A stretch of 64,000 nucleotides of DNA from a virus (taxonomy: Duplodnaviria; Heunggongvirae; Uroviricota; Caudoviricetes). The notes under the pieces were generated by a model. It had not been told where the DNA came from and searched no databases. It saw nothing but the letters and a program-made list of their open reading frames with translations. Position 1 is the stretch's first letter, and the number at the start of each line of letters is the position of its first letter. The translations under genes and the position numbers were made by a program. The stretch lies in the IMG/VR virus record IMGVR_UViG_3300011399_000001, positions 1 to 64,000 of that record. The stretch is one strand, 5' to 3'. Positions 1 through 64,000 of the stretch are shown here, in pieces.

Positions 1-22
1 AAGGCATGTGTATCTATTATTT

Positions 23-712
23 TCATAATTCTTCATTTGGTTCGTTTGTATCAATTTTAGTTAATTCCACTTTAGAAGCTCTTCTTTCTTTACGTCTTTC
101 AAAATAATGGTAATATTTTTCTCCATGATGAAATGTTCTCCAATAAGGCTCTAGTATTTTCTCCAATTCAGCCTCTTCTTTTAAAAGAGATGGATTGATG
201 TCCCTTGTATGAGTAATCATATTTTTCTCTACTTTTACCATTAGATAGAAATGAGGGATACCTAGTTCATAAGCATATTCTTTCTGCCATCTACTTGTCT
301 TTATACCTGGAAAGAAAGTAAAATATTTTTTAACTTGTTCGTTTAGAGCATTATATTCCCCCTTCCTTAAGCTTTTTATGTAAGGACCTCCATTATTGTA
401 ATATGAATATCCTTTTACAGCCAAAAGAGCTCTTACATCTGATAAAGTAGGTTTTTTACGTATTTGTGAAATATGTTTGGCATTCCTTATTATTTTTTCT
501 ACGCCATATTTATCAATTAGTGCTTTAACAATAGGTCCTTTATCACTTCTTAAGAAATCTTCACGTAATGCAATTTTAAGCCTCCAACCTTTCTGATAAG
601 GAGTTTGTAATTCTACAAGAGGAGTATTTCTCTTCTCCTGCCTTATTTCATCAAGTCTATCTCTAGCCTTAAGGAATTTCTTATATGTTAATTCATACTT
701 ATCGTGCTTCAT
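23..712 (-). CDS. hypothetical protein (229 aa), first gene of the minus-strand early/accessory block
   Basis: Uninterrupted 229-codon ORF in the track; coding-like composition; basic K/R/E-rich C-terminus; no recognisable catalytic motif. Confidence 0.45.
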   Translation of the reverse strand: MKHDKYELTYKKFLKARDRLDEIRQEKRNTPLVELQTPYQKGWRLKIALREDFLRSDKGPIVKALIDKYGVEKIIRNAKHISQIRKKPTLSDVRALLAVKGYSYYNNGGPYIKSLRKGEYNALNEQVKKYFTFFPGIKTSRWQKEYAYELGIPHFYLMVKVEKNMITHTRDINPSLLKEEAELEKILEPYWRTFHHGEKYYHYFERRKERRASKVELTKIDTNEPNEEL

Positions 713-768
713 ATGTAATATTTTAGTAGTACTAGGAGGATTAAGGACTATAAATATATTTTTATAAT

Positions 769-996
769 TTAATCTTTTATTAATGCAGAGTTATAACCAG
801 CGCTTGAACAAACAGACCAATACACATATCCTCCTGAAAAGGTATCTTTTCTACGATATAATTTACATGCACCTTTTTGTCCATATAATTCCCACTCATC
901 TTTAATCTCAGGAGCCTCTTTTTTAGTGTTATTTGCACATAATGCACATAAAAAGCATACAGCAAACAATAATAGGATATTTAATATTATTTTCAT
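769..996 (-). CDS. small secreted/lipoprotein-like protein (75 aa)
   Basis: N-terminal hydrophobic signal-like segment MKIILNILLLFAVCFLCALC followed by a polar region. Confidence 0.4.
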   Translation of the reverse strand: MKIILNILLLFAVCFLCALCANNTKKEAPEIKDEWELYGQKGACKLYRRKDTFSGGYVYWSVCSSAGYNSALIKD

Positions 997-1010
997 ATTT
1001 TTTAATATTT

Positions 1011-1085
1011 AGTGGACCCTAATGGACCTGCACCACTGACCTATTCATTATGAGTGAATTGCTCTACTACCTGAGCTAAGGGTAC
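1011..1085 (-). tRNA. tRNA-like gene with CAT anticodon (Met/Ile2-like) on the minus strand; atypical T-arm
   Basis: Reverse complement GTACCCT-TA-GCTCAGGTAGTAGAGC-A-ATTCA-CTCATAA-TGAAT... gives a 7-bp acceptor 5' strand, a canonical GCTCAG..TAGAGC D-arm and a 5-bp anticodon stem with loop CTCATAA. The T-loop TGCAGGT is non-canonical and one acceptor pair mismatches. Confidence 0.4.
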
Positions 1086-1087
1086 AT

Positions 1088-1119
1088 AATATTCCTCTAT
1101 TTTATATTATAGAGGAATA
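1088..1119. terminator. perfect 11-bp inverted repeat (TATTCCTCTAT / ATAGAGGAATA) lying between the tRNA-like gene and the stop of the 1125..1418 ORF
   Basis: Seen directly: attcctctat-tttatatt-atagaggaat; no strong U-tract, so terminator function is uncertain. Confidence 0.3.
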
Positions 1120-1124
1120 CATTT

Positions 1125-1418
1125 TTATAATAATTTCAATGCATCTTTCTCCATTTTCAGTATCCTACATATCCTCTCTTGCTCATATAAATATGCAGCT
1201 TGTTCTATATAACTTATCATAGGAAGACAAAAATCATTGTCTGTTGCTTTTCTAAACCTATGAGTTATTATTTTTTGGGATACATATTTATTAAGAAGTT
1301 GACAATAATTACAGCCACAGAAACTATTATGAGACCTAATCATTTGTTGATAAATCCCTATAACAATTTCAGAATGCCTATCCTGCACTCTCTGGGCTAC
1401 TTTCTTTAGAATTTCCAC
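1125..1418 (-). CDS. hypothetical protein (97 aa) with a CGCNYC cysteine cluster
   Basis: ORF track; FCGCNYCQ motif suggests metal binding. Confidence 0.4.
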   Translation of the reverse strand: MEILKKVAQRVQDRHSEIVIGIYQQMIRSHNSFCGCNYCQLLNKYVSQKIITHRFRKATDNDFCLPMISYIEQAAYLYEQERICRILKMEKDALKLL

Positions 1419-1770
1419 TCAGTTTCTTTAAAGTTTCTGATAATTTGTTGTAAGAATCAGGAGTATTTTCAGAAAGAGCTGAATTTGTAGCTTTTTCCAA
1501 AGTTTCCAATTTTTGCTTAGTTTTATTAATCTCCTCAAAACGTTGTTTTGACATTGATTCTGCCTTCTTTCCATCTACATAAGTTTCAATGTCATTACGG
1601 TTGATTTTTTTGAATTCTTTTTCAAGAGTTTCAAAACGTCCTACAGCTTCTGTAATAACTCCTATTCTACGTTGAATTTCAACATCTGCAAGTTTATCAA
1701 CAACAACTGCTTGTACATTTTCACCTGCCTTACTGATTTTTTCTGCTACTGCTTCCTGAATTGTTCTCAT
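1378..1770 (-). CDS. hypothetical coiled-coil protein (130 aa)
   Basis: ORF track; K/E-rich heptad-like sequence. Confidence 0.45.
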   Translation of the reverse strand: MRTIQEAVAEKISKAGENVQAVVVDKLADVEIQRRIGVITEAVGRFETLEKEFKKINRNDIETYVDGKKAESMSKQRFEEINKTKQKLETLEKATNSALSENTPDSYNKLSETLKKLSGNSKESSPESAG

Positions 1771-2379
1771 ATTTTATTAGTTTTTAGTTGTTTTTAATAA
1801 AAACCTCACCAATTGAATTTCAATCAGTGAGGGTAATGAAATAATGATGTGCTGTCCTTGTTATACACTATTCTCGGATGTTTAGCACTTGGCTTTCTGG
1901 AAATTGGAATTGAACCAAACTATCATTATTTTTAATAATATAATTTCACTGTACATGGCTAAATTCCCTTGCAGGCTAAAGCGTCATTTGAGACTACAGC
2001 GTGAACTCTGTATAATAAGGCTGTTAACGGCTTATTAAATTGAGAGCTACCACTACACCCTCTGATAAAGGGTGTCCATACGTTTATAACACTTATCAGG
2101 TGCTATTTATCGTTGTATTGCAATGTTTTATACCATATCATCAATGGTGACATCTGTCAATATTGCTTCATTATTATGAATAAAATAGACGTTTCCATTT
2201 CATATTTTTAAGCTTTAGGTTGTATTACACCTCCTGTTAGAGGATTGATTCTGAAGGAGCGTGTATTCAAATTATGCTCAAATAGCTCCTTTTTACGTAA
2301 TTGGTCTTTATACAAGACTTTTATTTGAGATTTCTGATCGTCTGTCAAATCTCTCCATTTTAGACTAATTGTTAGCATA

Positions 2380-2892
2380 TTAAAATTGTTTAATTCCCCA
2401 TGTTTTTAGGAGAGTATTTACATGTTTTGCTTCAATATTCCCATCAGAGGGCCTAAAACAATAAGCCTCCTCATATGTAGCCTTTGTAGAGCTCCAATAA
2501 TATGTTGTGAATGTATGCCTTGGGAATGCATTAGAGGCTATTAGAAGCTCCCATTCTTCGTATGACGGCAACCACCACCCCAAACCATTGGCTTCACCAG
2601 AGGCGTTATTTGCCCCACAGAAGGAGATGATAGTTTGTGTGTTGTAATAGCCTTGGGCTGTAAATTGATGTAGGGGAATATCTTGGCATCCCCAAGAGAA
2701 TTCCCCTAAATTGCTCGAAACTATATACCCATGTACCTCTCCCTCTACATATTCATATGAATTCTCGTCAAATATGTAAAATATCACCCCATTATTGTAT
2801 TCTTGTCCTATTTCTAATTCAGGAGACAATTTCTTCACGTCTTCTGGTGAACAAGAGAATAATGTAATAATTAATAAAATGTATGTTTTCAT
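2380..2892 (-). CDS. lipoprotein with a DUF1566/Lcl-like C-terminal domain (170 aa)
   Basis: Lipobox-like LFSC after a hydrophobic N-terminus; GWWLPSYEEWELL resembles the W-LP..EL..L signature of DUF1566 domains. Confidence 0.45.
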   Translation of the reverse strand: MKTYILLIITLFSCSPEDVKKLSPELEIGQEYNNGVIFYIFDENSYEYVEGEVHGYIVSSNLGEFSWGCQDIPLHQFTAQGYYNTQTIISFCGANNASGEANGLGWWLPSYEEWELLIASNAFPRHTFTTYYWSSTKATYEEAYCFRPSDGNIEAKHVNTLLKTWGIKQF

Positions 2893-3398
2893 AATTTAGT
2901 TTTTTGATCTCGGTACTCTTGCATGGCTTTCCGTAAATATTTTCTCCACCAGAAATTACCTTTCTCATTATCTGGGCGTGGGTCACCATACCAAACACCG
3001 TTCAACGAACCTTCACCAAGTAAGAATTTTATAACATCCGGTAGCTCAGCCGTTCTCTCTGGTTGGCTCGGTTCTGCCGCCTTCACTAAGCTCCGTAACC
3101 TCGAAAGTTCTTCTAGTAACCTATAATTCTCTTGTGACAATTCTTTGTTAATCTCAGTCTGAGAATTAGCTACTCCTATTTCAAACTTCAACTCATTTCG
3201 TAGTTTGGTGAGTTCTTGCTGTAACTTTTCTCCTGATTCCAATGCTATTACTATCTCAGACCAGAAGAAGTCGAAAAGAAATTCAACTTCGATTTGATAT
3301 AGAAATCCGTTTTTCATTAATTCGATAACCACATCAGTGGCTTCGAACTTCTTTTTTAACTCCTCTTTACTGGAGACTGATGCTACATTGTTTTCCAT
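2889..3398 (-). CDS. hypothetical coiled-coil protein (169 aa)
   Basis: ORF track; 4-nt overlap with the downstream gene suggests an operon. Confidence 0.45.
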   Translation of the reverse strand: MENNVASVSSKEELKKKFEATDVVIELMKNGFLYQIEVEFLFDFFWSEIVIALESGEKLQQELTKLRNELKFEIGVANSQTEINKELSQENYRLLEELSRLRSLVKAAEPSQPERTAELPDVIKFLLGEGSLNGVWYGDPRPDNEKGNFWWRKYLRKAMQEYRDQKTKL

Positions 3399-3718
3399 TC
3401 TTCTACTGGTTGTGGTGAGAGTTTATTGAGAAGTTTGGTTTTAAAGTAAACTATATCCATCTCTACACCGTTTGAAATTACTTTTGTTGGCAAGCTATGA
3501 TCTTTTAATTCTTGTGCTGTTAGTTGTTCTTTCTCTTGGGTGGGTTGCTGGAATTGAGATGATTTAGGTGAGTAATCATAGTGACGCTCATCATTATTTT
3601 CACGATTGAGCTTATCAACTATTCTCTTAGCTTCGTCTTCTGTCTGAACTATGTCGATCAAATCTGTTCTTTCGATGTAATAAACATCTTCATCCTTACA
3701 TTCTTGTAGTGTTTTCAT
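3383..3718 (-). CDS. hypothetical protein (111 aa)
   Basis: ORF track; acidic, coding-like. Confidence 0.45.
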   Translation of the reverse strand: MKTLQECKDEDVYYIERTDLIDIVQTEDEAKRIVDKLNRENNDERHYDYSPKSSQFQQPTQEKEQLTAQELKDHSLPTKVISNGVEMDIVYFKTKLLNKLSPQPVEEWKTM

Positions 3719-3738
3719 TGGGGTTAGTGGTTAAGGGG

Positions 3739-4074
3739 TTACAAAATGTTTTGTTTTTTCAACCATTTATCTGTATGAATTCTCACCTTCTCATTTTCAA
3801 GACATGCTTTATATGCCTGCATCCAAGTCTTGTAAGTACCTATTTGGAAATCGTCACCTTCTGGATGTATTCTTTTTGACATTGCTTTATATGCCGTAAT
3901 CGGATACTCCTCATCCCAATGAGTTTTAATTTTTTCAATAAAATAATGATCTGGTAAAAATTTTATAACTATGCCTAATGTAGGTAATGGTAGAAAATAA
4001 AGCCAACCTTTTGCGCTGTCAAAAAATAACCCGACCCAAAAGTCAAGCCATCTAAAAATTATCTTGATTTTCAT
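3739..4074 (-). CDS. hypothetical protein (111 aa) with a hydrophobic N-terminal segment
   Basis: ORF track; WLDFWVGLFF...LPLPTLGIVIKF is a membrane-like stretch. Confidence 0.45.
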   Translation of the reverse strand: MKIKIIFRWLDFWVGLFFDSAKGWLYFLPLPTLGIVIKFLPDHYFIEKIKTHWDEEYPITAYKAMSKRIHPEGDDFQIGTYKTWMQAYKACLENEKVRIHTDKWLKKQNIL

Positions 4075-4078
4075 ATCC

Positions 4079-4327
4079 TTAAAGTTTAGTAGCGTCTAAT
4101 GCGAGTCCTTTAGTTTCCTGTTTTCTTCTTGTTCTACACAATCTCATATTTGAGCAAATAACATTACTCCCTCGCTGCAATGTGTCCATCTCTGTTTGAA
4201 ACAGGTGCGGTTTATATTGGTGATAGTCTAATTTATCTTGCGCTAACTTATAACACTCCCGCAAATGATCGTTCCTTTTATCGTTGTCTTTAGATCCACA
4301 CAGCGCACAAACATCTTTTATTTCCAT
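4079..4327 (-). CDS. hypothetical Cys-rich small protein (82 aa)
   Basis: CALCGS...C..C pattern suggests a zinc ribbon. Confidence 0.4.
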   Translation of the reverse strand: MEIKDVCALCGSKDNDKRNDHLRECYKLAQDKLDYHQYKPHLFQTEMDTLQRGSNVICSNMRLCRTRRKQETKGLALDATKL

Positions 4328-4330
4328 AGC

Positions 4331-4684
4331 TTACTTAGGGTTTGAGTTATACCATTTTATGAACTCTACTACTGCGTGATATGTTGATTTTATTTTGTCA
4401 CCATTCGCACCGTAGAAATACTTTGATGAGTCTGGATATTGTTCAATGGTACACCTTGTTGCCCTTATTTCTACTTCCCACATTAAACTTTCTATCTTCT
4501 CCACTACTGGCATGAGCCAATCCCATGAGGTGTTATACTTTAAGTCTCCAGCGTTTATTCCTGTCTGAAAATGCTTACTACTTTGTCCGCAAGAACAATA
4601 AGCGTTACCCATAAAAACATGAATTAGCTCGTTGTTATTAATACGCTCTGTTCTGTCTGCTATCAATTCATTATCTGTTTTCAT
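4331..4684 (-). CDS. hypothetical protein (117 aa)
   Basis: ORF track. Confidence 0.45.
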   Translation of the reverse strand: MKTDNELIADRTERINNNELIHVFMGNAYCSCGQSSKHFQTGINAGDLKYNTSWDWLMPVVEKIESLMWEVEIRATRCTIEQYPDSSKYFYGANGDKIKSTYHAVVEFIKWYNSNPK

Positions 4685-4702
4685 CTTACTTAGGGTTTAG
4701 AT

Positions 4703-4858
4703 TCAGGGGGTGAGGGTTTCTTTTGTTTGGAAAGGAAGAAGTCAACCGCAAGAGTAGCCCATTCATCTTTTATAAAACCACCCCACTTATTGAGTGCGTA
4801 CGCCTTAAACTCAGCTTTCAATTTTGTTTCTTTCTCTTTTTCTTCGGTGGTCATAGGG
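4703..4858 (-). CDS. hypothetical small protein (51 aa; below the 60-aa cutoff of the ORF track)
   Basis: My own translation of the minus strand gives MTTEEKEKETKLKAEFKAYALNKWGGFIKDEWATLAVDFFLSKQKKPSPP; it fills the gap between flanking genes. Confidence 0.3.
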
Positions 4859-5167
4859 TTAGAGTTTAGTTATTTCGCTCTTAACAGTATCATAAAAATC
4901 CATCAATTCGTAGCCGTCTAAATGTTCACCGACATCACGTATAAACGTGGTATATTCCGGCTTATGTAACGTCTTTAATTCTGCCAGAAGGATCTCATCT
5001 ACGCATATTAAGGCGCACTGCTTGGCGTTATCCTGTTTTTGTTGGATATGACCTATCTCATACTCACATAGCGGATAAAACTTCTCTACCAAATATTTTG
5101 CTTTTTCTGATGGTGTCATTTGATTACTGGGGGTTAGGGGTGGGTTTCTGTGAGTCAATTTTTTCAT
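4859..5167 (-). CDS. hypothetical protein (102 aa)
   Basis: ORF track. Confidence 0.4.
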   Translation of the reverse strand: MKKLTHRNPPLTPSNQMTPSEKAKYLVEKFYPLCEYEIGHIQQKQDNAKQCALICVDEILLAELKTLHKPEYTTFIRDVGEHLDGYELMDFYDTVKSEITKL

Positions 5168-5318
5168 CTCGATTTATGTTAATGACAACACCATAAATCA
5201 TTTTTAAAGTGCCCAACTCTTGTAGGGCATAAGTTTCTTCAGCAAAAAGATGGTGGTTAGGCTGCTTTATAACATCAGCTAATCTTTGTGATTCTCTGCG
5301 GTGGGCTTTATCGAGCAA
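5124..5318 (-). CDS. hypothetical small protein (64 aa)
   Basis: ORF track; overlaps the downstream gene by 44 nt. Confidence 0.3.
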   Translation of the reverse strand: MLDKAHRRESQRLADVIKQPNHHLFAEETYALQELGTLKMIYGVVININRDEKIDSQKPTPNPQ

Positions 5319-5743
5319 GGTTTCTAATTCACGCCCGTAGTTCTTTCAAAATGTTTCAAGTGTCATAATAGGTGTTTATCCCTCATTTTTGGGGTTAATT
5401 TCTGGTAATTGACGTTCTAATACTATAGCAATCAGTCCGTGTCTAATGCTTGATGTTCTGCTATTAATAGAGGTAGTTGCCATTTGAACAATTTTTCACC
5501 CTTCTCTAATCAAATTATTAACCTGTTCTTCGCTTTCTCTTTGTGTATCTATAATTATAAATTTCTGTTCCATATGAATTTTTTAAATAGCTACAAAATA
5601 TAGCACTGTTTCTGCAAAATCCTTGCTTTTTAGGGCATTTTCCCACTTTGGGGACCATCGGGGAGCTAATTGTCCTACTCCTAGAACAATTGTATTATTG
5701 TTTTCATAAATTAACCTTCCAAAAGAGGAGATGAATAATGTAC

Positions 5744-6046
5744 TTAATTCATGTTTTGGTTGATATACAGGGGATTGCATGTTTTATTTGTTTTTATTAC
5801 ACCAAATATAACCAATAAAATTATAAATATGAATATAATTAGGGATATTTTCCACGCAATTGCTAAAAGAGCTCCCATCACCCATAAGAATGCAAATATT
5901 AATACTAGTCCTATGAATAATATAATTAGAATTATTACATCTATTGCTTTCATAATTAATTTAGTTAAAAAGAGTTGATAGCTAGGTTGATTACGCTGAT
6001 TTATGCACAACCTATAGTTTAATTCAGATACTACCAACCTTCTCAA
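5744..6046 (-). CDS. small integral membrane protein (100 aa)
   Basis: Two long hydrophobic stretches (VIILIILFIGLVLIFAFLWVMGALLAIAW..LIIFIFIILLVIFGVI). Confidence 0.4.
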   Translation of the reverse strand: MRRLVVSELNYRLCINQRNQPSYQLFLTKLIMKAIDVIILIILFIGLVLIFAFLWVMGALLAIAWKISLIIFIFIILLVIFGVIKTNKTCNPLYINQNMN

Positions 6047-6162
6047 AATCCACTTAGACGAAGTTACAAATGTTGGCTACTAAATCTACTTCGTTTTTCA
6101 AAATGTCTATGCCTAATTTCTAGTCAACTAAGTGTTGCTGCTTTGAAATAGCGATTAAGACT

Positions 6163-6498
6163 TTATGCCGGGTAAATAAATACAAACATAGCATCTGGAT
6201 ATTCTTCACCTGGTAATCCTGGACCTTCTGGCATCTCATAGCATGTTCGTTCATACTTGCGTACAATAACCCCTGAATCTAGACAATATTCTTGAGTTAG
6301 TTGCCATGGCGAACAATATCTTTGAAATACAATTTCTTCCTTATTATCAATATTCATATTGATTAATGAGGTTCCAGCTTCTAAATTAATCCCTTCCCAA
6401 ATTGAAATTGGAGTATTTTCTTTTTTGTCAATTGCTTTAAATGACATGGAAGTGGCACATAACAGTGCTAACAGTCCGAAAATTAACATTCTTTTCAT
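6163..6498 (-). CDS. secreted protein (111 aa)
   Basis: Signal-peptide-like N-terminus MKRMLIFGLLALLCATSMSF. Confidence 0.45.
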   Translation of the reverse strand: MKRMLIFGLLALLCATSMSFKAIDKKENTPISIWEGINLEAGTSLINMNIDNKEEIVFQRYCSPWQLTQEYCLDSGVIVRKYERTCYEMPEGPGLPGEEYPDAMFVFIYPA

Positions 6499-6617
6499 GT
6501 TTTTGTTTGTTTTTTGGTTTAATTTAATTGGTAATCTTATGTTTCTTAAGCTTTTCTGATATTATAGTGAGTAAAAAGTTTCCGAAACATACACCTTGTC
6601 ACTAACCTCACTTGATA

Positions 6618-6974
6618 TTATATTACTAAATTCTTATCAAAATCTATTACATTATCTCCTTTTACAAATATTGTTTTCTTGAAATATTCATCATTTTGAC
6701 ACACCATTTGCAGCTCACCACATGTAATACTTTCTTCGACATTAATGGGGAACTTAATGTCGTCTAATATGAATATTACTTGTTCACAATTCTCAAGAGC
6801 TCTTTCTACATTAATTAAAGCAGGGTCATTTTCAATACCCCATAACATAGTAAAATAATAATAAGACATAAGATGATGTATTTCTTTTATTTTGCTATAT
6901 GTAGAAGTATCAAATATCCCCAATACAATAGCATTGTTTTTAACTACAATATCTTTTGTCTTCATATTTACCAA
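6618..6974 (-). CDS. hypothetical protein (118 aa)
   Basis: ORF track. Confidence 0.45.
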   Translation of the reverse strand: MVNMKTKDIVVKNNAIVLGIFDTSTYSKIKEIHHLMSYYYFTMLWGIENDPALINVERALENCEQVIFILDDIKFPINVEESITCGELQMVCQNDEYFKKTIFVKGDNVIDFDKNLVI

Positions 6975-7303
6975 TCATCAGGTATTTCTAGAGAATATGT
7001 GAAATCTTGTGGTTCTATGGCTTCAAGGTCTTGTCCAATTTCAGCACAAACTGATTTATACATAGCTCTAACCTTTTCATCTAGGTCAATAGGAGTTTTA
7101 ATTGATTCATAACTTAATGTTTCTTGTATTTCTCCTCCTATTTCTTTGGCATTTAAATTAGCCCTTCTTAAAGACAATGTAATGGCACAACCAAATGAAT
7201 TATAATAATTAGTGGTTCTAATATCCTCAGCTAATATGTTTAATGTTATTGTTTTCATGGGAGATAGGTTATAATTAAATAAATGATAGTAATTATTGAG
7301 CAA
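6968..7303 (-). CDS. hypothetical protein (111 aa)
   Basis: ORF track; overlaps the upstream gene by 7 nt. Confidence 0.45.
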   Translation of the reverse strand: MLNNYYHLFNYNLSPMKTITLNILAEDIRTTNYYNSFGCAITLSLRRANLNAKEIGGEIQETLSYESIKTPIDLDEKVRAMYKSVCAEIGQDLEAIEPQDFTYSLEIPDDW

Positions 7304-7440
7304 ATAATTCCATTAAAAGCACCAAAATAGAGCATGTCACTAGGACCAATTAAATAGTCATCTTTAACATCTTGCTTAATAAATACTCTATACATGGAGT
7401 ATAACATCCATAATACAGCTAAAACTCCTAATGTTTTCAT
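7255..7440 (-). CDS. small membrane protein (61 aa)
   Basis: Hydrophobic; the overlapping antisense/alternate ORF 7388..7570 was not preferred. Confidence 0.35.
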   Translation of the reverse strand: MKTLGVLAVLWMLYSMYRVFIKQDVKDDYLIGPSDMLYFGAFNGIICSIITIIYLIITYLP

Positions 7441-7628
7441 AATGCTTTAATAAATTGAATAATACACCAAATACTCCATATATACCATAATAATAGGCAT
7501 ATTGTAGGCCATACTCCAAATTGAAATTCAAAATATTGTTCCAAATTGTTCTTTTTATCCCATATTCCAATAATAATAAAGATTATAATAGCTAATATGC
7601 ACATTATAATATATAACCCTATTGTCAT
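7437..7628 (-). CDS. small membrane protein (63 aa)
   Basis: Two hydrophobic helices; start/stop overlap with the 7255..7440 ORF. Confidence 0.35.
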   Translation of the reverse strand: MTIGLYIIMCILAIIIFIIIGIWDKKNNLEQYFEFQFGVWPTICLLLWYIWSIWCIIQFIKAL

Positions 7629-7826
7629 AATATTTTAATTTAATGTATAAAAACAATTGATACAAGTTTCTTAATATACCTTCGCTAGGCAGCCTTATTT
7701 ATTATACTGCAATATCAATTGAATGTAAGCACCCGATTAACATTAGCTCTTCTTTCGAGGGTTAACTAATGCCAGCCTACCACGCTCTCCACATATTGCC
7801 AATTAAAAGAATATATAAATATTCTT

Positions 7827-8105
7827 CTAATGATAATTTAAGCTCCCACCAGAATGATGTGTAAAATCATCTGCTGAATAGGCAGCGTCTACAGGTTCCC
7901 CTGCTTTATAACGTCTTCCATTAATAGTTTGACTTATTGCCAGCCTATTATTAGCTCTTCTATGTTTACGAGAGCTTTGCTCTAATGATACAAACCCTCT
8001 AGATTGCCTCTTTTTACTCCTATTAGAGGATTTGTCAGAAGATGGACTAAATGGAGGAGGAGGCTTTGGACTCCCTCTTCTTATTGCTATTTGTTTAATT
8101 GGCAT
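7827..8105 (-). CDS. questionable ORF encoding a basic, Pro/Ser/Arg-rich low-complexity protein (92 aa)
   Basis: ORF track; it lies in a locally GC-richer island with duplicated sequence motifs, so the region may instead be non-coding. Confidence 0.25.
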   Translation of the reverse strand: MPIKQIAIRRGSPKPPPPFSPSSDKSSNRSKKRQSRGFVSLEQSSRKHRRANNRLAISQTINGRRYKAGEPVDAAYSADDFTHHSGGSLNYH

Positions 8106-8284
8106 ATTATTAGTTAGTTGTTAATGTTAATAAGAGAGAAAGGCGGTTTTCACCTAGCTTTCGGTAAGCAGGCCCAACACCACTTGTAGCCTAAGTCTAT
8201 TCTTCTCTCTTAACTCTTTAATGTCAAAAAGAGAACACTCTAGCTGTAATAGGCTAATATACAACCACTAGAATGTCTCTTTTT

Positions 8285-8821
8285 TTAATGTGTTTCTATA
8301 CTTATGTTACTAGGAGTGAAATCAATTACCCAGTATTTTCCATCTGCAAATATAATATTTTCATGATGTAAATCTCTATGAAAAATACCTTTATTTTTAA
8401 GCTCCTCTTTAATTACATTTCTCATTTCAATGGTAAAATCAGGTATATTTTGTACTACTGTTCCTTCCAAATATTGCATAACAATACCAATTCTATATCT
8501 TCTCTCATACCAAATAATTCTTACTCCATAACATGTTGGAATATTAGAATATCTTCTTTTTCCTTCTTCTAGCAGTCTTGCTTCTTCTATAGCCTCTTTA
8601 AAATAAAGACTGTCTAGTGCTGATTTCATTGTTTCGAATTCATAATATAACAATTTAATACCTTTAGAATTGGAAATACGCATATATATACCAAAGCTTC
8701 CATTACCAGAATAGGTGGAATTTTTAATCATTTTGGTTATTGTATTAGAATACACTCTAGGTTTAAACCCTTTAAAGAATAATAAATTGGGGATTTTAAT
8801 AAATTTATAGGAAATATTCAT
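8285..8821 (-). CDS. minimal protein-kinase-like protein (178 aa; Kdo/RIO/eukaryotic-like kinase fold)
   Basis: Gly-rich loop GNGSFG, catalytic-loop-like HRDLHHENIIF, DFG-equivalent VIDFT, in kinase order and spacing. Confidence 0.55.
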   Translation of the reverse strand: MNISYKFIKIPNLLFFKGFKPRVYSNTITKMIKNSTYSGNGSFGIYMRISNSKGIKLLYYEFETMKSALDSLYFKEAIEEARLLEEGKRRYSNIPTCYGVRIIWYERRYRIGIVMQYLEGTVVQNIPDFTIEMRNVIKEELKNKGIFHRDLHHENIIFADGKYWVIDFTPSNISIETH

Positions 8822-8946
8822 ATTTTTTATGATTTAATGACAATTACAATAATTAGTACATTGTATAAATATACCCAATAAGAAGCCTATCATTACTCCT
8901 AACATTAGGGCTATGAAGTAATATTCTGTGAAATCCCATTTCTTTT

Positions 8947-9240
8947 TCATCTGTAATAAGTTTCGTTACAATGATATTTATTAAGCAATATAAGCTTAAA
9001 TTCTATTCTGTCCTCTTTTATTAGAATTGTCCCTTTTGATTGTTTCCCCTCTACATACCATACAGAATATGGGCCTGAATATATTTCAAGGATGAATTTG
9101 TATTCTTCTGTCTCATACCCTCTCATCTTCCAATATACAATGTCATTAGTTTTAGACAATGTCCCAACAATATTCCCCTCTTTGTCATGTAATATGTATT
9201 GGTTAGTAAATAAGAAGAATAGAATTGTTAACAGTTTCAT
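8947..9240 (-). CDS. secreted protein (97 aa)
   Basis: Signal-like N-terminus MKLLTILFFLFTNQYIL. Confidence 0.4.
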   Translation of the reverse strand: MKLLTILFFLFTNQYILHDKEGNIVGTLSKTNDIVYWKMRGYETEEYKFILEIYSGPYSVWYVEGKQSKGTILIKEDRIEFKLILLNKYHCNETYYR

Positions 9241-9252
9241 AGCATTAATATT

Positions 9253-9741
9253 TTATGTTACCAAATCACCTGTCTTTACATTCCATTTAAGACCATGTTG
9301 AGGGCATTGTATTATACCATTAACAGCTTTACAACTTTTAAGAGAGGTTTTATGATGAGGACATATCATTCTCTTCATCTTAGCTTTTTTTATATCATTC
9401 TTCAAAGAACCAAATTCTGCTTCAAAAGGCTCAAAATGTCTAAAATACTCTCTTTCTTTATATTGTTCATCTACAACATCTTCTTTAATAATAGGAGCAA
9501 AATATTCACTATTTTTTCCCAAATGGAGATTATATAAGGAGAATACATCTCTTTGAGCTGTTATATATTCTTCTAATACAAATCTCCAATCTTGATGATA
9601 ATGTTCTTTATTTAGAGCATGTTTTGGGCTATCTTTGTGACTATTAGCAAATATAGGTCGCCATATTCCTTTCACTAATACACATTTAACCAAATAATAT
9701 TCTCCTATTTCAGGAGCTGTACATTGTTCAATATATTGCAT
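9253..9741 (-). CDS. protein with a C-terminal Rieske-type [2Fe-2S] motif (162 aa)
   Basis: ICPHH followed 17 aa later by CPQHG, which fits the Rieske CXH-X(15-17)-CXXH pattern. Confidence 0.5.
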   Translation of the reverse strand: MQYIEQCTAPEIGEYYLVKCVLVKGIWRPIFANSHKDSPKHALNKEHYHQDWRFVLEEYITAQRDVFSLYNLHLGKNSEYFAPIIKEDVVDEQYKEREYFRHFEPFEAEFGSLKNDIKKAKMKRMICPHHKTSLKSCKAVNGIIQCPQHGLKWNVKTGDLVT

Positions 9742-10110
9742 ATATTCTTAATATTTAAAGAAATAACACAAGGTTGCACCTTGAAGATAATAATAAAAAC
9801 ATCTATATAGAACCCCAGGTCGTTAAACCGGACATATTTATCAGACACAATAACGGATGTCTGTCCTCTATATATACCTGCAAATTGGATGTTATTGAAA
9901 TAGTTATTTTGTAAAGGCTTAATCAGTTTAATAATAATGTGGAATACATGTGGTGACATATATTAGGACATTATCCCCTGATTGAGCCTGATTTTAATGA
10001 TTTAATAAGATTATGGATATTTCTTTATCACCTATTACCCACATCAATTCAAATATAACAACTATAAATGGCGTATGCTATACCCTTTTATCGGCTACAG
10101 ATTAATCTTA

Positions 10111-10380
10111 TTAATTTTTAGCAATATGCTTCTTCAACCATTTGATTCTAGGCTTAATATCCCCTCTTCTCCAATAATACCTATTTTTCATATGAATTAG
10201 AGCATCAAAGCTTGAAATAGGAGAAGGTCTATTGTCTTTGATATAATTAATTAATATTATTTCTTCAATTATATTAATTGATCCATTCCATAATAATTGA
10301 TAAGTCCAGCTACATAAGCCTGTTCTGAATAAATTTTCATTATCAATCATTAGCTGTAATAGTTCTTTTATTGTTCTCAT
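10111..10380 (-). CDS. hypothetical protein (89 aa)
   Basis: ORF track. Confidence 0.4.
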   Translation of the reverse strand: MRTIKELLQLMIDNENLFRTGLCSWTYQLLWNGSINIIEEIILINYIKDNRPSPISSFDALIHMKNRYYWRRGDIKPRIKWLKKHIAKN

Positions 10381-10387
10381 ATCATGT

Positions 10388-10567
10388 TTAATTAATTAAT
10401 AGGAACTTTTCTGTTACAATTTCATAATCTATTCCTGTTTCTGTAGAATAGAAGAAATATATAACTTGATTTAAAACAACCAAATATCCGTAAATACCAT
10501 CAATTTCAATATATCTGGGATCATTTATAATATATTGATAACCTGAGTTTTTATGTTGTATAACCAT
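10388..10567 (-). CDS. hypothetical small protein (59 aa; below the track cutoff)
   Basis: My own translation gives MVIQHKNSGYQYIINDPRYIEIDGIYGYLVVLNQVIYFFYSTETGIDYEIVTEKFLLIN; it fills an intergenic gap. Confidence 0.3.
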   Translation of the reverse strand: MVIQHKNSGYQYIINDPRYIEIDGIYGYLVVLNQVIYFFYSTETGIDYEIVTEKFLLIN

Positions 10568-10579
10568 ATTATATGAGAT

Positions 10580-10726
10580 TTAAACTCTCCTAGCCATATT
10601 AAATGCTGATACAACACCTGTCACTTTAAACTCCTCTTTAACAGGCTTTTTGCCTCGTTTAACAGGTATTGGTGGGCCAAAGTTAGCCTTCCCAAACTTC
10701 TGAATTAGTTTTGTTCTATTATCCAT
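10580..10726 (-). CDS. hypothetical small basic protein (48 aa; below the track cutoff)
   Basis: My own translation gives MDNRTKLIQKFGKANFGPPIPVKRGKKPVKEEFKVTGVVSAFNMARRV. Confidence 0.3.
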   Translation of the reverse strand: MDNRTKLIQKFGKANFGPPIPVKRGKKPVKEEFKVTGVVSAFNMARRV

Positions 10727-10731
10727 AATGA

Positions 10732-11082
10732 TTAGATTAAGAGTTTACATACATAAGCCTCAACATAGCCTGTTGATACTCTCCTCACTAATGGCTCAAT
10801 TACACCAGCTTTTAACAAAGCTTGATATATTCCCTCATTTTCAGACCAATTCTTAATGAATACATGTCCTTCTTCTATTGACTCATCGGGCAAATTAACT
10901 GTAGCTGTAGCAATAGGTTGATAATCTTGCAAATCATACAATTGAAGAGCTATTCGCCCTTTTGTAGCATAATTGGTCTTTTTAATACCATAGCTCCATT
11001 GCTTAAATTGAATAATATTAGTCTTTGTCATAAGAAATGCATTTAATGCTATAAATTCAACAAAAAGATTAAAATAAACCAA
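10732..11082 (-). CDS. hypothetical protein (116 aa)
   Basis: ORF track. Confidence 0.45.
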   Translation of the reverse strand: MVYFNLFVEFIALNAFLMTKTNIIQFKQWSYGIKKTNYATKGRIALQLYDLQDYQPIATATVNLPDESIEEGHVFIKNWSENEGIYQALLKAGVIEPLVRRVSTGYVEAYVCKLLI

Positions 11083-11282
11083 CTATCCAAATACTCCTAT
11101 TAGAAGGTAATATTTATCATTTGAGGTATTGTCCTTACTGAAGGGAACAATATAATCTCAAACTATGGAAATATACACTATATTTGTGCATACTTGTCAC
11201 TGGAGTCAGTGTTGTAAAGGAGCCATTACTATCACTATTTCCAACTATTCATTGGTGTAATATATAATGGCTCCACATTGTC

Positions 11283-11528
11283 TTATCCTGTTAATACTTC
11301 TAATTTGATAGTGTTTAAGTAAAATCCCTTATACAGACATTCTTCTGCTGTATTAGAGGGAATTGTACCCTCGAACTCCTCTCTTGTAATAGTAGGCTGT
11401 TTACGCATAATATCTACCACTTGAGAATTTTTCTCAATTGATGCTATTTTAGGCTGCTGTCCAGCCATATGCATAAATATATCTTTATCAGATATAAATG
11501 CTCTTAATGAATCCATTTTATAATACAT
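11283..11528 (-). CDS. hypothetical protein (81 aa)
   Basis: ORF track. Confidence 0.4.
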   Translation of the reverse strand: MYYKMDSLRAFISDKDIFMHMAGQQPKIASIEKNSQVVDIMRKQPTITREEFEGTIPSNTAEECLYKGFYLNTIKLEVLTG

Positions 11529-11655
11529 AATTGTATATGTTTAATGTTAAAATATAAGCACAATCAATGGCTTTACGTACATATTCCCTCAAGAGAATTA
11601 AACTATTTCGCGGGTGGACGGAGTACGTTGCCCAATTTACTAATTCCAATACCTG

Positions 11656-11988
11656 TTATATAAGGCGATTGTGCTCATCTAGTTTAATTGTAATCTTATA
11701 ATTAACTACTCTTTCACCTTTTTTAGGTTTACGTTCTTTGATGTTATTTATTTCTTTATAATTAGGATATTTGACAACGTAATGCATAAATTGCATATAA
11801 GCATCTTTAAAAGTATTAAATCTTCCAAATTCGTCCAATTTATGAAAAATAACATGATCAGTATCTAATATTATACATTTATCAAATACATAAACAATGT
11901 AATTATCGAACATAGGATATAGTATAGTTTTCATAGTTTTTATTGGATATAATGCTATAAATGTACATTGTTCTTGACAAAATGTCAA
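11656..11988 (-). CDS. hypothetical protein (110 aa)
   Basis: ORF track. Confidence 0.45.
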   Translation of the reverse strand: MTFCQEQCTFIALYPIKTMKTILYPMFDNYIVYVFDKCIILDTDHVIFHKLDEFGRFNTFKDAYMQFMHYVVKYPNYKEINNIKERKPKKGERVVNYKITIKLDEHNRLI

Positions 11989-12439
11989 ACAAACTTGACA
12001 TATTAAAGGAATAAGAGGTGAATACTCCTCAATTTCAACGTTTATTCAATAAATATAAAGAGAACGGTTGGCAATTATACCTCTCATCCATTAAATAGAC
12101 ATAAATTGACAGTGTAAAATCACTCAATTCTTATTCCATACACCATTTCTCTCTAATTTATTGAATATATTATTGGTTGTTTAGTGTCTTAATGTAAGAT
12201 TTATGTGTTTTATGTCAAATTCTATTCAATGCCCCAAATACACAAACCTCATTTAGACAACAGAAACACACACTCTCTTCAAATAAACTTTTATTCTGTA
12301 TATAGGGAATATTTAATTAACACATACAATAACAATGTAATATTTATTGCTTATTTGTCATGTTATTCCCCACCCAAGAATCACGATTCCCACCCGCTAT
12401 ATATAATAGAGAAGCCCTATTAAAGAGCTTCTCTAATTA

Positions 12440-12538
12440 TTACATCACATTGTAGTGCAATTCCAATGTTCTGCTCACAATGAACAGTCCAATGAATAGC
12501 ACAATTGTGATTGTCCAGGCAATTGTGTTCTTTTTCAT
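12440..12538 (-). CDS. possible 32-aa hydrophobic peptide
   Basis: My own translation gives MKKNTIAWTITIVLFIGLFIVSRTLELHYNVM; single TM-like helix; very tentative. Confidence 0.2.
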   Translation of the reverse strand: MKKNTIAWTITIVLFIGLFIVSRTLELHYNVM

Positions 12539-12559
12539 ATGTTAGTGTATTTGGTGTAG

Positions 12560-12591
12560 AAACAAGAGGCTAACCCAATAGCCCCTTGTTT
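12560..12591. terminator. 11-bp hairpin (one mismatch) 8 nt beyond the stop of the 12599..12997 gene; the U-tract is better on the plus strand
   Basis: AAACAAGAGGC-loop-GCCCCTTGTTT followed on the plus strand by TAGCCTTTTTAT. Confidence 0.35.
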
Positions 12592-12598
12592 AGCCTTT

Positions 12599-12997
12599 TT
12601 ATACTGATGCTTTCTCCAGTTCAGCAATGCTTTCTGCTGTAAGACCAAGTGATTTAGCCTCTTTAACAACAGCTCCTTCAATCTCAAGGTCAAGGGTTCT
12701 CACTTCAACTCTTGCGTTAATGAGCTCTGCTTTTGTGGCAAACACTGAATTGGCTGTCAAACGATCAACCAACAATGGCTGACCATCCTTCATCACTGGC
12801 TTATTATCGGCATCCAATTGACCAATCTTCTTCACCTCACCAATGGCATAGAATGGCTTGAAGTCAGCATCACCATTCTTCCAACCCAATGAAGCCATTT
12901 GGTTAGCATGAATGTGTAGGCGCTCACCTAATGCGGTGTAACCAGTGAAATTCTTCTTTTCAGTGAATTTACCTGATGTAATTGCGTAATTTTTCAT
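12599..12997 (-). CDS. hypothetical protein (132 aa), probably abundantly expressed early protein
   Basis: Clean ORF next to the divergent control region; GC higher than neighbours; hairpins in both the 5' leader and the 3' flank. Confidence 0.5.
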   Translation of the reverse strand: MKNYAITSGKFTEKKNFTGYTALGERLHIHANQMASLGWKNGDADFKPFYAIGEVKKIGQLDADNKPVMKDGQPLLVDRLTANSVFATKAELINARVEVRTLDLEIEGAVVKEAKSLGLTAESIAELEKASV

Positions 12998-13146
12998 AAT
13001 AATACGTTTAATTTGTTTTTGTTTTTAAATTGATGTGGAGGTTATCCCCAACCTCCAATTTTTATGGGGGGATGCGAAGATGGAGTAACCTCTTCTCCCA
13101 TTAACATAGAAAATTCCCTATAAAATTTTGAAAATTTTTAATATTA

Positions 13147-13205
13147 GCTTTTAGTCTAATATTCCCCTATTATTAGGCTTTAGTCTAATACCCCTTATTT
13201 TAAAC
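13147..13205. repeat. two tandem imperfect direct repeats of about 29 bp (GCTTTTAGTCTAATATTCCCCTATTATTAG / GCTTTAGTCTAATACCCCTTATTTTAAAC) in the divergent control region
   Basis: Seen directly; located 40-110 nt upstream of the 13257 start. Confidence 0.45.
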
Positions 13206-13244
13206 ATTTTTACTAAAATATTAGGAATTCTAAATAATTCCCCC

Positions 13245-13252
13245 TATCTTTG
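13245..13252 (+). promoter_or_regulatory. TAnnTTTG (-7-like) element within the conserved TATCTTTGTATTATG motif; the start codon lies only 5 nt downstream (leaderless or near-leaderless)
   Basis: Matches the Bacteroidota sigma-A -7 consensus TAnnTTTG; the same extended motif recurs at 14371, 16094, 23671, 32127 and 46411. Confidence 0.4.
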
Positions 13253-13256
13253 TATT

Positions 13257-13454
13257 ATGAGTAAAATAGACCAACAGATGTCTCTTTACGAACATATTGA
13301 AATATTGGCTAATATTAAATGTTTCATGTGTGAGAAAGAGGAGGAGATTGTGACAGATTTACTTGATTCTTCAGATTCCTTGGATTATTTCTATAAGAAG
13401 GGATGGAGGGTAAAGAATGGAAATTGTATTTGTAATAAATGTTTATTAAAATGA
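13257..13454 (+). CDS. small zinc-ribbon protein (65 aa)
   Basis: CFMC ... CICNKC, two CxxC pairs; first plus-strand gene after the strand switch. Confidence 0.5.
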   Translation: MSKIDQQMSLYEHIEILANIKCFMCEKEEEIVTDLLDSSDSLDYFYKKGWRVKNGNCICNKCLLK

Positions 13455-13539
13455 ATTTACGCCCCTTACAGCATAGTTATTCGCTCCTAAATATTAGGAA
13501 GGGGAATGTTATGTCGTAATGTAAAAGCGTTTATGTTAT

Positions 13540-13572
13540 AGCCCCCTCTCTTAATTGATTGGGGGCTTTTTG
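13540..13572 (+). terminator. rho-independent terminator (7-bp GC stem AGCCCCC/GGGGGCT plus TTTTTG)
   Basis: Seen directly, 86 nt after the 13257..13454 stop, immediately before the first tRNA. Confidence 0.55.
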
Positions 13573-13579
13573 TTTATAT

Positions 13580-13654
13580 AGGGTATTGGAGGAGCTTGCA
13601 GTCCTCGCCTCCCTTGGACGGAGGAGAACATAGGTTGAAATCCTATATACCCTA
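13580..13654 (+). tRNA. tRNA-Pro(TGG)
   Basis: Manual cloverleaf: acceptor AGGGTAT/ATACCCT, D-stem GAGG/CCTC, anticodon stem CCTCC/GGAGG with loop CTTGGAC, T-loop TTGAAAT. Confidence 0.7.
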
Positions 13655-13656
13655 CT

Positions 13657-13727
13657 TTCAATATAGTATAAGGAATGTACGCAAGATTTTGAATCTTGAG
13701 GTTTGGGATTGTGACCCAATATTGAAA
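13657..13727 (+). tRNA. tRNA-Gln(TTG)
   Basis: Acceptor TTCAATA/TATTGAA, anticodon stem CAAGA/TCTTG with loop TTTTGAA; short D-stem. Confidence 0.6.
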
Positions 13728-13729
13728 CT

Positions 13730-13803
13730 GTGTTTGTAGCTTAGTGGCTTAAAGCCTTTGATTGTGGTTCAAAGTATCGTGGGTTCGAATCCCATCAAAC
13801 ACC
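13730..13803 (+). tRNA. tRNA-His(GTG)
   Basis: Acceptor GTGTTTG/CAAACAC, anticodon loop TTGTGGT, T-loop TTCGAAT. Confidence 0.65.
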
Positions 13804-13807
13804 TGTT

Positions 13808-13879
13808 CTTCTTATAGTTCAATGAATAGAACACCTCACTACGGATGAGGAAATTGAGGTTTGACCCCTTATAAGAAGA
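13808..13879 (+). tRNA. tRNA-Arg(ACG)
   Basis: Perfect acceptor CTTCTTA/TAAGAAG, D-stem GTTC/GAAC, anticodon stem CCTCA/TGAGG with loop CTACGGA. Confidence 0.65.
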
Positions 13880-13884
13880 CACAT

Positions 13885-13967
13885 GCACTTATGGTGGAAT
13901 GGTAGACACGCTTGCCTTAGGAGCAAGTGCCTGAAAGGGTGTATAGGTTCGAGTCCTATTAAGTGTA
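13885..13967 (+). tRNA. tRNA-Leu(TAG), class II
   Basis: Acceptor GCACTTA/TAAGTGT (one G-U), anticodon stem CTTGC/GCAAG with loop CTTAGGA, long variable arm, T-loop TTCGAGT. Confidence 0.7.
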
Positions 13968-13972
13968 CATAT

Positions 13973-14057
13973 GCAGGTATGGCGAAATTGGTAGACGCAT
14001 CAGACTTAAAATCTGACGGGCATTATGCTCATAGAGGTTCGACTCCTCTTACCTGCA
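13973..14057 (+). tRNA. tRNA-Leu(TAA), class II
   Basis: Perfect acceptor GCAGGTA/TACCTGC, anticodon stem TCAGA/TCTGA with loop CTTAAAA, long variable arm, T-loop TTCGACT. Confidence 0.7.
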
Positions 14058-14062
14058 CATAA

Positions 14063-14149
14063 GGAGGGTTGGCTGGAGATGGATTATCGCACTAGTCTTG
14101 AAAACTAGAGGACAGAAATGTTCCGTGAGTTCGAATCTCACACCCTCTT
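14063..14149 (+). tRNA. tRNA-Ser(TGA), class II
   Basis: Acceptor GGAGGGT/ACCCTCT, anticodon stem CTAGT/ACTAG with loop CTTGAAA, long variable arm, T-arm GTGAG-TTCGAAT-CTCAC. Confidence 0.65.
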
Positions 14150-14152
14150 CAC

Positions 14153-14237
14153 AGAGAGCTGGCAGAGTGGTTTATTGCATTTGGTTGCTAACTAAAAGGG
14201 CTTAACAGCTCCAGGGGTTCGAACCCCTTGCTCTCTT
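14153..14237 (+). tRNA. tRNA-Ser(GCT), class II
   Basis: Perfect acceptor AGAGAGC/GCTCTCT, anticodon stem TTTGG/CTAAA with loop TTGCTAA, long variable arm, T-loop TTCGAAC. Confidence 0.65.
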
Positions 14238-14243
14238 CATTTT

Positions 14244-14326
14244 GGTATGGATGGTAAATTGGCTAAATCAGCAGACTGTAAATCTGTCGCCATTAGGCTA
14301 TGTAGGTTCGATTCCTACCCATACCA
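14244..14326 (+). tRNA. tRNA-Tyr(GTA), class II
   Basis: Perfect acceptor GGTATGG/CCATACC, anticodon loop CTGTAAA, long variable arm, T-arm GTAGG-TTCGATT-CCTAC. Confidence 0.7.
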
Positions 14327-14370
14327 CGAAAATAAATCATTTAAAATTTGGAATATTCGAATATATTCCC

Positions 14371-14378
14371 TACTTTTG
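14371..14378 (+). promoter_or_regulatory. TAnnTTTG element (TACTTTTGTATTATG) inside the tRNA array, directly before a 25-codon mini-ORF
   Basis: Near-identical to the motif at 13245-13259 (CCCTAYYTTTGTATTATGA). Confidence 0.4.
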
Positions 14379-14382
14379 TATT

Positions 14383-14460
14383 ATGAAACTGAAAAACGAT
14401 GATATTATAATGGCTAAAGAAGAGGATGAGGAGCTTACACTCCTGTCGTCTAGAAGTTAG
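14383..14460 (+). CDS. mini-ORF of 25 aa (MKLKNDDIIMAKEEDEELTLLSSRS)
   Basis: ATG 5 nt after the conserved promoter motif; it is the only part of track ORF 14242..14460 that does not overlap tRNA-Tyr; coding status uncertain. Confidence 0.25.
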   Translation: MKLKNDDIIMAKEEDEELTLLSSRS

Positions 14461-14641
14461 GACATTACACTTTCAATGTAAAAAAGAGGGAGCATTACCC
14501 TTCAGGAGTACACAAAAATAGAATCATGAAAAGGAATTGGTTTAATATTATGTTCACCTCATTTACTACAAGAGATTGTGGTAAGGCGGGAATATATTGT
14601 TGGAGCCAATAACTAATAAAGTTATAATCAAATTGATTAAG

Positions 14642-14667
14642 GGCTCCATAACAATGGGGCCTTTTTT
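14642..14667 (+). terminator. rho-independent terminator (GGCTCCAT-AACA-ATGGGGCC plus TTTTTT)
   Basis: Seen directly; closes the small transcription unit embedded in the tRNA array. Confidence 0.55.
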
Positions 14668-14673
14668 ATTTAT

Positions 14674-14746
14674 GGGGCATTGGTGAAGATGGCTATCACA
14701 CCTGATTTGCATTCAGGAGTCATGGGTTCGAAGCCCATAAGTTTCC
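14674..14746 (+). tRNA. tRNA-Ala(TGC)-like element whose acceptor stem does not pair (possible pseudo-tRNA)
   Basis: Canonical D-arm GTGA/TCAC, anticodon stem CCTGA/TCAGG with loop TTTGCAT and T-arm ATGGG-TTCGAAG-CCCAT. The 5' GGGGCAT has no complementary 3' strand; the 3' side reads AAGTTTC. Confidence 0.35.
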
Positions 14747-14752
14747 ACATAA

Positions 14753-14824
14753 CGAGGGTGTAGTGTAATGGCTGCATATCACACTGTCACTGTGAAGGTA
14801 GGAGTTCGAACCTCCCATTCTCGG
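14753..14824 (+). tRNA. tRNA-Asp(GTC)
   Basis: Acceptor CGAGGGT/ATTCTCG (two G-U), anticodon stem TCACA/TGTGA with loop CTGTCAC, T-loop TTCGAAC; D-arm slightly irregular. Confidence 0.5.
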
Positions 14825-14829
14825 CATAA

Positions 14830-14900
14830 GGGTTGTTAGCCTAGTGGTCAGGCAGTAGACTGTTAATCTACCTACGGGTGTTCAATTCACTCACTTCCCT
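14830..14900 (+). tRNA. tRNA-Asn(GTT)
   Basis: D-arm GCCT-AGTGGTC-AGGC, anticodon stem GTAGA/TCTAC with loop CTGTTAA, T-loop TTCAATT; acceptor GGGTTGT/ACTTCCC has two U-U mismatches. Confidence 0.5.
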
Positions 14901-14905
14901 CACAC

Positions 14906-14978
14906 ACGTATATAACTCAATTGGTAGAGTAATAGTCTCCAAAACTGTAAGCTGGTGGTTCGACTCCATTTATACGTG
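14906..14978 (+). tRNA. tRNA-Trp(CCA)
   Basis: Perfect acceptor ACGTATA/TATACGT, anticodon loop CTCCAAA, T-loop TTCGACT. Confidence 0.65.
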
Positions 14979-14983
14979 CATAC

Positions 14984-15055
14984 TCCCTTGTGGCTCAATG
15001 GTACAGCAGCAGTTTTGTAAACTGCCATTTGTAAGTTCGAATCTTACCTGGGGAT
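14984..15055 (+). tRNA. tRNA-Thr(TGT)
   Basis: Anticodon stem GCAGT/ACTGC with loop TTTGTAA, T-arm GTAAG-TTCGAAT-CTTAC; acceptor TCCCTTG/CTGGGGA has one mismatch. Confidence 0.6.
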
Positions 15056-15063
15056 CATAGAAT

Positions 15064-15137
15064 TTCTCTGTAGCTCAATTGAATAGAGCGACAGCCTTCT
15101 AAGCTGTAGGTTGGAGGTTTGAACCCTCCCAGGGAAG
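15064..15137 (+). tRNA. tRNA-Arg(TCT)
   Basis: Acceptor TTCTCTG/CAGGGAA (one G-U), D-arm GCTC..GAGC, anticodon stem ACAGC/GCTGT with loop CTTCTAA, T-arm GGAGG-TTTGAAC-CCTCC. Confidence 0.65.
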
Positions 15138-15257
15138 CTTAAATAATAAAAATGGAAACAGATAAGCGACAGAGGCACATGCCTCTAAAGCATTAAGGTG
15201 ATGCTCTAGACTTTTAATCTAGAGAAGATGGGTCAGTACCATCTAGGGGTACTTTAT

Positions 15258-15329
15258 AGTAGGATAGCTCAATGGTGGAGCGCCACACTGATAATGTGGA
15301 GGTTATAGGTTCAACTCCTGTTCTTACTA
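15258..15329 (+). tRNA. tRNA-Ile(GAT)
   Basis: Acceptor AGTAGGA/TCTTACT, D-arm GCTC-AATGGTG-GAGC, anticodon stem CCACA/TGTGG with loop CTGATAA, T-loop TTCAACT. Confidence 0.7.
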
Positions 15330-15337
15330 CTTTATAT

Positions 15338-15408
15338 TGCGGGATAGATTAATGGTAGATCAAGGGGCTCATATCCCCTGCGTGGGGGTTCAACTCCCCC
15401 TCCCGCCA
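15338..15408 (+). tRNA. tRNA-Met(CAT) with initiator-like features
   Basis: Anticodon loop CTCATAT on an AGGGG/CCCCT stem (three consecutive G-C pairs); 1-72 position mismatched (T versus C); T-arm GGGGG-TTCAACT-CCCCC. Confidence 0.6.
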
Positions 15409-15412
15409 CTAT

Positions 15413-15485
15413 GGACTCTAAGCTAACCTAGTGAAAGCGCTGGACTGAAAATCCAGGGAGTTTGGAGCGTAACCAAAAGGGTCCA
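15413..15485 (+). tRNA. tRNA-Phe(GAA), atypical D- and T-loops
   Basis: Acceptor GGACTCT/AGGGTCC, anticodon stem CTGGA/TCCAG with loop CTGAAAA; D-loop lacks GG and T-loop is AGCGTAA. Confidence 0.45.
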
Positions 15486-15490
15486 CATAT

Positions 15491-15564
15491 GTATTAGTAG
15501 CTCCTAATGCCAGAGCGTCTGACTTCCAATCAGAAGGCTGTGGGTTCAAGTCCCACCTAGTACA
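15491..15564 (+). tRNA. tRNA-Gly(TCC)
   Basis: Acceptor GTATTAG/CTAGTAC, D-stem GCTC/GAGC, anticodon stem TCTGA/TCAGA with loop CTTCCAA, T-arm GTGGG-TTCAAGT-CCCAC. Confidence 0.65.
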
Positions 15565-15754
15565 CAATTTTTTCCTCCTCATTATCAGGCGGTTAGCCTG
15601 TATTTTCCTCTTTCCCTATTATTTTCATTAAAAATGTTGTACCTTTGCAGGGTGGTTGGGTGGGGTATGTATAACAGCTCCCGATATAGAAAAAAAGAAC
15701 GGGACAGAAAGAATGTATTAATTAGGGGATAGTGTGTCTAATAATGTAATATAA

Positions 15755-15835
15755 GTCAAGGTTCCAGAGTGGTTAAATGGACCTGTCTGCAAAACAGGTG
15801 AGAAATCTTCGGGTGTTCGAATCACCTCCTTGGCT
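15755..15835 (+). tRNA. tRNA-Cys(GCA)-like with an unusually long (about 12 nt) variable arm
   Basis: Acceptor GTCAAGG/CCTTGGC, anticodon stem CCTGT/ACAGG with loop CTGCAAA, T-arm GGGTG-TTCGAAT-CACCT; extra arm GAGAAATCTTC. Confidence 0.45.
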
Positions 15836-15848
15836 CTAAATAAAGGAT

Positions 15849-16040
15849 ATGGAATTAACATTAAAAGAATTTACAGGATGCAATGTATGCGGTAATAGTC
15901 TTGTGGAAATAAGAGGGAGGTTCCCTGGAGACCCTAAAAGGAAGGTTTGTCCCACTTGTGTATATGAAAGGTTGGAACAGATAAATGAGCTCAGTTCTCC
16001 ACATTATGGACATGCTTGTAAAGAGGTCAAACAAAATTAG
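15849..16040 (+). CDS. small zinc-ribbon protein (63 aa)
   Basis: CNVC ... CPTC, two CxxC pairs. Confidence 0.45.
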   Translation: MELTLKEFTGCNVCGNSLVEIRGRFPGDPKRKVCPTCVYERLEQINELSSPHYGHACKEVKQN

Positions 16041-16093
16041 GCATAATATAGCAATTAAATATAACTTCCCTTGTTAATTATAAAAATACCTCG

Positions 16094-16101
16094 TAAATTT
16101 G
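16094..16101 (+). promoter_or_regulatory. TAnnTTTG element (TAAATTTGTATTCA) 13 nt upstream of the 16115 start
   Basis: Matches the recurring TAnnTTTGTATT motif. Confidence 0.4.
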
Positions 16102-16114
16102 TATTCAATTACGT

Positions 16115-16471
16115 ATGGAGCAAGAAAAGAAAATAATAGCCAGTAGGATAAAGAAGCAGGAAAGCTCTCCATTAAGCCTAGCTACAAGGTGGTTTACAAT
16201 ACTATCAGCTATAGGAGATATGGGGCTTACAGAGAGGGAGATACAGCTTTTGGCCTTCATAGCTATTAAGGGGAACATCTCCTATTCTACCAATAGAGAA
16301 GAGTTTTGTACCACATATAAGAGCTCTTCAGCCACTATTAACAACATGATAAGCAAGCTTAAAAGAGCTTCTATATTAATCAATGAAGGGGGCAAGACTA
16401 AAATCAACCCCAGGATAGCAGTTAATTTTAATAATGATATTGTATTACAACTAACCTTATTACATGGATAA
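16115..16471 (+). CDS. hypothetical protein, possible HTH/DNA-binding protein (118 aa)
   Basis: ORF track; alpha-helical GLTEREIQLLAFIA segment; 8-nt overlap with the next gene. Confidence 0.5.
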   Translation: MEQEKKIIASRIKKQESSPLSLATRWFTILSAIGDMGLTEREIQLLAFIAIKGNISYSTNREEFCTTYKSSSATINNMISKLKRASILINEGGKTKINPRIAVNFNNDIVLQLTLLHG

Positions 16472-16826
16472 GCCTATTAAAATGTCTGTAAAAGACTACT
16501 TAATAAGGCTGCTTTCAATAAAGACAAATCAGCCAGTAAAGACAATTGAGGCTATTATTGACCATCAATTTCAGGGGGCTAATGATGCAATGAGAGCAAA
16601 TCAATCAGTGGAAATATCAGGGTTTGGGAAATTCTTATTTAATACTAAAAAAGCTCAAAAGAAACTAGAGAAGCAATATTCAAAAGAAAACACATTTAGG
16701 AATATACTAGAAAGACCAGATTTAACAGAAGCTAAAAGAAAGAGTGTCCAATTGAAGCTTGATAATACAATTAAAATGAAGGAGTGGTTAACTTTAAGAC
16801 TGAAGAAAGATGAGCAAGCTGTCTGA
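16464..16826 (+). CDS. divergent HU/IHF-like DNA-binding protein (120 aa)
   Basis: N-terminal helix-turn pattern followed by SVEISGFGKFLF, resembling the HU GFGxF arm base; the C-terminus is a K-rich helix instead of the RNPxT arm. Confidence 0.5.
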   Translation: MDKPIKMSVKDYLIRLLSIKTNQPVKTIEAIIDHQFQGANDAMRANQSVEISGFGKFLFNTKKAQKKLEKQYSKENTFRNILERPDLTEAKRKSVQLKLDNTIKMKEWLTLRLKKDEQAV

Positions 16827-17214
16827 ATATATAGCCCTCATTCCTAAGGCTCTTCCCAATACAATGGAAATTGTTTCAGGGATTGTGAAGGGAGTGGAAA
16901 TGAAATATAACACTTTACCTGAGGGAGAAAGAGCAGAGATTATAAAAAGGAGGTTAACATGTAAAGGGTGTCCTTTCAATAGTGAAAATGCAAAAACCTC
17001 CGAAGAATATAAAGAGCTTACAGGAAAACCCTACATTACTAAAAGAAAAGAAGAACATTGCTCCTTTTGTGGTTGCAATATAAATATGAGAACAGCTTCC
17101 CTCTCCTCCAGTTGTGGGGTAGAGACATGGAATAAAAATAACCCTGATAAACAACTTCCTTTAAAATGGACAATTTATGGACAAGGAGATAAAAATAAGG
17201 AGAGTTCCGATTGA
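16810..17214 (+). CDS. zinc-finger protein (134 aa)
   Basis: CKGC ... CSFCGC cysteine clusters. Confidence 0.45.
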   Translation: MSKLSEYIALIPKALPNTMEIVSGIVKGVEMKYNTLPEGERAEIIKRRLTCKGCPFNSENAKTSEEYKELTGKPYITKRKEEHCSFCGCNINMRTASLSSSCGVETWNKNNPDKQLPLKWTIYGQGDKNKESSD

Positions 17215-17443
17215 TAAGGTGTTGGACATCCTTCATCATTTATATCAGAATGGAGTGGATTTTGTGGACATTCATGGACATACAGAGGGGGATGTAGACG
17301 TATTAGGGGTGTCTTTTCAAAAGGAATATATGGACCCTGATTATTTAGAAGCCTTTGAAGAACTACATGAAGAAGACCTCTCTACAAAAGAAATTAATGT
17401 AAAACCATTGTCAGATGACGAATTAAACCAACTAATGCAATGA
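17177..17443 (+). CDS. hypothetical acidic protein (88 aa)
   Basis: ORF track; overlaps its neighbours. Confidence 0.4.
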   Translation: MDKEIKIRRVPIDKVLDILHHLYQNGVDFVDIHGHTEGDVDVLGVSFQKEYMDPDYLEAFEELHEEDLSTKEINVKPLSDDELNQLMQ

Positions 17444-17637
17444 CACCAGATCAAAAAGTACAAGCAACACAAACAGCCTTCATGATGGTGGAGAGACTAG
17501 CTACTCTATGTGCCACTCCAGGAATCAATCAAAAAACACAGGAACTAGCAAATGAACATATTCAAGCTCTCCTTTCAAGTGCTGTTAAAACAGCAGTACA
17601 AGAAACAGGAGCAAAAGGTGTGGGACTAATAGTATGA
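17440..17637 (+). CDS. hypothetical protein (65 aa)
   Basis: ORF track; ATGA-type overlap with both neighbours. Confidence 0.4.
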   Translation: MTPDQKVQATQTAFMMVERLATLCATPGINQKTQELANEHIQALLSSAVKTAVQETGAKGVGLIV

Positions 17638-17915
17638 AAACGAACAAACCAAATTACTACATAGAGGTGATAGAATCTCTCAAGGAACTGAAAACTTTGT
17701 TCCCAGATTATTCAATGGGAAAACACCTCTCAACAATCATTGATGAATATGGGGATATATGGGGGATAACAGACAAGGAGCTATCTTACGCCCTAAAGAA
17801 ATATAAAGCACAATTAGAAATGTATGTCCCTTCAAACGAAGAGGACATAGAAGATATTATAAAGGATGGGATGTCATTGTCTTCAACTTCCCTCCTGCAA
17901 AAAGACGAAGAATAG
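17634..17915 (+). CDS. hypothetical protein (93 aa)
   Basis: ORF track. Confidence 0.45.
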   Translation: MKTNKPNYYIEVIESLKELKTLFPDYSMGKHLSTIIDEYGDIWGITDKELSYALKKYKAQLEMYVPSNEEDIEDIIKDGMSLSSTSLLQKDEE

Positions 17916-17938
17916 AAGGCTTTTTTAATTAACTACAT

Positions 17939-18109
17939 ATGGTAAAATCATTGGAAAGAGATTTCCTAGACCTTCCTTCAGAAGAAGTGGATAAAATAAT
18001 TCATTCTCAAGCAATGAGTAAATTTGAAAAATTGATTGATGATGTTCCTGAATGTTCAGATGAATGTGAAATACTAGATAAAATAGAAAATGGCAAAGAA
18101 ACAGAATAA
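17939..18109 (+). CDS. hypothetical small acidic protein (56 aa; below the track cutoff)
   Basis: My own translation gives MVKSLERDFLDLPSEEVDKIIHSQAMSKFEKLIDDVPECSDECEILDKIENGKETE. Confidence 0.3.
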   Translation: MVKSLERDFLDLPSEEVDKIIHSQAMSKFEKLIDDVPECSDECEILDKIENGKETE

Positions 18110-18422
18110 CTATGTATCAACAGAACTAGATTGGGCAGAAGAACAGCTTGCTACCTGGAGAGCTTATGTAGATGCCAACCCTTTAGACAAACTTAAAGAT
18201 AGGATTGAAAACAAACCAACCGCTAGAGGAGGTGTTATACCAATGGTGGTGTCTTCTATTGAACAGCAGGGAAAGTTTATACAGGATACAATGAAAAACT
18301 ATCTTTCTCTTTTAGAGATTGTTAACAATTTAAGAGAAAAAGAAGAGGCTAAGAAAGTAGAGATTAGGGGAAAAGGAGAGCTGTCAGGACAAGCTGCTAA
18401 TTTCTTAAATACTAGAAAATGA
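18090..18422 (+). CDS. candidate terminase small subunit (110 aa)
   Basis: Position only: ATGA overlap with the large terminase gene directly downstream; no motif. Confidence 0.35.
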   Translation: MAKKQNNYVSTELDWAEEQLATWRAYVDANPLDKLKDRIENKPTARGGVIPMVVSSIEQQGKFIQDTMKNYLSLLEIVNNLREKEEAKKVEIRGKGELSGQAANFLNTRK

Positions 18423-20464
18423 TAAAAGAACTAGCTGATTTAAAGGATGTTAAATCAATAGATTATAAGGATTGGTTAATAAATCAGAAAAGGCTTCCAG
18501 ATAAGACTTCTCAGGAATATGAAGCATTTTTTGAATTTCATAAAGAACTTTGTCTTAATGGAGCTATGGTTAATGGGGTGTACTTCAACCCCTTTTTGTA
18601 TTGGCACCTTAATATGTGGCATACAGAAGTGGATGTTATAGATGATAAGGGAAGAATAAGCCAACCATACAAAAACCCTCTTCTAAGAGATAATGAATGG
18701 ATAATTACAGAAGCCATAGAAAGAGCTCACAAGGAAAAGAAAGGACTTGCTATTGGTGGTATAAGGCGTTTAGCTAAATCAGTAATAGAAGCTTCATATA
18801 TAGGATGGGGAGCCACCCTTGACCAAAACTCACAGAATGTTATATCTGGTTTGAATGCAGCAGATATAAAACTTATCACTGATAAATTAGACAAAGGGCT
18901 AAACTTTGTCCCTGAATATTACAGATGGCAAAGGGTTGAAGATAATTGGAAAAATCAAGTAACCCTAGGAATAAAGACAAGAGCAGGAGAACGTATCCCA
19001 TTCTCCTACATCCTTATCAGGAACTTAGATGAGGGAAATAATGAAGAGGTTATTGCAGGAACAAAGCCAAGGAAACTAATTATAGATGAAGGAGGAAAAG
19101 GACCTTTTCTAGGAGGATTGAATGCTGCCAAGCCAGGTTTCACTACACCTTTTGGTTGGGCATGTTCTCCAATAGTTACATTTACAGGAGGAGATATGAC
19201 TAAGTTTCAGGATGCTAAAACTCTAATGTTTGATGTTGGAGCTTATAACTTCCTTGAATACAATAGTAAGGATGATACTAAGAGAGTGCATGGACTATTC
19301 TTTAGCCATAAGTATAGACTAGAGGGAAAGAAGGATTCTACACTAGGAGACTACCTTAATAGTCCAAACCCTGCATTAAAACAAATACCAATGCAAGTGA
19401 GCGATGAAGCACTTGCTACAAAGGTAACAGATGAGAATCTAATAATGGCTAAAAAGGCTGGAGATAGAAAAGCCTATTTAAAGGAAAAAATGTACTACCC
19501 TAAAACTGTAGATGACATTTTCCTTAATGAAAATACAAACATATTTGATATAGAGGCAGCTCAAAGACAGAAAGCTCGTCTTTTACAACAGGGAAGAACA
19601 GGTACTCCTGTTATTCTTTTTGCTTCAGAAACAGGAATTGGACATCAATTTACAGACAAGATGCCCATTTCCAATTTTCCATTAAAACCAAATGATGACA
19701 AGGATGCTCCTGTTGTCATATTAGAATTTCCAATAGCTGGTGCTATCTATGGACTTAATGTAGCAGGTGTTGACCCTTATAGGCAAGGAAAGGCTAAATA
19801 TAGTGATTCCTTAGGAGCCATATATATATACAAAAGAATGCATGACATTACTGGTGAGAAATACCAAGATATGTTTGTTGCTTATTATGTAGCTAGACCA
19901 GATGATAAAAAGAAATGGGAGGAACAAGCTAGACTCCTTATAAAATTCTATAATGCTCGTACCTTATGTGAAAATGATGATATATCATTTATAGAGCACA
20001 TGAAGGCTACCAATAATTCTCATTATTTAGAGAAACAACCTGATTGGTTAAAAGAAATAGTCCCTAACACAACTGTTAGTAGAGATTTTGGGGTACATCG
20101 TTCTTCTGACAAAATTGTAGACTTCTTACATGGTTGTTTAAAAAGATATACAGAAGAAATTATATTTGAAGAGAAGGATAAAGAGGGAAATGTTATTAGA
20201 CAGGTAACAGGAATGAGTAAAATTCTAGACCCTATGTTATTGGAGGAGATGATTCAATATAATGAGGATGGAAACTTTGATCGTATTGTAGCAGCAGAAC
20301 TTGCTTTAGCACAAGCCTATAAAATGGCCCCTATATATGGGAAGGCCACAGATAAACCAGATGATAGGGCTGCTTCTTTAGCAAAGAAACAAAAAGTAAA
20401 AAGTTTATTTCCCTCCCACAATCAGGGACTTTTTAAGAAATCAGAACGTAAATTATTCAGATAA
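18419..20464 (+). CDS. terL: terminase large subunit (681 aa)
   Basis: Walker A-like GGIRRLAKS, Walker B LIIDE, C-terminal RNaseH-like nuclease acidic residues (GVDPYRQG...); lies directly upstream of the portal with a TAATG overlap. Confidence 0.65.
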   Translation: MIKELADLKDVKSIDYKDWLINQKRLPDKTSQEYEAFFEFHKELCLNGAMVNGVYFNPFLYWHLNMWHTEVDVIDDKGRISQPYKNPLLRDNEWIITEAIERAHKEKKGLAIGGIRRLAKSVIEASYIGWGATLDQNSQNVISGLNAADIKLITDKLDKGLNFVPEYYRWQRVEDNWKNQVTLGIKTRAGERIPFSYILIRNLDEGNNEEVIAGTKPRKLIIDEGGKGPFLGGLNAAKPGFTTPFGWACSPIVTFTGGDMTKFQDAKTLMFDVGAYNFLEYNSKDDTKRVHGLFFSHKYRLEGKKDSTLGDYLNSPNPALKQIPMQVSDEALATKVTDENLIMAKKAGDRKAYLKEKMYYPKTVDDIFLNENTNIFDIEAAQRQKARLLQQGRTGTPVILFASETGIGHQFTDKMPISNFPLKPNDDKDAPVVILEFPIAGAIYGLNVAGVDPYRQGKAKYSDSLGAIYIYKRMHDITGEKYQDMFVAYYVARPDDKKKWEEQARLLIKFYNARTLCENDDISFIEHMKATNNSHYLEKQPDWLKEIVPNTTVSRDFGVHRSSDKIVDFLHGCLKRYTEEIIFEEKDKEGNVIRQVTGMSKILDPMLLEEMIQYNEDGNFDRIVAAELALAQAYKMAPIYGKATDKPDDRAASLAKKQKVKSLFPSHNQGLFKKSERKLFR

Positions 20465-23058
20465 TGGCTATTATTAGACATACAAAAGACGAAAATATAA
20501 GGTATGCTTATTTAAACATATTTCCAGATCAGTTTAAAACTGAGAAGGAGAAGCAAAATGATTCATGGGTGAAAAACACTATGGATTATTTTTCTAATAA
20601 AGCTTATGCTGAATATGTAAGAAATAGAGAAACTTTCGTTAAAAATTATGACCTTGTAAAAGGAATTTTAAGGAGAGAAGATTTTTATGAAGAACCTGCT
20701 GTAAAGAGTTTTACAGAGATGTTGACAGAAGACCTTGATCTTCCTGCATATGTAAAACATTATTCTATTATCACAACCCCCTTAAATGAGCTTGTAGGGG
20801 AAATATCTAAAAGACCAGATAATTATAAAATAAAAGCTTTTGATGATGACTCCAAATCTGAGGAGTTGGAATATAAGACACAAATTCTACAGGATTATAT
20901 AGTATCTGCTGCAAGACAGAAAATACAACAAAAACTAGCTTTACAAGGAGAAGAGATAACAGAAGAAGAACTTCAACAACTTACATTAGAAGAGGTAAAG
21001 GATGACCTTGATAGCTACACCTCTATAGCTGAAAAATGGGCCAATCACACTCTTACTTGTATAAAGGCAGACTTCAACCTTAAAGAAAAGAGTGAGGATG
21101 CCTTTAGAGATATGGGAATTACAGCAAGGGAATACTACCATATTTACGAGGATAATTCTAAGACAGGTTTTGATATAGAAGTATCCAACCCTAAGAATAC
21201 TTGGAAGCTTACTACCCCTGATAAGAAATATATATCAGACCCTTCAGGTAGAAGCAAAGGAGCTTATGCTGCTGGTACTGTGCATGTTATGGAGATTTCT
21301 GAAATTATAGAGGCTTGTTCAGATATTACAAAGGATGAAATTGATCACTTAAGACTAGCCCTTCAGGATTACGGACTTATCAATGTAAGGGAATCCAACC
21401 TTTTCAATGGCATTACCCCAGGGATTAATTCTATTACATATGACACCTATGACCCTTTAGTATTGCAGGAGAGAATGTTAATAGAAAGTGAGCTGAAGGA
21501 AAACAATGACTCTTTAAGAGATTTCCTTGGCCTCACTTCTAACGTTTCTGCTTTTGGGTATAAATATGTAGTGGTAAGGGCTTATTGGATAAGTAAGAAG
21601 AAAATAGGGAAAGTGACATATATAGATGAGCTTGGAAATGAGCAATCTATGTTAGTGGACGAAGATTATAAGGCAGGTACTATTCCTACAGAAATAGACC
21701 TAACTTGGGGATGGGTGAATCAATGGTATCAGGGAATGAAAATAGGACCAGACATCTACCATGTTAAACCTTTCAAATTACTAGACTATTGTCCTATTAT
21801 AGGGATGGACTATGAAATAAAAAATACAGAAGTTCGCTCTCTGGTGGATATGATGAAGCCTTTTCAGGTACTTTATAATGTCTGCATGAACCAAATGTTC
21901 GACCTTTTAAAGAAAGAAATAGGGAACGTAGCCACTATTAATATAAGAAGAATTCCTAGAGTGAAGGATGGAGATGCTCAGGATGATATTGATATATGGG
22001 AAATGGAGGCTAGAAACAGGGGTATTATGTTTGATGATGATAGTCCTGAAAATACCAAAGCTCCTGTCACCAACACCTCTGTAGCCAAGAATGTAGACCT
22101 TACAAGAACACAAGAAATGCAGGGACGCTATAATCTTGCTGTTCAGCTTAAAAACGAATGTTGGGAATTGATAGGAATGAGTAAACAAAGAATGGGAAGT
22201 GTATCTCCTTCAGAGTCTGCTACAGGAACCAATAATGCTGTACAAATGAGTTATTCTCAAACAGAACCAATGTTTGTAGCTCATGAATATGTATTAGGAC
22301 AACTATATCAGGCTATTATAGATGCTTCGCTTTATATAGAAAGTCAGAAGCCAGAATCCACCCTTTCTTATATCACCTCTCAGGGAGAATCTGCTTTTGT
22401 ACAGGTAAATGGAACTGACCTTAAATTAAGAGACCTTAAAGTGTTTCCTACCAACCGTCCTGAAGATAAGAAACTATTTGAAGAACTTAGACTGTTGGCT
22501 CAACCAGCTATGCAGAACGGAGCTTCATTATACGATATTGTAGAGCTTTATGCTACAGATAGTATTAGACAAATGAAGAAAACCTTCAAAGTCCTTAAAG
22601 ATAGACAGGAAGAGTTTCAAAACACTGCTCAACAACAAGAACAGCAACAACTTACTCAAAATGCTGAAATTGCCCAAGCTCAATTGGCTCAACAACAATA
22701 TGAGAAAGAGCAGGAATTGGCTCACGAAGACTATCAAAAAGAACTGGACCGTATTAATAAGAAGGAGATTGCCATCATCCAAAGCCTAGGTTTTGGTAAA
22801 GTGGAGGGAGAGGATACCAACCAGAACCAAATATTCGATGTTTTGGAAAGTAACAATCTTTCTTTTGAAAGAGACAAAGCCTCAAAGGACCATAATATCA
22901 AGCTTTTAGAGGTTCAAAATAAGAATAAGGCTGATGAAAGGAAGTTGAAATTAGATGAGGAAAAGCTTAAGGTGGAAAGAGAGAATATGGTTAACGACCT
23001 TCAAATTGCCAGAATAAACGCTAAGAATAAGAACAAGAAACCAGCTAAAAAGAAATAA
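20464..23058 (+). CDS. portal protein (864 aa) with a Q/K/E-rich C-terminal coiled-coil tail
   Basis: Size and position directly after terL with a translational-coupling overlap; C-terminal 150 aa are low-complexity QQQEQQQ.../K-rich. Confidence 0.6.
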   Translation: MAIIRHTKDENIRYAYLNIFPDQFKTEKEKQNDSWVKNTMDYFSNKAYAEYVRNRETFVKNYDLVKGILRREDFYEEPAVKSFTEMLTEDLDLPAYVKHYSIITTPLNELVGEISKRPDNYKIKAFDDDSKSEELEYKTQILQDYIVSAARQKIQQKLALQGEEITEEELQQLTLEEVKDDLDSYTSIAEKWANHTLTCIKADFNLKEKSEDAFRDMGITAREYYHIYEDNSKTGFDIEVSNPKNTWKLTTPDKKYISDPSGRSKGAYAAGTVHVMEISEIIEACSDITKDEIDHLRLALQDYGLINVRESNLFNGITPGINSITYDTYDPLVLQERMLIESELKENNDSLRDFLGLTSNVSAFGYKYVVVRAYWISKKKIGKVTYIDELGNEQSMLVDEDYKAGTIPTEIDLTWGWVNQWYQGMKIGPDIYHVKPFKLLDYCPIIGMDYEIKNTEVRSLVDMMKPFQVLYNVCMNQMFDLLKKEIGNVATINIRRIPRVKDGDAQDDIDIWEMEARNRGIMFDDDSPENTKAPVTNTSVAKNVDLTRTQEMQGRYNLAVQLKNECWELIGMSKQRMGSVSPSESATGTNNAVQMSYSQTEPMFVAHEYVLGQLYQAIIDASLYIESQKPESTLSYITSQGESAFVQVNGTDLKLRDLKVFPTNRPEDKKLFEELRLLAQPAMQNGASLYDIVELYATDSIRQMKKTFKVLKDRQEEFQNTAQQQEQQQLTQNAEIAQAQLAQQQYEKEQELAHEDYQKELDRINKKEIAIIQSLGFGKVEGEDTNQNQIFDVLESNNLSFERDKASKDHNIKLLEVQNKNKADERKLKLDEEKLKVERENMVNDLQIARINAKNKNKKPAKKK

Positions 23059-23059
23059 C

Positions 23060-23575
23060 ATGTTTGATAAACTGATAGATTTCTTAATTGACATTATAGA
23101 ACTCTTCAGGTTCTTTTGGGTTATTCGACAATGGGAAAGAGGTATTGTTTTAAGACTAGGGAAGTGGACAGGAAAGGTATTAGAGCCAGGACTACATTTC
23201 ATCTGGCCTCTGGCAATAGATGAGGTTAGTACAATAGACATCATTCCATCTGTTGCAGAACTGGATAGTCAGACAATTGTAACAAAGGACAAGGTGGTGG
23301 TGGTTGTACAAGCCTTAATTAAATATGAGGTGGTAAGACCTGAAATATGCCTAATAGAGGTGGCTAATGAAATAGACGCTGTAAAGGAGTTTACACAAGG
23401 AGCTATTCATAGTGTAATAGTCGATTTAGATTATTCCACTGCTAATGTCAAAGATATAGAGGCTAAGATAAAAGAGGTGGCCAGGAAAGAGGTTATTAAA
23501 TGGGGAATCAAAATTCATTCTGTTGTAATAAAGAGTTTTGGAAAAATGATTTCTGTAAGACTTATGAATAGTTAA
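23060..23575 (+). CDS. SPFH/band-7 domain protein (171 aa)
   Basis: RQWERGIVLRLGK...LEPGLHFIWPLAIDEV...TKDKVVVVVQALIKYEVV...WGIKIHSVVIKS follows the SPFH (stomatin/prohibitin/HflKC) domain consensus. Confidence 0.6.
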   Translation: MFDKLIDFLIDIIELFRFFWVIRQWERGIVLRLGKWTGKVLEPGLHFIWPLAIDEVSTIDIIPSVAELDSQTIVTKDKVVVVVQALIKYEVVRPEICLIEVANEIDAVKEFTQGAIHSVIVDLDYSTANVKDIEAKIKEVARKEVIKWGIKIHSVVIKSFGKMISVRLMNS

Positions 23576-23670
23576 CAAAATTCATTAAGTAAAATCAATC
23601 TTAATGCTATATTATTCTAAAAAACCAAGGTTTTCATACGAATTCTCTTCGTTATTAACTTAAAACATTC

Positions 23671-23678
23671 TAATTTTG
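23671..23678 (+). promoter_or_regulatory. TAnnTTTG element (TAATTTTGTATTA) 29 nt upstream of the scaffold-like gene
   Basis: Recurring motif. Confidence 0.4.
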
Positions 23679-23707
23679 TATTAAATACCAACGAAAAAAA
23701 CTACATT

Positions 23708-24916
23708 ATGGCTGAAAAAGACAATCCTTTTGGGAACTTTAGCATTGACAATGCTGAAATGAACTCTGGAAACCAAGAATTATTAACTAGCTTCTTAGAT
23801 GATACTGCTCCTGAAGAAATAGTACCTATTACCTCCAAGGAAACTACAAAGAAACCTGAAGAGAAGAAAAAGGCTCCTATTGTTAAAAAGGACGAAGAAG
23901 AAGACCTCACCAAGAGGTCTATTGAAGAATTAGATATTCACGAGGAGGAGGAGGAGGAGGAAGAACCTCTTAAAAAACCTGTTAAAAAAGACGAGGAATC
24001 AGAAGAGGAGGAAGAGGAGGAAGACCCTAAAAAAGCTTCTACATTTGCTGTTATAAGCAAAGAACTCTTTAATCATGGAATCTTTACAAAGGACGAAGAA
24101 GAGGAAGATGTTGAAATCAACACTCCTGAGGACTTTTTGGAAAGGTTTAATTATGAGAAGAAAAAAGGAGCACAAATCATGGTGGAGAATTACATCTCTA
24201 GATTTGGACCTGATTATCAACAAGCTTTTCAAGCCATATTTGAAAATGGAGTGCCTCCAAGAGAATACTTGGCAAGTTATACAAAAATTGAAAATTTAGC
24301 AGAAATCGACCTTACACAAGAAGCTAATCAGATTGCTGTTATTAAACAAGGACTTGCAGAACAAGGATATGAAGAGGACGACATCACCACAGAACTAGAG
24401 AGACTTAAAAACTATCAAGACCTTGAGAAAGTAGCTAAAACCCATCATAAGGTGTTAGTGAAAAAAGAGGGGGATAAATTAGTCAAACTTGAAGAGGAGA
24501 GTCAAAACAAACAAAGACAATTAGCAGCTTCCAGACAACAATACATTAAAAATGTCCAAGCTGTATTACAAGAAAAACTAAAAACGAAGGATTTTGACGG
24601 AATTCCTGTAAATCAGGGACTTTTGGCAGAAACACAAAACTTCCTATTACAGGAAAAATACAAAACTCCAGCAGGGGAAACTTTAACAGATTTTGATAAA
24701 TTTGTTTTAGACCTTAAACGTCCAGAGAATCATGTGTTGAAAGTGAAGGTTGGTCTGCTGTTTAAAATCCTAGAAAAAGACCCTACCCTTTCAACAATTA
24801 AGAAAGCAGGTCTGACACAGAAATCAAATGGTTTATTTGAAGAGTTGGCTAGAAAAACCTCAAAAAGTTCTAACAAATCAGAAAAATCATCTAGTAGATC
24901 ATTCAATAATTTATAA
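23708..24916 (+). CDS. acidic scaffold-like protein with poly-Glu tracts (402 aa)
   Basis: EEEEEEEE runs and coiled-coil K/E-rich sequence; sits between the portal and the candidate capsid gene. Confidence 0.5.
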   Translation: MAEKDNPFGNFSIDNAEMNSGNQELLTSFLDDTAPEEIVPITSKETTKKPEEKKKAPIVKKDEEEDLTKRSIEELDIHEEEEEEEEPLKKPVKKDEESEEEEEEEDPKKASTFAVISKELFNHGIFTKDEEEEDVEINTPEDFLERFNYEKKKGAQIMVENYISRFGPDYQQAFQAIFENGVPPREYLASYTKIENLAEIDLTQEANQIAVIKQGLAEQGYEEDDITTELERLKNYQDLEKVAKTHHKVLVKKEGDKLVKLEEESQNKQRQLAASRQQYIKNVQAVLQEKLKTKDFDGIPVNQGLLAETQNFLLQEKYKTPAGETLTDFDKFVLDLKRPENHVLKVKVGLLFKILEKDPTLSTIKKAGLTQKSNGLFEELARKTSKSSNKSEKSSSRSFNNL

Positions 24917-24936
24917 AATAAAATCTAAACTTTAAT

Positions 24937-26490
24937 ATGGCAATTCAAACAATCCCAGGTCTAACTGGTTTTACCTACGCTAGGGTAGCTTCAATGGATA
25001 AACGTGCAGTGGGTAAACTCACTGACTCTAACCACTTAGAGAGCTTTCACTCTACAGAGCCTGCTGATTATGATAAGAAAATCATAAGCTTATACACACA
25101 GAGCTCATTGTATAGCAACGACTTTTTGGATATGATTAACAAATCTATTCCTTACTACATTGATAACAACAGTGATAGCTGGAAGTGGGATGTTAATGTT
25201 CCATATAAGTTTCCTAAAATCATTGCTATTCCAACTTCAACATCTGATAATACAAAGCCAGGTATTGATGGACAAGAATTCCAATTAGTATTGGACACTG
25301 CGGAATTCTCTAAAAACGCGATTCTTTCAATAGGAGATCGTAGATATGGTCCTCAAGTTTCTGTAGCAAAAGACCCTCTTCCTTGGAATTCAGGTTTCTT
25401 GTATACATTTACATTGGTGACAGACAATCCTATGGTGGACTTTGTAAGCCCTACTTATTTAAAGGTGGGAATCGAGGTTCAGTTGATTAGTGCGTCTATT
25501 GGGGAATTTGACCAAGACCTTTTAGGATTGCCACGTTTAGGAGAGAAGATTACAATGTTCGAATCTCTTGGAAGTGCATTTGGTTATGAGCACACTATCA
25601 CAAAATGGGCAGATGAAAAAATGCTTCGTAATGCTGATGGACAAGCTTTGGATATTCTGGTATATGCTCCTTCTCGTAGAAATCAAATGCCTCTTAAACG
25701 TAATGATGTACGTTGGGAGCCATTCATTGAGTTCTGGATGAGAAAATCAATGCTTGAATTGAAGGTGAACAAGTTCATCTGGGGTAAAGCAGGTACAGTG
25801 AAAACTAATGGCTCCAAGCAAGAATTGAAGCGTCTTTCTGATGGTGTATACCAAAGAATGCGTAACAACGGAAACTTGGTACAATATAACAGAGGTGAAT
25901 TCTCTGCCAATTTAATACGTGCAGTCTTCGGAGATTTGTTCTATCGTAGGGTGGATGTTAAAGACAGACGTGTAAAAATGTACACTAATGAGGCAGGTTT
26001 TGATACCTTCCAGCAAGCTCTGAAGGATGATGCTCTGAATTCAGGTTTAACACTGGTTGCTGATAGTGGTGAACGTTATATCCAAGGTGCAGGTCAACAT
26101 CTAACATACAATTGGGCGTTTGATTCAATGGTGACAAGGGAAACTGGACGTGTAGACTTAGTACACTTAAAAGAGCTAGACCTTCCTCAAACAAACCTTG
26201 AATTTGGTCAGAATAAGAAAAGCACACCTGTATTCTTCGTATTTGATGTGTCTCCTTCTAGTGATGGAAGTTTGACAAACAATATTCGTGAAGTACGTAT
26301 GAAGGGAGCCCCTTCTATGACATGGGGATATATTGATGGACGTCAATCTCACTTAGGACACTTTGCTTCTAAGGGAATGCAATCAGCCAACAAATTCCCA
26401 GGCTATACATTGTGGATGGAAGACAGATGTGATATTTTCATTGAAGACCTTTCTCGCACAGTTCTCATAGAAGAGATACCTCAGTTCTAA
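24937..26490 (+). CDS. candidate major capsid protein (517 aa)
   Basis: Position after portal/scaffold, size, high-expression codon usage and a very strong terminator immediately downstream; no fold-level check was possible. Confidence 0.5.
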   Translation: MAIQTIPGLTGFTYARVASMDKRAVGKLTDSNHLESFHSTEPADYDKKIISLYTQSSLYSNDFLDMINKSIPYYIDNNSDSWKWDVNVPYKFPKIIAIPTSTSDNTKPGIDGQEFQLVLDTAEFSKNAILSIGDRRYGPQVSVAKDPLPWNSGFLYTFTLVTDNPMVDFVSPTYLKVGIEVQLISASIGEFDQDLLGLPRLGEKITMFESLGSAFGYEHTITKWADEKMLRNADGQALDILVYAPSRRNQMPLKRNDVRWEPFIEFWMRKSMLELKVNKFIWGKAGTVKTNGSKQELKRLSDGVYQRMRNNGNLVQYNRGEFSANLIRAVFGDLFYRRVDVKDRRVKMYTNEAGFDTFQQALKDDALNSGLTLVADSGERYIQGAGQHLTYNWAFDSMVTRETGRVDLVHLKELDLPQTNLEFGQNKKSTPVFFVFDVSPSSDGSLTNNIREVRMKGAPSMTWGYIDGRQSHLGHFASKGMQSANKFPGYTLWMEDRCDIFIEDLSRTVLIEEIPQF

Positions 26491-26499
26491 TATTACATA

Positions 26500-26545
26500 C
26501 AAAAGACCCTATCCCCTTCACAATGCTGAGTGTGAAGGGGGTCTT
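26500..26545 (+). terminator. strong rho-independent terminator after the candidate capsid gene
   Basis: CCCCTTCACA-ATGCTGAG-TGTGAAGGGG with extended pairing and TCTTTT. Confidence 0.65.
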
Positions 26546-26623
26546 TTACAAACTTGATTATTCAGGTATGGAGTGGTTCAAATCCACAATCAAGTTCTTA
26601 AAACTAACAATAAATAACTACAT

Positions 26624-27595
26624 ATGAGTAAGAATGGAAAGATTTCTTCTATTAAGAAGGACTACACAGGTAATAATAACAACCTTACAATGAAGAATGG
26701 ATTAGCCCAAAAAGGTTATTCTAGGATTCCTGGAACAGGAGTTTTTAAATACCCTTACAAGGACCTTGATGGTAGATATAGAACAGGACTTGATGATACA
26801 GCTCCTTATATTGATAGAATAGCTGATACCGTTGAAAGAGACCTTGAAAGAAAAAGAGTGAAGCAACTTAAAGAGAAACTTGAAAGAGCTTTTGGTAAAA
26901 TTGATCTTTCTCCAACTTCTGAATTTTGGAATGGGTCTTTGGCTAAGTCTCAAAATGACACCAAGCACGTACAACCTATAAAACTGATGGATGGAGATAA
27001 TTTATTTGATTTCTCTAGTCCAATTCAAGAACTGGCTTTTGCATGGTTAAGGGTTCACCCCACTATTGCCTCTTCTCTCCAAGCATATGAAAGAGGAGAA
27101 TATCCAGCAGAAACAATGTTTTATGTAGTTGATGATGCAGTTGAAACTAATGTTTTGAATAATAAGAAAAAACTTATTAACAAAGCCATTGTTCAATTGG
27201 AAACTATGAGTGTTGAGAAACGTAAGAAAGTAGCTAGACAGCTCGGACTTCCAGTAACTGATGATACAGGAGAACAAGAAGTTTACAATTTGATAGATAA
27301 TGTTTTAAAACAAACAGAATTTAAGAATGGTAAACATATGGGCTTGGACCCTGTAAAAGTGTTCACCACTTATGCAGGAATGCAAGAACAATTGTTACAT
27401 GTAAAAGATGTGGTAAAACAGGCACTTCTACACTCCATCCTTCGTACAAAACAGGGAGGTAAAGTGTTTAAAGGAGAATACGAAATGGCAACTGATGAAG
27501 ACGTTTTAGTTAAATTCCTTATGAATGAAGAACATCAAACTGACTTACTCACATTAGAACAAGAATTAAAAGGTAAAAAATTAGCCTCTGTATAA
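26624..27595 (+). CDS. virion structural protein, unknown function (323 aa)
   Basis: ORF track; located in the head/neck module. Confidence 0.5.
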   Translation: MSKNGKISSIKKDYTGNNNNLTMKNGLAQKGYSRIPGTGVFKYPYKDLDGRYRTGLDDTAPYIDRIADTVERDLERKRVKQLKEKLERAFGKIDLSPTSEFWNGSLAKSQNDTKHVQPIKLMDGDNLFDFSSPIQELAFAWLRVHPTIASSLQAYERGEYPAETMFYVVDDAVETNVLNNKKKLINKAIVQLETMSVEKRKKVARQLGLPVTDDTGEQEVYNLIDNVLKQTEFKNGKHMGLDPVKVFTTYAGMQEQLLHVKDVVKQALLHSILRTKQGGKVFKGEYEMATDEDVLVKFLMNEEHQTDLLTLEQELKGKKLASV

Positions 27596-28326
27596 TGATT
27601 CCAGTAGATAGTTTACTATATAAAATAGACCAAAAGCTAAATAAACTATCTTCTAACGAACATCAACAGATTGCACTTGAAGATAAAATATTAGCTTTAA
27701 ACGAAAGTCAAATAAAGCTGATAAAGCAGAAGGTGGACGGTTTCTCTGTTCCCTCTGGACTTGGACTAGATGCTTTTAGAAAGCGCTATGAAGACCTAGA
27801 GATATTTATAGAAACTTATATAAAGCACCCTCTTGAATTAGAACTAAAAGACCCTAATTTATATCAATATAATGCCTCTTTAAAGGAACTTACACCTGAA
27901 TGGATGTTTTATATAGACTCCTACATTTTGGCAACAAAAGGGAGATGTAAGAATAGAATGATAAGGGTGAATAGGGATTTGGAAAAGCATGGAGATATTT
28001 TAATGCTTTTAAACAATGACCATTATAAGCCCTCATTTGAATATCAGGAAACTTTTAATACAATATCATCTGATGAAATATCAATTTATACAGATGGTAC
28101 TTTTACACCAAATAAAATCTACGTTTCATATTTACGTTATCCTGCATATATAGACAAAGAGGGGTATGTAAAACTAGATGGAACTCCTTCTAAAGATCAA
28201 GACAGTGAATTAGAACTGTATTTAGAAGATGAATTAGTTGATTTAACAGTGCAGAATTTAGCAATGTATACAGAAAATACTGCTGCTGCTCAAAATGCAC
28301 AATTTAGAATACAAACAAACGAATAA
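27595..28326 (+). CDS. virion structural protein, unknown function (243 aa)
   Basis: TAATG overlap with the upstream gene. Confidence 0.5.
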   Translation: MIPVDSLLYKIDQKLNKLSSNEHQQIALEDKILALNESQIKLIKQKVDGFSVPSGLGLDAFRKRYEDLEIFIETYIKHPLELELKDPNLYQYNASLKELTPEWMFYIDSYILATKGRCKNRMIRVNRDLEKHGDILMLLNNDHYKPSFEYQETFNTISSDEISIYTDGTFTPNKIYVSYLRYPAYIDKEGYVKLDGTPSKDQDSELELYLEDELVDLTVQNLAMYTENTAAAQNAQFRIQTNE

Positions 28327-28346
28327 ACTTTAAACAAAAATAAAAA

Positions 28347-29507
28347 ATGTCTGATTTCTCATTAACAACCCTGTTTGTTAGTCCAGTAGGAAATACTCTA
28401 CCTAGCTCTGGATCAACACAAGACCTCACAGCAGGTCAATTTGGGATTTTTAGGAGCTCCTACTTGTATGCAGATGCAGGTAATATTGCTGCTAGTCCTT
28501 ACTTTTACATAGCTCAAGGTAGAACTAACACTTATTTACAAGGAACTAAACGCTCTGATAAAATCGCAGGATGTATTACAGGAAACGTCTGTAAGACAAA
28601 TGTTACTGAATTTTATAAGGTGGTTGGTTGCTCAACTCCTGCAACACAGGTAACTGATGTTTCTGGTTTTGAAGTAAAATGTGGTGATATTCTAACATTA
28701 ACTCTGGTAGCTCACTCTTCTTACATTGACACTCTGTATTTTAATGGACTTACACGTTCAGTAACAGTACAAGCTCCTTGTTGTGATTGTGGCGCTGACC
28801 CTTGTGATAATGTTGATGTACCTGCTCTTATTGATGAACTTGTATTAGCTCTGCAAGCTGGTGCTCCTGGTATTGGTCCAGATAACCTGTTGCTGACAGA
28901 CTTCTTCCAATTCCAAAGAATTGGTAACGATGCTAGTGCCATCCTTCGTATTTCTGGTAAAGCTTTAACAGCTTATGCACAACCTTGTGATGTAGCAGCT
29001 TTCCCTCAGGAATATGATAGAATGTGGTTTAGAACATTCGTGTATTCAGGTCCTGCAACAACTGCTGACTTCATTGTAGCTGACGATTGTAATATTGTAG
29101 CAACAGCAACAATCACACAACGTGCAACATATGCTACAGGTACTTCTGAGGAAATTAAGCAACTTGAAAAGAATTACTATTCATATCAAGCTGGTTATCT
29201 GAAGCATTTGTTCAGAATGGCTGGTTACAATGGAAACTTTGAATCATGGGTAACCGATGGTACATTGTATGACACCTTCTATATTAAGTTCAATGCATAT
29301 GACAAATCTCAATATCAGTGGGGTGATTATATTGAACAAGATTCAATGGTGATTATTGCTGTACCTCAAGCACAAACTGCTGCTGTAGAAGCAATTCTTG
29401 AAGCTGCTCTTGGTACTGTTACTGAAGACAATGCTTGTATCACTACAACGTCTACAACGACTACTGTATGGCCTACAACTAGCACTACTTCAACGCTGAT
29501 TCCTTAA
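28347..29507 (+). CDS. abundant structural protein with a Thr-rich C-terminal tail (386 aa)
   Basis: C-terminus TTTSTTTTVWPTTSTTSTLIP; followed by a strong terminator. Confidence 0.5.
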   Translation: MSDFSLTTLFVSPVGNTLPSSGSTQDLTAGQFGIFRSSYLYADAGNIAASPYFYIAQGRTNTYLQGTKRSDKIAGCITGNVCKTNVTEFYKVVGCSTPATQVTDVSGFEVKCGDILTLTLVAHSSYIDTLYFNGLTRSVTVQAPCCDCGADPCDNVDVPALIDELVLALQAGAPGIGPDNLLLTDFFQFQRIGNDASAILRISGKALTAYAQPCDVAAFPQEYDRMWFRTFVYSGPATTADFIVADDCNIVATATITQRATYATGTSEEIKQLEKNYYSYQAGYLKHLFRMAGYNGNFESWVTDGTLYDTFYIKFNAYDKSQYQWGDYIEQDSMVIIAVPQAQTAAVEAILEAALGTVTEDNACITTTSTTTTVWPTTSTTSTLIP

Positions 29508-29527
29508 TCAGATTTTAAACAACACTC

Positions 29528-29564
29528 GAAAGGGAGGGAGTAAAAAACTTCCTTCCTTTTTTTA
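29528..29564 (+). terminator. rho-independent terminator (12-bp stem AAAGGGAGGGAG/CTTCCTTCCTTT, loop TAAAAAA, T-tract)
   Basis: Seen directly. Confidence 0.65.
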
Positions 29565-29580
29565 TTTAAACTAACTTATA

Positions 29581-30144
29581 ATGGCTGATTTGAATTTAGA
29601 CATATTAGTAATTCCAACATACAATACTAAGACATTAGGAGTGGCTGATATTTCTACCTATCCTGATAGTCCTCCAGTACAAGCCCCCACTATAGAAATC
29701 ACTGTTCCTGGGTTTGGTATAGTTTCTATTCCTTTTGTTCCTAATGATTTTAATGTATTTAATTCTACTTCCCTAGAGCTTACGGCTGTAGGAGAAGACC
29801 TTCTCCCTATTCCTGATGGGGTATATACATTAACTTATTCTGTAACTCCTGCTTTTGAAAACTATGTTACAAAAACTATTATAAGGGTGGAGCAATTACA
29901 GGAAAAGTTTGATGAAGCCTTTATGAAGCTGGATATGATGGAATGTGACTTAGCTATAAAGAAACAGTCAAAAGTAGAACTCTCCACAATATATTTCCTT
30001 ATACAGGGATCAATAGCTTCTGCTAATGAATGTGCAGTAGATGTAGCAAACAAGCTTTATTTACAAGCAAGTAAAATGCTTACCAATTTTATAAACAATA
30101 ATTGTGGGTGCTCAGGTACAAATTACGTAACTAATTTCGTTTAA
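29581..30144 (+). CDS. tail/virion protein, unknown function (187 aa)
   Basis: ORF track. Confidence 0.5.
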   Translation: MADLNLDILVIPTYNTKTLGVADISTYPDSPPVQAPTIEITVPGFGIVSIPFVPNDFNVFNSTSLELTAVGEDLLPIPDGVYTLTYSVTPAFENYVTKTIIRVEQLQEKFDEAFMKLDMMECDLAIKKQSKVELSTIYFLIQGSIASANECAVDVANKLYLQASKMLTNFINNNCGCSGTNYVTNFV

Positions 30145-30146
30145 AA

Positions 30147-30281
30147 ATGGCTAAGTGCAAAGATTGTCATATACCTGTAGAATGTGGCTGTCAACTTATA
30201 CAAGGAAGATGTTCAGCTTGCAATTATACATATCAACAGAGTTTAAAACAACAAAAGAATGCTAACGTACCGCCTAAATAA
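30147..30281 (+). CDS. Cys-rich mini-protein (44 aa; below the track cutoff)
   Basis: My own translation gives MAKCKDCHIPVECGCQLIQGRCSACNYTYQQSLKQQKNANVPPK. Confidence 0.3.
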   Translation: MAKCKDCHIPVECGCQLIQGRCSACNYTYQQSLKQQKNANVPPK

Positions 30282-30525
30282 TTGTGTAGCTTGTACAACA
30301 ATTCCTGTTCTTCTACAGAACATTGATTGTAAACTAGCGAATTTGGCTAAAGTTCAATATAACAATATAGTATTGGCTTTAAACAATAATGCAAAACCTG
30401 ATGTAATGTCAGACCTTTTGAATTACAAGAGGATATTACAATGTAAAGCATGTAATGCAGATTATGCATCCTGTTATTCTGTAGAAGAAATAGCAAGTAA
30501 AGTAAAAATTTTAATTCATAAATAA
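30259..30525 (+). CDS. Cys-rich small protein (88 aa)
   Basis: CVAC ... CKAC ... C cysteine pattern. Confidence 0.4.
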   Translation: MLTYRLNNCVACTTIPVLLQNIDCKLANLAKVQYNNIVLALNNNAKPDVMSDLLNYKRILQCKACNADYASCYSVEEIASKVKILIHK

Positions 30526-30533
30526 GAAAATCA

Positions 30534-31661
30534 ATGGCATGTAGTAATTGTTATAATGGATGTACAGAAATAACTTCAGATCAATGTGTTAAATACACAG
30601 GAGTAGATGTTCCTGTATTAGGGATATTGAAAGGAGACTCTCTTTCTTATGTAGAGCAGGCTCTAATTACATTTCTTACAGCCACTTTAAATGGTAGTGG
30701 TATTACAATAGAAATAGATGAAGACTTGTATTGCGAACTTGTGTCTCAATATCTTCAAGAATGTTCAACAGTTACAGCTATAGACCTCTTTAAAGCTTTA
30801 GTGCAGGCAGCTTGTAATTTACAAGAACAAGTAGATGCTATAAATGCAGAACTTGACACATTAAATGCAGACTATACAGTAGGTTGCTTAGATGGAGTAG
30901 TTGCTTCCGATGACACCCATACTATTCTACAGGCTGTTATTACAAAGCTGTGTGAAATAGATGTAGACTTGGCAGCTCTGACAATAGATGTAGAAACTAA
31001 TTATGTTAGAATATCTGACATAAATGATTATATTGCTGCTTATTTAGCAGATCAAGCTCCTGCAACTAGATTTTACACAAGAATGGTGCCCTACTGCCCC
31101 ATTCCTTATGTAGGTTCTCTTAGCTTCTTTGATGCTACAGGTGCTGGTTTATCAGGCACAGAATGGGAATTGATATACTTATGTAACGGTCTTAATGGTA
31201 CTCCTGACATGAGAGGTAGAGTACCTGTGGGTGCTATTGTTGGTGTCCCTGGAGGTTCTATGGATTCTGCTGTAGACCCTGCTTCTGATCCTACATTCAA
31301 TCCTAATTATGCTGTAGGAGGTATTGGAGGAGCAAATAAACAAACTTTGACTATCTCCCAAATGCCTGTTCATGCTCACGGTGTTACAGATGCTGGTCAC
31401 TCGCACAAAGAATTTGCAGATGAAGCAATATCTGATGTATCAGACCCTGATGTTACATCCACTACAGCTCCTGCTAGAGCTTTAAACGATGGAGTAAATG
31501 AGAATAATTATGACATAAAAGCTTCTATTCTTTTAGCTGCCACATTAGGACAATCTAGCACACAAATAACAGGTATCTCTTTAACTAATACAGGAGGAGG
31601 AGCTGCCCACCCTAATATTCAGCCTGTTTTAGCCACTTATTATATAATGTATATTCCTTAA
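30534..31661 (+). CDS. tail fibre protein with a phage tail-collar domain (375 aa)
   Basis: LCNGLNGTPDMRGRVPVG ... GGANKQTLTISQMPVHAHG matches the phage tail-collar signature (CNG...LPDLRGR.P.G ... MP.H.H); Cys-rich N-terminus. Confidence 0.7.
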   Translation: MACSNCYNGCTEITSDQCVKYTGVDVPVLGILKGDSLSYVEQALITFLTATLNGSGITIEIDEDLYCELVSQYLQECSTVTAIDLFKALVQAACNLQEQVDAINAELDTLNADYTVGCLDGVVASDDTHTILQAVITKLCEIDVDLAALTIDVETNYVRISDINDYIAAYLADQAPATRFYTRMVPYCPIPYVGSLSFFDATGAGLSGTEWELIYLCNGLNGTPDMRGRVPVGAIVGVPGGSMDSAVDPASDPTFNPNYAVGGIGGANKQTLTISQMPVHAHGVTDAGHSHKEFADEAISDVSDPDVTSTTAPARALNDGVNENNYDIKASILLAATLGQSSTQITGISLTNTGGGAAHPNIQPVLATYYIMYIP

Positions 31662-31665
31662 AAAT

Positions 31666-31989
31666 ATGGGAAAATGTGTTCCAGGAACTCCTTGTTACAG
31701 AGGAAATGACGTAATAGTTTACACCACCTACCCTAGGGGATGCACAAGCTCTAGTAATAATTGCTCAACCTCCCCATGTACTTTTCCCATCTCTTCTGAC
31801 AACCTCTCTTATACAGGCCCTAATTTACCCTATACAGGCATTCAAACAGATGACGACATTACTACTGCCTTACAGAAGATAGATGCTCTATTGTCCTCAG
31901 AATCAATATTTGACCTATTCATTACAGCCATTGATAACAACCCTACATTAAAAGCCCTATTATGTACAAAGATAGGAGAATGTCCTTAA
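31666..31989 (+). CDS. Cys-rich small protein (107 aa), possible fibre accessory/chaperone
   Basis: Eight cysteines; directly follows the fibre gene. Confidence 0.45.
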   Translation: MGKCVPGTPCYRGNDVIVYTTYPRGCTSSSNNCSTSPCTFPISSDNLSYTGPNLPYTGIQTDDDITTALQKIDALLSSESIFDLFITAIDNNPTLKALLCTKIGECP

Positions 31990-32024
31990 AAATAAACCAT
32001 AGGTTGTTGGTTTCCTAGGGTTTG

Positions 32025-32052
32025 ACCCTCAGATCAAAAGTCTGGGGGTTTT
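32025..32052 (+). terminator. rho-independent terminator (CCCTCAGA-TCAAAAG-TCTGGGGG plus TTTTT)
   Basis: Seen directly. Confidence 0.6.
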
Positions 32053-32126
32053 TCGTTTATAATGAGTTTAATTATTTCATCTAACTAAATTGATTAAATT
32101 AATTTGGTATTTCAGAAAATAAGCTA

Positions 32127-32134
32127 TATCTTTG
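32127..32134 (+). promoter_or_regulatory. TAnnTTTG element (TATCTTTGTATTAG) about 30 nt upstream of the 32164 start
   Basis: Recurring motif. Confidence 0.4.
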
Positions 32135-32163
32135 TATTAGAATTGTAACTAAACTATGCTTAA

Positions 32164-33381
32164 ATGGCTATAAATGACGAACAATTAGAATCCCTTAAAG
32201 GGATGTTAGGTTGGAAAAAATCAAAATCCTTATATGCCACCAAATTAGGGGTGACATTAAATGAACTAGAAGGATTATTAGAAGAACTTAGAAATCAGGA
32301 AAAACACGAAACTTTGGAAGAATTAGACCAATTTGAAAGAAAAGTGAATGTTGAAAAAGGAATCATAGAAAGTGATGTTATTGTGGACTTTGAACCTAAA
32401 ACAATAGAAGAGCTTGCAAAATTACATAAAATTGATTTAAATAAATACAAAATATCTACCTATTGGAGCAAGTTAAAATCTAATGGGAAATTCACTTCCT
32501 CTGTGTTAGCATCCCTTAAAAGACCAACAGATTATACATTAGAAGACTTTACAAAGTTTTTAAAGGATTATAAAATTGAAAAACACCCATGTACTTGTAA
32601 ACCCTTGATAAACAAGGGATTAGAAACAGTAGATGTTGAATTAAATATTGCAGATTTTCACTTAGCCAAGAAAACTTTCGAAGGTGATAATTTAGCCTCT
32701 AAAGAGCTTGACTATTTCTTTACAGTGAATGACTTAGTGGGTAAGATTAAAAGGAATTACAATATTGGTAAACTGGTATTTCCAATAAGTAACGATTTCT
32801 TTCACACAGACAACTATCAAAATTCAACTACAAATGGTACTCCACAAGATGTAACAGCTTGGTATGATGAGGAATATGAGAAAGGATTTGATATATTGGC
32901 TAATACTATTAATTTTCTGGTTACACAGGCTAAGGAAGTGGAGGTTATATTAGTACAAGGAAACCATGACCGCACTAAAGGATTTTTTGTAGCACATGCT
33001 TTAGAAGTGTTTTTTAAAGGATACAAAAACATCAAGTTTCAAAGAGAACATTCTGTTACAAAATCTGTAGTATTAGGGAATACGTTTATAGGCTACCATC
33101 ATGGAAACAGTTGTAAATTAACAGACCTTCCATTAATATTTGCTACAGGAAAAGATGCCTCTAATTTTGGTAATGCTAAATATAGAGAAATTCATACAGG
33201 TGATAAACATCACTATATGGCTAAGGAAGTACAAGGAGTAAGAATCCAACAAATGCCTTCCCTCTCTAAAACTGATAGATGGCATAGAGATAATAATTTT
33301 GAAAATAAAGTACACGCTGCACTAGCTCTTGTCTACCATCCTGAACAAGGTAAGATATGTGAGTTTGAGGTTCGTTTGTAA
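32164..33381 (+). CDS. calcineurin-like metallophosphoesterase (405 aa), Mre11/SbcD-like motif order
   Basis: DFH (motif I), NDFFHTD (motif II-like), VQGNHD (motif III GNHD), GYHHGN, HTGDKHH. Confidence 0.5.
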   Translation: MAINDEQLESLKGMLGWKKSKSLYATKLGVTLNELEGLLEELRNQEKHETLEELDQFERKVNVEKGIIESDVIVDFEPKTIEELAKLHKIDLNKYKISTYWSKLKSNGKFTSSVLASLKRPTDYTLEDFTKFLKDYKIEKHPCTCKPLINKGLETVDVELNIADFHLAKKTFEGDNLASKELDYFFTVNDLVGKIKRNYNIGKLVFPISNDFFHTDNYQNSTTNGTPQDVTAWYDEEYEKGFDILANTINFLVTQAKEVEVILVQGNHDRTKGFFVAHALEVFFKGYKNIKFQREHSVTKSVVLGNTFIGYHHGNSCKLTDLPLIFATGKDASNFGNAKYREIHTGDKHHYMAKEVQGVRIQQMPSLSKTDRWHRDNNFENKVHAALALVYHPEQGKICEFEVRL

Positions 33382-33383
33382 TT

Positions 33384-34007
33384 ATGTACTATCTCTACAG
33401 ACATATAAGATTAGATAAAAATGAACCTTTTTACATAGGTATTGGTAAAGTTAATTTAAATAATGAGTATTCTATAGATTCTGAAAAATACAGAAGAGCT
33501 TATAGTAAAATAAATAGAACTTTATATTGGACAAACATAGCTAATTTAACTCCTTATGAAATTGAAGTATTATTCGAAACTGATAATAGAGAAGAAATAG
33601 TACAAAAAGAGAAAGAATTCATAAAACTATATGGTAGAAAAGATTTAAACTTAGGTTCTTTAGTTAATATGACAGATGGAGGAGAAGGAAAAGAAGGGAT
33701 AAAATTATCAGAAAGTACCAAAACTAAAATGTCTATTTCTGCAAAGAAAAATATAAATGCAGAAAGAAAACAACAATTAGTATATCAATTAAATAGAAAT
33801 CATTCTACTAAGGGTAAGTTTGGAAAAGACCATTGTAACTCTATAAAAGTATATCAATACGATCTAGAAGGAAATTTTATTAAAAAGTGGAACAGTTTGA
33901 TGGATATTAAAAGAGAATTAGGGTATGAATTATCACATATTTCTCAATGTATAAATAACAAGAGAAATAAGACCAAAGGGTTTAAATGGTCTAAAGAACG
34001 ATTATAA
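33384..34007 (+). CDS. GIY-YIG homing endonuclease (207 aa)
   Basis: N-terminal YYLYRHIRLDKNEPFYIGIG (GIY...YIG); basic C-terminal DNA-binding region. Confidence 0.7.
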   Translation: MYYLYRHIRLDKNEPFYIGIGKVNLNNEYSIDSEKYRRAYSKINRTLYWTNIANLTPYEIEVLFETDNREEIVQKEKEFIKLYGRKDLNLGSLVNMTDGGEGKEGIKLSESTKTKMSISAKKNINAERKQQLVYQLNRNHSTKGKFGKDHCNSIKVYQYDLEGNFIKKWNSLMDIKRELGYELSHISQCINNKRNKTKGFKWSKERL

Positions 34008-34008
34008 T

Positions 34009-34734
34009 ATGGCAACATTAAGAAATTTAGTATCAACTGTAAGGAGTTCTCATAAACTTCTATCAACCGATGGTCTTTTGACGGATAGGGCGATAGCAGC
34101 AGAAATAAAAAACTCCACTTTCTTACTTGTAAAGAGAGAAACAAACCTTAGGAAGCTATGGGCTACAGATACTATTTTTACTACAATACAATGTATGGAC
34201 CTTATAGAAGTCCCTATTTCAGAATGTTGTGATTACGTAGACCCTTGTTCTGTTAGCAGAACCAAACTTAAACTCCCAAGAATTTCCGAAGGAAACTACC
34301 AATATCTTATACAGGGGGTATGGACTATTAATGCTTTGAGTGGAACTGCTAAAAGAATAGACCCTATTACAATAAATAGATATATAAACCTTTTAAAGCT
34401 TCCAATTATAAAGAATAAAATTTATTATTGGATAGCAAATGGTTATTTGTATACAAACAATCCCTTCCTTAAATCTATCAGACTTGCAGCTTTCTTTGAG
34501 GAAGACATTCCTAATGAATTACTATTTGGAGAAGAATGTTGTGGAAAAGTAGTATCAGATGAAGAGTGGTGTAAAAACCCCCTAGACAAGGAATTTGGTC
34601 TCCCTGGCTATTTAGAAAAACAAGTGTTAGAATTAGTATCTCAAAAGCTTTTAAATACATATTTTCGCTTAAAGACCGACCTCACTACAGACGGAGTGGA
34701 TGGTCAATCCCTTAATACAAAACCAACTAATTAA
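34009..34734 (+). CDS. virion/tail protein, unknown function (241 aa)
   Basis: ORF track. Confidence 0.5.
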   Translation: MATLRNLVSTVRSSHKLLSTDGLLTDRAIAAEIKNSTFLLVKRETNLRKLWATDTIFTTIQCMDLIEVPISECCDYVDPCSVSRTKLKLPRISEGNYQYLIQGVWTINALSGTAKRIDPITINRYINLLKLPIIKNKIYYWIANGYLYTNNPFLKSIRLAAFFEEDIPNELLFGEECCGKVVSDEEWCKNPLDKEFGLPGYLEKQVLELVSQKLLNTYFRLKTDLTTDGVDGQSLNTKPTN

Positions 34735-34934
34735 TGACCTCTGATGAAATTGCTCATTTATTAAAAACTCTTCCTAAAAGAATGTTCAATAAAAATGATG
34801 AAGTTTGGAGAAAAGCTTTTATTGAATATACTATAGATACAGAAAATAAACTAGGAATGGGATGTAACTCTTGTTATTATAAAGTATTTTCTCATTTAAA
34901 CCAAAAATATAAATCTCTTGAGAGTAGTAGTTGA
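34734..34934 (+). CDS. hypothetical small protein (66 aa)
   Basis: TAATG overlap with the upstream gene. Confidence 0.35.
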   Translation: MTSDEIAHLLKTLPKRMFNKNDEVWRKAFIEYTIDTENKLGMGCNSCYYKVFSHLNQKYKSLESSS

Positions 34935-35397
34935 TTGGCGTAGTACTAGTAAAGAAAACTATAGAAAGTTCTGTAAAAAGAATCCCTCTATAAAAATATC
35001 TTTCGATGAATGGCAAAGTATTATATATGCATTCAATGAACTCTATAAAACATACATCCTAGAAACAGGAGAAAAAGCTAGATTTCCTGCTGGTTTTGGA
35101 GACTTTGCTATAAACAAGAAAAAAAGGAAGAAAATAGTAACTGATCCCACAGGCAAAGAACATATCAATCTTGCTATTGATTGGAAGAAAACCAAAGAAA
35201 AAGGAAGAAAGATATTCAACTTCAATTATCATACGGAAGGATATTCTTTCAGATGGTTGTGGTTCAAAGAGACTACCAGACTCAAAGATATAGACCTTTG
35301 GTGGTTTAAACCCACAAGAATTACCTCCAGACTTCTTACACACTATTTGAAAATTGATAACAAATACCAACATAGATACAGACAGTGGAAACTTTAA
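34918..35397 (+). CDS. hypothetical basic protein (159 aa)
   Basis: ORF track. Confidence 0.4.
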   Translation: MRVVVDWRSTSKENYRKFCKKNPSIKISFDEWQSIIYAFNELYKTYILETGEKARFPAGFGDFAINKKKRKKIVTDPTGKEHINLAIDWKKTKEKGRKIFNFNYHTEGYSFRWLWFKETTRLKDIDLWWFKPTRITSRLLTHYLKIDNKYQHRYRQWKL

Positions 35398-36040
35398 TAT
35401 GATTCAATACGACAAAGGAGATAAATTTGGGAATCTTACATTTATAGAAGAAGATTTTCATGAAAAAGAAGTAACAGGATTTCAAAAATATAGAAAAGCT
35501 GTTGTTGAGTGTTTTTGTGGTAGAAAGTTTATAACTAGAATTTCGGGTTTAAAAAATGGAAAAGTAAAATCTTGTGGATGTACAAGAAGAGATGGATTAT
35601 TGAAAAGAATTACAAGACACAATATGAGCTCTTCTCCAGAATATTCTATTTGGGAAGGAATGAAAGCTAGATGTTTAAATTCTAAAAATATATTTTATTA
35701 TAATTATGGAGGAAGAGGTATAAAAGTTTGTGACGAATGGATGGATTTTAAGAATTTTTTTAAAGACATGGGTTCTAAGCCAGGTTCTGAATACAGTATA
35801 GATAGAATAGATAATAATGGAAACTATGAAAAGAATAATTGTAGATGGACTATTAGAGAAATTCAAGATAGAAATAGAAGAAATAATGTATTTCTAAAAT
35901 ATAAAGGAGAAACATTTATATTAAGTGATTTAGCTAAAAAGTTTAATTTAAATCAACAAACCTTGAGAGAAAGATTAAATAAAGGAATATTATTGGAAGA
36001 AGCTTTAACAAAACAATATAAATACAATAAAAGAAAATGA
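35354..36040 (+). CDS. HNH homing endonuclease (228 aa)
   Basis: SIDRIDNNGNYEKNNCRWT matches the HNH_3/AP2-type motif (IDHID.N..NN...NLR..T); CFCGRKF...SCGC zinc-binding N-terminus. Confidence 0.6.
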   Translation: MITNTNIDTDSGNFNMIQYDKGDKFGNLTFIEEDFHEKEVTGFQKYRKAVVECFCGRKFITRISGLKNGKVKSCGCTRRDGLLKRITRHNMSSSPEYSIWEGMKARCLNSKNIFYYNYGGRGIKVCDEWMDFKNFFKDMGSKPGSEYSIDRIDNNGNYEKNNCRWTIREIQDRNRRNNVFLKYKGETFILSDLAKKFNLNQQTLRERLNKGILLEEALTKQYKYNKRK

Positions 36041-36975
36041 GCTATTACTATAAATATAATTTTATCTCTCCCGAAGGAGTATATGCAGTTGTGGCAGAAG
36101 AATTGAAGTCGTATTTAGATACTGGTGCGGTTGATCAATTACTTTGGCCAACATATTTAAACAAGTGTCTAGACAAGCTTGGAAAAGGAACATATTACAT
36201 TACAGAAGATATTTTAAACATTGAAGATTTTGTAGCAAGACTTCCTGATAACTTCTATGCTGTTAGAGAAGCTTGGCTTTGTACAGAAATATCAGGATTT
36301 CCATATCAAGCAGCTAATTCATTTTATTCTCAGGCTGCCTCTGAAAGTACAATACAGGTTTCTCCTGTTATTTCTGGAGGTACTCCATGTACAAATACAG
36401 AATGTACTAATGATAATTGTGATGGAGCAGAATGTATGCCTGTGTTAATACAAGCTGTATACAAAACTAATAATGAAATTAATGTAACTTATAAAAGAAC
36501 GTACCTCTTAAAACCAGGGAATATTTCTGTAAAAGGACATTGTGCTTTAGATTGTAAGAATTTTGGAGCTTCTTCCCCTGATAGCTTTGATATAAGGGAT
36601 AATAAATTTGTCACTAATTTCAGATGTGGAAAGGTGCATTTAGTGTTCTATGCCACAGAATATGACAAAAGTGAAAATCAGCTTATTCCTGATAATTATA
36701 GAATTAAAGAATATATAGAAGCTTTCATTAAATATAAAGTATTTGAAACTTTATGTAATCAAGTAAATGATGAAACGTTTAACCAGCTTCTACAGAAACT
36801 ACAATATTACAAGCAATTATGTGACGAAGCCTATATATTAGCAGATACAGAGATAAAGAAGCAGGATGCTTATACTAAATTCAGAAGAATACAACAGAAC
36901 CTAAATAGTCTTAATAGATACGAACTCCCAGAAGGTAGAGTTAGACGTATTTTTAGAAGAAACGGTACAAATTAA
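36037..36975 (+). CDS. tail/baseplate protein, unknown function (312 aa)
   Basis: ORF track; 4-nt overlap with the upstream gene. Confidence 0.5.
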   Translation: MSYYYKYNFISPEGVYAVVAEELKSYLDTGAVDQLLWPTYLNKCLDKLGKGTYYITEDILNIEDFVARLPDNFYAVREAWLCTEISGFPYQAANSFYSQAASESTIQVSPVISGGTPCTNTECTNDNCDGAECMPVLIQAVYKTNNEINVTYKRTYLLKPGNISVKGHCALDCKNFGASSPDSFDIRDNKFVTNFRCGKVHLVFYATEYDKSENQLIPDNYRIKEYIEAFIKYKVFETLCNQVNDETFNQLLQKLQYYKQLCDEAYILADTEIKKQDAYTKFRRIQQNLNSLNRYELPEGRVRRIFRRNGTN

Positions 36976-39900
36976 TGGCTGAACAAGAATCAAATATAAA
37001 GCAAGAGAATAACGTTGCTAGGATAGGTATGAATATGGATTCTTCTGTAAATCAAATACAGAAGGGACAGATTTCTTATGGACTAAATGCTGCCGTTGAA
37101 AACTTTGATGCTAATACAGCTTCTTATCAAAATGAACCTGGAAATGAGCTCTGTTTAGAATTACCAGAAGGGTATTCTTTACACGGTAGACATTTTATTC
37201 CTGAATTAAATAAGGTTATATTCTTTTTGGTTAACCCTACAACAGGTGGCTCTGAAATAGGGTATATGGACAACAATGACTGTATTTATAAAAAATATAT
37301 AAATGCAGACTGTTTAGGTTTTAATATCAATTTTCCAATACATAAAGTTGTACATAAGATAACTAATTGTACAACAGAGATATATTGGACAGATGCTCTT
37401 AAAAAAAGGAGATATTTGGACCTTAACAACCTTCCTTTAAAAATAAAGCCTGGAACAGATGTATGTGATGGAGAAACTATTGATGAAGTAGATTGTAACA
37501 AAATTAATGTACAGCCAAATTTCAAGATACCACAACTGACGTTAGTTGATTTTATAAATGGTGGAGCTTTTATTGCTGGAAGTGTACAATTTGCAATCCA
37601 ATATTCAGATGTAAACGGAAATCCTTACACTTCTTTTTATTCTGTTACCAACCCAACACCTATTGCTGATAATAAAATAACCTCTCCTGATTTTAACTAT
37701 CCTGTAGGAAAATCAGCAGTTATTGACATTACAAATATTGACATAAGTGGAATATTCCAATATTTCAATTTAGCTGTTATTAAGACAGTTAATAATATTC
37801 CTTCTGTAGACCTTGTAGGAACGTTTTTTATAGACGATAGTACAAAACAAGTTATATACAATGGTCAGAATCAGACAGCTATAAAACTTACAATTGCTGA
37901 TATATTTGAAAAAGCTCCTATTTATGATGTAGCTGATGATGTAACAGCAGTACAAGATGTGTTAGTATGGAAAGGACTTACCTCTATTGATAGAATTAAT
38001 TATCAACAGATTGCCAATAAAATCACTCTTCAATGGGAAACTTGGAGAATACCTAATACAGAAGACTATTCTGATGAACTGAATGCAACCAATCTTAGAG
38101 GTTATCCTAGAGATGAGATAGTACCTTTTGAAGTAGTATTCCTTCTAACAAATGGTAGACAAACGGACGGTTTTCATATTCCTGGAAGAGCTATAACACC
38201 AGCAGACCTTTCATTTGGTGTTGTTTCTTCAACTTCTCCTGATTTTATAGGAGAACCTGATGCTGATGGTACTAGTCCATATTGGAAGATATACAATATA
38301 GCCACTGTTTTAGGAACTGATAGTGCTTATACTCCTTATTCTGATTATAAAGGAAAATATCAATATGGTGATTTTTCTTATTGGGAATCTACAGAACTCT
38401 ACCCTTGTAATGATGATGTATGGGGAGAATTGGCAGGAAAACCAATTAGACATCATAAATTTCCTGATGTAAGAATATCTCCTATATTTGAAAATCCCAT
38501 AATAGAACTTAATGGAGATGGGACATATAAGAATTTAACAATTCAAAAGAACGCTATTTTTCCAATAGGAGTAAGAATAAATGCTCAACAAGTACAGTCT
38601 CTTATTATACAAAGCAATTTGACACAAGAGGAGAAAGATGCTATTGTAGGTTTTAAAATAGTAAGAGGGAACAGAGATGTAAACAAGTCTATTGTAGCTA
38701 AAGGTATTCTTAGGAATGTAGGAAAATATACAAGAGAGAATACAGAATATTATTTCCCTAACTATCCATATAACGATCTTAGAGAAGACCCTTTCTTATT
38801 AGCTCAATCGAATGCTTACAATTCAGAATGTAATACTTATGATATTACTGTAACAGCAGACGGTACTTATGAATATACTGATTGTTTTACAAATACAGTA
38901 GTAGGTACACCAATGACAACAGGAGATGTTATAAGAGTATGTTCTCTTACAACTCCTCTTGTAACCACAGGAACAGCTACAATTGCAGAGGTGGGTTTTG
39001 ATTCCTATAACTTGAGTGTACAAGGAGGTACTACGGTACTAGGAGTATTTATTCCTGATACAGTTTTATTTAAATATAAAGATGTAGACAATAATGATGC
39101 CTCTATTATATTAAAATCAAGAGAATCTGCAACAATACAAGTATTTCCTTCTACTACACCTACAGCTCCTGCTTTACCATTTTTTGATTTTGGTAGAGAA
39201 TATACTATAACACAGGTTAATTATTTAAGAAATGACGAATGCTACCCTGATAGATTGTCAGCTTTTGAAACAGAAGATAGTAAATATAGACATGTATTAA
39301 ATTCTCCTGAAACCTCCTTTGGACAACCGTTTCTTGGAGATGTATTAAAACTAGAGAGTGTTGTATTTGGTGCAGGAAAAGCACATTTTGTAGAAGTAAA
39401 GAAAAACGCATTATACAAACTTCTTACAAAAGAAGCTCAAGAAGACGCTCTTTTATCAAGCGAAAGAATTGCTGATATTACTGGTACTTTTAGTGCCACT
39501 GCTATGTTCACAGCATATCAAGCCTACCTTCAAATATACATAAATGGTATAACTAGAAGAAATTATGGGTGGAGTTACAATTCTATAGCAAGCTATGACT
39601 ATTATGCTGATATAGATAATGCCTTAGGAATTAAACAAAGAGTACTAGAAAGTGCTCAATATCTCATTCCTGGGGTGCAGTCTGTAGGAGACAGTATTAA
39701 TGTAAACAACTATCAAAGAGAATCTTCTGTATATTTGAAAACAACAGAAGAAACTACAGCTCTTCCTTTTCCTTCAGAAACTCCTTCTCTATTATTAGGT
39801 ACAGGAGTTAGTGTAGTAGAAGATAAAAGTAGATATATAAATTCTCAGATAAATTGTTCTACACCAGAGCAACAGTTTGATATATCAACCGTTTCTTATT

Positions 39901-41717
39901 ATGCTTCGTTAAAGAATATATTCCCTAATCAGTGGGGACAAATATATTCTTATGAAACTATAGATACAGGTTTTCAGGTGATATTTGATGATCAAGCATA
40001 TTTAACAGGAGCCTCTCCATACTACACCGTATTTGGAGGAGATACATTTATATGTAAATTTGCATTTAAAACAAAACTTCCTTTCTTTATAGACAATAGA
40101 GTGGGAGCTCCTGATGACAGTGACATATTTTATGATGAAATTGGTAATGTAGCCTACCCTGAATATTGGCATTCTGCTAGAAGTATATTATTTGATTATG
40201 ATGTAATAGCTAGTGGTACTCCTACATTAAAGAACATTATATCAATTAAAGCTCATTATTTGGATTGTCCAAATAACCAACTTCCTGCTCCAGATAACAC
40301 AACCATTCCTCCAGTAGTAAACCCTAATAGGACTTATTATGGGGGGAAAATGTATATGTTTGCTTATGGTATTCCTTCGTTCTACTGTGAATCTTCAGTG
40401 AATGTGGATCTTAGACAAGCTTTTAATAAAAAGGAGGGGGATTTCTGGCCACATGTTAGTACAGGAATTCCTGATGATTGGGTGCAGGAAAGTTTTGTTA
40501 CAATAAACCAGGATAATACATATTTTTATAATGTAACGTTCTCCAAGCAAAATAAGGAGAATTTCTTCTCCCATCTTCCAGTTGATTGGAGAGAACAATT
40601 ATGTTTTACGAATTTTCCATTTAGAGCTATTTCTTCTGAAAGACAACAAAGTTTTTCAGACAATAAAATAAATAGTTGGTTAATATACAAACCAATTTCA
40701 TTCTTTGATTTTCCTCAAAACTATGGGAAATTCACTTCTATTGATGGAATTGAGAATAGACATGTATTAGCTAGATTTGAGAATAAATCTCTTTTATATA
40801 ATGCCTTATACACCACACAAACTAATACAGGTGGTCAAGTGTATTTGGGACAGAGTTTATTTTCAAAAGATGTACCTCCTCTTGATTTTGCAGAAACAGA
40901 CCTTGGTTATGTAGGAAGTCAACATAAATTCCTTCTGAAAATACCACAAGGACAAATATCAGTAGATGCAAAAAGAGGACAAATATTCCTATTACAGGGA
41001 GATTCAGCAAAGGACCTCTCATCCTTTGGGTCAGGAATGAATAGGTTTTTGAAAGATCACCTTCCTTTTGAAATTCTAAGATATTTTCCAACAGTAAATA
41101 TTGATAACAATTTCAAAGATATAGGACTACATGGAGTATATGATATGAAGTTTAATAGAGTGATTATATCAAAACTTGATTATATTCCTCTAACAGATGA
41201 TGTCAAATATGACGATGTATTGAAGGAATTTTATATAGAAAGAGCATTCCCTCAGTTCCCTGTTACTACTTCAACTAGCACAACTAATGGAGAGGAAACA
41301 ACCACTACTACTACATCTACTACCACAACAATAGCTCCTGTTTTATTCAGAGAAATTGTTTATGTAACAGATAGAAACTATTTCTGTAACAAATCTTGGA
41401 CTCTTTCATTCAACTTCAACACTTTAAGTTGGGTGAGTTTCCATAGCTATATCCCTAATTTCTATATAGCAGAAAACAATTTCTTCTATTCAGGTTTAAA
41501 TGAGGGATGTGATTTAGAGGTATTAGCAGCAGAAATAATTCCTTCTACAACAACCACTTCTACTACAATTCCAGGATTTGATTGTGAATTGGAAGGAGAA
41601 TTTGAACTCTTATCATGTCAATTAGAAGGAGAAGCACAGCTAGTAATAGATTGTGAATTAGAAGGAGAAGCCTCAGAAATAACAAGTGTAACAACATCAA
41701 CATCAACAACAATTTAA
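36975..41717 (+). CDS. large tail protein (1580 aa) with Thr-rich linkers and C-terminal CELEGE tandem repeats
   Basis: Long ORF; internal TTSTSTTNGEETTTTTTSTTTTIAPV linker; C-terminal DCELEGE/SCQLEGE/DCELEGE repeats. Confidence 0.6.
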   Translation: MAEQESNIKQENNVARIGMNMDSSVNQIQKGQISYGLNAAVENFDANTASYQNEPGNELCLELPEGYSLHGRHFIPELNKVIFFLVNPTTGGSEIGYMDNNDCIYKKYINADCLGFNINFPIHKVVHKITNCTTEIYWTDALKKRRYLDLNNLPLKIKPGTDVCDGETIDEVDCNKINVQPNFKIPQLTLVDFINGGAFIAGSVQFAIQYSDVNGNPYTSFYSVTNPTPIADNKITSPDFNYPVGKSAVIDITNIDISGIFQYFNLAVIKTVNNIPSVDLVGTFFIDDSTKQVIYNGQNQTAIKLTIADIFEKAPIYDVADDVTAVQDVLVWKGLTSIDRINYQQIANKITLQWETWRIPNTEDYSDELNATNLRGYPRDEIVPFEVVFLLTNGRQTDGFHIPGRAITPADLSFGVVSSTSPDFIGEPDADGTSPYWKIYNIATVLGTDSAYTPYSDYKGKYQYGDFSYWESTELYPCNDDVWGELAGKPIRHHKFPDVRISPIFENPIIELNGDGTYKNLTIQKNAIFPIGVRINAQQVQSLIIQSNLTQEEKDAIVGFKIVRGNRDVNKSIVAKGILRNVGKYTRENTEYYFPNYPYNDLREDPFLLAQSNAYNSECNTYDITVTADGTYEYTDCFTNTVVGTPMTTGDVIRVCSLTTPLVTTGTATIAEVGFDSYNLSVQGGTTVLGVFIPDTVLFKYKDVDNNDASIILKSRESATIQVFPSTTPTAPALPFFDFGREYTITQVNYLRNDECYPDRLSAFETEDSKYRHVLNSPETSFGQPFLGDVLKLESVVFGAGKAHFVEVKKNALYKLLTKEAQEDALLSSERIADITGTFSATAMFTAYQAYLQIYINGITRRNYGWSYNSIASYDYYADIDNALGIKQRVLESAQYLIPGVQSVGDSINVNNYQRESSVYLKTTEETTALPFPSETPSLLLGTGVSVVEDKSRYINSQINCSTPEQQFDISTVSYYASLKNIFPNQWGQIYSYETIDTGFQVIFDDQAYLTGASPYYTVFGGDTFICKFAFKTKLPFFIDNRVGAPDDSDIFYDEIGNVAYPEYWHSARSILFDYDVIASGTPTLKNIISIKAHYLDCPNNQLPAPDNTTIPPVVNPNRTYYGGKMYMFAYGIPSFYCESSVNVDLRQAFNKKEGDFWPHVSTGIPDDWVQESFVTINQDNTYFYNVTFSKQNKENFFSHLPVDWREQLCFTNFPFRAISSERQQSFSDNKINSWLIYKPISFFDFPQNYGKFTSIDGIENRHVLARFENKSLLYNALYTTQTNTGGQVYLGQSLFSKDVPPLDFAETDLGYVGSQHKFLLKIPQGQISVDAKRGQIFLLQGDSAKDLSSFGSGMNRFLKDHLPFEILRYFPTVNIDNNFKDIGLHGVYDMKFNRVIISKLDYIPLTDDVKYDDVLKEFYIERAFPQFPVTTSTSTTNGEETTTTTTSTTTTIAPVLFREIVYVTDRNYFCNKSWTLSFNFNTLSWVSFHSYIPNFYIAENNFFYSGLNEGCDLEVLAAEIIPSTTTTSTTIPGFDCELEGEFELLSCQLEGEAQLVIDCELEGEASEITSVTTSTSTTI
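41578..41680 (+). repeat. three tandem copies of a 24-33 nt unit encoding (D/S)C(E/Q)LEGE at the 3' end of the 1580-aa gene
   Basis: gattgtgaattggaaggagaa / tcatgtcaattagaaggagaa / gattgtgaattagaaggagaa. Confidence 0.55.
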
Positions 41718-41719
41718 TT

Positions 41720-42253
41720 ATGGCACAAACAGTATTAATAACTTTAACAACAGCAGGGGCAGATACAGGTCCCTTTAATTTATATTCTAATGTAGATGGT
41801 TTTATTGCACCTTTTGAATCAAATGTTAGCAAAATAGACCTTGAAGCAGGATATACATCATTTCTTGTACCAGATGCAACCATTGTGATAAGGGTGCAAT
41901 CTATAGGTGCATTATGTAATAATTATATAGATTTGGTTATAGGAACCACAACATCTACTACTTCTACAAGTAGTACAAGTACAAGCTCTACAACTACTAC
42001 TACCACTACCCTGAATCCAGTAGATTATGACTTCTATCTTGCTGATCAATATAATTGTGATTGTGCATTAGAAGTAACAAATGTAACAGTGGCTTTCCCA
42101 ACAGGAACTTCTGTAACACTAAATCGTTATTATGCAACAGTGGCTCCATTGAACCTTAAATATAGAGTAATAGGACCTACATCTGCTGGAATAGCAGCTA
42201 TTTTAACTCTTCCTGGATATGTTATATGTGCTGACACTCCTTGTACAGCTTAA
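41720..42253 (+). CDS. tail protein (177 aa) with an internal poly-Thr/Ser linker
   Basis: TTTSTTSTSSTSTSSTTTTTTT separates two domains. Confidence 0.5.
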   Translation: MAQTVLITLTTAGADTGPFNLYSNVDGFIAPFESNVSKIDLEAGYTSFLVPDATIVIRVQSIGALCNNYIDLVIGTTTSTTSTSSTSTSSTTTTTTTLNPVDYDFYLADQYNCDCALEVTNVTVAFPTGTSVTLNRYYATVAPLNLKYRVIGPTSAGIAAILTLPGYVICADTPCTA

Positions 42254-43125
42254 TTATGAGAACGATAGTTATAAGATTAAAGAAAGCTGGAAAAAGAACT
42301 GATGTATTCTCCATTTCTGATGGAATGGGGAATATATTAATTGATGAAGTTAGTAAACAGGAACTCATTCAAGGAGTCTCGTTGTCTATAGCAGATAATG
42401 TTTCTGCGCTTGTAGTATCTTCTACAGGACTAAATTGCTGTTCTCTCTCTATAACTATCCCTATTACAACAATTACAAAACAAGAGCTTGCTGATTGGGA
42501 ATTTCAATCTGTCAACACATCCTCTGTTTGGAGACATTTAACAGACCCTACTTTATATAATAACTTCTATGGATGTATCCATCCTTATGTTTTAGAATAT
42601 CCTTTTGCATATCAATATTATGATGAAATTGTACAAAATGTAAAAGACTATACAAAGGTATATAAATATCTCCCTTCAATACATGGAGTATTTGATGACA
42701 CTAGAAGGATAGAAACGGATGTAGACTATTTCAATAAGTCGATATTATATAACGATCAACAATCTTCAGGTATTCTTACATTAGTTAGCAAGCCTGTTAA
42801 CAATATGAAGGAATATATGAAATATCCTATATTCAATACAGATAATAAATCTATTACATTTACGAAAAGTGATAATTTCTATCAATATAACACTTTTTGG
42901 AATATAGTGAAGAACAAAACCACCCCTCTATTTGTTTCCAGTTGTCAATCAATGTCTATTGATAAAGAAGTAAATGACGAGAATATGGATTATTCTACAA
43001 GAAGTTTTAGAAAAGATACTATAAGAGCCAAGGATTTAAAAGTGAGACAGATTCTTGACAACAGAAGTGATATACATTTAGTTTCACAATTCATCATAGC
43101 ACCAGCACAAATTTCATACAAATAA
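42241..43125 (+). CDS. tail protein, unknown function (294 aa)
   Basis: ORF track. Confidence 0.5.
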   Translation: MYSLIMRTIVIRLKKAGKRTDVFSISDGMGNILIDEVSKQELIQGVSLSIADNVSALVVSSTGLNCCSLSITIPITTITKQELADWEFQSVNTSSVWRHLTDPTLYNNFYGCIHPYVLEYPFAYQYYDEIVQNVKDYTKVYKYLPSIHGVFDDTRRIETDVDYFNKSILYNDQQSSGILTLVSKPVNNMKEYMKYPIFNTDNKSITFTKSDNFYQYNTFWNIVKNKTTPLFVSSCQSMSIDKEVNDENMDYSTRSFRKDTIRAKDLKVRQILDNRSDIHLVSQFIIAPAQISYK

Positions 43126-46100
43126 TGAAAAAGAAAAAAGCTCAAATGGGAATATTTGCAAGTGCAAATACATCAAATAAAATCCCTCTGATTAGCGAAG
43201 ACCCAAAACCTGTAAAAGAGCCTGTTTTTAAAACTAAAGCAGAATTTGATGCTTATTATTTAAATCAGTCTTTACAAAAACTGTCTCCTGAGGACAAGTT
43301 ATGGTATGATGATGCTGTAGCTGGAAGGGTGAAAAATGTTACTCCACAAGATATAATTGCTCTACGAGCTCCTACTCCTTTTCACGCTAAATTTAATATT
43401 AAGGGGAAGAAAGAACCTATGGGCAATGTATTAGGTAGAGCTTATGGGGTAATGCAGAAAGGTGGTATTATACAGGATAATATGGGACAACTAAAACATC
43501 CTGGAAAAATAACAAAAATCAACTCCCCAAATATAACAATGAAAGGCGTAGGTTTTCCTGTATTAGGAGTGTCTGATATAGGGGATACTAAAATGATGTT
43601 GCCAAATCAAGATTATACATTTGATGGAAATTCTGTTACAGAGTTTCCTTTAGCAAAAAGTGGTATTCATATCAATCCTAAAAACAAAGGAAAATTCAAT
43701 GCTCTTAAAAAGAAGACAGGAAAAAGCACAGAAGAACTTACACATAGCAAAAACCCATTAACAAGAAAAAGAGCTATATTTGCTCAAAATGCTAAAAAAT
43801 GGAATAAAGGGCAAATGGGACTACCTCCTATAGAAACAGATTGGGGAAGTGAAGATGTGTTTGCCCCAGGACAGTTTTCTGTAGAAGGACAATTGAATCA
43901 ATTTAATGCTACACTTCCAGAACAACAAGGATTTTTAGGAAAGATTGGAGAACAATTAGGAGGAGCACAAGGAATATATAATACAGCTACTTCTCTTATA
44001 GGAGGAATACAACAAATTGGACAGGATAAAGAAAATAGAGCTCAAGCTAAACAATTTTATAAATTAGCAAAACTGGTTAATAAAGCTGCTTCTTTAAAGC
44101 CTGAGAAAGTAAAACGTAAATATGTTCGTCCTGAAGATAATCTAGTACAGCCTAGAGAGTTATATTCTCCTTATGGTACAGGTACTAATTTCTTAAAAGA
44201 CGGAGGTAATTTACAATTTGGAGGGGTACTTCCGTTCTTTGAAGGAATAGGACCTGGAAGAAGTGGTAATTTAGGACAAATGTTAGGAAGTGCTATTGGT
44301 GGTGGGGGAGGAGTTCCTTCTGGTGCTGGACAAGTAGGTTCTACTATTGGAGGAGTTGCAGGTAGTATATTAGGTCCTGTTGGTGGAGCTGTAGGCTCTT
44401 TGTTGGGAGGTGCTATTGGGGGAATTATTGGTGGTAAAAACCAAAGAGAAACTGCAAGATTTCAAAGAAGAGGTAATGCACAGCTACAAAATGCTGCTTT
44501 TTCGCAAGGAACTAATGCTTTACATAACCAATATATAGGTTTTATGGAACATGGAGGTAATGTACAAATGGGAGGAGAATTAAAGACATATAATGGAGAA
44601 GCAGAACTTATATCTCATAACCCATACCTTCCAGATAATGGAGAAACTGTAATGTTTAAAGGAGCTTCCCATAAAGACGGTGGTATTGATATGAGATTTG
44701 GTAAAAACTCTGTAGAGGTAGAAGGAGGAGAACCTGCTGTAAAACTTGAAAATGGTGGAGATGCCGGACTAACAGTATTTGGTAATATGAAGATTCCTTC
44801 TTATGGAGTGACAGAATTACATGACAAAAATGCTAAAGGAAAGAAATTTAAGAATTACATCAAAGAACTTAGTGAAAATGAACATAAACAAAATAAAATC
44901 ATAAACAAATCAATGTTTGCAATAGACGATAATCCTTTAGCTAGTCCTTACGATAAGCTTAAAATGTCATCTAATGAAGCTATGTTAATTGGTGCTAATA
45001 TGAACTTGAAAGAAATTGCTAGGAAGAAAGAGGTGGCTTCTGGTATACAGACAGCCATCCTTGAGACAGCAGACGAATTTGGTTTAGATAGTGATAAACT
45101 TTCTAAGGGGAAAATTAAAAAAGCTAAAATGGGAGCAAGAATAGCCCAAGCAGGTGATTCTATTCCTTCTTCTATTTCGAGAACAGACATGCAGAAATGG
45201 ATTGATGCTGGATTTATGTTAGACCCAGAGAATCAAAATAGATTGTTTAGGACTACTACTACTCCAGGAAGAACAGAAACAAAATATTCTGGAGAATTCA
45301 AACCTGGAAGTGAAGAATTTCAAAGAGCTTTTGCACAAGCAAGAAAAGCCAAACTGAATGAATTTGATTTCAAGGGAAAGAAATATAATACAGATTTATA
45401 TAAAGGACGTACAAATAAAATCTCTTTCCCTGGAACTTCAAATACAGACTATATTGACATATATGACCCAGAATCAGTTATAGGTAAAATAGCAAATATA
45501 GACCCTATAGATTTAGGTAAAATACCATCTCCTTATCAAACTCCTCTGACTTCTCAAAAAACACAAGGTAAACAAAGAGGAGGATTTGATACTTTAGGAA
45601 TAGCTAACAGCTTGCTGCCTTATTTGAGACCAAGTAATCAGCTTCCCCTTGATCCTAATCAGCTCTCAGGAGAAATGTATGCTTTGGCTACAAACCAATT
45701 AGACCCTGTACAAGCACAGCTCTACCAGCCTCTATTGGAGAATGTAAGTGATATTTCCTTACAAGATCAATTGAATGCTAATCAGGCTGATTTCAATGCA
45801 ATACAACGTTCTGTAGGCAATAACCCTGCTGCACTGGCTTCATTGGCTGCACAAAAGTATGCTGCCAATACAAACGTTTTAGGAGAGCAATTCAGACTTA
45901 ATCAGGGGAATAGGATGAATGTATACAATAAGAACAGGGGTGTCTTAAATGACGCTACATTGAAGAATTTGGGCATTCTAGACCAGCAGTATGTAAGACA
46001 GAGTACAGCTAAGAGTAACACTAAAGCTACAGCTCAAGCTGCCCTCTCCTCTATTGCTGACAAAATAGCCAAAAACAAGCTGGAAAACAGGACTTTAGGG

Positions 46101-46346
46101 ATTTACGAGAATCTGTATAATTATAGATTTGGTCCTAAAGGATATGCCTACAACCTAAATCCTATGGCTGATTTCCAATTTCCTTCTAACCTTTCAGCTC
46201 TTCCTACGTATGTGGATGAATTGGTGCCTGAAGGACGAGAAGCAGAATTCAATTCTAGAGGTCAACTTAAAGATATTGGTACAAAAGCTAAGTCTAAAAA
46301 GACCTTTGGGAATGGAAGTATTGTCAAATCTTTAAAGTCTTACTAA
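43125..46346 (+). CDS. large virion protein (1073 aa) with a long glycine-zipper segment; candidate ejection/tape-measure-like protein
   Basis: GGGGGVPSGAGQVGSTIGGVAGSILGPVGGAVGSLLGGAIGGIIGG (GxxxG repeats) flanked by helical regions. Confidence 0.55.
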   Translation: MKKKKAQMGIFASANTSNKIPLISEDPKPVKEPVFKTKAEFDAYYLNQSLQKLSPEDKLWYDDAVAGRVKNVTPQDIIALRAPTPFHAKFNIKGKKEPMGNVLGRAYGVMQKGGIIQDNMGQLKHPGKITKINSPNITMKGVGFPVLGVSDIGDTKMMLPNQDYTFDGNSVTEFPLAKSGIHINPKNKGKFNALKKKTGKSTEELTHSKNPLTRKRAIFAQNAKKWNKGQMGLPPIETDWGSEDVFAPGQFSVEGQLNQFNATLPEQQGFLGKIGEQLGGAQGIYNTATSLIGGIQQIGQDKENRAQAKQFYKLAKLVNKAASLKPEKVKRKYVRPEDNLVQPRELYSPYGTGTNFLKDGGNLQFGGVLPFFEGIGPGRSGNLGQMLGSAIGGGGGVPSGAGQVGSTIGGVAGSILGPVGGAVGSLLGGAIGGIIGGKNQRETARFQRRGNAQLQNAAFSQGTNALHNQYIGFMEHGGNVQMGGELKTYNGEAELISHNPYLPDNGETVMFKGASHKDGGIDMRFGKNSVEVEGGEPAVKLENGGDAGLTVFGNMKIPSYGVTELHDKNAKGKKFKNYIKELSENEHKQNKIINKSMFAIDDNPLASPYDKLKMSSNEAMLIGANMNLKEIARKKEVASGIQTAILETADEFGLDSDKLSKGKIKKAKMGARIAQAGDSIPSSISRTDMQKWIDAGFMLDPENQNRLFRTTTTPGRTETKYSGEFKPGSEEFQRAFAQARKAKLNEFDFKGKKYNTDLYKGRTNKISFPGTSNTDYIDIYDPESVIGKIANIDPIDLGKIPSPYQTPLTSQKTQGKQRGGFDTLGIANSLLPYLRPSNQLPLDPNQLSGEMYALATNQLDPVQAQLYQPLLENVSDISLQDQLNANQADFNAIQRSVGNNPAALASLAAQKYAANTNVLGEQFRLNQGNRMNVYNKNRGVLNDATLKNLGILDQQYVRQSTAKSNTKATAQAALSSIADKIAKNKLENRTLGIYENLYNYRFGPKGYAYNLNPMADFQFPSNLSALPTYVDELVPEGREAEFNSRGQLKDIGTKAKSKKTFGNGSIVKSLKSY

Positions 46347-46410
46347 CTAAGTTTATTATACCAAATTCTAATATAATTCGTTATAATTTGGCTTTCATAA
46401 TTATTTGCGT

Positions 46411-46418
46411 TAAATTTG
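46411..46418 (+). promoter_or_regulatory. TAnnTTTG element (TAAATTTGTAGTTAA) 7 nt upstream of the second GIY-YIG gene
   Basis: Variant of the recurring motif. Confidence 0.35.
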
Positions 46419-46425
46419 TAGTTAA

Positions 46426-47184
46426 ATGGCTTTTATATACAAAATAAGGAATTTAGTGAATAACAATCTTTATATAGGTAGTACAAGAAGACCTAAATAT
46501 AAGAGAAAATATGAACATTTTTCTAGGCTTAGAAACAATAAACATTATAATAATCATTTACAAAATGTATTTAATAAACACGGAGAGAGTAATTTTATAT
46601 TTGAAATATTAGAAAAAGTACCATTCTCAAAAGAAACAAATAATGAAGAAATCAACAAAGAATTAGTAAAAAGAGAATTTTATTTTGTAAAGTTATTAAA
46701 TCCAGAGTATAATATTAAAAAGGATATTGTTAGAGGACAAACTGGATACAAACATTCTGAGGAAACAAAAAAGAAAATTTCTGAGAGCAATTTAAAAAAT
46801 CATTTGGATAAACCTAAAAAAGAAAAGGTTAGAATAAGATTATCTTCAAGTGGTTGGAAACATACACCTGAATCTATTAATAAAATAAGAAATAGAAGTT
46901 TAAAAGAAGATAATAAAAAAAGAATTAGAGAAATTCAAAAAATAGCTTCTATAAAAAGAATAGGGACTCATCTTTCTTCAGATAGTAAAATAAAAATGAT
47001 AAAAAAGAAATTTGGAAAAATGAGAGAGATAATGATTTATAATAAAAAAGGAGAATTTGTAAATAAATGTAATTTTTCTTCAGAGGCAAGTGTTTTAACT
47101 GGAGTAAAACGATCTAATATTTCTAATAATTTGGCAGGAATATCTAAGTCTGCTGGAGATTACATATTTAAATATACTGACTAA
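46426..47184 (+). CDS. GIY-YIG homing endonuclease with NUMOD3-like repeats (252 aa)
   Basis: FIYKIRNLVNNNLYIGST...YEHF...N.H.N..LQ..F.KHG...F.F.ILE; three G(Y/W/T)(K/H)(H/L)S.E(T/S)..KI repeats. Confidence 0.7.
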   Translation: MAFIYKIRNLVNNNLYIGSTRRPKYKRKYEHFSRLRNNKHYNNHLQNVFNKHGESNFIFEILEKVPFSKETNNEEINKELVKREFYFVKLLNPEYNIKKDIVRGQTGYKHSEETKKKISESNLKNHLDKPKKEKVRIRLSSSGWKHTPESINKIRNRSLKEDNKKRIREIQKIASIKRIGTHLSSDSKIKMIKKKFGKMREIMIYNKKGEFVNKCNFSSEASVLTGVKRSNISNNLAGISKSAGDYIFKYTD

Positions 47185-49925
47185 TGGCGAGTTTTGTTGA
47201 CCATCTTCCTACATTTAAAGAATACGTACAACAGTTTCCTGTGGAGGCTGCTGTAAGAGTGGGTACATATAAACAGGGAAAATACGACGAGGGGATACAG
47301 AAAATTCAACAACATATTGATAATGTTGCAGGAATTGATGTTGTTAGGGATGTAGACAAACAATACCTTAATTCTAAATTAAACGAATTAAAGGGAGGGC
47401 TTAGGAAAGTGGCTGCTGGAGATTTCTCTAATTACCAGTTAGTGAATAATGTAGGAGGTATGATTTCGCAAGTGGCCAAAGACCCTTCTGTTGTGAATGC
47501 TGCTTCCTCTACAGCTTGGTACAGGAAACAAATAGAGAAGATGCAGAAGGATGTAGATGAAGGAAAGTCTAACCCTGCTAATATTGATTATTTCCAAAAA
47601 CATGCTCAAACATGGTTGAATTCTCCTAATGCAGGAGAAAAGTTTTCAGGACAATATATCCCTAATTTTGATGTTTTTAAGTTTGCTAAGGAAGCATTTG
47701 ATGCTGTAAAACCTGATGGATATTCTTTTGATCAATTATACATAACTGATCAAAATGGAGTACCAAAAACAGATGCACAGGGACGTCCTATAGCTTCTCC
47801 TATAATGAAGAGGCTTGAGAAGGAGGGGATATTTCCAGAGAAAGTGAGAGCCACTCTTAATCAAATATTCTCTGACCCTAGAGTAGACACTCAATTGTCT
47901 ATATCTGGAGAATATGCACTAAAGCAATATTCTCCCCAATTATTGTCTAATAGAATACTTTATCAAAAGAATAAAGTAGTGGGAGATTTACAAGATCAAT
48001 TGAATGCTCTTAATTTACAGAAGAATACAGGAAAAAATGTACAGGCTGATATAGACATTATACAACAACAGATTGAGAATACTAGGGTGAAATATGATGA
48101 TTTTAGCAGACTAGCTCTCTCTTCACCTGATGCTGTAAGAGCCTCCCTGTATAAAGATGATGTTAAAAGTAATTATACCTCTATGTTTGGTTGGACTAAA
48201 ACCAAAGAGCAATCTATGGAAAGTCCTCTTTGGAATGCTAATTTTAGACTAAATCAAGAGGCTAATAGAGTGGCAGAATTCAGAGAAAGAATGGATTTTG
48301 AGAAAGGGAAGGAAGCTTTTGACAGACAATATAAAATAACAGACCTTAATTTAAAAGCTCAAAAAGAATTAAACAAAGGGCAATTACCAGCTAATGCTAA
48401 ACAAGATGCACAATTATCAGATCCTAATATAGGGGTGATGCAATTTGATGCTTTATATGAGGGGGCTGCTAAAAACTACAATGACACTTCTAGTGATTTC
48501 ATTTATTCTATGGTGCTGAAAAATCCAGAAAACGATGCAGAATTACAAAAATATATAAGAGCAGGAAATTCCAAAGAAGCCTCTATAGAAATTTTAATGA
48601 AAAATAAAGTAAGACAGAAATATCTTGCACAAGGAATAGAACCTGATGAAGAGATAATAAACAATGAAGTAGCTGATTTAAAGACCAAGTGGGAACAAGA
48701 AGCTATAGTGGCTATTAATAAAATGACTCCTGTAGAAAAAGAAAAGAATTCTGATGTAGCTGATTCATACAACACATATAGTAGGGCTAAAAAGGAATTT
48801 TTGAAAGCTACAGAAATTAAGAATGAAGCAGAGAAAGTAATGGGTACGGAATTAGCAAATACACTTAATTCTGCTAATTTCAAAGCTTCTCCTATTAAAG
48901 TTAATATTGGAGGAAAAGCTATAACTCTCACACCAGAAGACCTTTACAATGCAGCATTGTATTTAAAAGGAAATGAGGCACCTATTGGTTTTATGAATAA
49001 TGAATCTTTGAGAGGACAAGCAAAAATAGCTGAAACAGCTTTAATTAATGCTGGAAAAGGAGAAATTCTTGATTATATAGAAGATCACGCAAACGAATTT
49101 CTTGATGGTCCTACAAATGCTGCTATTTCAAATATTTCAATAGGGGCTTCTATTGAAAATCCAAATTTGGTTAAGCAGTTTAAGAAATTATATAAAGACA
49201 TTGACAATACTACATTACAAGCTGCCATAAGGTCTAAAGCTGATGCTATTAAACAATTAGGTTTCACTGTTTCTCCCAATCTTAGAGTTGATATTGTAAC
49301 AGGGAATACAGAAGCTGACAGAAATACATTTACTAAAATATTAGCAACAGCAGGAAATTATACTTCAGTTAAACAAAATCTGTCTCCAGACTTTGATTAT
49401 TCTAAAATAAATGATGTTTTAAATAGTAAAGATAACATAAAACCTCTTGAACTTAAAACTAGAAAAAATGATGCTACAGGAGAAATCACTCCTGAACTCG
49501 TATTTTATGGAGATAATGGGAAAAGAGTGGCTGGTATGGTGATTAGTCCAGAAGAAGCATTAGCTATAGGTATAAATACAAACTCTTTATACGAATCTGC
49601 TGATATTAAAATCCTAAGAGATAGAATGAATGCTTCTCCTTTAGGTAGCACCTCTATAGGTGACCCTAAAGAAATTTTAACATATGTTGAGGGAGATGCT
49701 TGGTTTGAAAAACAAGACTTCCCTAATTTAACAGGAAGCAGGTATGATGTAAAGGCCAATCTTGTTAGAAAGAATGGACTGGTCTATCCTGTAATATATG
49801 TTACTGATGGAATAACAACACCTCTTCCAAGGACTTTACCTGGACAAAGAGATGTAGCTGATGCTGTAGACAAGCTTATGTCTGTAACACCACAATTTGT
49901 AAATTCAATATTAAACGAGAAATAA
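47184..49925 (+). CDS. large alpha-helical virion protein (913 aa)
   Basis: TAATG overlaps on both sides; no catalytic motif recognised. Confidence 0.55.
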   Translation: MASFVDHLPTFKEYVQQFPVEAAVRVGTYKQGKYDEGIQKIQQHIDNVAGIDVVRDVDKQYLNSKLNELKGGLRKVAAGDFSNYQLVNNVGGMISQVAKDPSVVNAASSTAWYRKQIEKMQKDVDEGKSNPANIDYFQKHAQTWLNSPNAGEKFSGQYIPNFDVFKFAKEAFDAVKPDGYSFDQLYITDQNGVPKTDAQGRPIASPIMKRLEKEGIFPEKVRATLNQIFSDPRVDTQLSISGEYALKQYSPQLLSNRILYQKNKVVGDLQDQLNALNLQKNTGKNVQADIDIIQQQIENTRVKYDDFSRLALSSPDAVRASLYKDDVKSNYTSMFGWTKTKEQSMESPLWNANFRLNQEANRVAEFRERMDFEKGKEAFDRQYKITDLNLKAQKELNKGQLPANAKQDAQLSDPNIGVMQFDALYEGAAKNYNDTSSDFIYSMVLKNPENDAELQKYIRAGNSKEASIEILMKNKVRQKYLAQGIEPDEEIINNEVADLKTKWEQEAIVAINKMTPVEKEKNSDVADSYNTYSRAKKEFLKATEIKNEAEKVMGTELANTLNSANFKASPIKVNIGGKAITLTPEDLYNAALYLKGNEAPIGFMNNESLRGQAKIAETALINAGKGEILDYIEDHANEFLDGPTNAAISNISIGASIENPNLVKQFKKLYKDIDNTTLQAAIRSKADAIKQLGFTVSPNLRVDIVTGNTEADRNTFTKILATAGNYTSVKQNLSPDFDYSKINDVLNSKDNIKPLELKTRKNDATGEITPELVFYGDNGKRVAGMVISPEEALAIGINTNSLYESADIKILRDRMNASPLGSTSIGDPKEILTYVEGDAWFEKQDFPNLTGSRYDVKANLVRKNGLVYPVIYVTDGITTPLPRTLPGQRDVADAVDKLMSVTPQFVNSILNEK

Positions 49926-52900
49926 TGCCTGATAGGGAGAAATTAGTAAATTTAGGGGGAGTGATGGAAGGTTTTCCAACACTTGTTCCTGAAGGATTTA
50001 ATGCTGAAGGTGACACAACAAAGGACATATCTGTAAACGATATGTTTAATTCTTTGGGAGCAGGTGGTTCCAAGGGTCGACCTTCTATTCCTATAAGTTC
50101 CTTTTATACAGGGAACAGACATATTTCTGCATTTCCTCTGACAGATGTAGAGGAGATGTCTGCACAGCAACAAAGTACATTTGATAAATGGGGAAATGCT
50201 CTTACAAAGATGGTGGGAACAGCAGGTACTACATTTATATCAGGTACTGGAGGTTTGATATATGGGGTGGGGGCTTCTGTAAGAGATGGAAGATTTGCCT
50301 CCTTATATGACAATGAAGTGACAAGAAACATGGACGAATTCTCTAAATATTTAGAGGATGAGCTTCCAAATTATTATACACATCAAGAGAAGAATGCTGA
50401 TTGGTATTCTCCTAATAACCTATTTACAGCTAATTTCTGGGCTGACAAAGTACTTAAAAACCTAGGGTTTTCAGCAGGAGCTTTAGCTGGTGGTGTTGCT
50501 TGGGGAACTCTTTTCAGAGGTATTGGTCTTACTAACCAATTAGTAAAAGCTGGTAGAACATTAGAGCTTATAGAGGCTACAGAGCAGGTGATGACTTCTG
50601 TACCAAAAGCACAGCAATTTGGAGCTCTACAGAGCACATTGAATTCATTGGCTCAAACCTATCTTAAAACCCCTACAGCAGCTATTTTAAAGAGTTCTGA
50701 CAGAGTATTAGCTTCTGTGATGGGAACATTTGGAGAAGCTTCATTAGAGGCCCTACACAACCTTAATGATTTTAGAGGTAAGCTTATAGAAGAATACAAA
50801 GCTAAATATGGAGTAGCTCCTGAAGGACAAGACCTTGCAGAAATCAATGATTATGCTGATAAAGCAGGTAATTTCACATGGGGAGCAAACACTTTATTAT
50901 TATCTGCCACCAACTATATCATGCTCCCTAAGATATTAGGAAGCTCTAGAAAGGCTGATAAAGCTCTTTTAAATGAAATAACACAGGATGCTACAGGAAA
51001 GTTTATTTCTCCAGCCAAGGGATTTTTAGCAAAGACCAGGGGGGCAGGTGCCTTATTGTTCTCTCCTACAGAAGCCTTTGAGGAAGGCTCACAATTCGCT
51101 ATACAAACAGGTACAAGAGAATATTTTGATAGAGCTTATAAAAACAAAGAGGACGTTTCAGAATTCTTCTCCAATGTCTCTAATGTATTAGGTACTATTT
51201 CTGATGAAGGAATTGCAACCACCCTGTCTACAAAAGAGGGGATGGAGAACATTCTTATAGGAGGTATATCTGGAGGTTTACAACAAGCTAGAGGAACTGT
51301 AATACAACAAGGAATAACAGGAACTACAGGTCAAAGACAGAAAAACACTGATTTGGCGGTTAGTGCTTTAAACAAATCTTCTTTAGGAGTATCATTACAG
51401 GATGGGGCTAAATATGTAGCTAGAGGTATAAATTCTCAAAAGCTTAGACAAGAAGCTATTGCTGATAATGATGTTCTTTCAGAGAAGGATTATGAACTTG
51501 ATTTTACAATGTCTTATATTCTCCCAAGAGTAAAATATGGAAAAATTGATGGAATATTTGAAGAACTTGAACGTTATGAAAATCAGGCAGTAACAGATCA
51601 AGGGTTTTTAGAATTAAAGAATGAAGGAATAATTGCTCCTCTTGAAACAAAAGAGCAATTTGCTAATAGACTGAATACTATCAAGAATATAGCTAAAGAT
51701 GCTGATACCTTGTATTCTCAAATAAATGACAAATATTCTAATTATGTAGATAAGAATGGGGATAAGATATTTACAGATGATATTGTAGACCGAATGGTTT
51801 ATGCTGCTGCCAAAATATCAGACTATGATGTAAGAATACCTCTTACACAACAATCTCTTGTTTTAGCTGGAATAGATGTACAGAGTATTTTACAGGGAAT
51901 TATAGAAAATGACTCTCCTGCTAAGAAACCTTTAAAGAAAGCTCAACAAGATATTGACAAGCTTAATTCCATTGATGAAGATCAATTAAAAGAGGATTTA
52001 AGAGATGTTATAGAGCTCTCATTAAGAAGGAAGAAGTTTGTTGATGAATATAACAATATTAAACGCTCTCCTCTTTCTTATAAGGAAGCTCCTGTAGCTC
52101 CTGCTGAAACTTTAACTTTCACTAATGTACAAGAAGAGGTAGAGCCCTTACAATTAGATAGGGAATATATTTCTCCTAAAAGAGAAGCTACAGTTAAAAA
52201 GTCTCCAAATGAAGAGGAGTGGGAAGTTAATTCTCCTATTTCTGCTGCTCAATTTTTCCCTACTCCTGAAGAAGCAAATATAAGAAAAGCTGAATTAGAT
52301 GAGGAACTAGCTGATATTCAGGCAGTTAAAATCATTGCTCTAAACCCTGATGGAACAGTTGCAGTGGAAGATGTAAATGGCGATAGGTATAATATTCCTA
52401 CATCACATTTAACAGGCTATGAAAAAACTCTTACCCAACAAGAGAAACTTCAAAAATACAAACAATCTTTAGAGGAGGAACAAAATGACATTACCAAAAC
52501 TTCAGGCACTGTAGGTACAAATTCTCTTCCTGAAGATATTGGTGCTTTAGAAACAGAGGATAAAAAGAAACCAACTTCTGTATTATTTACTTCCACTACT
52601 TCAGCTTCAGAGGACGGTGCACAACTATTAAAACCTCATATTATTAGGACTAATACATTCCTTAATAATGCTAAAAACTTTCCTAATTTTGCTAACTTAA
52701 GAACAATTCTGGTTACTCCTAACCAAGAAGATTCTCTTGGACTAAAAGGGCTAACAGACCTTTCATTAGAAGGAAGTGGTGTAGAAAAATCAAAATACAC
52801 AGACTTTAATGAAGGACTTATAGCTGCTGTATATGTGGAACAAGAGAGGGATAATATATATTTTGTAGATCAGGAAGGAAAGAGAATTAATAAAATAAAT

Positions 52901-55900
52901 GAATCTACACCTCTTGATAAAATAATATTCTCTACAATGCCCACTACACATTTAGTATGGGCAGATGGAAAGACAGCCAGATATAGAACTGGTGAAAGAG
53001 ATGAAGCTATACAACAAGCTAAAGGATGGGAAGCTAAAAGAAAACAACTTTTTAATGCTGCTCCAGGGAGCTATGAAATATATGAATTTTCTATTTCTAG
53101 AGGAATTCCTTCTATTTCAGACCCTAATGAAAGGTATGATGTAGCTGCCTCTCTTATCCCTGAAGATAAGATTTCTACAGAACAAGGTCTTATTATAATC
53201 CCCACAACTGGTACTATTACTTTTGGAGAGGAATTGTTTAAATTTCCTAATGGTAGACCTGTGCTCCATTATAGAGATACATTACAATTCATTGACAATC
53301 ATTCTTTTACAAAGAATCAGGCAAAAAGTATATTTGAAGTGATTAAAGTTCTTGCTGAAGATATTAAAGGACAACAAACTAGAGGAGAGAAGAAACTCAA
53401 ATTAAATAGAAAATACACCACATTCTTGCAAAAAGTGTTATGGTGGAAACAAACTCCTGATATTAAAAAGAATCAAATATTTATAGACCCTATAACAGCA
53501 GAACTATTCTTTGGAGGAGATAGGTATGACCTTACAAATATTGCTGATAGAGAAGAAGTTCTTGTAAACAAATTACAAGAGACATATTCTGCTGTAAATA
53601 ATATTACATTAACACAATCTTTTGTAGAGCCTTTTACAGAATACTATTTTGAAAATGAATTAAAGACAAGAGATTGGACTAATTATCAAACCTATCTTCT
53701 ATCGTCTAAATTACCAGATGGGACTAAAAGAGCAACAAATGAGGTTCCTCTTACTACCTCTGTAAACCCTCCTTCAGATGCTGTTCCTTATAACTATAAG
53801 CAGAAGTATGCTATACTTAGAGGTATGGATTTTCCTGAAATCCCTAAACCAGCTCCTAAACAAGAAGTAGAAATATCCTCTGACAAAATAGGAGAGTATG
53901 TTGTAGACGGAATAACAGAAAACACATATAAATTAACAAGTGGACCTGTACAATTTACTGCTATAGTAGAGGGGGAAGGTGTGTCTGTATCTGTAATAGC
54001 CAATGAGACAGTAGATAAGATTGTAGGAAATGACAAAACAATGAACACTATTGTTTCTTTCCTTAAATCTGCTGATAAATTTGATGCTACAACATCTGAC
54101 AAAGAACAAGCTTTATTATTCGTTGGTTTGAAGATTTCTAATGATTTACAGAAGCTAAAGAATGCAGCTCCTAAAACAGAAAAATCTCTTTCTGCATTAG
54201 AGGCCAAGAAAGCAGATATAGAAAAAAGAAGACAAACAACTTCTACTACTTTCAATCTTGAAAGAGAGCGTAAAGCAGGAAAGGACATATATTATGAATA
54301 TTATATAACTCCTGAAGGTCGTACTGAAGCAGTTTATGGACAAAACGAAAAAGTTATAAGAGCGTTAATTAACGCTAAATATGATGCTGAATTATCTGCT
54401 CTTCAATCTCCTACTAAAGTAGAACTTGTAGGGGAGCAACTTGATGATATAGAGGCAGAAGTTAATAGAAGAATCAAGTCTTTTGGTATAACAACACCTC
54501 CTGCTAATACAGAATATAGAAAAGCAGAACAAGGACTTGAAGGAATTGCTCGTATTTCTCCTGCTGAAATAGAACTGTTTAAAGAATGGCATGCTAAAAA
54601 CACTCCTAATATCTCTTATGAAGTAACGGAGAATATTCTTATTACACATGATAATGAAAAAGCGTGGGGAGCATTTGAAAATAACGTAGCCAAATTCTAT
54701 AAATCAGCTTCCAGAGGTACTGAATACCATGAAACATTCGAAGGAATCTGGGGGTCTTTCTTAACTGCTAATGAACAACAATTCATTCTTCAAGATGAAA
54801 AAGCTAAACCAGGAAGTTTTGTAGATAGACAATCAGGTAAGAAAATTAAATATGATGAGGCTACAGACCTTCAAATTAAAGAGAGAATTGCAGATGATTT
54901 TGCTGATTTCAGACTTGGTAAGCTTCCAGCTAAATCATTGACTGATAGAGTATTACGTTTCTTCAGAGCTATAATTAATTTCTTTAGAGAATTTGTTTCC
55001 AAGCCTTCTTTGAAAAAGGAGCTTTTCAAAGCTATTGATACAGGTGAATTCAGAGATTTTACAATCCCTGAAAATCTATATTTAGAACCTGCTTATAAGA
55101 GAGTAGAGGGATTAACAGAACAACAAACAAATGAGTTTATACAGGATATTTCTGCAAGATTCTTTCAATATGTATTTGGAACTAATAGCTCTTTATATTC
55201 TCCTGAACTGTTATCTTCTCCTGAAATATTTAATAATATAAAACAACAATATCTTTCTAAAGACAAAAATAATCCCGATAGTGTTAGTAGAATAGATATT
55301 TTAGGAGAAACTGCATGGAATCAATTAGTTGTAAGAACAAAGGATTTTCTACGTACTTTCAAAATTGAATTCGATGAAGACAATATACTTACAATTAATG
55401 TTGAAGGACAGGATAACAAATTGTATGCTCCTGAGCCATTTGCTACTAATTGGAAAAAGTCTTCTCCTTTCCCTGTAAAACTTCTACTAGGGACTTTAAC
55501 AGAAACTGCTCCAGATAACCAGGAGAGTTCTAATAGTATGTCTCTTCCTGCACAGAAATCATCTTCTGTAAATGGATATAAGCTTTTAAATTTCTCAAGA
55601 GCTTTTGCTACTGTATTAGATAAACTGGCCAACACTACCAAAATAACAAGTATGGTAGATAAACTTATAGAATTGGCTAAATTTGACAGCAATTATGTAC
55701 GTTTGTTTACACGTTTAAAAGGAGATAGAAATAGCTTGGAGATAGATTTCTCTAAATTTCAACCAGAAGATTGGAGACTGTTTATTAATTTCTATCAAAC
55801 ATTCACTAAGCAAAAGCCTGATGCATTCATCCAATATATCAATAATGGAGAGGTATATAGTTCTTCTGCCAATTTAGCAACGGCTGTTAGAACAGAACAA

Positions 55901-58900
55901 CAGAGCTGGACAGAAAATATGAAAGGTCTTTCTAAGAAAAAAGACTCTTTAATAACATATAACAAAAGCACTAAAACTTATCAGGTGGGGGATACTACCA
56001 AGCTGCCTATAAAAACCCCCCAGAATCAAACTGCTTTCTTATCTAAAATAGGAATTGAATTTCCTATGGAGGTGTATAATAAGCTGAAAACTTATCAGAA
56101 GAAGAAATTCTCTGATGCTGTTTCTGCCATATATGCCTATTTTGGTAAGGAAAAAGACCTTATGTCTGTTACAGGGAAAACATTAAAAATTAATGGACAA
56201 TTAAATACATTAGCAGAACTCCTGGTAATAGTAACCAACCCTAACCAGGAATTGTCATATTTTGGTTTAGATGGACGTAGAAGACAAAATTTTGCTGATA
56301 ATAATGCTGCCTCTATATTAGAGAATGATTTCAATTCTTCTGAAACACTGGAACAACTGTTAGAGAATAGACCTGAATTACAGGACATTTTCTCACAAAA
56401 TAGCCTTGTTTTAAAAAGAGGAGGTTTGTTTTTCAATGCTGAGGGGAAGAGAGTTAAGAAGATAAAAGTTGGCTATATCCAAGGAACTAACAATATTGAT
56501 GGAGGTAGAGAAACTGTAACTACCAATTTGTCATTAGGAGATAGATATGTACAGGAACTCAATCAAAATGTTAATGGGAATTATTACATTCTTGTACCTG
56601 CTGATAGCTCTACAGAATGGATGATGGACCTTGGAAATCAAGTTCCTTTTATAGACATAGAGAGTAATGATTGGTCTAAAATATACACAGCTTTCAACGG
56701 TTATTTGAAAGATGACATTGCTTTGGCTAAACAAAATAGAACATATTTAAGAAATACTGCTCCTAGAGCTAAAGAATTGAGATTCTTTAAAGACATTCTT
56801 CCACAAGAGATATTGTCTAAAGTAAACAAGCTCATTAAAGATGATGTTAGTAATGATGAAATTGATATATTTTTAGCTGAAAACGCTAATGATACTAATT
56901 CTGCCGTTAAGCAATATATTGAAAATGACAGAAACAATACAATTGAAGTATTGAAAGAAAACACCCAAATTGTACAAAATGAAGATGAAACTTTTTCTTT
57001 TAAGAATTTAGATGATAATTTTACGAAGAGAGAAAACCTTAAAAAATACTCCCTTTCTCAAAAAGAGGTGGAAGATATTATTACCTTTACTAATGCTAAT
57101 TATATAATCAACAATGTCGAACTACATAAAATATTATTTGGTGATCCTTATCAATTTGCTATCAAAAATAATCAATTGGATGAAACTAAGCGTATTAAAT
57201 CCTTTCTTTCTCCAAGGAGAACCACTTTTGATAGCCCTGAATTTAACACTTTCCTTAATCAGCAATATAATAAAGCTGGTGAAATTCAACTTTCCCCTAC
57301 AGACCCAGGCTACCATTTACACAAATCGCATGTAAATACTGTCACTCTACAAGATGTAGTGGTAGCTGGTAGTGTTTCAAATATTAAGGACCTTCCAGAA
57401 GACATAAAAGAAGCCTACCTCAAAACTAATGAGGCAGATGCATTCTCTCTTATTATGGACACTACCTTTAGAGAGGTTAAGCTTAAAAATGGACAATGGA
57501 GTGAAGAAGCTGAAGATTGGCACCAATGGCAAATGGCTTATACAAGGCAGAATATGCCAGGGTATGAATATTCAAATAAAGCCCTCGAAAAACATGATGT
57601 AGCCTTATTGTCTACTCCAGAGCCTGAATATGTATCTGATGTTCTTAAACCTATTGTATCAGGAAATAAGCACAATGCTACGTCTATTAACCTTGCTTTG
57701 GACAAGATGTCTCAGATGCCTGTATATTATTCAGCAGTGGAGGGTACAACTCTTGAGAAATTCTACATTAAAATGTGGAAGGAAAAGAAGGGATATGCTG
57801 TATTTGAAAGTGGAAGAAAAGTAGGGGCTGAAGAATTAGAGCCTTTATATAAAGAAGATGGAACATTCAACGATCAGCCATTTAACAATAATATTCAAAT
57901 CTCTTGGAAGTCCTATGGAATTCAAGTAGAGAATGCATACGAAGGACCTAAGCAACAAACTAGAGGAAGTCAATTAACAAAGCTTTCTAGTTTAGATTTG
58001 GCTGATAATGGAGTGTTTACAAGTGAAGCTGCTCAAAAAGAATACCAAAGAAACAGAAAACTATTAGACGAAATCCACAAGAACGGATATAGAAATCTGT
58101 TAAGTTCTCTAGGAATAGAAGACTTAGATGGAAGTTTTAGACTAGTAGATAATGTATCTGTAGCTCAAACTCTTCAAAGAGAAATGTTTAGAAGAGAGGC
58201 TTCAGAGAATATGAAAGATACACTAGAATTAGATGAAAATGGAGAATTTAGAATCCCATTTGAAGCTTCTTCTGCTTATATACAGATAAAAGACATCATT
58301 TATTCAATGGTAGATAAGGCTATTGTAGCCCCTAAAATGTCTGGTGGAGCTCATGTGCAAGTACCTGTTACTTTATGGGAGAGTTCTAAAGAGGGAAGAA
58401 AGGTTGTGGAAATTAATGGGAAAAAAGTATTTACAGACTCCACTCTAAAGTTCTATACTAAGGAAGACCCTTATTGTGAAATCCTCCTACCTGCTTGGTT
58501 TAAGGATAAAATCAACCTTAAGAGATTTAAAAAGGACGAAGATATTTTAAACTACCTTAACAGAACTCAGGAGGGGAAAAACATCCTTAAAGGAATAGGT
58601 TTCCGTATTCCTACGCAATCTATGTCTTCAATAGAGGTGTTTAGAGTGAAGGGTTTCCTTCCCTCTTATATGGGAAATACGGTGGTTGTACCTTCAGAAA
58701 TCACTACAAAAGCAGGTTCTGACTTTGACATAGATAAATTAAATATGTACCTTAAGGCTGTTTATACAGACCATAATGGGGACATTAAGCTTGTTAAATA
58801 TAAAGGAAGTGAGGAGGAGACTAAGGAATTCTATGGTAAGATATTTGACAGAAAACTTGAAAAGAAGAGGATCACAAAAGCAGAAATTTTAGAAGCTATT

Positions 58901-61309
58901 CAAATTGTACACTATGGACTAGAGGATAATAAAGGACTTATTGACAAATATGCTGACATCCTTAATACAATTGTACAGGAATCTGAAAATTTAGCTGATA
59001 AAGAAGAGGAGCTGTTACAAAGAATTGGACAATTAGAAGATGACCAAATTCAAGGTTCTTTCAGAGAAGACTTTGTAAACGAAATGTATAAGCGTTCTTT
59101 AGAGAACGAATATTACGATAGTTTAGAGAAATTACTAACTCTTCCTGAAAACTTTGAAAGACTTATTTCTCCTGTAGATGATGCTGGTTTAAAGAAGCTT
59201 TCTACAACATTAGATAATTTAAAGGGTGAGGATGAAACCTCTATAAAAAATCGTATCCTTAATAGGGATTATATGACCTCTTTAAGACATGCTTTTGTGT
59301 TAGGAAAGAAATGGGTAGGGATAGCTGCTGTAAACATTACAGGACACTCTTTAACACAGAAATCTGAAGTGTTTATAGACCCTGACAAATTTGATTTAAT
59401 CCCTGCTTTTGACAGGAAATTCATAGCAGACGGGGAAGTAGTATTACCACATAATACAACAGCAGATGGTAAGATTTCTATTTCTGGTAAATTTGTAAAA
59501 GGGACGACTAAATACATTTCTGATAGACTTTCTGGTTATGCAACATCTTTCGTAGACGTAGCTAAAGACCCTTATATTCTAAAGCTTATAAAGAGTGATT
59601 TAGCAATTGGTACATTTATGTTCCTTGAAAGAATAGGGGTGGGGGAGACTACAGCCTTATTCATGAATCAGCCTATTATTGATGAATACCTACAATATTT
59701 AGACAGCATCAACGCTAGAGGTTTGTATAACAAATCCAACCTTGATTATATCAAGAACAAATTTTCCTCAACATCTCCTTTAATTAGAGATGTCAAAATC
59801 AATGTTTTTGATTTTAAGGATAATATCAAAAAATATGCTGAAAACAAGAAATTAACAGAAGCTGAAAATGCTGTACAATTAAGAGTATTGGCAGAGTTCT
59901 TGAAGTATGCCAAAATGGCACAATATAGCTTCAAACTTACACAGGCTTCAAATTACGATACTACTAGATTTAGAAGTGCTGATACCTTATTTAAGAAACA
60001 AGTTAGAACTGAACAAGCTAGACGTTCAAATATATTCTCTTCTGTAGACAAAATTCTTGACAATTCCTTTATAGGAGAACAGAGTTATATTCTTGGATTT
60101 GCTTCTGAAGCTGTAGGAGAAATCCTTAAATTAGACAGATATGATGTAAGAAGCAAAGCCCTCAATCCTATTCTGGAGCCATATGCTGAGAATGAATTCC
60201 TTAGCAATGACAAATATGATAGAATTGCTAATAAAGTGATTACTTCATTTATCGACTTTTTAGTACAAACTAAAGGACTTAATAGTGAAATAAAGGCTCT
60301 ATTAGTAGATACAGCTACATCTGTAGCTAATTCTCTATCTGTAGCTAAACAGCAATTCCCTCAATTAAGAATATTGAGAGACCTGGAGATTGTTAGTAGC
60401 GATAGACCTGAGGGAACAAAATCTCTTAAATTGAAAGCCAATATAAAAGAGGCTTATGATGAGAATTTGTATACAGAAATGATGAGAGAATTGAGAGATT
60501 TTCCTTCAGCATCTGTTCTATACAAGGACATTGTTAAACTATCCCTATTACAAGGAACATATAATTCTCCTATTTCTATTGGTAATATAATACCATTAGA
60601 GGATAGGGCTGCTATTATAGCTCCTATTATACAAACATTAAATGCAGATAGCGAATTCAATGTTTTTGCACAGGGAGCTTTTCAAAGAAATAACTGGAAA
60701 GACTCAGATGTATTTAGAAAAATATCCCCTAAATTCTTTACTAATGATGAGCAGTTTTTAGGAGAGGACGCTTATGGAAATGAGATTTATCAATATGTTT
60801 CTCCAGCCTTTGCTCCACTTCCTACATTGGGGATAACGGCTTCCTCTAGAACAATACTTGCTCTTAATGACAAATACCATTCTTTTGATATAGCAAATGA
60901 TTATTTATTAGTTCCTAGGGTGGTGGAAGATAGGAAAACAGGTGAAAGAGTGGACATGGAAACTGGTAAAACAGTAACAAATGCCATGTTTATGCAAAGA
61001 AAGACCAAAGGAGACCTCTCTCTTAAGGATGTATATGGGTATAAGAAAGTGAGACATTCTGATGGAAGTCCTGTGCTAACATTTGATAAAGAAGGGAATT
61101 CTGTGTATATTTACAAACTCATAAATTTATGGGGAGATGGAATTTATGCTTCAGAATACTATTTTACAAACAAGCCTTCTGTATTAAATAATGGAACTGT
61201 GAAAATAACACAGGAGATTCCTGATGCTGATATTATTAATTTCTTTGCCCCTGAAATAGAACAAAGTATTACACAAGATTCAAACGAACAAATACCACCC
61301 TGTAGCTAA
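49925..61309 (+). CDS. giant virion protein (3794 aa) containing a beta-prime-like DPBB RNA polymerase catalytic domain; candidate virion-packaged RNA polymerase of crAss-like phages
   Basis: GFRIPTQSMSSIEVFRVKG...SEITTKAGSDFDIDKLNMY parallels beta-prime [21 protein letters not shown]...AAYNADFDGDQMAVHVP, including the DxDxD metal triad at nt 58721-58735; N-terminal Gly-zipper/hydrophobic segment. Confidence 0.65.
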   Translation: MPDREKLVNLGGVMEGFPTLVPEGFNAEGDTTKDISVNDMFNSLGAGGSKGRPSIPISSFYTGNRHISAFPLTDVEEMSAQQQSTFDKWGNALTKMVGTAGTTFISGTGGLIYGVGASVRDGRFASLYDNEVTRNMDEFSKYLEDELPNYYTHQEKNADWYSPNNLFTANFWADKVLKNLGFSAGALAGGVAWGTLFRGIGLTNQLVKAGRTLELIEATEQVMTSVPKAQQFGALQSTLNSLAQTYLKTPTAAILKSSDRVLASVMGTFGEASLEALHNLNDFRGKLIEEYKAKYGVAPEGQDLAEINDYADKAGNFTWGANTLLLSATNYIMLPKILGSSRKADKALLNEITQDATGKFISPAKGFLAKTRGAGALLFSPTEAFEEGSQFAIQTGTREYFDRAYKNKEDVSEFFSNVSNVLGTISDEGIATTLSTKEGMENILIGGISGGLQQARGTVIQQGITGTTGQRQKNTDLAVSALNKSSLGVSLQDGAKYVARGINSQKLRQEAIADNDVLSEKDYELDFTMSYILPRVKYGKIDGIFEELERYENQAVTDQGFLELKNEGIIAPLETKEQFANRLNTIKNIAKDADTLYSQINDKYSNYVDKNGDKIFTDDIVDRMVYAAAKISDYDVRIPLTQQSLVLAGIDVQSILQGIIENDSPAKKPLKKAQQDIDKLNSIDEDQLKEDLRDVIELSLRRKKFVDEYNNIKRSPLSYKEAPVAPAETLTFTNVQEEVEPLQLDREYISPKREATVKKSPNEEEWEVNSPISAAQFFPTPEEANIRKAELDEELADIQAVKIIALNPDGTVAVEDVNGDRYNIPTSHLTGYEKTLTQQEKLQKYKQSLEEEQNDITKTSGTVGTNSLPEDIGALETEDKKKPTSVLFTSTTSASEDGAQLLKPHIIRTNTFLNNAKNFPNFANLRTILVTPNQEDSLGLKGLTDLSLEGSGVEKSKYTDFNEGLIAAVYVEQERDNIYFVDQEGKRINKINESTPLDKIIFSTMPTTHLVWADGKTARYRTGERDEAIQQAKGWEAKRKQLFNAAPGSYEIYEFSISRGIPSISDPNERYDVAASLIPEDKISTEQGLIIIPTTGTITFGEELFKFPNGRPVLHYRDTLQFIDNHSFTKNQAKSIFEVIKVLAEDIKGQQTRGEKKLKLNRKYTTFLQKVLWWKQTPDIKKNQIFIDPITAELFFGGDRYDLTNIADREEVLVNKLQETYSAVNNITLTQSFVEPFTEYYFENELKTRDWTNYQTYLLSSKLPDGTKRATNEVPLTTSVNPPSDAVPYNYKQKYAILRGMDFPEIPKPAPKQEVEISSDKIGEYVVDGITENTYKLTSGPVQFTAIVEGEGVSVSVIANETVDKIVGNDKTMNTIVSFLKSADKFDATTSDKEQALLFVGLKISNDLQKLKNAAPKTEKSLSALEAKKADIEKRRQTTSTTFNLERERKAGKDIYYEYYITPEGRTEAVYGQNEKVIRALINAKYDAELSALQSPTKVELVGEQLDDIEAEVNRRIKSFGITTPPANTEYRKAEQGLEGIARISPAEIELFKEWHAKNTPNISYEVTENILITHDNEKAWGAFENNVAKFYKSASRGTEYHETFEGIWGSFLTANEQQFILQDEKAKPGSFVDRQSGKKIKYDEATDLQIKERIADDFADFRLGKLPAKSLTDRVLRFFRAIINFFREFVSKPSLKKELFKAIDTGEFRDFTIPENLYLEPAYKRVEGLTEQQTNEFIQDISARFFQYVFGTNSSLYSPELLSSPEIFNNIKQQYLSKDKNNPDSVSRIDILGETAWNQLVVRTKDFLRTFKIEFDEDNILTINVEGQDNKLYAPEPFATNWKKSSPFPVKLLLGTLTETAPDNQESSNSMSLPAQKSSSVNGYKLLNFSRAFATVLDKLANTTKITSMVDKLIELAKFDSNYVRLFTRLKGDRNSLEIDFSKFQPEDWRLFINFYQTFTKQKPDAFIQYINNGEVYSSSANLATAVRTEQQSWTENMKGLSKKKDSLITYNKSTKTYQVGDTTKLPIKTPQNQTAFLSKIGIEFPMEVYNKLKTYQKKKFSDAVSAIYAYFGKEKDLMSVTGKTLKINGQLNTLAELLVIVTNPNQELSYFGLDGRRRQNFADNNAASILENDFNSSETLEQLLENRPELQDIFSQNSLVLKRGGLFFNAEGKRVKKIKVGYIQGTNNIDGGRETVTTNLSLGDRYVQELNQNVNGNYYILVPADSSTEWMMDLGNQVPFIDIESNDWSKIYTAFNGYLKDDIALAKQNRTYLRNTAPRAKELRFFKDILPQEILSKVNKLIKDDVSNDEIDIFLAENANDTNSAVKQYIENDRNNTIEVLKENTQIVQNEDETFSFKNLDDNFTKRENLKKYSLSQKEVEDIITFTNANYIINNVELHKILFGDPYQFAIKNNQLDETKRIKSFLSPRRTTFDSPEFNTFLNQQYNKAGEIQLSPTDPGYHLHKSHVNTVTLQDVVVAGSVSNIKDLPEDIKEAYLKTNEADAFSLIMDTTFREVKLKNGQWSEEAEDWHQWQMAYTRQNMPGYEYSNKALEKHDVALLSTPEPEYVSDVLKPIVSGNKHNATSINLALDKMSQMPVYYSAVEGTTLEKFYIKMWKEKKGYAVFESGRKVGAEELEPLYKEDGTFNDQPFNNNIQISWKSYGIQVENAYEGPKQQTRGSQLTKLSSLDLADNGVFTSEAAQKEYQRNRKLLDEIHKNGYRNLLSSLGIEDLDGSFRLVDNVSVAQTLQREMFRREASENMKDTLELDENGEFRIPFEASSAYIQIKDIIYSMVDKAIVAPKMSGGAHVQVPVTLWESSKEGRKVVEINGKKVFTDSTLKFYTKEDPYCEILLPAWFKDKINLKRFKKDEDILNYLNRTQEGKNILKGIGFRIPTQSMSSIEVFRVKGFLPSYMGNTVVVPSEITTKAGSDFDIDKLNMYLKAVYTDHNGDIKLVKYKGSEEETKEFYGKIFDRKLEKKRITKAEILEAIQIVHYGLEDNKGLIDKYADILNTIVQESENLADKEEELLQRIGQLEDDQIQGSFREDFVNEMYKRSLENEYYDSLEKLLTLPENFERLISPVDDAGLKKLSTTLDNLKGEDETSIKNRILNRDYMTSLRHAFVLGKKWVGIAAVNITGHSLTQKSEVFIDPDKFDLIPAFDRKFIADGEVVLPHNTTADGKISISGKFVKGTTKYISDRLSGYATSFVDVAKDPYILKLIKSDLAIGTFMFLERIGVGETTALFMNQPIIDEYLQYLDSINARGLYNKSNLDYIKNKFSSTSPLIRDVKINVFDFKDNIKKYAENKKLTEAENAVQLRVLAEFLKYAKMAQYSFKLTQASNYDTTRFRSADTLFKKQVRTEQARRSNIFSSVDKILDNSFIGEQSYILGFASEAVGEILKLDRYDVRSKALNPILEPYAENEFLSNDKYDRIANKVITSFIDFLVQTKGLNSEIKALLVDTATSVANSLSVAKQQFPQLRILRDLEIVSSDRPEGTKSLKLKANIKEAYDENLYTEMMRELRDFPSASVLYKDIVKLSLLQGTYNSPISIGNIIPLEDRAAIIAPIIQTLNADSEFNVFAQGAFQRNNWKDSDVFRKISPKFFTNDEQFLGEDAYGNEIYQYVSPAFAPLPTLGITASSRTILALNDKYHSFDIANDYLLVPRVVEDRKTGERVDMETGKTVTNAMFMQRKTKGDLSLKDVYGYKKVRHSDGSPVLTFDKEGNSVYIYKLINLWGDGIYASEYYFTNKPSVLNNGTVKITQEIPDADIINFFAPEIEQSITQDSNEQIPPCS

Positions 61310-64000
61310 TGGCCTGTACTATAGAATATATTAGAAAATCACAACTATCTGAGACTGAGAAACTTAGATTAGAAGAAGAACATGTTTCCATCTTCAAACA
61401 AGCTAAAGCTTCTAAGGCTTTTAGAGAAGTTGATAATAAACTGCAAGCTGTAAAGCTTAAATATGCAGATGCCACCTCTTTTGTAGGAGAAATCAACAAA
61501 CAAAAAGGGGCTAAAGTTGTTGTATTAAATTCTATAGGAAATGGAAATGCCATTTTGTCAGTTAACGTTCTTCCTTTAGCCACAGAGAAACAAGAGGAAA
61601 TATTCTTACAAACAGACACCTCTTTCTATGGAAGAAGAGCTCCTGCTAATGTTGTAAAACTTTCTAAAGACCTCCTTACAAAAATAGGGGTGGAATATGA
61701 GAAAGTAAAGGATATTTATGTAAATGGTGTAAAAACAGGAGCTAATGGGGTGGCTAATATTACACAAGCATTAGTACAAGTTATAGAGGGGAGAGAAGCT
61801 GAAGCTCTTCCTGAAGAAGCTATGCACTTTACTGTAGAGCTTTTGGAGCAAAAAAACCCTATTCTATTTAACAAGCTTTTAAGGGAAATCAACAACTACT
61901 CCATATATAAGGAACTATTGGCTGATTATTCCAATGACCCTTTATATCAAACCAAGGATGGAAAACCTGATATTAGAAAGTTGAAGAAAGAGGCTATCGC
62001 TAAACAGCTTGTAGAAACAATAATTAACAAGTCAGAGAATAGCAAAGATAATGTTGGTTTAATAGCCAGGATACAAGAACTGTGGACTGAAATCCTTGAA
62101 TATTTAAAGAACCTTTTCATCTCTTCAGGCTTTGATGAAGCTGCCATGAAGGTGTTATCTGGAGAAACTATTGGTACTATTAATGACCTTAGGAATTCAG
62201 AGGGGGTATTTTTACAACAAAATACACAAGCTTCTTTATACAACAAATTGACACAAGTGGCCTCTACAATAGAAAAGAGGGGGGAAGAGGGGTATTTTAT
62301 AGATGGTAAGAAAGTATTGGAAAGAGTTAGTGACTTGGTTTATAGTTGGTATGATAGAAGATTTAAAGAAAAGAAATTACTAGAAAGTGACTTTGATATT
62401 GCTGTAAATGACTTAAAAGCTGAAAAAGGAACAAAAGGTCATAAGGATATAGAACATGCATTCACATTATTTGTAGATATAAATGGAGATGTCAGAGAAA
62501 CTCCTTTGGAGGATTCCTGGGTGTCATTATTGAATCCCAAAGACAATTCCATGTATACCCTTCTTAAGAATAATCTAAAAGAAAGAATTGATTCTTTTCC
62601 TAAAGGAACTAAGTTCCTATCAGAAATTACAGTTTATGATCAAAAGAGACAACTTGCAGGAACAATAGATTTTCTGGCAATTACTCCTGAAGGAAAAGTT
62701 AGTGTTTTGGATTGGAAGTTCATGGACCTCAATACTACTAAATATCAAGATGTTCCTTGGTTTAAAGTAGATGCTTGGAATCAGCAAATGGAACAATATA
62801 AACTTATTCTTGAAAAGGTTTATAATGTGAAATCTCAGGACTTTCAACAAACTAGGATGATTCCGATTAAAGCTTTCTATTCTCCAGTTAATAGGAAGTT
62901 ACAGCAACTACCTGTATTACAAAGCATTCTAATAGGGGCTGTTGATGTTAAAAATATTACAGAGGATTACTTGTTACCTGTAGGACTAGAAGGAGAGAAA
63001 ACTGGTAATAGAAAAATTGATGCTTTATTAGAGAAATTAAATGCTGTATACAAGAAATTTTCAGACAAGAAAGTATTGCCCTCTGAAAAACTATCTAAAG
63101 CAGAACAATTAAACAGCTTATTTACAGCTATTAGACAACTTCAAATTAAAGGAAATCTTAAACCGTTATTGTATCAAGCTAAAGTACTCAATAAACAAAT
63201 TGAAAATACGATAAAAAAATTCAATGATCAATGGAAAGGTAGAAATCCTATCTCTATTGATCAGAAAGAAATAAGTGATTTTTATGAAGAAATAGAGACA
63301 GCTCAAAATGCCATTATACATTATACAACCCTTGATACAGACCTTAAATTCTTGTTTTCAGGAGAACTGTCTCAAGAAGATAAAGTTTTAAGAGAAGAAT
63401 TAAGAGATGTTGTGGATAATGCCAGAGATTTACAAAGTGATATTTCTGAAATAGCAGGTGAATTTACTGATGATTTTGTAAAAGGAAGTGAAAAAATTGA
63501 AGGTAGTATTTTGTCTCCAGAAAAAATCATAAAAGGTATAACAAAGTGGTTTTCTTCTACGGCCACTCTACAACTCAAGTCTGTCGAAACTCTGTATAAG
63601 AAAGCTAATAGAGCGTTTACACATGCCTCTATGGACACTTTAGACGAGACTAAAAAACTTGAAGCTCTTAAAAAATCATATGATGTTTGGGCTACTTCTA
63701 AGGGGTTAAATACTAATACATATTTTGATGCTATTAAGAAAAAATCAAATGAACTTATTGATGAATTTAAACCTGAATTCTATACAGAATTAAAGGACAA
63801 AATCAACAATAATGATATTGCTTGGGTGAAGGAAAATGTTGATGTAAAAGCTTATAAAGAACATTTAGAAAAACAACTTCTTAAAGAGGTACAAAGAATT
63901 GATGACAAAGCTAGGGTGGGAACACAGGAGGAGATTGCTGGACATATAAGAAGAGAAATAGCTGAAGCCAAAAGATTATATAATGTCTCACAAATTGATA
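61309..64000 (+). CDS. large virion protein, truncated by the window end (more than 897 aa), with a PD-(D/E)xK-like motif
   Basis: ATG overlaps the stop of the giant gene (TAATG); open to the window end in frame 1; GTIDFLAITPEGKVSVLDWKF resembles nuclease motifs II/III. Confidence 0.5.
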   Translation, partial: MACTIEYIRKSQLSETEKLRLEEEHVSIFKQAKASKAFREVDNKLQAVKLKYADATSFVGEINKQKGAKVVVLNSIGNGNAILSVNVLPLATEKQEEIFLQTDTSFYGRRAPANVVKLSKDLLTKIGVEYEKVKDIYVNGVKTGANGVANITQALVQVIEGREAEALPEEAMHFTVELLEQKNPILFNKLLREINNYSIYKELLADYSNDPLYQTKDGKPDIRKLKKEAIAKQLVETIINKSENSKDNVGLIARIQELWTEILEYLKNLFISSGFDEAAMKVLSGETIGTINDLRNSEGVFLQQNTQASLYNKLTQVASTIEKRGEEGYFIDGKKVLERVSDLVYSWYDRRFKEKKLLESDFDIAVNDLKAEKGTKGHKDIEHAFTLFVDINGDVRETPLEDSWVSLLNPKDNSMYTLLKNNLKERIDSFPKGTKFLSEITVYDQKRQLAGTIDFLAITPEGKVSVLDWKFMDLNTTKYQDVPWFKVDAWNQQMEQYKLILEKVYNVKSQDFQQTRMIPIKAFYSPVNRKLQQLPVLQSILIGAVDVKNITEDYLLPVGLEGEKTGNRKIDALLEKLNAVYKKFSDKKVLPSEKLSKAEQLNSLFTAIRQLQIKGNLKPLLYQAKVLNKQIENTIKKFNDQWKGRNPISIDQKEISDFYEEIETAQNAIIHYTTLDTDLKFLFSGELSQEDKVLREELRDVVDNARDLQSDISEIAGEFTDDFVKGSEKIEGSILSPEKIIKGITKWFSSTATLQLKSVETLYKKANRAFTHASMDTLDETKKLEALKKSYDVWATSKGLNTNTYFDAIKKKSNELIDEFKPEFYTELKDKINNNDIAWVKENVDVKAYKEHLEKQLLKEVQRIDDKARVGTQEEIAGHIRREIAEAKRLYNVSQID

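Follow-up and report, generated by a model that had tools for sequence, protein, structure and literature searches.

The kinase of phage T7 (gp0.7, T7K) is the best-documented precedent for host reprogramming and broad counter-defence through phosphorylation (PMC13645617). In its kinase domain of ~242 aa, DPV replaces DFG, and a DNA-binding/shut-off domain is attached at the C-terminal end, a fusion that is usual among T7-type kinases (PMC13645617). Phosphorylation by phage kinases was recently shown, for the T7 family only, to disarm many bacterial defences (PMC13645617). Among the minimal kinases, the type III effector OspG lacks subdomains VIII–XI yet is active, being switched on by the binding of E2~ubiquitin (PMC12756638). 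New protein-kinase-like (PKL) families continue to be reported (10.64898/2026.09.18.752743). In crAss-like phages, our literature searches found no description of a protein kinase, in line with what the first-pass annotation of the present locus had supposed.

Here we describe a separate PKL family, carried by phages, in which the C-lobe is reduced to an exceptional degree. The family is unrelated to the T7 kinases, occurs in uncultured phages including crAss-like ones, and was not described anywhere in the literature that our searches found. A conserved family that keeps all catalytic residues and ends at the equivalent of DFG would define the minimal kinase core, and such a core would serve, as a scaffold of very small size, both in engineering and in studies of how partners bring about activation. 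Among the many small genes of crAss-like phages whose roles are obscure, one also gains a concrete candidate function that can be put to the test.

The window gene and its conserved residues

The window analysed here is a stretch of 64,000 nucleotides of a crAss-like phage, taken from a source contig of 123,911 bp (ENA metagenome assembly). The protein-kinase-like gene (protein P0001) lies at 8285..8821 on the minus strand, starts with ATG and encodes 178 aa (predicted pI 9.4, 21.1 kDa); no paralogue of it was found within the window. This ORF had been put forward as a kinase from three motifs, GNGSFG, HRDLHHEN and VIDF. The coordinates and motifs were confirmed, and the order and spacing of the motifs fit a kinase core. 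The agreement goes well beyond chance, and the kinase reading is further supported: the same columns are invariant in the homologues, and profile and fold searches both match kinases.

HMMER, run exhaustively over 1.84 billion cluster representatives, returned 185 of them (50% identity) at E ≤ 1e–3 and 76 at E ≤ 1e–10. Family members are nearly all 150–200 aa long and share ~25–45% identity with the window protein. In a word-indexed homology search the single protein matched itself only, and the family alignment used as query retrieved only 7 proteins. In an alignment of 87 members, G41, G54, K56, D150, N155 and D167 are invariant, and Y46, E80, P95, H117, H152 and I166 are conserved in at least 90% of sequences. 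The column counts given below come from 146 members re-aligned to the family HMM. Position 117 is His in 137/146 of them and Tyr in only 3, the window protein being one of these.

The glycine-rich ATP loop GNGSFG, read from the sequence and assessed by the family column counts, spans residues 39–44 (window positions 8690–8707; this and all other motifs are on the minus strand). The family form of the loop is x-x-G-x-x-G-x-Y, represented by G-N-G-S-F-G-I-Y in the window protein. The proposed loop holds good at G41 (144/144) and G44 (116/144), but its first glycine, G39, is variable (45/142). Two further kinase residues that had escaped the earlier reading are also present and conserved: the β3 ATP-binding lysine K56 in 'GIK', the equivalent of VAIK (8654..8656; Lys in 145/145, as is Gly at the preceding G54), and its salt-bridge partner, the αC glutamate E80 (8582..8584; Glu in 144/145), which falls inside a predicted helix at residues 72–90.

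The catalytic loop HRDLHHEN occupies residues 148–155 (8357..8380). D150 is found in 146/146 members and N155 in 145/146, and the position two residues after the aspartate is His in 129/146 (H152 in the window protein) and Lys in 1/146. As a catalytic loop the stretch is well founded, H-x-D-L-H-x-x-N being the family motif; as an 'HRD' loop it is not, because the arginine (R149) is shared by 14/146 members. The HRD-L-K-x-x-N loop of Hanks-type kinases is thus absent at both of its distinguishing positions, and the alignment classes the family as non-RD kinases. The Mg-binding IDF, equivalent to DFG, follows at residues 166–168 (8318..8326; VIDF is 165–168), with D167 in 146/146 and F168 in 126/144 members. 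Invariance of catalytic residues at ~25–45% identity suggests purifying selection on catalysis and argues for an active enzyme over a pseudokinase. Judged by these residues, the protein is very probably an active phosphotransferase or ATPase.

Fold and the truncated C-lobe

AlphaFold2 run with the family alignment yielded a confident model (pLDDT 91.3, pTM 0.84), against pLDDT 35 for the single-sequence model, and Foldseek searches of the PDB and BFVD returned kinases almost exclusively. Structure prediction, which had been suggested as a check at first pass, therefore bears out the kinase reading. A kinase-fold profile match and conservation of the catalytic loop in homologues, the two findings on which the first-pass annotation had made its proposal depend, are likewise both present. 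Profile matches, the confident model and the Foldseek kinases together make the fold assignment secure, and we regard it as almost certain that the gene is genuine and that its product has a kinase fold.

In the model, the N-lobe begins with a helix (26–33), followed by strands 37–40, 44–48 and 53–62, helices 65–69 and 72–90 (αC), and strands 97–105 and 108–116. After a short turn, helix 131–143 (αE) leads into the C-terminal part, made of strands 146–148, 156–159 and 162–165, D167, and a last strand at 173–175. The bilobal PKL fold is recognizable in the five-stranded N-lobe sheet with αC, the hinge, αE, and the catalytic and metal-binding loops. The PKL set of catalytic residues is also complete: Gly loop, β3 Lys, αC Glu, catalytic Asp, Asn and Mg-binding Asp.

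Between D167 and the stop codon, the window protein has 11 residues, which form one short strand. Across the 130 members in which both motifs could be located, the median number of residues after the Mg-binding Asp is 11 (minimum 7). Since the same stop position is seen family-wide, the truncation is native and the window gene is not a damaged copy. According to the model, the window protein ends at the point from which an ordinary kinase would go on into its activation segment. Hanks-type subdomains VIII–XI are absent: there is no activation segment with APE, no αF (DxWxxG) and no αG–αI. The idea of a kinase core without a regulatory extension was therefore correct as regards the minimal core but understated the case, as the domain itself is truncated and more than extensions are missing.

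We compared the family with solved kinases, for which the number of residues after the Mg-binding Asp was estimated from printed profile–PDB alignments and match coordinates. The estimates are ~35–40 for NleH/OspG, ~48 for Rio2 and ~68 for Bud32, versus 11 for the family. On these counts, the family appears shorter than the solved 'minimal' kinases, and it goes one step beyond OspG in the reduction of the C-lobe. Its members have roughly half the length of a normal kinase domain. The minimal type III effector kinases OspG, NleH1/2 and HopBF1 differ from it in a second respect, in that they are secreted into eukaryotic cells, whereas the window protein is phage-encoded and acts in a bacterium.

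Helix αF anchors the catalytic loop and the hydrophobic spines and, with the rest of the C-lobe, is regarded as the scaffold of every protein kinase. Its absence would imply a compensating homodimer or partner, and its loss could compromise catalysis unless compensated. A C-lobe missing from αF onward, together with single-sequence Pfam scores that all stay below curated cutoffs, might also be taken as the mark of a pseudokinase or a decaying remnant without catalysis, perhaps serving as a binding module. We consider this highly improbable: six catalytic positions are invariant or nearly so in 146 proteins, the same stop position recurs, and the gene has been retained in three related phages at 39–43% identity.

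The sequence downstream of the gene bears on whether the rest of the C-lobe might be encoded separately. Directly 3' of the kinase stop codon lies a near-perfect 59-nt hairpin with A-tract and U-tract flanks (8226..8284, minus strand, dG –23.7 kcal/mol). In a related crAss-like contig (L010), 43 nt of it (8241–8283) recur with 86% identity at 6685–6727, ~150–190 nt downstream of the orthologous kinase. From its sequence and recurrence, the hairpin is probably a conserved, possibly bidirectional, intrinsic terminator, and its place right after the stop suggests that the kinase gene closes a transcription unit.

Beyond the hairpin, the region 7640–8225 (both strands) has a GC content of 36–40% versus 25–30% around it. 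Its only ORF (7827–8105, minus strand, 92 aa) is low in complexity, rich in Pro/Ser/Arg and without a Pfam match. RNA from the minus strand of the region folds better than shuffled sequences (z –3.45), and Rfam returned neither a family nor an intron match for it. By analogy with the crAss-like phage phi14:2, which has highly transcribed intergenic RNAs (10.1101/2020.03.07.982082), a long non-coding RNA might be encoded here. A kinase that is split or interrupted, with its C-lobe in the next ORF or beyond an intron or frameshift in ~7640–8225, would draw on the same ~600 bp, compositionally odd, with folding potential and no convincing gene. Such an arrangement is largely refuted, and we find it scarcely credible. 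No homology links the downstream genes of different loci, and in one locus (L007) the next gene is convergent. A strong terminator-like hairpin stands right after the stop, no Rfam intron was matched, the stop position is shared by more than 100 independent clusters of the family, and AlphaFold2 folds the protein confidently alone.

Nearest kinase families and proposed function

Pfam searches with the single protein gave sub-threshold yet mutually consistent matches within the kinase superfamily, to APH and then to Pkinase, WaaY, RIO1 and ABC1. The APH match reaches 23.1 bits against a cutoff of 23.2 and covers residues 125–170 only, and the helical substrate-binding C-terminal subdomain of APH is lacking. 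The window protein scores 20.0 versus 31.7 bits at the gathering threshold for Pkinase and 17.2 versus 22 bits for RIO1. Member by member, RIO1 matches 69/87 sequences at E < 0.01 (best 9.5e–9) and Pkinase 28/87 at the same threshold; the other per-member Pfam matches are to APH (49/87), TCAD9 (45/87), Kdo (16/87) and OspG_kinase (1/87). NCBIfam models match in the order arch_bud32 (73/87), Kdo kinase (60/87) and NleH (5/87), always far below curated cutoffs (for instance, 32.8 versus 125 bits for the Bud32 equivalog, and 22.1 bits for the window protein versus 450 for NleH). On these profile scores, no curated family cutoff is reached.

Searches of the PDB with the family profile gave Rio2 (1.7e–9), Bud32 (8UNK, 6.7e–6), OspG (1.1e–5), spectinomycin phosphotransferase (1.4e–5) and NleH1/2 (~2–3e–5), and phmmer with the single protein gave weak matches to PAK5 and Rio2. 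Among PHROGs, the single protein weakly matched phrog_3297 ('kinase') and phrog_3145 (unknown function), with a marginal third. Taken by themselves, the single-sequence matches are suggestive, short of conclusive. PADLOC reported only generic kinase-loop matches, to PD-T4-6, MkoA and mad6. By sequence, the family is nearest to the RIO/Bud32/Kdo-kinase group; by architecture, it is nearest to the 'minimal' effector kinases.

In terms of sequence scores RIO is the single nearest family, yet ours does not behave as a clean RIO member. RIO proteins (A. fulgidus Rio2, 1TQI; Rio1, 1ZP9) are characterized by an STGKEA nucleotide loop and by C-lobe helices after IDxxQ, whereas our family has the x-x-G-x-x-G-x-Y loop and no helices after IDF. 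They are also cellular ribosome-maturation ATPases, whereas the family member is a phage accessory gene. Bud32/PRPK, the kinase/ATPase of KEOPS, resembles the family in being small and without an activation loop, and through the arch_bud32 and 8UNK matches. It differs in its far longer part after the Mg-binding Asp and in its extended Kae1-binding C-terminal tail. The Kae1 partner context is also lacking, as no Kae1/TsaD-like neighbour was found in any examined locus, and KEOPS is, to our knowledge, absent from bacteria. The tRNA kinase ArkI (8YV5, 7VNX) gives scores that are not distinctive and is archaeal.

For RIO and Bud32 the main activity is that of an ATPase working on RNPs; the substrate of Kdo kinase is a sugar. 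With RIO, which serves ribosome maturation, Bud32, part of the tRNA t6A machinery, and ArkI, which 2'-phosphorylates tRNA, as relatives, an ATPase or kinase directed at RNA or RNPs could be envisaged, acting in their manner on the ribosomes of the host or on tRNAs of host or phage origin. It seems a distinctly improbable role: the RIO signatures are missing, the ~68 residues estimated to follow the Mg-binding Asp in Bud32 have no counterpart, and ArkI scores no better than ordinary kinases. The association with tRNA arrays is moreover lineage-specific: the kinase is accompanied by such an array only in the pair of related crAss-like contigs, and in three unrelated backgrounds none lies at less than 10 kb from it.

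Histidine two residues after the catalytic Asp is more typical of the APH/CAK/UbiB/YihE-type small-molecule branch than of Ser/Thr kinases, which have Lys there. The D-L-H-x-x-N loop and the APH and Kdo matches would thus suit a small-molecule kinase acting on a sugar or LPS precursor (Kdo kinase/WaaP-type), an aminoglycoside-type antibiotic or a nucleotide-derived immune signal. Phages might use it for envelope remodelling or for neutralising a small-molecule defence. We judge this role and this use unlikely, as the protein is without any substrate-binding subdomain.

In the reading that we prefer, the gene encodes an active bare-core ATP phosphotransferase, whose most likely identity is a protein kinase that depends on a partner and serves host takeover or counter-defence; taken as a whole, we give this statement an even chance of being right. 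Its core would consist of the N-lobe (N-terminal helix, β1–5 and αC) and a C-lobe stub (short αD, αE, catalytic loop, IDF and last strand). ATP would be held by the Gly loop, the K56–E80 pair and the hinge, D150 would act as the base, and N155 and D167 would hold the metal ions. The γ-phosphate would then be transferred, or at least hydrolysed, with Mg or Mn. With no activation segment, no RD arginine and no P+1/αF–αI platform, the enzyme would be constitutively poised and dependent on a partner or on dimerization. The lack of an activation loop and of the RD arginine would likewise leave no room for regulation by loop phosphorylation. Stability and substrate choice may come from a homodimer interface or from a host or phage partner, for which OspG offers a precedent.

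In the takeover of the host or in counter-defence, the enzyme would modify host or phage proteins as a Ser/Thr(/Tyr) kinase, analogous to T7 gp0.7. The likeness to T7K lies in its being a phage-encoded kinase, which provides the functional precedent. The T7-type features are lacking, as the window protein has IDF, is a single domain of 178 aa and belongs to a different family. A protein-kinase role is suggested by the nature of the gene, a stand-alone, fast-evolving and sometimes duplicated accessory gene in small-ORF phage blocks. The sequence features that weigh against it are the His two residues after the catalytic Asp and the RIO/Bud32/Kdo relatives. A protein substrate, rather than a small-molecule or RNA one, is accordingly a tentative choice that in our view falls slightly short of even chances. 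On a bolder view, which we find rather doubtful, the protein would be the smallest natural self-standing PKL catalytic core (~140 structured residues). It would be active without αF by means of a homodimer or a hijacked host protein, and phages would have in it a widespread means, not noticed until now, of taking over hosts or countering defence through phosphorylation.

Distribution and genomic setting

The family is unnamed and known from metagenomes only, and its members come from several phage backgrounds that are unrelated to each other. Of ten sampled members, none is present in NCBI or UniRef, and two bear the automatic JGI names 'RIO1' and 'Bud32'. PHROGs do not cover the family (at most 7/87 members match any one PHROG, and the kinase PHROGs barely match), and Foldseek found no close structure for it in BFVD. 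A tblastn search of 50,697 GenBank phage records with the window protein, the family consensus and the member P0013 gave nothing significant, with the reservation that the low-complexity filter may have partly masked the Lys-rich consensus. The sole T7-type trace in that search was marginal (E = 2) and fell on a product annotated as serine-threonine kinase in Escherichia phage Flotzy; megablast of the kinase region against phages gave no match. With no entry for the family in PHROGs, BFVD or GenBank phage genomes, current annotation pipelines call its members 'hypothetical' or mislabel them 'RIO1' or 'Bud32'.

A scan with the back-translated family motif GI(V/I/L)MQHLG produced 12 matches in IMG/VR and 112 in GTDB species genomes, where ~100 chance matches are estimated from the ~33 bits in the motif pattern. 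By the family HMM, no true members were found among these 124 loci (best score 30 bits versus 140–196 for members). A related-locus search with an 11-sequence alignment found only one locus (L006, 7833–9140; IMGVR_UViG_3300032219_001728, 119 kb), and this was rejected as a family member, being a distant, full-size kinase of 435 aa that retains the C-lobe. That gene, a more conventional phage kinase, lies immediately downstream of a glycosyltransferase of the GT4 'conflict-system' type and near an ornithine/arginine decarboxylase.

Orthologues are carried by two crAss-like contigs related to the window, L010 and L012, which share its layout of tRNA array and TerL and in both of which a tRNA array is followed by a small-ORF block. 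In L012 the kinase is 39% and TerL 52% identical to that of the window; in L010 the kinase is 40% identical and the tRNA array starts with the same order as in the window (Pro-Gln-His-Arg-Leu-Leu). Other members come from unrelated backgrounds. One lies in a 36-kb phage contig with Thy1, RNR and SLT (L013). An unrelated phage of 54.5 kb (L002/L004, Logan SRR21686416_51352) has two paralogues, P0073 (154 aa) and P0033 (166 aa), ~1.5 kb apart, a pairing that suggests diversification of targets; it also encodes a sigma-70-like factor, an RNAP-alpha-CTD-like protein and HNH/homing endonucleases. A further member, P0026, is found around 359–380 kb of an 859,192-bp contig (L007; JGI 3300059835, Ga0558092_0000004), which may belong either to a phage of exceptional size or to a bacterium with a small genome. 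Close to P0026, this contig encodes an arginyl-tRNA synthetase, SSB, a 5'-3' exonuclease, an N6/N4 methyltransferase and a protein with a Collar (tail-fibre) domain, along with many small ORFs of unknown function. No conserved neighbour or partner gene was found across the phage backgrounds, which marks the kinase as a stand-alone accessory gene.

In the window, family matches identify TerL (18419–20464), the portal (20464–23058) and the major head protein (24937–26490). A 3794-aa ORF on the plus strand (49925–61309) has, at residue 2933, the sequence DFDID, known as the catalytic signature of the RNA polymerase that crAss-like phages package in their virions (10.1101/2020.03.07.982082). The TerL is 40.5% identical to that of Leptolyngbya phage Lbo-JY46, ~30% to those of Cellulophaga phages phi17:2/phi4:1 and 24.5% to that of the uncultured phage cr273_1, with further matches among IAS virus and Azobacteroides phage records; on these identities, it is distant from cultured phages.

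The kinase gene sits inside a leftward-transcribed block of ~28 small ORFs, nearly all without a family match, which is oriented divergently to the tRNA array and the structural module. The tight tRNA array (13580–15836, plus strand) lies between the small-ORF block and the structural module and holds 21 of the 22 tRNA genes of the window; the remaining tRNA gene call is at 1012–1085 on the minus strand, and Rfam adds a tRNA at 15413–15485 that was missed by ARAGORN. From this layout, 'early' expression of the kinase block is plausible. A sigma-70 promoter scan found 23 sites versus 17 expected; in phi14:2, no promoter motif is shared by the early transcripts (10.1101/2020.03.07.982082). Prompted by the Ser/Thr depletion reported for T7K phages, we compared the proteins of the small-ORF block with those of the structural block and found S+T of 9.9% versus 11.5% (P-value = 0.004) and no significant difference for S+T+Y (P-value = 0.18), both comparisons being confounded by protein class.

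Two genes upstream of the kinase, a 162-aa ORF (9253–9741, minus strand) has a C-terminal Rieske [2Fe-2S] domain (Pfam, 26.6 versus 20.3 bits), which is unusual for a phage small-ORF block. In L010, a gene upstream of the kinase likewise encodes 162 aa but is unrelated to the window ORF, no homology being found between the two. Elsewhere in the window, a 170-aa protein (2380–2892, minus strand), with a weak Lcl C-terminal-domain-like match and a PHROG of unknown function, is 66% identical to its counterpart at 7169–7681 of L010, a much closer resemblance than that of the kinases of the same two phages.

Follow-up and report, generated by a model that had tools for sequence, protein, structure and literature searches.

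The tRNA gene array and its surroundings

Positions 13580-15835 of the window, the 64,000-nucleotide stretch of viral DNA analysed here, carry 22 tRNA genes on the plus strand, and a 23rd lies apart on the minus strand (1013-1085). A preliminary description of this DNA had announced an array of about 20 tRNAs, a claim that rejection of most of them by automated finders would have refuted. The array is real: ARAGORN reports 21 tRNAs at 13580-15836 (+), and the Rfam model RF00005 places 22 of 22 array genes above its gathering score of 29 bits (range 36.4-69.1 bits). The one gene that ARAGORN misses, Phe(GAA), is found by RF00005 only, at 42.6 bits. These are genuine cloverleaf tRNA genes in a phage. 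All 20 isotypes named beforehand are correct, including an 'Ala-like' element, which is Ala-TGC with G3.U70, and a 'Cys-like' gene, which is Cys-GCA; Glu(TTC) and Lys(TTT) had been overlooked.

Block 1 (13580-14326, +) comprises nine genes with spacers of 2-6 nt and Rfam scores of 36-62 bits, detected by both programs and having syntenic orthologs in four related phages (L001, L002, L084 and L086): tRNA-Pro(TGG) at 13580-13654, Gln(TTG) at 13657-13727, His(GTG) at 13730-13803, Arg(ACG) at 13808-13879, Leu(TAG) at 13885-13967, Leu(TAA) at 13973-14057, Ser(TGA) at 14063-14149, Ser(GCT) at 14153-14237 and Tyr(GTA) at 14244-14326. It is followed by tRNA-Glu(TTC) at 14439-14510 (ARAGORN; Rfam 50.1 bits). 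Block 2 (14674-15564, +) holds eleven genes, detected by both programs except for Phe: tRNA-Ala(TGC) at 14674-14746, Asp(GTC) at 14753-14824, Asn(GTT) at 14830-14900, Trp(CCA) at 14906-14978, Thr(TGT) at 14984-15055, Arg(TCT) at 15064-15137, Lys(TTT) at 15181-15251, Ile(GAT) at 15258-15329, the initiator fMet(CAT) at 15338-15408, Phe(GAA) at 15413-15485 and Gly(TCC) at 15491-15564. The last gene is tRNA-Cys(GCA) at 15755-15835 (ARAGORN; Rfam 46.2 bits). Spacers measure 2-8 nt, as claimed for the whole array, at 17 of the 21 junctions; the other four are 112, 163, 43 and 190 nt long.

Elements other than tRNAs are interspersed, and hairpins with a U-run precede two tRNA blocks. A leader block (~13452-13520, +) and a GC-rich hairpin with a U-run (13541-13575, +), which ends 5 nt before tRNA-Pro, are kept in all five arrays; together (13452-13575) they may represent a terminator, an attenuator or the 3' end of an sRNA. 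The relatives have a TTTG-N20-TAnnTTTG promoter ~130 nt before Pro. Upstream of tRNA-Glu, TACTTTTG (14371-14378, +) is a candidate Bacteroidota-type -7 element, in which the TA and TTTG positions are invariant and the two middle bases variable in a four-way alignment; such motifs show no window-wide enrichment, so that the weight rests on conservation and placement. Between Glu and Ala lies a conserved, folded element (14525-14668, +) that retains ~92% nucleotide identity in arrays otherwise ~70% identical, and whose folding energy is -50.6 kcal/mol vs -26.7 kcal/mol in shuffles (z = -6.5). It consists of a ~32-bp long hairpin (~14536-14612), which coincides with a 28-codon ORF (14525-14611) and whose pairs are kept through one-sided changes, followed by an intrinsic-terminator-like hairpin with a U-run found by a terminator scan (14639-14664). 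No Rfam family matches it. The same scan gives a terminator-like hairpin with a T-run after tRNA-Gly (15586-15600, +). Next comes TACCTTTG (15640-15647, +), the -7 promoter element of the rightward operon (packaging and structural genes), in whose leader tRNA-Cys sits; it belongs to a conserved TTTG-N~20-TAnnTTTG-GGG...GGGTGGG block, present in array-bearing phages and in the array-less L065 and L070.

Directly downstream of the array are the terminase, portal and major capsid genes of a ~120 kb, lytic, previously uncharacterised phage. The major capsid protein is homologous to those of Flavobacterium phages, with 26% identity in the best match to any isolate. SD-like motifs occur upstream of 1/26 genes, vs a background of 17%, and tRNA-Ile starts at A1 and has an anticodon stem-loop identical to a Bacteroidota chromosomal variant. 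Promoter motifs, missing Shine-Dalgarno sites and these tRNA-Ile features point to a host that is probably a member of the Bacteroidota.

The 3' ends agree with such a host. CCA is not encoded in the array genes, whose transcripts therefore need processing at the 3' end and the addition of CCA, as previously stated. The supposed ending, a discriminator followed by CA(T/C), is a real punctuation whose exact form is N73-C74-(A/T): C74 is present in 20/22 array genes, His and Ala carrying C at position 73 instead, and the C is followed by A in 12 genes, by T in 9 and by G in 1. This rule holds in 87/87 genes of the clade (with C at 73 in His and Ala) and is not specific to the array, since two unrelated phages of Bacteroidota follow it in 28/29 of their genes, as do 180/181 tRNA-Ile/Ala genes from Bacteroidota chromosomes, of which only 10 encode CCA. 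Being common to unrelated phages and chromosomes, it marks host-type tRNA genes without encoded CCA. Bacteroidetes mostly lack templated CCA (PMC5143459), and in RNase P RNA a G in L15 pairs with C74 (PMC1874595).

Structural conservation and irregular members

Five syntenic arrays, those of the window and of L001, L002, L084 and L086, have been compared. Double compensatory changes are seen in 178 of the 408 stem pairs, with 97% of cells paired; when the 3' partner is shifted, only 25-35 pairs show compensatory doubles and ~47% of cells are paired. The counts are shuffle-free and use ARAGORN's own structures, and the shifted controls argue against a bias from this source. Between the window and L001 alone, 108 compensatory doubles face 6 pair-breaking singles, and the tertiary 54/58 pair also covaries (Fisher p = 1e-10). 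Such compensatory evolution of stems in five arrays indicates functional tRNAs, not decaying copies, and the array genes are under strong selection for structure.

Identity elements are present according to published rules (PMC9976931): G3.U70 in Ala, U73 and GCA in Cys, C73 in His, A73 and long arms in Leu and Tyr, G73 in Asp and Trp. The two CAT genes were classified by published criteria (PMC1635315). The initiator has a U1.C72 mismatch, A11-T24 and G29-31/C39-41. The gene at 1013-1085 (-) (ARAGORN; Rfam 50.1 bits), with A3-T70, C4-G69 and C5-G68 followed by A73-C74-T75, is classified on these positions as a lysidine-type tRNA-Ile2, which would read AUA; it aligns with an orthologous CAT gene inside the arrays of L001 and L084, where Arg(TCT) and Lys flank it.

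Irregular acceptor stems and non-canonical loops, both noted earlier, are also real. Asn contains a tandem U.U, kept in 4/4 arrays, Thr a single U.U, and Ala three G.U and one A.A, in addition to the 1.72 mismatch of the initiator. T-loops are non-canonical in Gln, Glu, Lys and Phe; that of Glu reads AGCATTA, with a D-loop lacking GG. Swaps to A54/U58 recur, and non-canonical 54/58 combinations are found in 19/89 tRNAs of the clade vs 0/29 in other Bacteroidota phages and 0/181 in chromosomal genes. The tRNAs for His (no encoded G-1), Glu and Phe (no GG/T-psi-C elbow motifs), and Ser and Asn (U73, vs G73 expected under E. coli rules) may, judging from these features, be poor substrates. In tRNA-Cys(GCA), which measures 81 nt to N73 and has U73 and a normal 7/5 acceptor/T configuration, a variable region of 12-13 nt has the capacity for a 3-bp arm. 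In the orthologs, which are ordinary class I tRNAs, the length to N73 is 71 nt (75 nt in L084); the present gene has only recently evolved from a phage tRNA-Cys of this ordinary class.

Decoding capacity and role of the array

The set provides one tRNA per codon box, with U34 for four-fold boxes and NNR half-boxes and G34 for NNY, and additionally holds Arg-ACG, the initiator and the gene classed as Ile2 for the heavily used ATA. With strict wobble the set covers 74% of late-gene codons; recognition of U by U34 as well (cmo5U-type) raises this to 90%, and superwobble to 93%. At a GC3 of 0.23, ATA makes up 46% of the phage's Ile codons and AGA 71% of its Arg codons. About 90% of the phage's codons can thus be read by the set, a feature of a kind well known in phages. 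Within the window, no tRNA for Val or elongator Met was found, and independence from host tRNAs is therefore incomplete.

The reading that we favour, with a probability of about 0.55, is a functional cluster that makes the phage almost self-sufficient in decoding, with a set that matches its AT-rich codons. Transcription of the array would start at host-type promoters (TTTG...TAnnTTTG) and yield three or four units, partly reading through the hairpin/U-run elements. Cleavage of each 5' end by host RNase P would also release the preceding tRNA, still bearing a 2-8 nt trailer; the 3' ends would be trimmed by RNase Z or exonucleases of the host and completed by its CCA-adding enzyme. After modification by host TilS and charging by host aminoacyl-tRNA synthetases, the pool would sustain translation of the phage genes and cover codons such as ATA, AGA, TTA and GGA, which a host would read inefficiently or cease to serve in the course of infection.

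The preliminary description had proposed either codon compensation for AT-rich late genes or counter-defence. The anticodons do fit AT-rich codons; codon use is alike in early and late genes, so that the suggested comparison of the two does not favour compensation, and selective compensation would not predict a complete one-per-box set. Moreover, ~78 relatives with ~70% identical terminases have no tRNAs at this position, and their GC content (0.28-0.42) spans the same range as that of array-bearing phages, so that an AT-rich phage of this family can in general do without the array. Sequence alone cannot separate codon compensation from counter-defence. According to the latter hypothesis, which has been published for phage tRNAs (PMC10264068) and which we regard as possible but somewhat doubtful here, the array would serve mainly to replace host tRNAs cleaved or depleted by tRNA-targeting defence nucleases (PrrC/RloC, VapC-like, PARIS, Septu or retron effectors, Cas13 and similar), and the fast-diverging stems, odd T-loops and odd variable loops would be escape variants. 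It would account for a nearly complete set that is not codon-selective, for an accessory trait restricted to a small subclade and for the 54/58 variants peculiar to the clade. The phage tRNAs diverge at roughly the same rate as the DNA of the phage itself (~70% identity); on Bacteroidota chromosomes, by contrast, 89/98 tRNA-Ile genes have identical anticodon stem-loops. The phage tRNA-Ala loop TTTGCAT differs at positions 32 and 38 from the dominant chromosomal CTTGCAC. Defence systems with cleavage sites elsewhere than in the anticodon are known; Septu, for instance, cuts the variable loop of tRNA-Tyr (PMC13096335). However, most anticodon loops are canonical, that of tRNA-Ile being identical to a chromosomal variant, relaxed constraint alone also predicts rapid compensatory drift, and the very good fit of anticodons to codon usage is not required by this hypothesis.

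It is improbable that the array is an acquired, drifting cassette of little fitness value, in which Glu, Phe, Lys, Gln, Cys and His are already non-functional. Genes are indeed lost or degraded in single genomes (Ala is degenerate in L002, Tyr and Trp are undetected in L001), Val is absent from the window, Ile2 has moved out of the array, and several members have irregular T- or D-loops and mismatched stems. Yet gene order is conserved over five diverged genomes, stems remain paired despite their many double changes, and even deviant T-loops covary at 54/58, which together with the retained tandem U.U of Asn indicates purifying selection on structure; decay of the array as a whole is largely refuted by the covariation data. 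Least credible is an altered code, in which SerRS, LeuRS or TyrRS would charge a class II-like tRNA(GCA) and put a non-cognate amino acid at Cys codons, or some member would be a suppressor: the variable arm, a Ser-like D-loop GAGTGGTTAAA and the U73 shared with both phage tRNA-Ser genes could suggest it, but the tRNA keeps the two main CysRS determinants, U73 and GCA (PMC9976931), its orthologs are ordinary, its arm is far shorter than the 5-bp arms of tRNA-Ser, no CTA, TCA or TTA anticodon occurs, and the standard code leaves ORFs of up to 3794 aa open, bearing out the earlier view that neither a suppressor tRNA nor stop-codon recoding is indicated.

Comparison with known systems

The U73, GCA anticodon and enlarged variable arm of tRNA-Cys recall selC* tRNA-Cys and allo-tRNAs, in which long arms are combined with an 8/4 or 9/3 acceptor/T configuration (Mukai et al. 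2017, PMC5389517; PMC7609411), in contrast to the 7/5 configuration and 3-bp arm found here. With chromosomal Bacteroidota tRNA genes the array shares a templated C74 in place of a templated CCA, the A1-U72 start of tRNA-Ile(GAT), one identical anticodon stem-loop variant and G3.U70 of Ala; the phage copies diverge far faster, and their mismatches and non-canonical T-loops are absent from the 181 chromosomal genes.

Bacteriophage T4 encodes eight tRNAs and two small stable RNAs, several without encoded CCA, and its tRNAs are made as multimeric precursors processed by host RNase P, RNase BN/Z and CCA-adding enzyme. Polycistronic tRNAs a few nucleotides apart, incomplete CCA implying host 3' trimming and CCA addition, and structured non-tRNA elements in the cluster (here 13452-13575 and 14525-14668) are common to both systems. 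They differ in host phylum and promoter type, and the eight T4 tRNAs contrast with 22 here, an almost full decoding set; the embedded elements have no homology to T4 species 1 and 2 RNAs (no Rfam match).

Clusters of 15-37 tRNAs occur in many Caudoviricetes (Morgado & Vicente 2019, PMC6409571) and are likewise tandem, on one strand, with very short spacers, nearly all amino acids and occasional small ORFs or gaps, in intergenic or accessory regions of large lytic phages. For example, the crAss-like phage cr111_1 (MT774387) has a ~25-tRNA array with the same N73-C74-(A/T) ends and a tRNA-His without G-1. It belongs to another phage lineage and also possesses CTC, CTT and TAT anticodons, unlike the strict one-per-box set described here, and every T-loop of cr111_1 and Panino is canonical, in contrast to the many 54/58 variants of the present clade.

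Gene content and decoding capacity

The best-supported reading of the locus at 13580-15835 (+) is that of an ordinary and probably functional phage tRNA cluster with a near-complete, AT-codon-matched decoding set. The locus contains 22 tandem tRNA genes on the same strand within 2.26 kb. ARAGORN identifies 21 of them (13580-15836, +), together with one more tRNA(CAT) at about 1013-1085 (-). Full-length matches to Rfam RF00005 at or above the 29-bit gathering threshold, which define membership of this family, are obtained for 22/22 array genes (36.4-69.1 bits), including Phe(GAA) at 15413-15485, which is missed by ARAGORN, while the gene at 1013-1085 scores 50.1 bits. The preliminary description, made by folding the sequence by hand, had listed about 20 tRNAs, a reading that would fail if automated finders rejected most of them; ARAGORN accepts 21 and Rfam 22, and all 20 proposed isotypes are correct (20/20), to which the overlooked Glu and Lys must be added. 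The order of the genes is Pro, Gln, His, Arg(ACG), Leu(TAG), Leu(TAA), Ser(TGA), Ser(GCT), Tyr, a gap, Glu and a second gap, followed on the same strand by Ala, Asp, Asn, Trp, Thr, Arg(TCT), a gap, Lys, Ile(GAT), fMet, Phe, Gly, a gap and Cys. Spacers, measured from N73 to the next 5′ end, are only 2-8 nt at 17 junctions, as proposed for all of them, but reach 112, 163, 43 and 190 nt at the other four. Matches to other Rfam families in these gaps (Phe_leader, E = 0.78; YrlA; sX4) are sub-threshold chance matches and were rejected.

The two CAT tRNAs can be told apart by published rules. Initiators are recognized by a 1:72 mismatch, A11-T24 and R29G30G31/Y39C40Y41, and tRNA-Ile2 by A3 or G3 with T70 or C70 (which excludes Met and fMet), C4-G69 and C5-G68 (PMC1635315). 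The fMet gene at 15338-15408 has U1.C72, A11-T24 and four G-C pairs by the anticodon loop (G28-31/C39-42), and carries T-A in place of G12-C23. With A3-T70, C4-G69 and C5-G68, the gene at 1013-1085 (-) is classed as a predicted tRNA-Ile2, a lysidine-dependent AUA reader. In L001 and L084, two of the four relatives with syntenic arrays, Arg(TCT) and Lys flank its ortholog within the array, so that the gene has moved elsewhere in the window genome, where a 43-nt spacer is all that is left of the Arg(TCT)-Lys interval. Within this interval, a 15-16 nt block upstream of tRNA-Lys (TATGGAAACAGATAAG, 15152-15167, +) is kept in 4/4 arrays and the rest of the spacer has diverged. Val(TAC), which the window lacks, separates Phe from Gly in the relatives. 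Searches of the window by BLAST with the relatives' genes yield neither a Val tRNA nor a third CAT tRNA, and the whole-window Rfam search adds none; no Val or elongator Met tRNA is thus found anywhere in the 64 kb. In L001 (13521-13593) and in L002, another array-bearing relative (19259-19330), an extra tRNA(CAT)-like gene whose acceptor stem contains mismatches lies within the structural module, about 7 kb downstream from the terminase gene; it has no counterpart in the window.

Tallied by codon box or half-box, the resulting set holds exactly one tRNA each, with U34 or G34, to which Arg-ACG, Trp-CCA, the initiator and Ile2 are added. Late genes have a GC3 of 0.23, and the codon shares are 46% of Ile for ATA, 71% of Arg for AGA, 39% of Leu for TTA and 53% of Gly for GGA. 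Compensation for late genes in particular had been suggested, with a comparison of early and late codon usage as the check; the two sets use codons alike. This set could read 74% of late-gene codons if wobble is strict, 90% if U34 can read U as well, and 93% with superwobble; the codons left uncovered are those for Val (5.6%) and internal Met (1.4%). Neither a suppressor nor a stop-recoding system is indicated, in agreement with the preliminary description: CTA, TCA and TTA anticodons are absent, and ORFs of 1073-3794 aa run uninterrupted in code 11.

Structural selection and clade-specific variants

Comparison of syntenic orthologs from the five arrays (the window, L001, L002, L084 and L086) reveals double compensatory changes at 178/408 acceptor, anticodon and T-stem pairs, with 97.4% of stem cells paired. 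A shifted control, in which the 3′ partner is slid by 1-2 positions, gives 25-35 double-change pairs and 46-50% of cells paired. The window and L001 differ by 108 compensatory doubles, 18 one-sided changes in which G.U keeps the pair, and 6 pair-breaking changes. Compensatory change with so few broken pairs indicates that the cloverleaf is under strong purifying selection despite rapid sequence turnover. By the identity rules of PMC9976931, the expected elements are present in Ala (G3.U70), Cys (U73 and GCA), His (C73), and Asp and Trp (G73); long variable arms are found in Leu and Tyr, both with A73, and in Ser. Host enzymes would transcribe, process, modify and charge these tRNAs.

The canonical T-loop (T54-psi55-C56-R57-A58) together with D-loop G18G19 is found in 18/22 array genes, and hence not throughout. 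The non-canonical loops noticed earlier are genuine: T-loops deviate in Gln (ATTGTGA), Glu (AGCATTA), Lys (GTCAGTA), Phe (AGCGTAA) and the Ile2 gene at 1013 (TGCAGGT), and the window Glu and Phe have no GG in the D-loop and a G at position 55. Among 89 clade tRNAs, 70 have T54/A58 and 10 have A54/T58, with few mixed states (Fisher p = 1.4e-10), and this covariation suggests that a T-loop-like fold is probably retained in the deviant tRNAs. Different phages carry the A54/U58 swap in tRNAs for Pro, Gln, Glu, Ile and Phe; other forms are G54/A58 (His in four relatives), G54/G58 (window Lys) and A54/G58. Both G54-A58 and G54-G58 were reportedly functional in an in vivo selection. Deviation from T54/A58 is seen in 0/29 tRNAs of two comparison Bacteroidota phages (Maribacter phage Panino and the crAss-like phage cr111_1, MT774387) and in 0/181 chromosomal genes. 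The U54-A58 pair is near-universal, with A54-A58 in eukaryotic initiators (PMC7912444).

Other tRNAs also depart from the usual form. The window tRNA-Cys has a variable region of 12-13 nt with a possible 3-bp arm, its orthologs being class I, and retains U73 and GCA. Assignment to the selC* tRNA-Cys or allo-tRNAs, which are defined by a 12-bp acceptor branch in the 8/4 or 9/3 configuration and a long variable arm, was rejected, as this tRNA combines a 7-bp acceptor stem with a 5-bp T stem and a variable arm of no more than 3 bp. In tRNA-Asn, the U-U pairs reported for acceptor stems are confirmed as a tandem (U4.U69/U5.U68) that is retained in 4/4 arrays, and pair 7:66 covaries.

Gene ends, RNA elements and the host

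The 3′ ends follow an empirical rule derived in this analysis, namely that C74 is templated and the base after it is not C. C74 is present in 78/87 genes of the five arrays, against a background C frequency of about 17%; in the nine others the C stands at position 73, these being the His genes of five arrays, the Ala genes of three and a single Ser gene whose register is probably wrong. If C73 is accepted for His and Ala, the rule holds in 87/87 clade genes, and the base after C is A or T in 81/87. CCA is not encoded, as proposed, with N73-CCA in 0/23 window genes. The isolated Ile2 gene (1013-1085) obeys the rule with A-C-T, so tandem packing is not its cause. The conserved 3′ punctuation of the preliminary description is therefore real, but it is not specific to this phage, since Panino, cr111_1 and Bacteroidota chromosomes share it. 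The rule holds in 5/5 Panino genes and in 23/24 cr111_1 genes, the lone exception being tRNA-His (C73-T, T at -1). In 115 Bacteroidota-type chromosomal loci, retrieved with a Bacteroidota-type 16S 3′ end, C74 is found in 180/181 tRNA-Ile/Ala genes, position 75 is T in 68, A in 66, G in 33 and C in 14, and CCA is encoded by only 10/181. The rule is not exclusive to Bacteroidota, as the retrieval also brought up a few loci from cyanobacteria and elsewhere that carry C74. Templated CCA is mostly absent in Bacteroidetes (PMC5143459), and C74 is known to pair with a conserved G in L15 of RNase P RNA, activity returning when the pair is restored (PMC1874595). C74 may be retained because it lets RNase P process precursors lacking CCA efficiently, or because it gives the CCA-adding enzyme a head start, while a non-C at position 75 would spare precursors the CCA block on RNase Z. 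The N73-C74-(A/T) end points to a conserved role of C74 in precursor processing; as a host-lineage signature common to Bacteroidota chromosomes and their phages, it could aid host assignment.

The locus may be organized in four units. Unit 1 would consist of an upstream promoter, a leader block (~13452-13520), a GC-rich hairpin with a U-run (13541-13575) and the genes from Pro to Tyr. The whole element at 13452-13575 (+), that is the leader TTTACGCCCCTTACA...CATTCGCTCC...GGGGA and the GC-rich hairpin/U-run, is found in all five arrays and in each stops 5 nt short of tRNA-Pro; in the relatives a TTTG-N20-TAnnTTTG promoter lies upstream of it. This layout resembles an attenuator or read-through arrangement. 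Unit 2 would start from a TACTTTTG promoter (14371) and contain Glu, a long hairpin (~14536-14612) and a terminator-like hairpin (14639-14664). The TAnnTTTG motif upstream of tRNA-Glu is compared in four phages, in which the TA and TTTG positions are invariant and the two middle bases variable. Between Glu and Ala, the element at 14525-14668 (+) combines a long hairpin of ~32 bp, overlapped by a 28-codon ORF (MKRNWFNIMFTSFTTRDCGKAGIYCWSQ), with the terminator-like hairpin. It shows ~92% identity among arrays that are otherwise ~70% identical, is confined to the array-bearing clade and matches no Rfam family; the Glu-Ala interval folds at -50.6 kcal/mol against -26.7 for shuffles (z = -6.5). 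An RNA element is favoured here over a peptide gene, which appears less likely because substitutions in the ORF are mostly non-synonymous and pair-preserving. Unit 3 would run from Ala, 10 nt past the 14639-14664 terminator, through Gly to a terminator-like hairpin at 15586-15600, and unit 4 would comprise a conserved promoter (15640), Cys and the packaging and structural genes. tRNA-Cys lies ~105 nt downstream of the -7 box of the rightward operon, within the operon leader. The two tRNA blocks, Pro to Tyr and Ala to Gly, start right after a hairpin/U-run, and conserved structured RNA in turn precedes each hairpin/U-run. With this layout, termination may be leaky, read-through may be regulated, or small RNAs may be embedded in the locus.

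A Bacteroidota host is likely, given the promoter, the paucity of SD motifs, the features of tRNA-Ile and capsid homology to Flavobacterium phages. Upstream of the rightward operon, the promoter region agrees with the sigma-A consensus of Bacteroidota, TTTG-N~20-TAnnTTTG. TAnnTTTG is not enriched over the window (100 matches against 89 +/- 10 expected) and was rejected as a window-wide promoter signal, so that only conserved, correctly placed copies are counted as evidence; a sigma-70 scan of promoters gives 12 matches against 9.5 expected, nothing above expectation. SD-like motifs precede 1/26 genes, against a background of 17%, and leaders are A-rich. tRNA-Ile(GAT) starts at A1 both in chromosomes (AGTCTCA/AGTCCTA) and in phage copies (AGTAGGA/AGTAACT), and the anticodon stem-loop of the window gene is identical to one chromosomal variant. 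In the Bacteroidota rRNA spacers compared (L091-L210), the A1 start is characteristic of this tRNA. The main alternative is a cyanobacterial host. By capsid protein, the closest isolates are Leptolyngbya phage Lbo-JY46 (26% identity) and the Flavobacterium phages (22%).

Genomic setting, distribution and significance

Genes run leftward to the left of ~13000 and rightward to its right. The rightward module includes the large terminase (18419-20464), the portal (20464-23058) and the major capsid protein (24937-26490), all within 11 kb downstream of the array, and further on very large structural ORFs at 36975-41717, 43125-46346, 47184-49925 and 49925-61309 (+), of 1580, 1073, 913 and 3794 aa, the first of which matches PHROG 'virion structural protein' families. 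At the DNA level, known phages give only short matches the size of a single tRNA, and no close isolate was found. Pfam scans of ten neighbouring ORFs detect no tRNA-processing or repair enzyme, their sole matches being weak kinase-like, Rieske and DUF4313. The leftward ORFs at 8285-8821 (-) and 9253-9741 (-) give weak protein-kinase/APH-like matches and a Rieske [2Fe-2S] match. Small Cys-rich ORFs (CxxC...CxxC, zinc-ribbon-like) lie on either side of the array (13257-13454 and 15849-16040, +); tblastn detects no homolog of either one in the relatives.

A terminase search of IMG/VR retrieves 295 relatives with genomes of ~100-120 kb. Among 80 fetched loci, a homologous array is found in two, L001 (78% terminase identity) and L002 (75%), which are the two closest, and the remaining loci have no tRNAs near the terminase. 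The divergent intergenic region, bounded by homologs of the window genes 12599-12997 (-) and 16115-16471 (+), spans 3.1 kb in the window against ~650-1400 bp in array-less relatives, with which the rightward-operon promoter block is the sole array-flanking non-tRNA element shared. A search with a junction-specific motif added the contigs L084, L085, L086 and L087, which come from metagenomes of soil and rhizosphere and also bear the array, giving five distinct array versions with DNA ~70% identical to one another. A GC mismatch was rejected as the reason why this subclade alone carries the array, as array-less relatives span the same GC range. Many IMG/VR contigs of the phage family stop 2-5 kb upstream of the terminase, inside the divergent intergenic region, with that of L001 breaking off 181 nt short of tRNA-Pro; the region may contain a physical end of the genome or a point at which assemblies break.

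Sequence does not discriminate between two possible selective values of the array, supply and codon matching on the one hand and resistance to host defences directed at tRNAs on the other. Supply is favoured by the perfect one-per-box design and by the Ile2, AGA, TTA and GGA decoders; counter-defence, a hypothesis discussed in PMC10264068, is favoured by the completeness of the set, its patchy distribution, its fast divergence and the elbow-region variants. An extension of counter-defence, which we consider improbable, would treat the clade variants (the A54-U58 swap in at least five isoacceptor families, G54-A58, G54-G58, the expanded arm of tRNA-Cys and the U.U pairs of tRNA-Asn) as escape forms that evade host enzymes or nucleases reading the elbow, T-loop or variable region while translation is kept, and both structured RNAs with their hairpin/U-runs as cis read-through (antitermination) switches that time tRNA expression. 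If true, the locus would be a regulated, defence-resistant translation module and not a simple tRNA supplement.

Under the best-supported reading, an ordinary tRNA cluster, the existence of one more changes nothing fundamental. Large phage tRNA clusters have been known for decades, and clusters of 15-37 genes are well documented (PMC6409571). What the array adds is a near-minimal decoding set, with one tRNA per codon box, in a phage lineage of soil and rhizosphere that is uncharacterised and has a probable Bacteroidota host, and its array-less close relatives provide a natural gain/loss contrast on why phages carry tRNAs. The sole aspects that might merit experimental follow-up are the clade-specific T-loop swaps and the hairpin-before-tRNA layout. 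The A54/U58-swapped T-loops, the expanded-arm tRNA-Cys and the tRNA-His without G-1 are functional-looking and, if confirmed experimentally, could inform work on tRNA structure and identity. Bacterial tRNA-His has a genomically encoded G-1 opposite C73 (PMC9976931); the array gene (13730-13803, +) has C73, with T at -1 in all five arrays. Its acceptor stem, GTGTCTG, is identical in L001 and cr111_1. The tRNA-His of cr111_1, an unrelated crAss-like phage, likewise combines C73 with T at -1.

Follow-up and report, generated by a model that had tools for sequence, protein, structure and literature searches.

A minimal SPFH protein of environmental crAss-like phages, encoded by a probable accessory gene between the portal gene and a conserved intergenic block

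The window, the 64,000-nucleotide stretch of viral DNA that was analyzed as a whole, is a portion of a crAss-like phage genome, as judged from its gene content. Its proteins match PF23898, PF24228, PF25702, and PF00216, and the genes are in the HU/IHF–TerL–portal arrangement, with an HU/IHF-like gene upstream of the gene for the large terminase subunit (TerL). The window encodes crAss tail ring proteins 1 and 2. No near-identical phage genome was found in the deposited collection (megablast, 12 kb). The gene under study is located at positions 23060–23575, and the features at the locus are as follows.

18419–20464, plus strand: terminase large subunit, the first large gene of the TerL–portal–SPFH run (phrog_6681, E 4.1e-74)
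20464–23058, plus strand: portal gene (phrog_6547, E 2.2e-93)
23060–23575, plus strand: minimal SPFH/Band-7 gene, ATG to TAA, 171 aa, 19.6 kDa, pI 5.95
23060–23119, plus strand: residues 1–20, conserved acidic amphipathic helix, MFDKLIDFLIDIIELFRFFW, in place of the slipin transmembrane anchor
23120–23545, plus strand: residues 21–162, SPFH core composed of a beta-sheet and helices 94–148, from the Pfam, model, and Foldseek alignments
23552–23563, plus strand: residues 165–168, C-terminal SVRL, corresponding to the family-wide [RK]S[LI]RL motif, from alignments
23576–23707, plus strand: conserved intergenic block that closes the cargo slot on the right; relatives have it ahead of the p402 homologue whatever the slot contains
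23708–24916, plus strand: p402, 402-aa acidic protein, putative scaffold by position and composition only
24937–26490, plus strand: crAss-type major capsid protein (PF23898, E 4.2e-27; phrog_11589, E 1.8e-33)

A single nucleotide separates the portal TAA from the SPFH ATG (AAATAAcATG), and the major capsid protein gene is the second gene downstream of the SPFH gene. The preliminary description had placed the SPFH gene between a portal and a scaffold gene. The portal upstream and the capsid protein downstream are confirmed by profile matches, but the term scaffold reflects only the position of p402 and its acidic composition (pI 4.83, with a poly-Glu tract). The p402 protein has no matches in Pfam, PHROG, or the PDB, and the literature on p402 or the scaffold, and on the distant relative Leptolyngbya phage Lbo-JY46, contained nothing usable. 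A homologue of p402 precedes the capsid gene in all relatives.

The intergenic block between the SPFH and p402 genes contains the 15-mer TTAATGCTATATTAT at 23601–23615, the box TAATTTTG at 23671–23678, and AACTACAT at 23699–23706, which is followed by the ATG of the next gene. The order of TTAATGCTATATTAT, a TAnnTTTG-like box, and AACTACAT-ATG is retained across the relatives. In nearly all of them (L001, L031–L110), the 15-mer precedes the p402 homologue by approximately 100 nt. It occurs only once in the window, and its interpretation as a repeated promoter motif was rejected. Scans for sigma-70 promoters and terminators around the SPFH gene found nothing, and a Bacteroidota-type promoter pattern is weakly enriched, with seven occurrences against 3.3 expected.

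The 171-residue product of the gene is a genuine SPFH/Band-7 protein. It matches the Pfam Band_7 profile PF01145, the search proposed for verifying this identity, with a score of 69 bits against the curated cut-off of 23.6 (E 6.7e-19), and the alignment covers residues 21–158 of the protein and positions 2–143 of the 176 in the profile. The profile of the short-SPFH family described below matches human stomatin (E 4e-35), Escherichia coli QmcA (E 2e-29), and HflK (E 5e-22). The structure predicted by AlphaFold2 (AF2), with a pLDDT of 87.6 and a pTM of 0.73, is composed of an N-terminal helix (residues 2–15) followed by the SPFH sheet and helices. Foldseek aligned the model to stomatin with an E value of 1.5e-14 and a TMq of 0.79, and the remaining matches are all SPFH proteins: HflK/C, QmcA, prohibitin, erlin, flotillin, and major vault protein. 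The SPFH assignment made in the preliminary description is thus upheld by both sequence and fold, and so is its statement that a protease motif is missing. No protease family or fold was found for the protein, as Pfam returned only Band_7, PHROGs only phrog_200, and the fold searches only SPFH proteins. Similarity to phrog_200 is low (E 5.4e-5) and limited to residues 18–94. The protein, whose N-terminus reads MFDKLIDF, contains no signal peptide or lipobox, and an exact-sequence look-up returned no identical copy on record. It is the only SPFH open reading frame within the window. No NfeD was found among the approximately 40 window reading frames scanned with Pfam, and the whole 64-kb window contains no ClpP, HExxH, or NfeD homologue.

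The two ends of the protein differ from those of cellular slipins. The N-terminus, for which a transmembrane helix had been considered, is not a transmembrane anchor: residues 1–20 form an acidic amphipathic helix with a hydrophobic moment of 0.51 and a KD19 of 1.55, whereas slipins have moments of about 0.1 and KD values of 2.3–2.8. Six charged residues are located within positions 1–22, and the best 19-residue segment of the protein has a Hessa-scale sum of +8.9 kcal/mol, compared to −3.9 to +0.6 in slipins. None of the 149 short-SPFH family representatives has a Hessa sum below zero. The cellular slipins aligned to residues 1–20 carry a plain hydrophobic helix. An acidic amphipathic helix is of an unusual type for binding to anionic bacterial membranes. 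At the C-terminus, the SVRL segment aligns with the first turn of the stomatin coiled-coil helix, and the protein stops three residues later. The reported absence of a C-terminal coiled coil therefore holds, and cellular slipins run for 70–120 residues beyond this point.

When 1.8 billion cluster representatives were searched with a profile, 386 were assigned to a short-SPFH family at E ≤ 1e-30; the family and its criteria were defined in the present analysis. Among the best 150 of the 386 matches, nearly all are 166–197 residues long and aligned end to end, and a membrane-insertion segment is predicted in none. The N-terminus of the family has the logo M[FL]D[RK]L[IV][DE][LF][LI], and the C-terminal motif [RK]S[LI]RL is likewise conserved. 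The window protein, itself the first row of profile A2, falls within the family as defined by a length of 166–197 aa, a start of M[FL]D[RK]L[IV][DE], an SPFH core, and an [RK]S[LI]RL end, and so do the best 150 of the matches. Another member is A0A6J7WFI0 from an uncultured phage, a 173-aa protein named 'HflK' in UniProt (TM 0.84 and 0.83). This delineates a large and conserved phage-borne family that is made up of only the SPFH core and an acidic amphipathic N-terminus.

No cultured phage with a short-family gene was found, including when two other lineages of the family were used as queries, and the sole match in that search was the metagenomic podovirus MW202733. A tblastn search of the window protein against deposited phages matched only 'Acinetobacter phage MD-2021a', which was discarded as a phage relative, as the match is to a bacterial NfeD-YbbK operon amid housekeeping genes. 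The records of that name (L030; CAKLQH020000002.1, 180689–191105) contain the ordinary bacterial chromosome genes NfeD-YbbK, ispA, ampG, and aroP, and by this gene content they look mislabelled or contaminated.

Comparison of the window gene with that of L001 gave a pN of 0.139 and a pS of 0.731 (pN/pS approximately 0.19). The dN/dS of the SPFH gene is approximately 0.06–0.11, comparable to those of the portal and capsid genes. These ratios indicate that the SPFH gene is under purifying selection. The product is a working minimal SPFH protein, with a stomatin/QmcA-like core, an acidic amphipathic helix in place of the anchor, and no coiled-coil wall or cap.

SPFH proteins are ring-formers, and the cellular ones pair with NfeD or with FtsH proteases (structures 8z5g and 7wi3 are among the fold matches). 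To our knowledge, all SPFH proteins studied to date are membrane-anchored and form closed coiled-coil cages that corral proteases or channels. The slipins, represented by human stomatin, E. coli QmcA, and Pyrococcus PH1511, are the nearest to the window protein in sequence and fold (Foldseek TMq 0.73–0.80). They are approximately 250–310 aa long and have an anchor or hairpin, a coiled-coil wall, a C-terminal cap, and an NfeD partner, whereas the window protein is 171 aa long, phage-encoded, and has none of these. Given that no export signal was found, its topology would be cytoplasmic, as in QmcA and stomatin. HflK and HflC resemble the window protein in the SPFH core (profile E 5e-22 to HflK), but they contain an N-terminal transmembrane helix, are periplasmic, close the 24-mer FtsH cage with long coiled coils, and occur as a K/C pair, all of which the window protein lacks. 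A head-maturation protease of the ClpP type has the same genomic position in one relative (L031); however, its fold is unrelated, the SPFH protein has no catalytic residues, and the SPFH gene is dispensable. The window protein thus belongs to the SPFH superfamily but fails the defining features of slipins, of HflK/C, and of head-maturation proteases.

SPFH proteins annotated in other viruses, namely the T4-like phages RB43, 44RR, and Aeh1, the 'SPFH lipoprotein' of Vi01-like phages (phrog_200), Rhizobium phage Pasto, Streptomyces phage StarPlatinum, pandoraviruses, and mimivirus relatives, are likewise without an assigned function. Most of them, at 260–500 aa, have a coiled coil together with a lipobox or an anchor in the membrane, unlike the window protein, and a portal-adjacent slot has been described for none of them. 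An SPFH-like domain was reported in a gut Crassvirales genus in a recent preprint. Our literature search found annotation-level mentions only, with no function for any phage SPFH protein and no link between SPFH proteins and phage defence. The PADLOC defence models gave no match.

The surroundings of the gene were compared among 80 viral contigs with portals 69–78% identical to that of the window, and the slot was delimited as the segment from the portal stop codon to the p402 homologue. The slot is empty (98–142 bp) in 38 of the 80 relatives, contains a short SPFH gene in 30, and carries other cargo in 12. The cargo is bounded in every case by the portal stop codon and the conserved intergenic block. 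The other cargo includes homing endonucleases of the GIY-YIG and HNH types, a glycosyltransferase-like gene, and several small open reading frames. The closest portal relative, L031 (78%), has a ClpP-family protease in the slot (7602–8324; PF00574, E 5.5e-22), which matches head-maturation proteases in PHROG and whose Ser, His, and Asp residues correspond to those of the triad in E. coli ClpP, so that the triad is intact. No other relative of the 80 has a ClpP gene in this position, and SPFH and ClpP were never seen together in one slot. Five loci, L034 (7614–8018), L032, L058, L059, and L066, have in the slot an HExxH-motif protein of approximately 134 aa (phrog_1365). This HExxH family comprises 127 homologues, all annotated as 'hypothetical', with invariant H81, E82, H85, N88, N102, and D103. 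The AF2 model of the protein has a pLDDT of 90.8 and no significant fold match in the PDB (best E 0.047), and the protein may represent a new small metal-binding fold.

Where the SPFH gene is present, its position is nearly constant. In 32 of the 33 crAss-slot SPFH loci, the stop codon of the portal gene and the SPFH ATG are −1 to +5 nt apart. The slot of L111 contains three genes, encoding an 83-aa protein, the SPFH protein, and a 96-aa protein, so that portal and SPFH are separated by another gene. No member of the portal subclade to which the window belongs has an empty slot. Among the 80 of 164 SPFH loci that were kept, for which only the flanks are visible, no SPFH gene was found elsewhere in relatives with an empty slot. 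Lbo-JY46, the only deposited relative by capsid protein, has the order TerL, portal, a 407-aa gene, and capsid, with no SPFH gene between them. The structural module of the window contains further mobile or accessory genes, which suggest that insertions are common in this region. A GIY-YIG homing endonuclease is encoded at 46426–47184 on the plus strand (phrog_314, E 1e-18). The same strand encodes a second homing-endonuclease-like protein, with a NUMOD1 domain, at 33384–34007 and, between tail genes, an exonuclease for DNA repair at 32164–33381 (phrog_704, E 1.8e-52).

At least three lineages of SPFH genes, with mutual identities of 21–36%, occupy the slot, while the flanking portals are approximately 70% identical and the capsids approximately 83%. 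The window type was also found in L001 (79% identity) and L111 (64%). It is 31–36% identical to the common 176-aa type and 21–29% to a 175-aa type, and the start next to the portal stop is shared by all three lineages. The 176-aa type is 53–58% identical to SPFH genes of the unrelated phages L005, L006, and L009. The states of the slot are interleaved on the portal tree, which points to repeated gain, loss, and replacement. The trees were built by neighbor joining only from sequences of low identity, and their branching order is provisional; the pairwise identities are independent of the tree.

Short SPFH genes are not confined to this slot. The genes adjoining them in unrelated phages, some on jumbo-sized contigs, are varied and non-structural, and include those for a calcineurin-like phosphoesterase, an RNase H-like exonuclease, a pyrimidine-dimer (DenV-like) glycosylase, a Mom homologue, a clamp loader, and an OmpA/PD40 protein. 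The short SPFH gene follows the lysozyme and lysis cassette at the end of the late operon in L114, is surrounded by early genes in L115, and lies beside envelope-related genes in L020 and L012. It is flanked by a ribonucleotide reductase module and a packaging module in L113, where a large unannotated gene, possibly a terminase, and a portal gene are located four genes downstream. The gene of the metagenomic podovirus MW202733 directly follows TerL. At this locus (L208; MW202733.1, 5001–5543), the deposited coding sequence for a 'prohibitin-like protein' begins at an internal ATG at locus position 5130, whereas the homology to the family starts at 5001, so that the annotation clips the conserved N-terminal helix. 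No conserved partner gene was detected at the BLAST level beside the short SPFH genes of unrelated phages, and no NfeD gene adjoins them. Locus L002 encodes two SPFH proteins 1.5 kb apart, a short anchorless one (8001–8525, 174 aa) and a long Band_7 protein (10043–11287, 414 aa). The latter has a hydrophobic N-terminus and a C-terminal helix rich in Gln, Glu, and Ala, and is of the anchored coiled-coil type. The short and long proteins could form a two-component pair.

These comparisons bear on two statements of the preliminary description. The slot had been regarded as the usual place of head-maturation proteases, and the ClpP of L031 is one piece of evidence in favor of this. The reading of the slot as a conserved morphogenetic position filled by SPFH is not supported, in view of the 38 empty slots, the 12 slots with unrelated cargo, the uninterrupted gene order of Lbo-JY46, and the family members that lie amid non-structural genes in unrelated phages. 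The slot is not a conserved morphogenetic position. It is a hypervariable site where the TerL–portal run of an environmental crAss-like clade has its 3' end, and the SPFH gene is one of its optional cargoes. The distribution of slot contents and the sequence identities indicate that the SPFH gene is dispensable among close relatives and has been exchanged between phage lineages. The locus resembles morons and other operon-end cargo in its position between the end of a conserved gene and an intergenic block, its variable presence, its xenologous alleles, and the homing endonucleases nearby. It is unlike random moron cargo in that three lineages of a single protein family have come to occupy it.

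The variability of the slot, the purifying selection, and the large size of the family together point to a dispensable, exchangeable accessory gene. It is very probable that the gene is accessory, and neither a conserved morphogenetic component nor a protease. The functions suggested in the preliminary description, namely a membrane tether, modulation of FtsH, or a virion component, stay candidates, and the dispensability of the gene argues against an essential role in assembly or in the virion. Expression of the SPFH gene would depend on read-through from the portal gene or on translational coupling to it, so that the product would be made late. The protein would stay in the cytoplasm and self-associate through the SPFH domain. 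It may act at the host membrane, on its inner face, or on host SPFH–protease assemblies of the FtsH–HflK/C or QmcA–YbbJ type. There, as a subunit that lacks the cap or terminates the chain, it might change the quality control of membrane proteins or the organization of the envelope to the benefit of the phage. The acidic character of the N-terminal helix counts against such a membrane or proteostasis mechanism, which we regard as possible but rather doubtful. The chances of the accessory role and this mechanism taken in combination are about even. If the protein indeed acts on host SPFH–protease cages, it would be a new phage takeover factor and a natural tool for opening or poisoning the cages. 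A purely position-independent accessory role leaves the repeated arrival of SPFH lineages at the portal stop unexplained, and the lack of empty slots in the subclade of the window likewise counts against it. Exchange of cassettes via the conserved flanks explains the spread within the clade, but not the repeated arrival of the same kind of gene.

The recurrence at the portal stop would be accounted for by a portal-linked assembly helper, a ring or platform made together with the portal that nucleates or positions the portal or procapsid, perhaps at the membrane, and is useful but non-essential. The T4 portal is served in such a manner by gp40 during T4 assembly. The start of the gene next to the portal stop in all but one of the crAss-slot loci and in all three lineages, and the repeated capture of the same kind of gene, favor such a helper. 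So do the head-maturation-type ClpP in the same position in L031, the SPFH genes directly after TerL in MW202733 and near the portal and possible terminase in L113, and the rings formed by the SPFH proteins among the PDB matches. However, nearly half of the relatives have an empty slot, Lbo-JY46 lacks the gene, another gene intervenes in L111, and many family members are located amid replication or early genes. Furthermore, the coiled coil that forms the rings is absent, and the homing endonucleases and the glycosyltransferase-like gene point to a permissive insertion site, which makes a helper of this kind decidedly unlikely. In a more specific form, the SPFH protein would be a dedicated partner of the portal, a cap-less ring produced in step with it that templates or tethers the portal dodecamer or the initiation of the procapsid. 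This form, which we consider improbable, would explain why three independent SPFH lineages were fixed and translationally joined to the portal in one crAss-like clade. The protein would then be the first of the SPFH class to take part in building a virus, and the first functional one that is soluble and of the SPFH-core type.

The patchy presence of the gene on the portal tree, the deeply divergent alleles at one locus, and the alternative cargo are also what would be expected of an arms-race locus carrying a conflict gene, which would act in superinfection exclusion or counter-defence at the membrane. The strong purifying selection on each type, the position after the lysis cassette in L114, and the envelope-related neighbors in L020 and L012 are in line with this. 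Conversely, the protein matches no known defence or anti-defence family in PADLOC, the literature provides no SPFH–defence link, and the protein has neither a signal peptide nor a transmembrane segment that would bring it to the site where incoming phage DNA crosses the membrane. A conflict gene is thus unlikely. The occurrence of ClpP in the same slot, the pairing of cellular SPFH proteins with NfeD or FtsH proteases, and the coupling of the SPFH gene in L118 to a gene for the HExxH protein, itself an alternative cargo of the slot, would suit a stand-in for, or a regulator of, the head-maturation protease. The SPFH stop overlaps the start of the HExxH homologue (approximately 4510–4884) in L118, but such adjacency was found at none of the ten other HExxH loci, and the HExxH protein has no detectable protease fold. 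In addition, the SPFH protein has no protease fold or motif, the window contains no ClpP, HExxH, or NfeD homologue, SPFH and ClpP never share the slot, and most relatives have neither gene; a stand-in or regulator is very improbable. A general proteolysis theme for the slot, uniting ClpP, HExxH, and SPFH, was rejected in view of the best PDB match of the HExxH protein (E 0.047) and the SPFH adjacency in L118 alone. The SPFH protein as the head-maturation protease itself is largely refuted, since it has no protease fold or catalytic residues and the slot holds ClpP in only one relative. The truncation at both ends relative to cellular slipins might suggest a decaying, functionless remnant of a captured slipin. 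This is refuted by the pN/pS and dN/dS ratios, which are like those of the portal and capsid genes, and by the hundreds of full-length members with conserved N- and C-terminal motifs, and we give it almost no credence.

A practical point for annotation is that a morphogenetic role cannot be deduced from a place between portal and scaffold genes. The locus neatly illustrates a fixed-position cargo slot in environmental crAss-like phages.

Several other features of the window were observed. A giant open reading frame of 3,794 aa (49925–61309, plus strand) has no Pfam or PHROG match at E ≤ 0.001, and a neighboring 1,580-aa reading frame (36975–41717) matches virion structural protein families (phrog_37948, E 2e-101). 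Of two reading frames in the leftward gene block, at 9253–9741 and 8285–8821 on the minus strand, one contains a Rieske [2Fe-2S] domain (E 6e-6) and one is weakly similar to protein kinases or phosphotransferases. An array of 21 tRNA genes that covers most amino acids is located at 13580–15836 on the plus strand, and a separate tRNA-Met gene at 1012–1085 on the minus strand. The array marks the point at which the leftward gene block gives way to the rightward one and the GC skew reverses in sign. A tRNA array is likewise positioned upstream of the TerL gene in Lbo-JY46.

Follow-up and report, generated by a model that had tools for sequence, protein, structure and literature searches.

Phage phi14:2 packages a DNA-dependent RNA polymerase, gp66, in its virion. 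Its activity depends on Mg and on the DFDID motif, and the early transcription that it drives is resistant to rifampicin (bioRxiv 10.1101/2020.03.07.982082; review). In crAss001, gp47, gp49, and gp50 have been detected in virions and are modelled as cargo that is ejected unfolded (Bayfield et al. 2023, PMC10172136). Fused forms are also on record: orthologues of gp65/66/67 are fused in some phages according to the gp66 paper (bioRxiv 10.1101/2020.03.07.982082), a review mentions RNAP genes of up to ~6000 aa, and the GenBank crassvirus cr108_1 (NC_055878) has a gp47-gp50 fusion of ~3765 aa (2967+798 aa).

The locus described here occupies 49925..61309 of a 64,000-nt stretch of phage DNA (the window). 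It holds a single ORF of 3794 aa, hereafter the giant, with an ATG start and no internal stops; this and all features below are on the + strand. Very probably the giant is one polypeptide that joins in frame two units encoded by distinct genes in model crassviruses. Judged by sequence comparison, the first (aa ~68-1714) would be a virion cargo (ejection) protein of the gp47 (crAss001)/gp67 (phi14:2) type and the second (aa ~1834-3794) a complete single-chain, two-barrel DNA-dependent RNA polymerase of the gp66/gp50 type. The same confidence applies jointly to the fusion, both assignments, and the proposed role in virion and injection.

The RNA Polymerase Unit

In the polymerase unit, a connector joins the beta-like barrel to the beta-prime-like barrel, which holds the Mg-binding DFDID; bridge helix, trigger loop, and C-terminal domain follow. 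Homology to gp66 begins at about aa 1834 (gp66 residue 220), and the RNAP body (55424..59968, aa 1834-3348) corresponds to gp66 residues 220-1749. A phmmer search of all PDB sequences gave 6VR4_A (phi14:2 gp66) as its sole match (E=1.5e-19), with the catalytic segment pairing residue for residue with gp66 IGYRIPNQGQSSNDPLQIVGILPEAMGDTIVAYTEIPTKTGSDFDIDKMYVML. A three-sequence profile matched 6VR4 at E=2.6e-36, and a family-profile search of the PDB found no second domain beyond the RNAP (6VR4). Aligned directly by hhalign, the giant and gp66 match over 1328 columns (probability 100%, E=4.3e-45). The match of this segment, in which the initial annotation had read a beta-prime-like barrel, is far beyond chance. 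Scans of the whole giant against Pfam (E up to 1) and PHROGs (E up to 0.01) and a megablast search of 50,697 phage records returned no matches.

The first double-psi beta-barrel (DPBB) region (57647..57994, aa ~2575-2690) contains the blocks KPIVSG, SGRKVG, GIQVE, and TRGSQLTK; a search of the N-terminal 2900 aa for such a beta-like barrel had been suggested, and this is where it lies. The second, beta-prime-like barrel (58337..58759, aa ~2805-2945) carries RIPTQ at 2894-2898 and the catalytic D2933-F-D-I-D2937 (nt 58721-58735), 77% along the protein and hence in the C-terminal third, as first described. The peptide originally quoted at 58601-58740 is present with coordinates off by up to 3 nt: its leading Gly codon is 58598-58600, and nt 58601-58756 translate to FRIPTQSMSSIEVFRVKGFLPSYMGNTVVVPSEITTKAGSDFDIDKLNMYLK. 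From hhalign blocks and the landmarks of the gp66 paper, the bridge-helix equivalent is placed at 59270..59350 (aa ~3116-3142, YMTSLRHAFVLGKKWVGIAAVNITGHS; gp66 1529-1559) and the trigger-loop equivalent at 59516..59632 (aa ~3198-3236, starting ISDRLSGYATSFVDVAKDPYI; gp66 1598-1636). The C-terminal domain (59969..61306, aa 3349-3794) ends in IPPCS. Nothing in the giant aligns significantly with residues 1-219 of gp66, a stretch that takes in most of the cleft-blocking element (196-233).

The module had been placed behind about 2900 residues of other domains. Some 1100 of these form the N-terminal half of the polymerase, first barrel included, and only aa ~68-1714 belong to a separate unit.

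The acidic triad, whose presence in homologues had been proposed as a check, is well preserved: ~93 homologue segments comprise 86 with DFDID, 4 with DFDVD, and 3 with another DxDxD, and DxDxD occurs in at least 114 of the best 150 representatives (of 711 clusters). The bridge helix, trigger loop, and first-barrel blocks are likewise conserved among homologues. Over dozens of homologues with 33-61% identity to the giant, little or no variation is seen in the three Asp residues, RIPTQ, the bridge helix, the trigger loop, or the Lys/Gln blocks of the first barrel, a signature of purifying selection on catalysis. Core homology to gp66, the conserved DFDxD, two DPBBs with connector, bridge helix and trigger loop, and the genomic context all place the giant in the gp66 family.

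The N-terminal Unit, a Probable Ejection Protein

As a whole, aa 68-1714 align with the gp47 family at an hhalign probability of 99.9% (E=1.3e-35). The first module (50126..52144, aa ~68-740), predicted to be all-alpha, corresponds to the conserved N-terminal module of crAss001 gp47 and phi14:2 gp67, as evidenced by tblastn, blastp, and hhalign; in the last, giant aa 74-453 match gp67 65-399 with a probability of 99.7%. An AF2 model of this module has low confidence (pLDDT 62), and a Foldseek search of the PDB with it gave no significant fold match (best E=0.7). The non-crAss phages phi17:2, phi4:1, and Lbo-JY46 have this module as well, in stand-alone virion proteins. Ejection proteins of the gp47/67 type travel with or without the polymerase and are useful for tracing the assembly of the crAss transcription block. 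The second module (52145..54565, aa ~741-1547) is the variable, indel-rich middle of the unit in the conservation map. It is colinear with the gp47-family profile inside aa 68-1714, and Pfam, PHROG, and PDB searches recognized no domain in it.

A Kyte-Doolittle scan of the first module detects two Gly-rich, moderately hydrophobic segments (50213..50530; aa 97-119 and 176-202), whose positions are conserved in gp67, gp47, and the homologous proteins of contigs L002 and L003. The best 19-residue means are 0.97-1.14 in the giant, 1.47/1.72 at the equivalent positions of gp67, and 1.57 in gp47. Of the proposed Gly-zipper, membrane-like N-terminus, the Gly-rich segments exist; at ~1.0-1.1 they score below the usual threshold for transmembrane helices, which makes a membrane role a conjecture.

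The Zincin-like Junction Domain

The unit closes with a zincin-like domain at the junction (54566..55066, aa ~1548-1714) that is homologous to crAss001 gp47 aa 2097-2294 (profile E=1.4e-11; hhalign probability 96.7%). The giant has H1602-E-T-F-E1606 (nt 54728-54742) where the canonical motif is HExxH, and so lacks the zinc-binding, catalytic signature of a zincin metalloprotease; the domain has no Pfam peptidase match. Given a motif without the second His, a protease or processing function is uncertain. Among 121 scorable representatives (from the best 150 of 711 clusters), HExxE occurs in 104 and HExxH in 17. HExxE is also found in contigs L002, L003, and L004, and HExxH is kept in the homologous domain of crAss001 gp47 (HEAFH) and cr108_1 (HESFH). 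The motif does not separate fused (HExxE) from split (HExxH) forms, since HExxH is retained in the fused cr108_1 and P0120.

Cysteine Depletion and a Terminal Cysteine

Only 2 of the 3794 residues of the giant are Cys, and neighboring putative cargo proteins are likewise depleted. This near absence fits a protein that is required to cross the envelope unfolded. One of the two is Cys3793 (nt 61301-61303), and a near-invariant single Cys within the last 1-6 residues characterizes these otherwise almost Cys-free, ~4000-aa giants. The separately encoded halves each end in Cys (gp67, gp47, and gp66), as do the stand-alone gp67-like proteins of phi17:2 and Lbo-JY46. In the fusion, the junction lacks a Cys and only one at the terminus is kept, which suggests that it behaves as one chain.

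A speculative and rather unlikely possibility is that the terminal Cys is an unrecognized device that serves packaging, ordered ejection, or activation as a thiol tether or a signal. It could anchor the chain to portal or capsid through a disulfide or a metal, or it could be a cysteine-switch ligand for the HExxE/EExxH zincin-like sites. The switch idea is weakened by gp67, the 1552-aa protein of Lbo-JY46, and phi17:2 gp039, which have the terminal Cys and lack an HExx[HE] motif. No mention of a C-terminal Cys in ejection proteins was found in the literature open to searching.

Distribution of the Fusion

The initial annotation suggested a new domain architecture. The fusion was already in the literature and in cr108_1, and an exhaustive homologue search that yielded 711 clusters, represented at 50% identity, found lengths of 3400-5650 aa in 121 of the best 150. 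The same fused layout is seen in L002 (4025 aa), L003 (3899 aa), L004, cr108_1, and the 121 long representatives. A search with aa 2500-3400 returned only proteins of at most 1576 aa, as if the gene were split in homologues; this was rejected once contig ORFs revealed truncated gene calls. Nor does the three-gene split in L004 (1895+829+1286 aa) mark module boundaries: tblastn and three-frame translation show homology continuing in shifted frames, the result of indel errors.

Genomic Context and Placement of the Phage

The ATG of the next ORF (61309..64000, at least 897 aa, leaving the window) overlaps the TAA of the giant by 1 nt. This ORF is of the gp49 (crAss001)/gp65 (phi14:2) type, the third member of the transcription and cargo block, and has EEAMH where gp65 has HEIMH. 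The resulting order, [gp47/67-like + gp66-like] followed by gp49/65-like, closes the structural block and resembles g067-g066-g065 of phi14:2. TerL, portal, and MCP genes lie upstream in the same orientation, with the giant at the distal end of this rightward structural/cargo block.

The polymerase had been taken to define the element as a crAss-like phage. By sequence, the transcription block is of crAss type. The phage itself appears to be crAss-like in no more than a loose sense: its nearest TerL and MCP matches lie outside Crassvirales. TerL identity is 40.5% to Lbo-JY46, 30.6% to Lightbulbvirus phi17:2, and only ~24.5% to crassviruses, and MCP matches are confined to Lbo-JY46 and Fipvunavirus phages. 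None of the nearest annotated phages by these markers, Leptolyngbya phage Lbo-JY46, Cellulophaga phi17:2 (Lightbulbvirus), and FpV4 (Fipvunavirus), has been assigned to Crassvirales. The capsid genes are closer to those of a cyanophage and a Cellulophaga Lightbulbvirus than to those of gut crassviruses.

Proposed Role and Alternative Readings

By homology with proteins of phi14:2 and crAss001 that are only 21-25% identical, we infer packaging, ejection, and activity for the giant. It would be made late and then stored, loosely folded, in the cargo zone of the capsid. Extrusion through portal and tail would occur ahead of or with the DNA, after which the protein would refold in the cytoplasm and transcribe early genes without the host polymerase. 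The window comes from a marine-type, crAss-like phage in which an injected two-barrel RNA polymerase probably runs early transcription.

The principal competing view is that the giant is a polyprotein precursor. Cleavage near aa ~1715-1830, possibly by its own zincin-like domain or by the gp65/gp49-like neighbor, would release an ejection protein of gp47 type and a polymerase of gp66 type, and the polymerase would work only once cut free. The gp66 authors proposed cleavage of fused forms (bioRxiv 10.1101/2020.03.07.982082), phi14:2, crAss001, and IAS virus encode the halves separately, the zincin-like domain sits exactly at the junction, and aa ~1750-1800 show conservation dips and indels. However, the motif is HExxE rather than the canonical catalytic HExxH in 104 of the 121 scorable representatives, no conserved cleavage site was identified, the Cys that ends each separate half is absent from the junction and retained at the terminus, and a single chain is also what is described for N4 vRNAP (3500 aa, with a membrane NTD, RNAP, and HExxH domain; PMC13434306). 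Processing of this kind is a real but doubtful prospect. The probability that the long frame is instead an assembly or gene-calling artefact, through a lost stop codon or a chimera of two adjacent genes, is practically negligible. Errors of this type do exist in metagenomic contigs, the frameshifted gene in L004 is the reverse case, and database gene calls for the family are truncated to at most 1576 aa, but the uninterrupted fusion recurs in the independent contigs L002 and L003 and in 121 representative clusters (50% identity), with the junction domain at aa ~1500-2200, and colinear homology runs through the junction.

Two further alternatives accept the chain and dispute its role. The first has the enzyme as a non-virion polymerase that is produced early, serves middle or late transcription, and is not injected; it has precedent in that some phages with two-barrel RNAPs (phiKZ, AR9, and P23-45, among the weaker fold matches) also own non-virion enzymes. 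It is very unlikely here, as the gene stands at the distal end of the structural/cargo block in the orientation of TerL, portal, and MCP, is fused to a homologue of the virion-detected gp67 and gp47, and shares its Cys depletion with neighboring putative cargo proteins. It is extremely unlikely that the polymerase part has lost catalysis and persists as a relic within a purely structural or ejection component. Its extreme divergence from cellular RNAPs, the replaced Gly of DFDGD, and a gp66 crystal structure whose motif conformation is incapable of binding Mg (bioRxiv 10.1101/2020.03.07.982082) would be in keeping with inactivity, but active gp66 has the same DFDID, every Asp-to-Ala mutant is dead (bioRxiv 10.1101/2020.03.07.982082), and the catalytic landmarks are (near-)invariant in homologues at 33-61% identity. 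The preferred reading remains an injected, catalytically competent polymerase encoded as part of one chain, which may work uncleaved, as N4 vRNAP does, or after a cut near the zincin-like junction.

With these assignments the window can be annotated with confidence. The giant adds a clean fused gp47-gp66 example, free of introns and frameshifts. Current understanding is not overturned; the gain is chiefly one of annotation, along with two side observations (the terminal Cys and the HExxE/EExxH variants) that are relevant to how proteins of ~400 kDa come to be packaged, ejected, and activated.

Comparison with Known Systems

The N4 (Schitoviridae) vRNAP gp50 (~3500 aa) follows the same logic of one giant ejected chain, combining a probable membrane-interacting N-terminal domain, an early-gene RNA polymerase, and a zincin-motif domain, and is thought to thread through the tail in unfolded form, as beads on a string (PMC13434306). 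Its polymerase is a T7-like single-subunit enzyme, whereas that of the giant is two-barrel, and its HExxH domain follows the RNAP rather than preceding it. Sequence similarity between N4 vRNAP and the giant was not detected, and the resemblance is one of analogy, not family membership.

Neurospora QDE-1, plant RDR2, the tape-measure-fused vRNAP gp96 of Thermus phage P23-45, and P74 gp62 are similar only at the level of fold (8-14% identity), and their fusion partners and biology differ. The catalytic barrel of cellular RNAP beta' has R-x-P-T-x and DFDxD at a spacing comparable to that in the giant, and the predicted structure gives weak local matches to beta'/Rpb1 and beta/RPA135 chains (Foldseek E 0.04 or worse). 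Cellular enzymes have separate subunits and NADFDGD with an invariant Gly; the giant has Ile for this Gly and both barrels in one chain. It has no Pfam RNA_pol_Rpb1 match and no other recognizable subunit-specific domains, which sets it apart from cellular beta'.

Closer relatives differ chiefly in gene arrangement. In crAss001, gp47 corresponds to the N-terminal module plus the zincin-like domain, gp50 to the RNAP, and gp49 to the downstream ORF, but these are separate genes, with gp47 on the opposite strand. In cr108_1, a group I intron lies inside the DxDxD codons and the zincin-like motif is HESFH, whereas the giant is intron-free and has HETFE. phi14:2 gp66 (PDB 6VR4; Drobysheva et al.) shares DFDID, the RIP(T/N)Q strand, two DPBBs per chain, connector, bridge helix, trigger loop, and C-terminal Cys, and its gene lies between gp67-type and gp65-type genes. 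It is a separate 2180-aa protein, whereas its counterpart here, at ~21-25% identity, is fused behind a ~1700-aa gp67/gp47-type protein. The giant clearly belongs to a family with such large fusions on record, and is an ordinary member of it.

Polymerase part of the giant ORF

The 3794-aa ORF (hereafter the giant; 49925-61309, + strand) is a single unbroken reading frame with an ATG start in the ORF listing of the window. Translation of nt 58601-58756 gives FRIPTQSMSSIEVFRVKGFLPSYMGNTVVVPSEITTKAGSDFDIDKLNMYLK, with DFDID at aa 2933-2937 (nt 58721-58735, + strand), so that the initial annotation described ORF and segment correctly to within one codon. Its central claim, a beta-prime-like RNA polymerase barrel in the C-terminal third, is borne out by homology to gp66 (PDB 6VR4), virion RNA polymerase of phi14:2, a crAss-like Cellulophaga phage, by the predicted fold and by conservation of catalytic and translocation elements.

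Neither Pfam nor PHROGs recognises the giant. Its sole match among all PDB sequences, by phmmer, is 6VR4 (E=1.5e-19); the alignment spans gp66 1014-1762 and giant 2563-3347 and pairs the gp66 catalytic strand and 1361-DFDID-1365 residue for residue with the segment first noticed. A three-member family profile improves the match to E=2.6e-36, and profile-profile alignment equates gp66 220-1749 with giant 1834-3348 (probability 100%, E=4.3e-45, 1328 columns). The connector (1095-1238), bridge helix (1529-1559) and trigger loop (1598-1636) of gp66 (Drobysheva et al., bioRxiv 10.1101/2020.03.07.982082) each have a conserved counterpart in the giant. The first-barrel blocks KPIVSG, SGRKVG, GIQVE and TRGSQLTK are likewise conserved.

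Two findings had been named as fatal to the claim: no double-psi beta-barrel fold, or an acidic triad absent from homologues. Both were checked, and neither was seen. An AlphaFold2 model of giant aa 2300-3400 (38 homologues; mean pLDDT 82.5, pTM 0.78) retrieves the 6VR4 fold from the PDB with Foldseek (E=1e-34, TM 0.64), the weaker matches being nearly all beta'/Rpb1 chains and phage phiKZ/AR9 RNAP subunits. Homologues keep the triad: about 106 segment matches in 99 homologues include 86 DFDID, 4 DFDVD and 3 other DxDxD, preceded by RIP[TNH]Q.

N-terminal part and gene order

The roughly 2900 residues ahead of the barrel are not an assortment of other domains, as initially proposed. About 1100 are the polymerase's own N-terminal half, and the other ~1700 form a second recognisable protein. 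Giant aa 72-739 match crAss001 gp47 and aa 72-523 match its phi14:2 counterpart gp67 (tblastn, blastp); hhalign supports the gp67 relationship with a probability of 99.7%, and giant 68-1714 aligns with the gp47-family profile (probability 99.9%, E=1.3e-35). The invariant sequence AWG.FEN.VAKFYKSA..GT.YHE.FEGIW at aa ~1580-1610 corresponds by homology to the HExxH domain at the C-terminus of gp47 (local profile E=1.4e-11, hhalign probability 96.7%). In this zincin-like junction domain the giant has HETFE (54728-54742, + strand), whereas crAss001 gp47 and the Steigviridae phage cr108_1 have HExxH.

The order in phi14:2 is g067 (1797 aa), g066 (2180 aa) and g065 (1421 aa), and the crAss001 counterparts gp47, gp50 and gp49 have all been detected in virions and read as cargo ejected partly unfolded. 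The next ORF (61309-64000, + strand), which shares one base with the giant's stop codon and continues beyond the window end, is the gp49/gp65-type partner. Given these homologies, the giant unites gp47/67 with gp66/50 in one chain, and gp49/65 follows as a gene of its own. At aa ~175-179 the partner has EEAMH, an EExxH motif shared with crAss001 gp49, in contrast to HEIMH in phi14:2 gp65. In each of the two zincin-like domains of this transcription/cargo block, Glu stands in place of one His.

Other genes lie nearby. A Cys-free 1073-aa ORF (43125-46346, + strand) has a short match to crAss001 cargo protein C1 (gp45; 53% over 52 aa, E=4e-8) adjoining the portal-binding domain of gp45. A 252-aa ORF with GIY-YIG and NUMOD3 domains (46426-47184, + strand), flanked on both sides by a putative cargo gene and close upstream of the giant, is probably an inserted free-standing homing endonuclease. 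The structural block also holds an SbcD-like DNA repair exonuclease gene (phrog_704; 32164-33381, + strand).

Precedents for the fusion

The suggestion of a new domain architecture is not supported, as the fused layout is already known from papers, cr108_1 and metagenomes. A Crassvirales review counts RNAP genes reaching ~6000 aa among the hallmarks. According to Yutin et al. (2021), the proteins of the transcription block are giant and multidomain, and their boundaries vary. Intact ORFs of 4025 aa (L002, 1424-13501) and 3899 aa (L003, 2156-13855) occur on related metagenomic contigs. A large protein database holds the family only as fragments of at most 1576 aa; those from L002 and L003 are C-terminal pieces of the 3899-4025-aa ORFs, with no gene called upstream. 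The length statistics of this database therefore mislead for giant proteins.

An exhaustive HMMER scan with the junction domain (aa 1500-1830) against 1.84 billion representatives (E <= 1e-3) returned 711 clusters. Among the best 150, 121 span 3400-5650 aa (median 4260), the domain lies at ~1500-2200, and GSD-DFD[IVF]D follows downstream in at least 114. The classified phage cr108_1 spreads the identical layout over two ORFs (2967+798 aa), of which one stops at ...KAGSD and the other continues from (Y)DIDKMY; the 319 nt between them (NC_055878, 14324-14642) are a group I intron (RF00028, 80 bits). The giant is a new divergent example of a known fusion type.

The cr108_1 intron breaks the RNAP gene exactly inside the DxDxD codons, and each exon has its own annotation as a hypothetical protein. 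In a further contig, L004 (ENA ERZ25039459 contig_103812), giant and downstream partner appear as 3+3 genes (around 7265 and 9850-9990; also 13855-18092). Real gene boundaries were rejected here because homology runs straight on in shifted frames, and the breaks are most likely assembly indel errors.

Phage affinities

The label crAss-like holds in part. The polymerase is gp66-type and TerL is homologous to that of crassviruses, but TerL and MCP are closer to phages not placed in Crassvirales. TerL, portal and MCP lie upstream of the giant in the same orientation. TerL identity is 40.5% to Leptolyngbya phage Lbo-JY46, 30.6% to Cellulophaga phi17:2/phi4:1 and only ~24.5% to crassviruses, and MCP finds matches only in Lbo-JY46 and in Flavobacterium phages of the FpV4 group. 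Neither the records nor the NCBI taxonomy assigns Lbo-JY46, phi17:2/phi4:1 or the FpV4 group to Crassvirales. The label is therefore true only in a broad sense.

Lbo-JY46 and phi17:2 carry stand-alone gp67-type proteins, and no gp66-type RNAP was found in their examined regions, which makes the gp47/67-type unit an independent ejection-protein module. In the region examined, the gp67-like gene of Lbo-JY46 is followed by one for a 2748-aa protein that carries two HExxH motifs, in place of the two-barrel RNAP, which this cyanophage lacks there. Cyanophage-like structural genes beside a differing RNAP region suggest modular exchange of the transcription block.

The structural genes (18419-49925) are closest to cyanophage Lbo-JY46: besides TerL, MCP is 26% identical, a 1580-aa tail protein is 30% identical to a 1654-aa protein, and the 913-aa ORF matches an 845-aa protein. 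GOS and Tara homologues suggest a marine origin. A dense array at 13580-15836 (+ strand), located where the leftward small-gene block and the rightward structural block diverge, holds 21 tRNA genes (ARAGORN) and one more at 15413-15485 (Rfam), 22 in total, and accounts for a local rise in GC; a separate tRNA-Met lies at 1012-1085 (- strand).

Proposed function and comparison with N4

The window itself supplies homology, a predicted fold, conserved elements of catalysis and translocation and the setting of the gene; the proposed mechanism is modelled on phi14:2 and crAss001. The giant would be synthesised late, stored in the capsid, extruded via the tail and refolded, and would then drive rifampicin-resistant early transcription. 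It has 2 Cys in 3794 residues, a scarcity that fits translocation while unfolded; no Cys occurs in the adjacent putative cargo ORFs of 1073 and 913 aa, and tail-fibre-like ORFs have 1.3-3.5%.

One of these residues, Cys3793 (61301-61303, + strand), is near-terminal. In 115 of the 121 long representatives from the best 150 of 711, the last Cys lies at most 6 residues from the C-terminus, and in 48 of those giants it is the sole Cys. Besides the window, this near-invariant Cys (last 1-6 residues of otherwise nearly Cys-free giant fusions) was recorded across L002, L003, L005-L009 and cluster representatives P0117-P0266. It is common to gp66, gp67, gp47, IAS gp058, the Lbo-JY46 1552-aa protein and phi17:2 gp039, and absent from gp65/gp49-type proteins. 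No mention of this Cys or of the EExxH/HEIMH variation turned up in the literature searched.

The giant may be cut at the junction between its two halves, where the zincin-like domain is suggestively placed. However, the junction motif is HExxE, the commoner form in metagenomes, in 104 of the best 150 of 711 representatives and HExxH in 17, and the analogous N4 vRNAP is reported as a single chain. That 3500-aa chain joins a membrane N-terminal domain, an RNAP and an HExxH domain; its RNAP is T7-like and not homologous to that of the giant.
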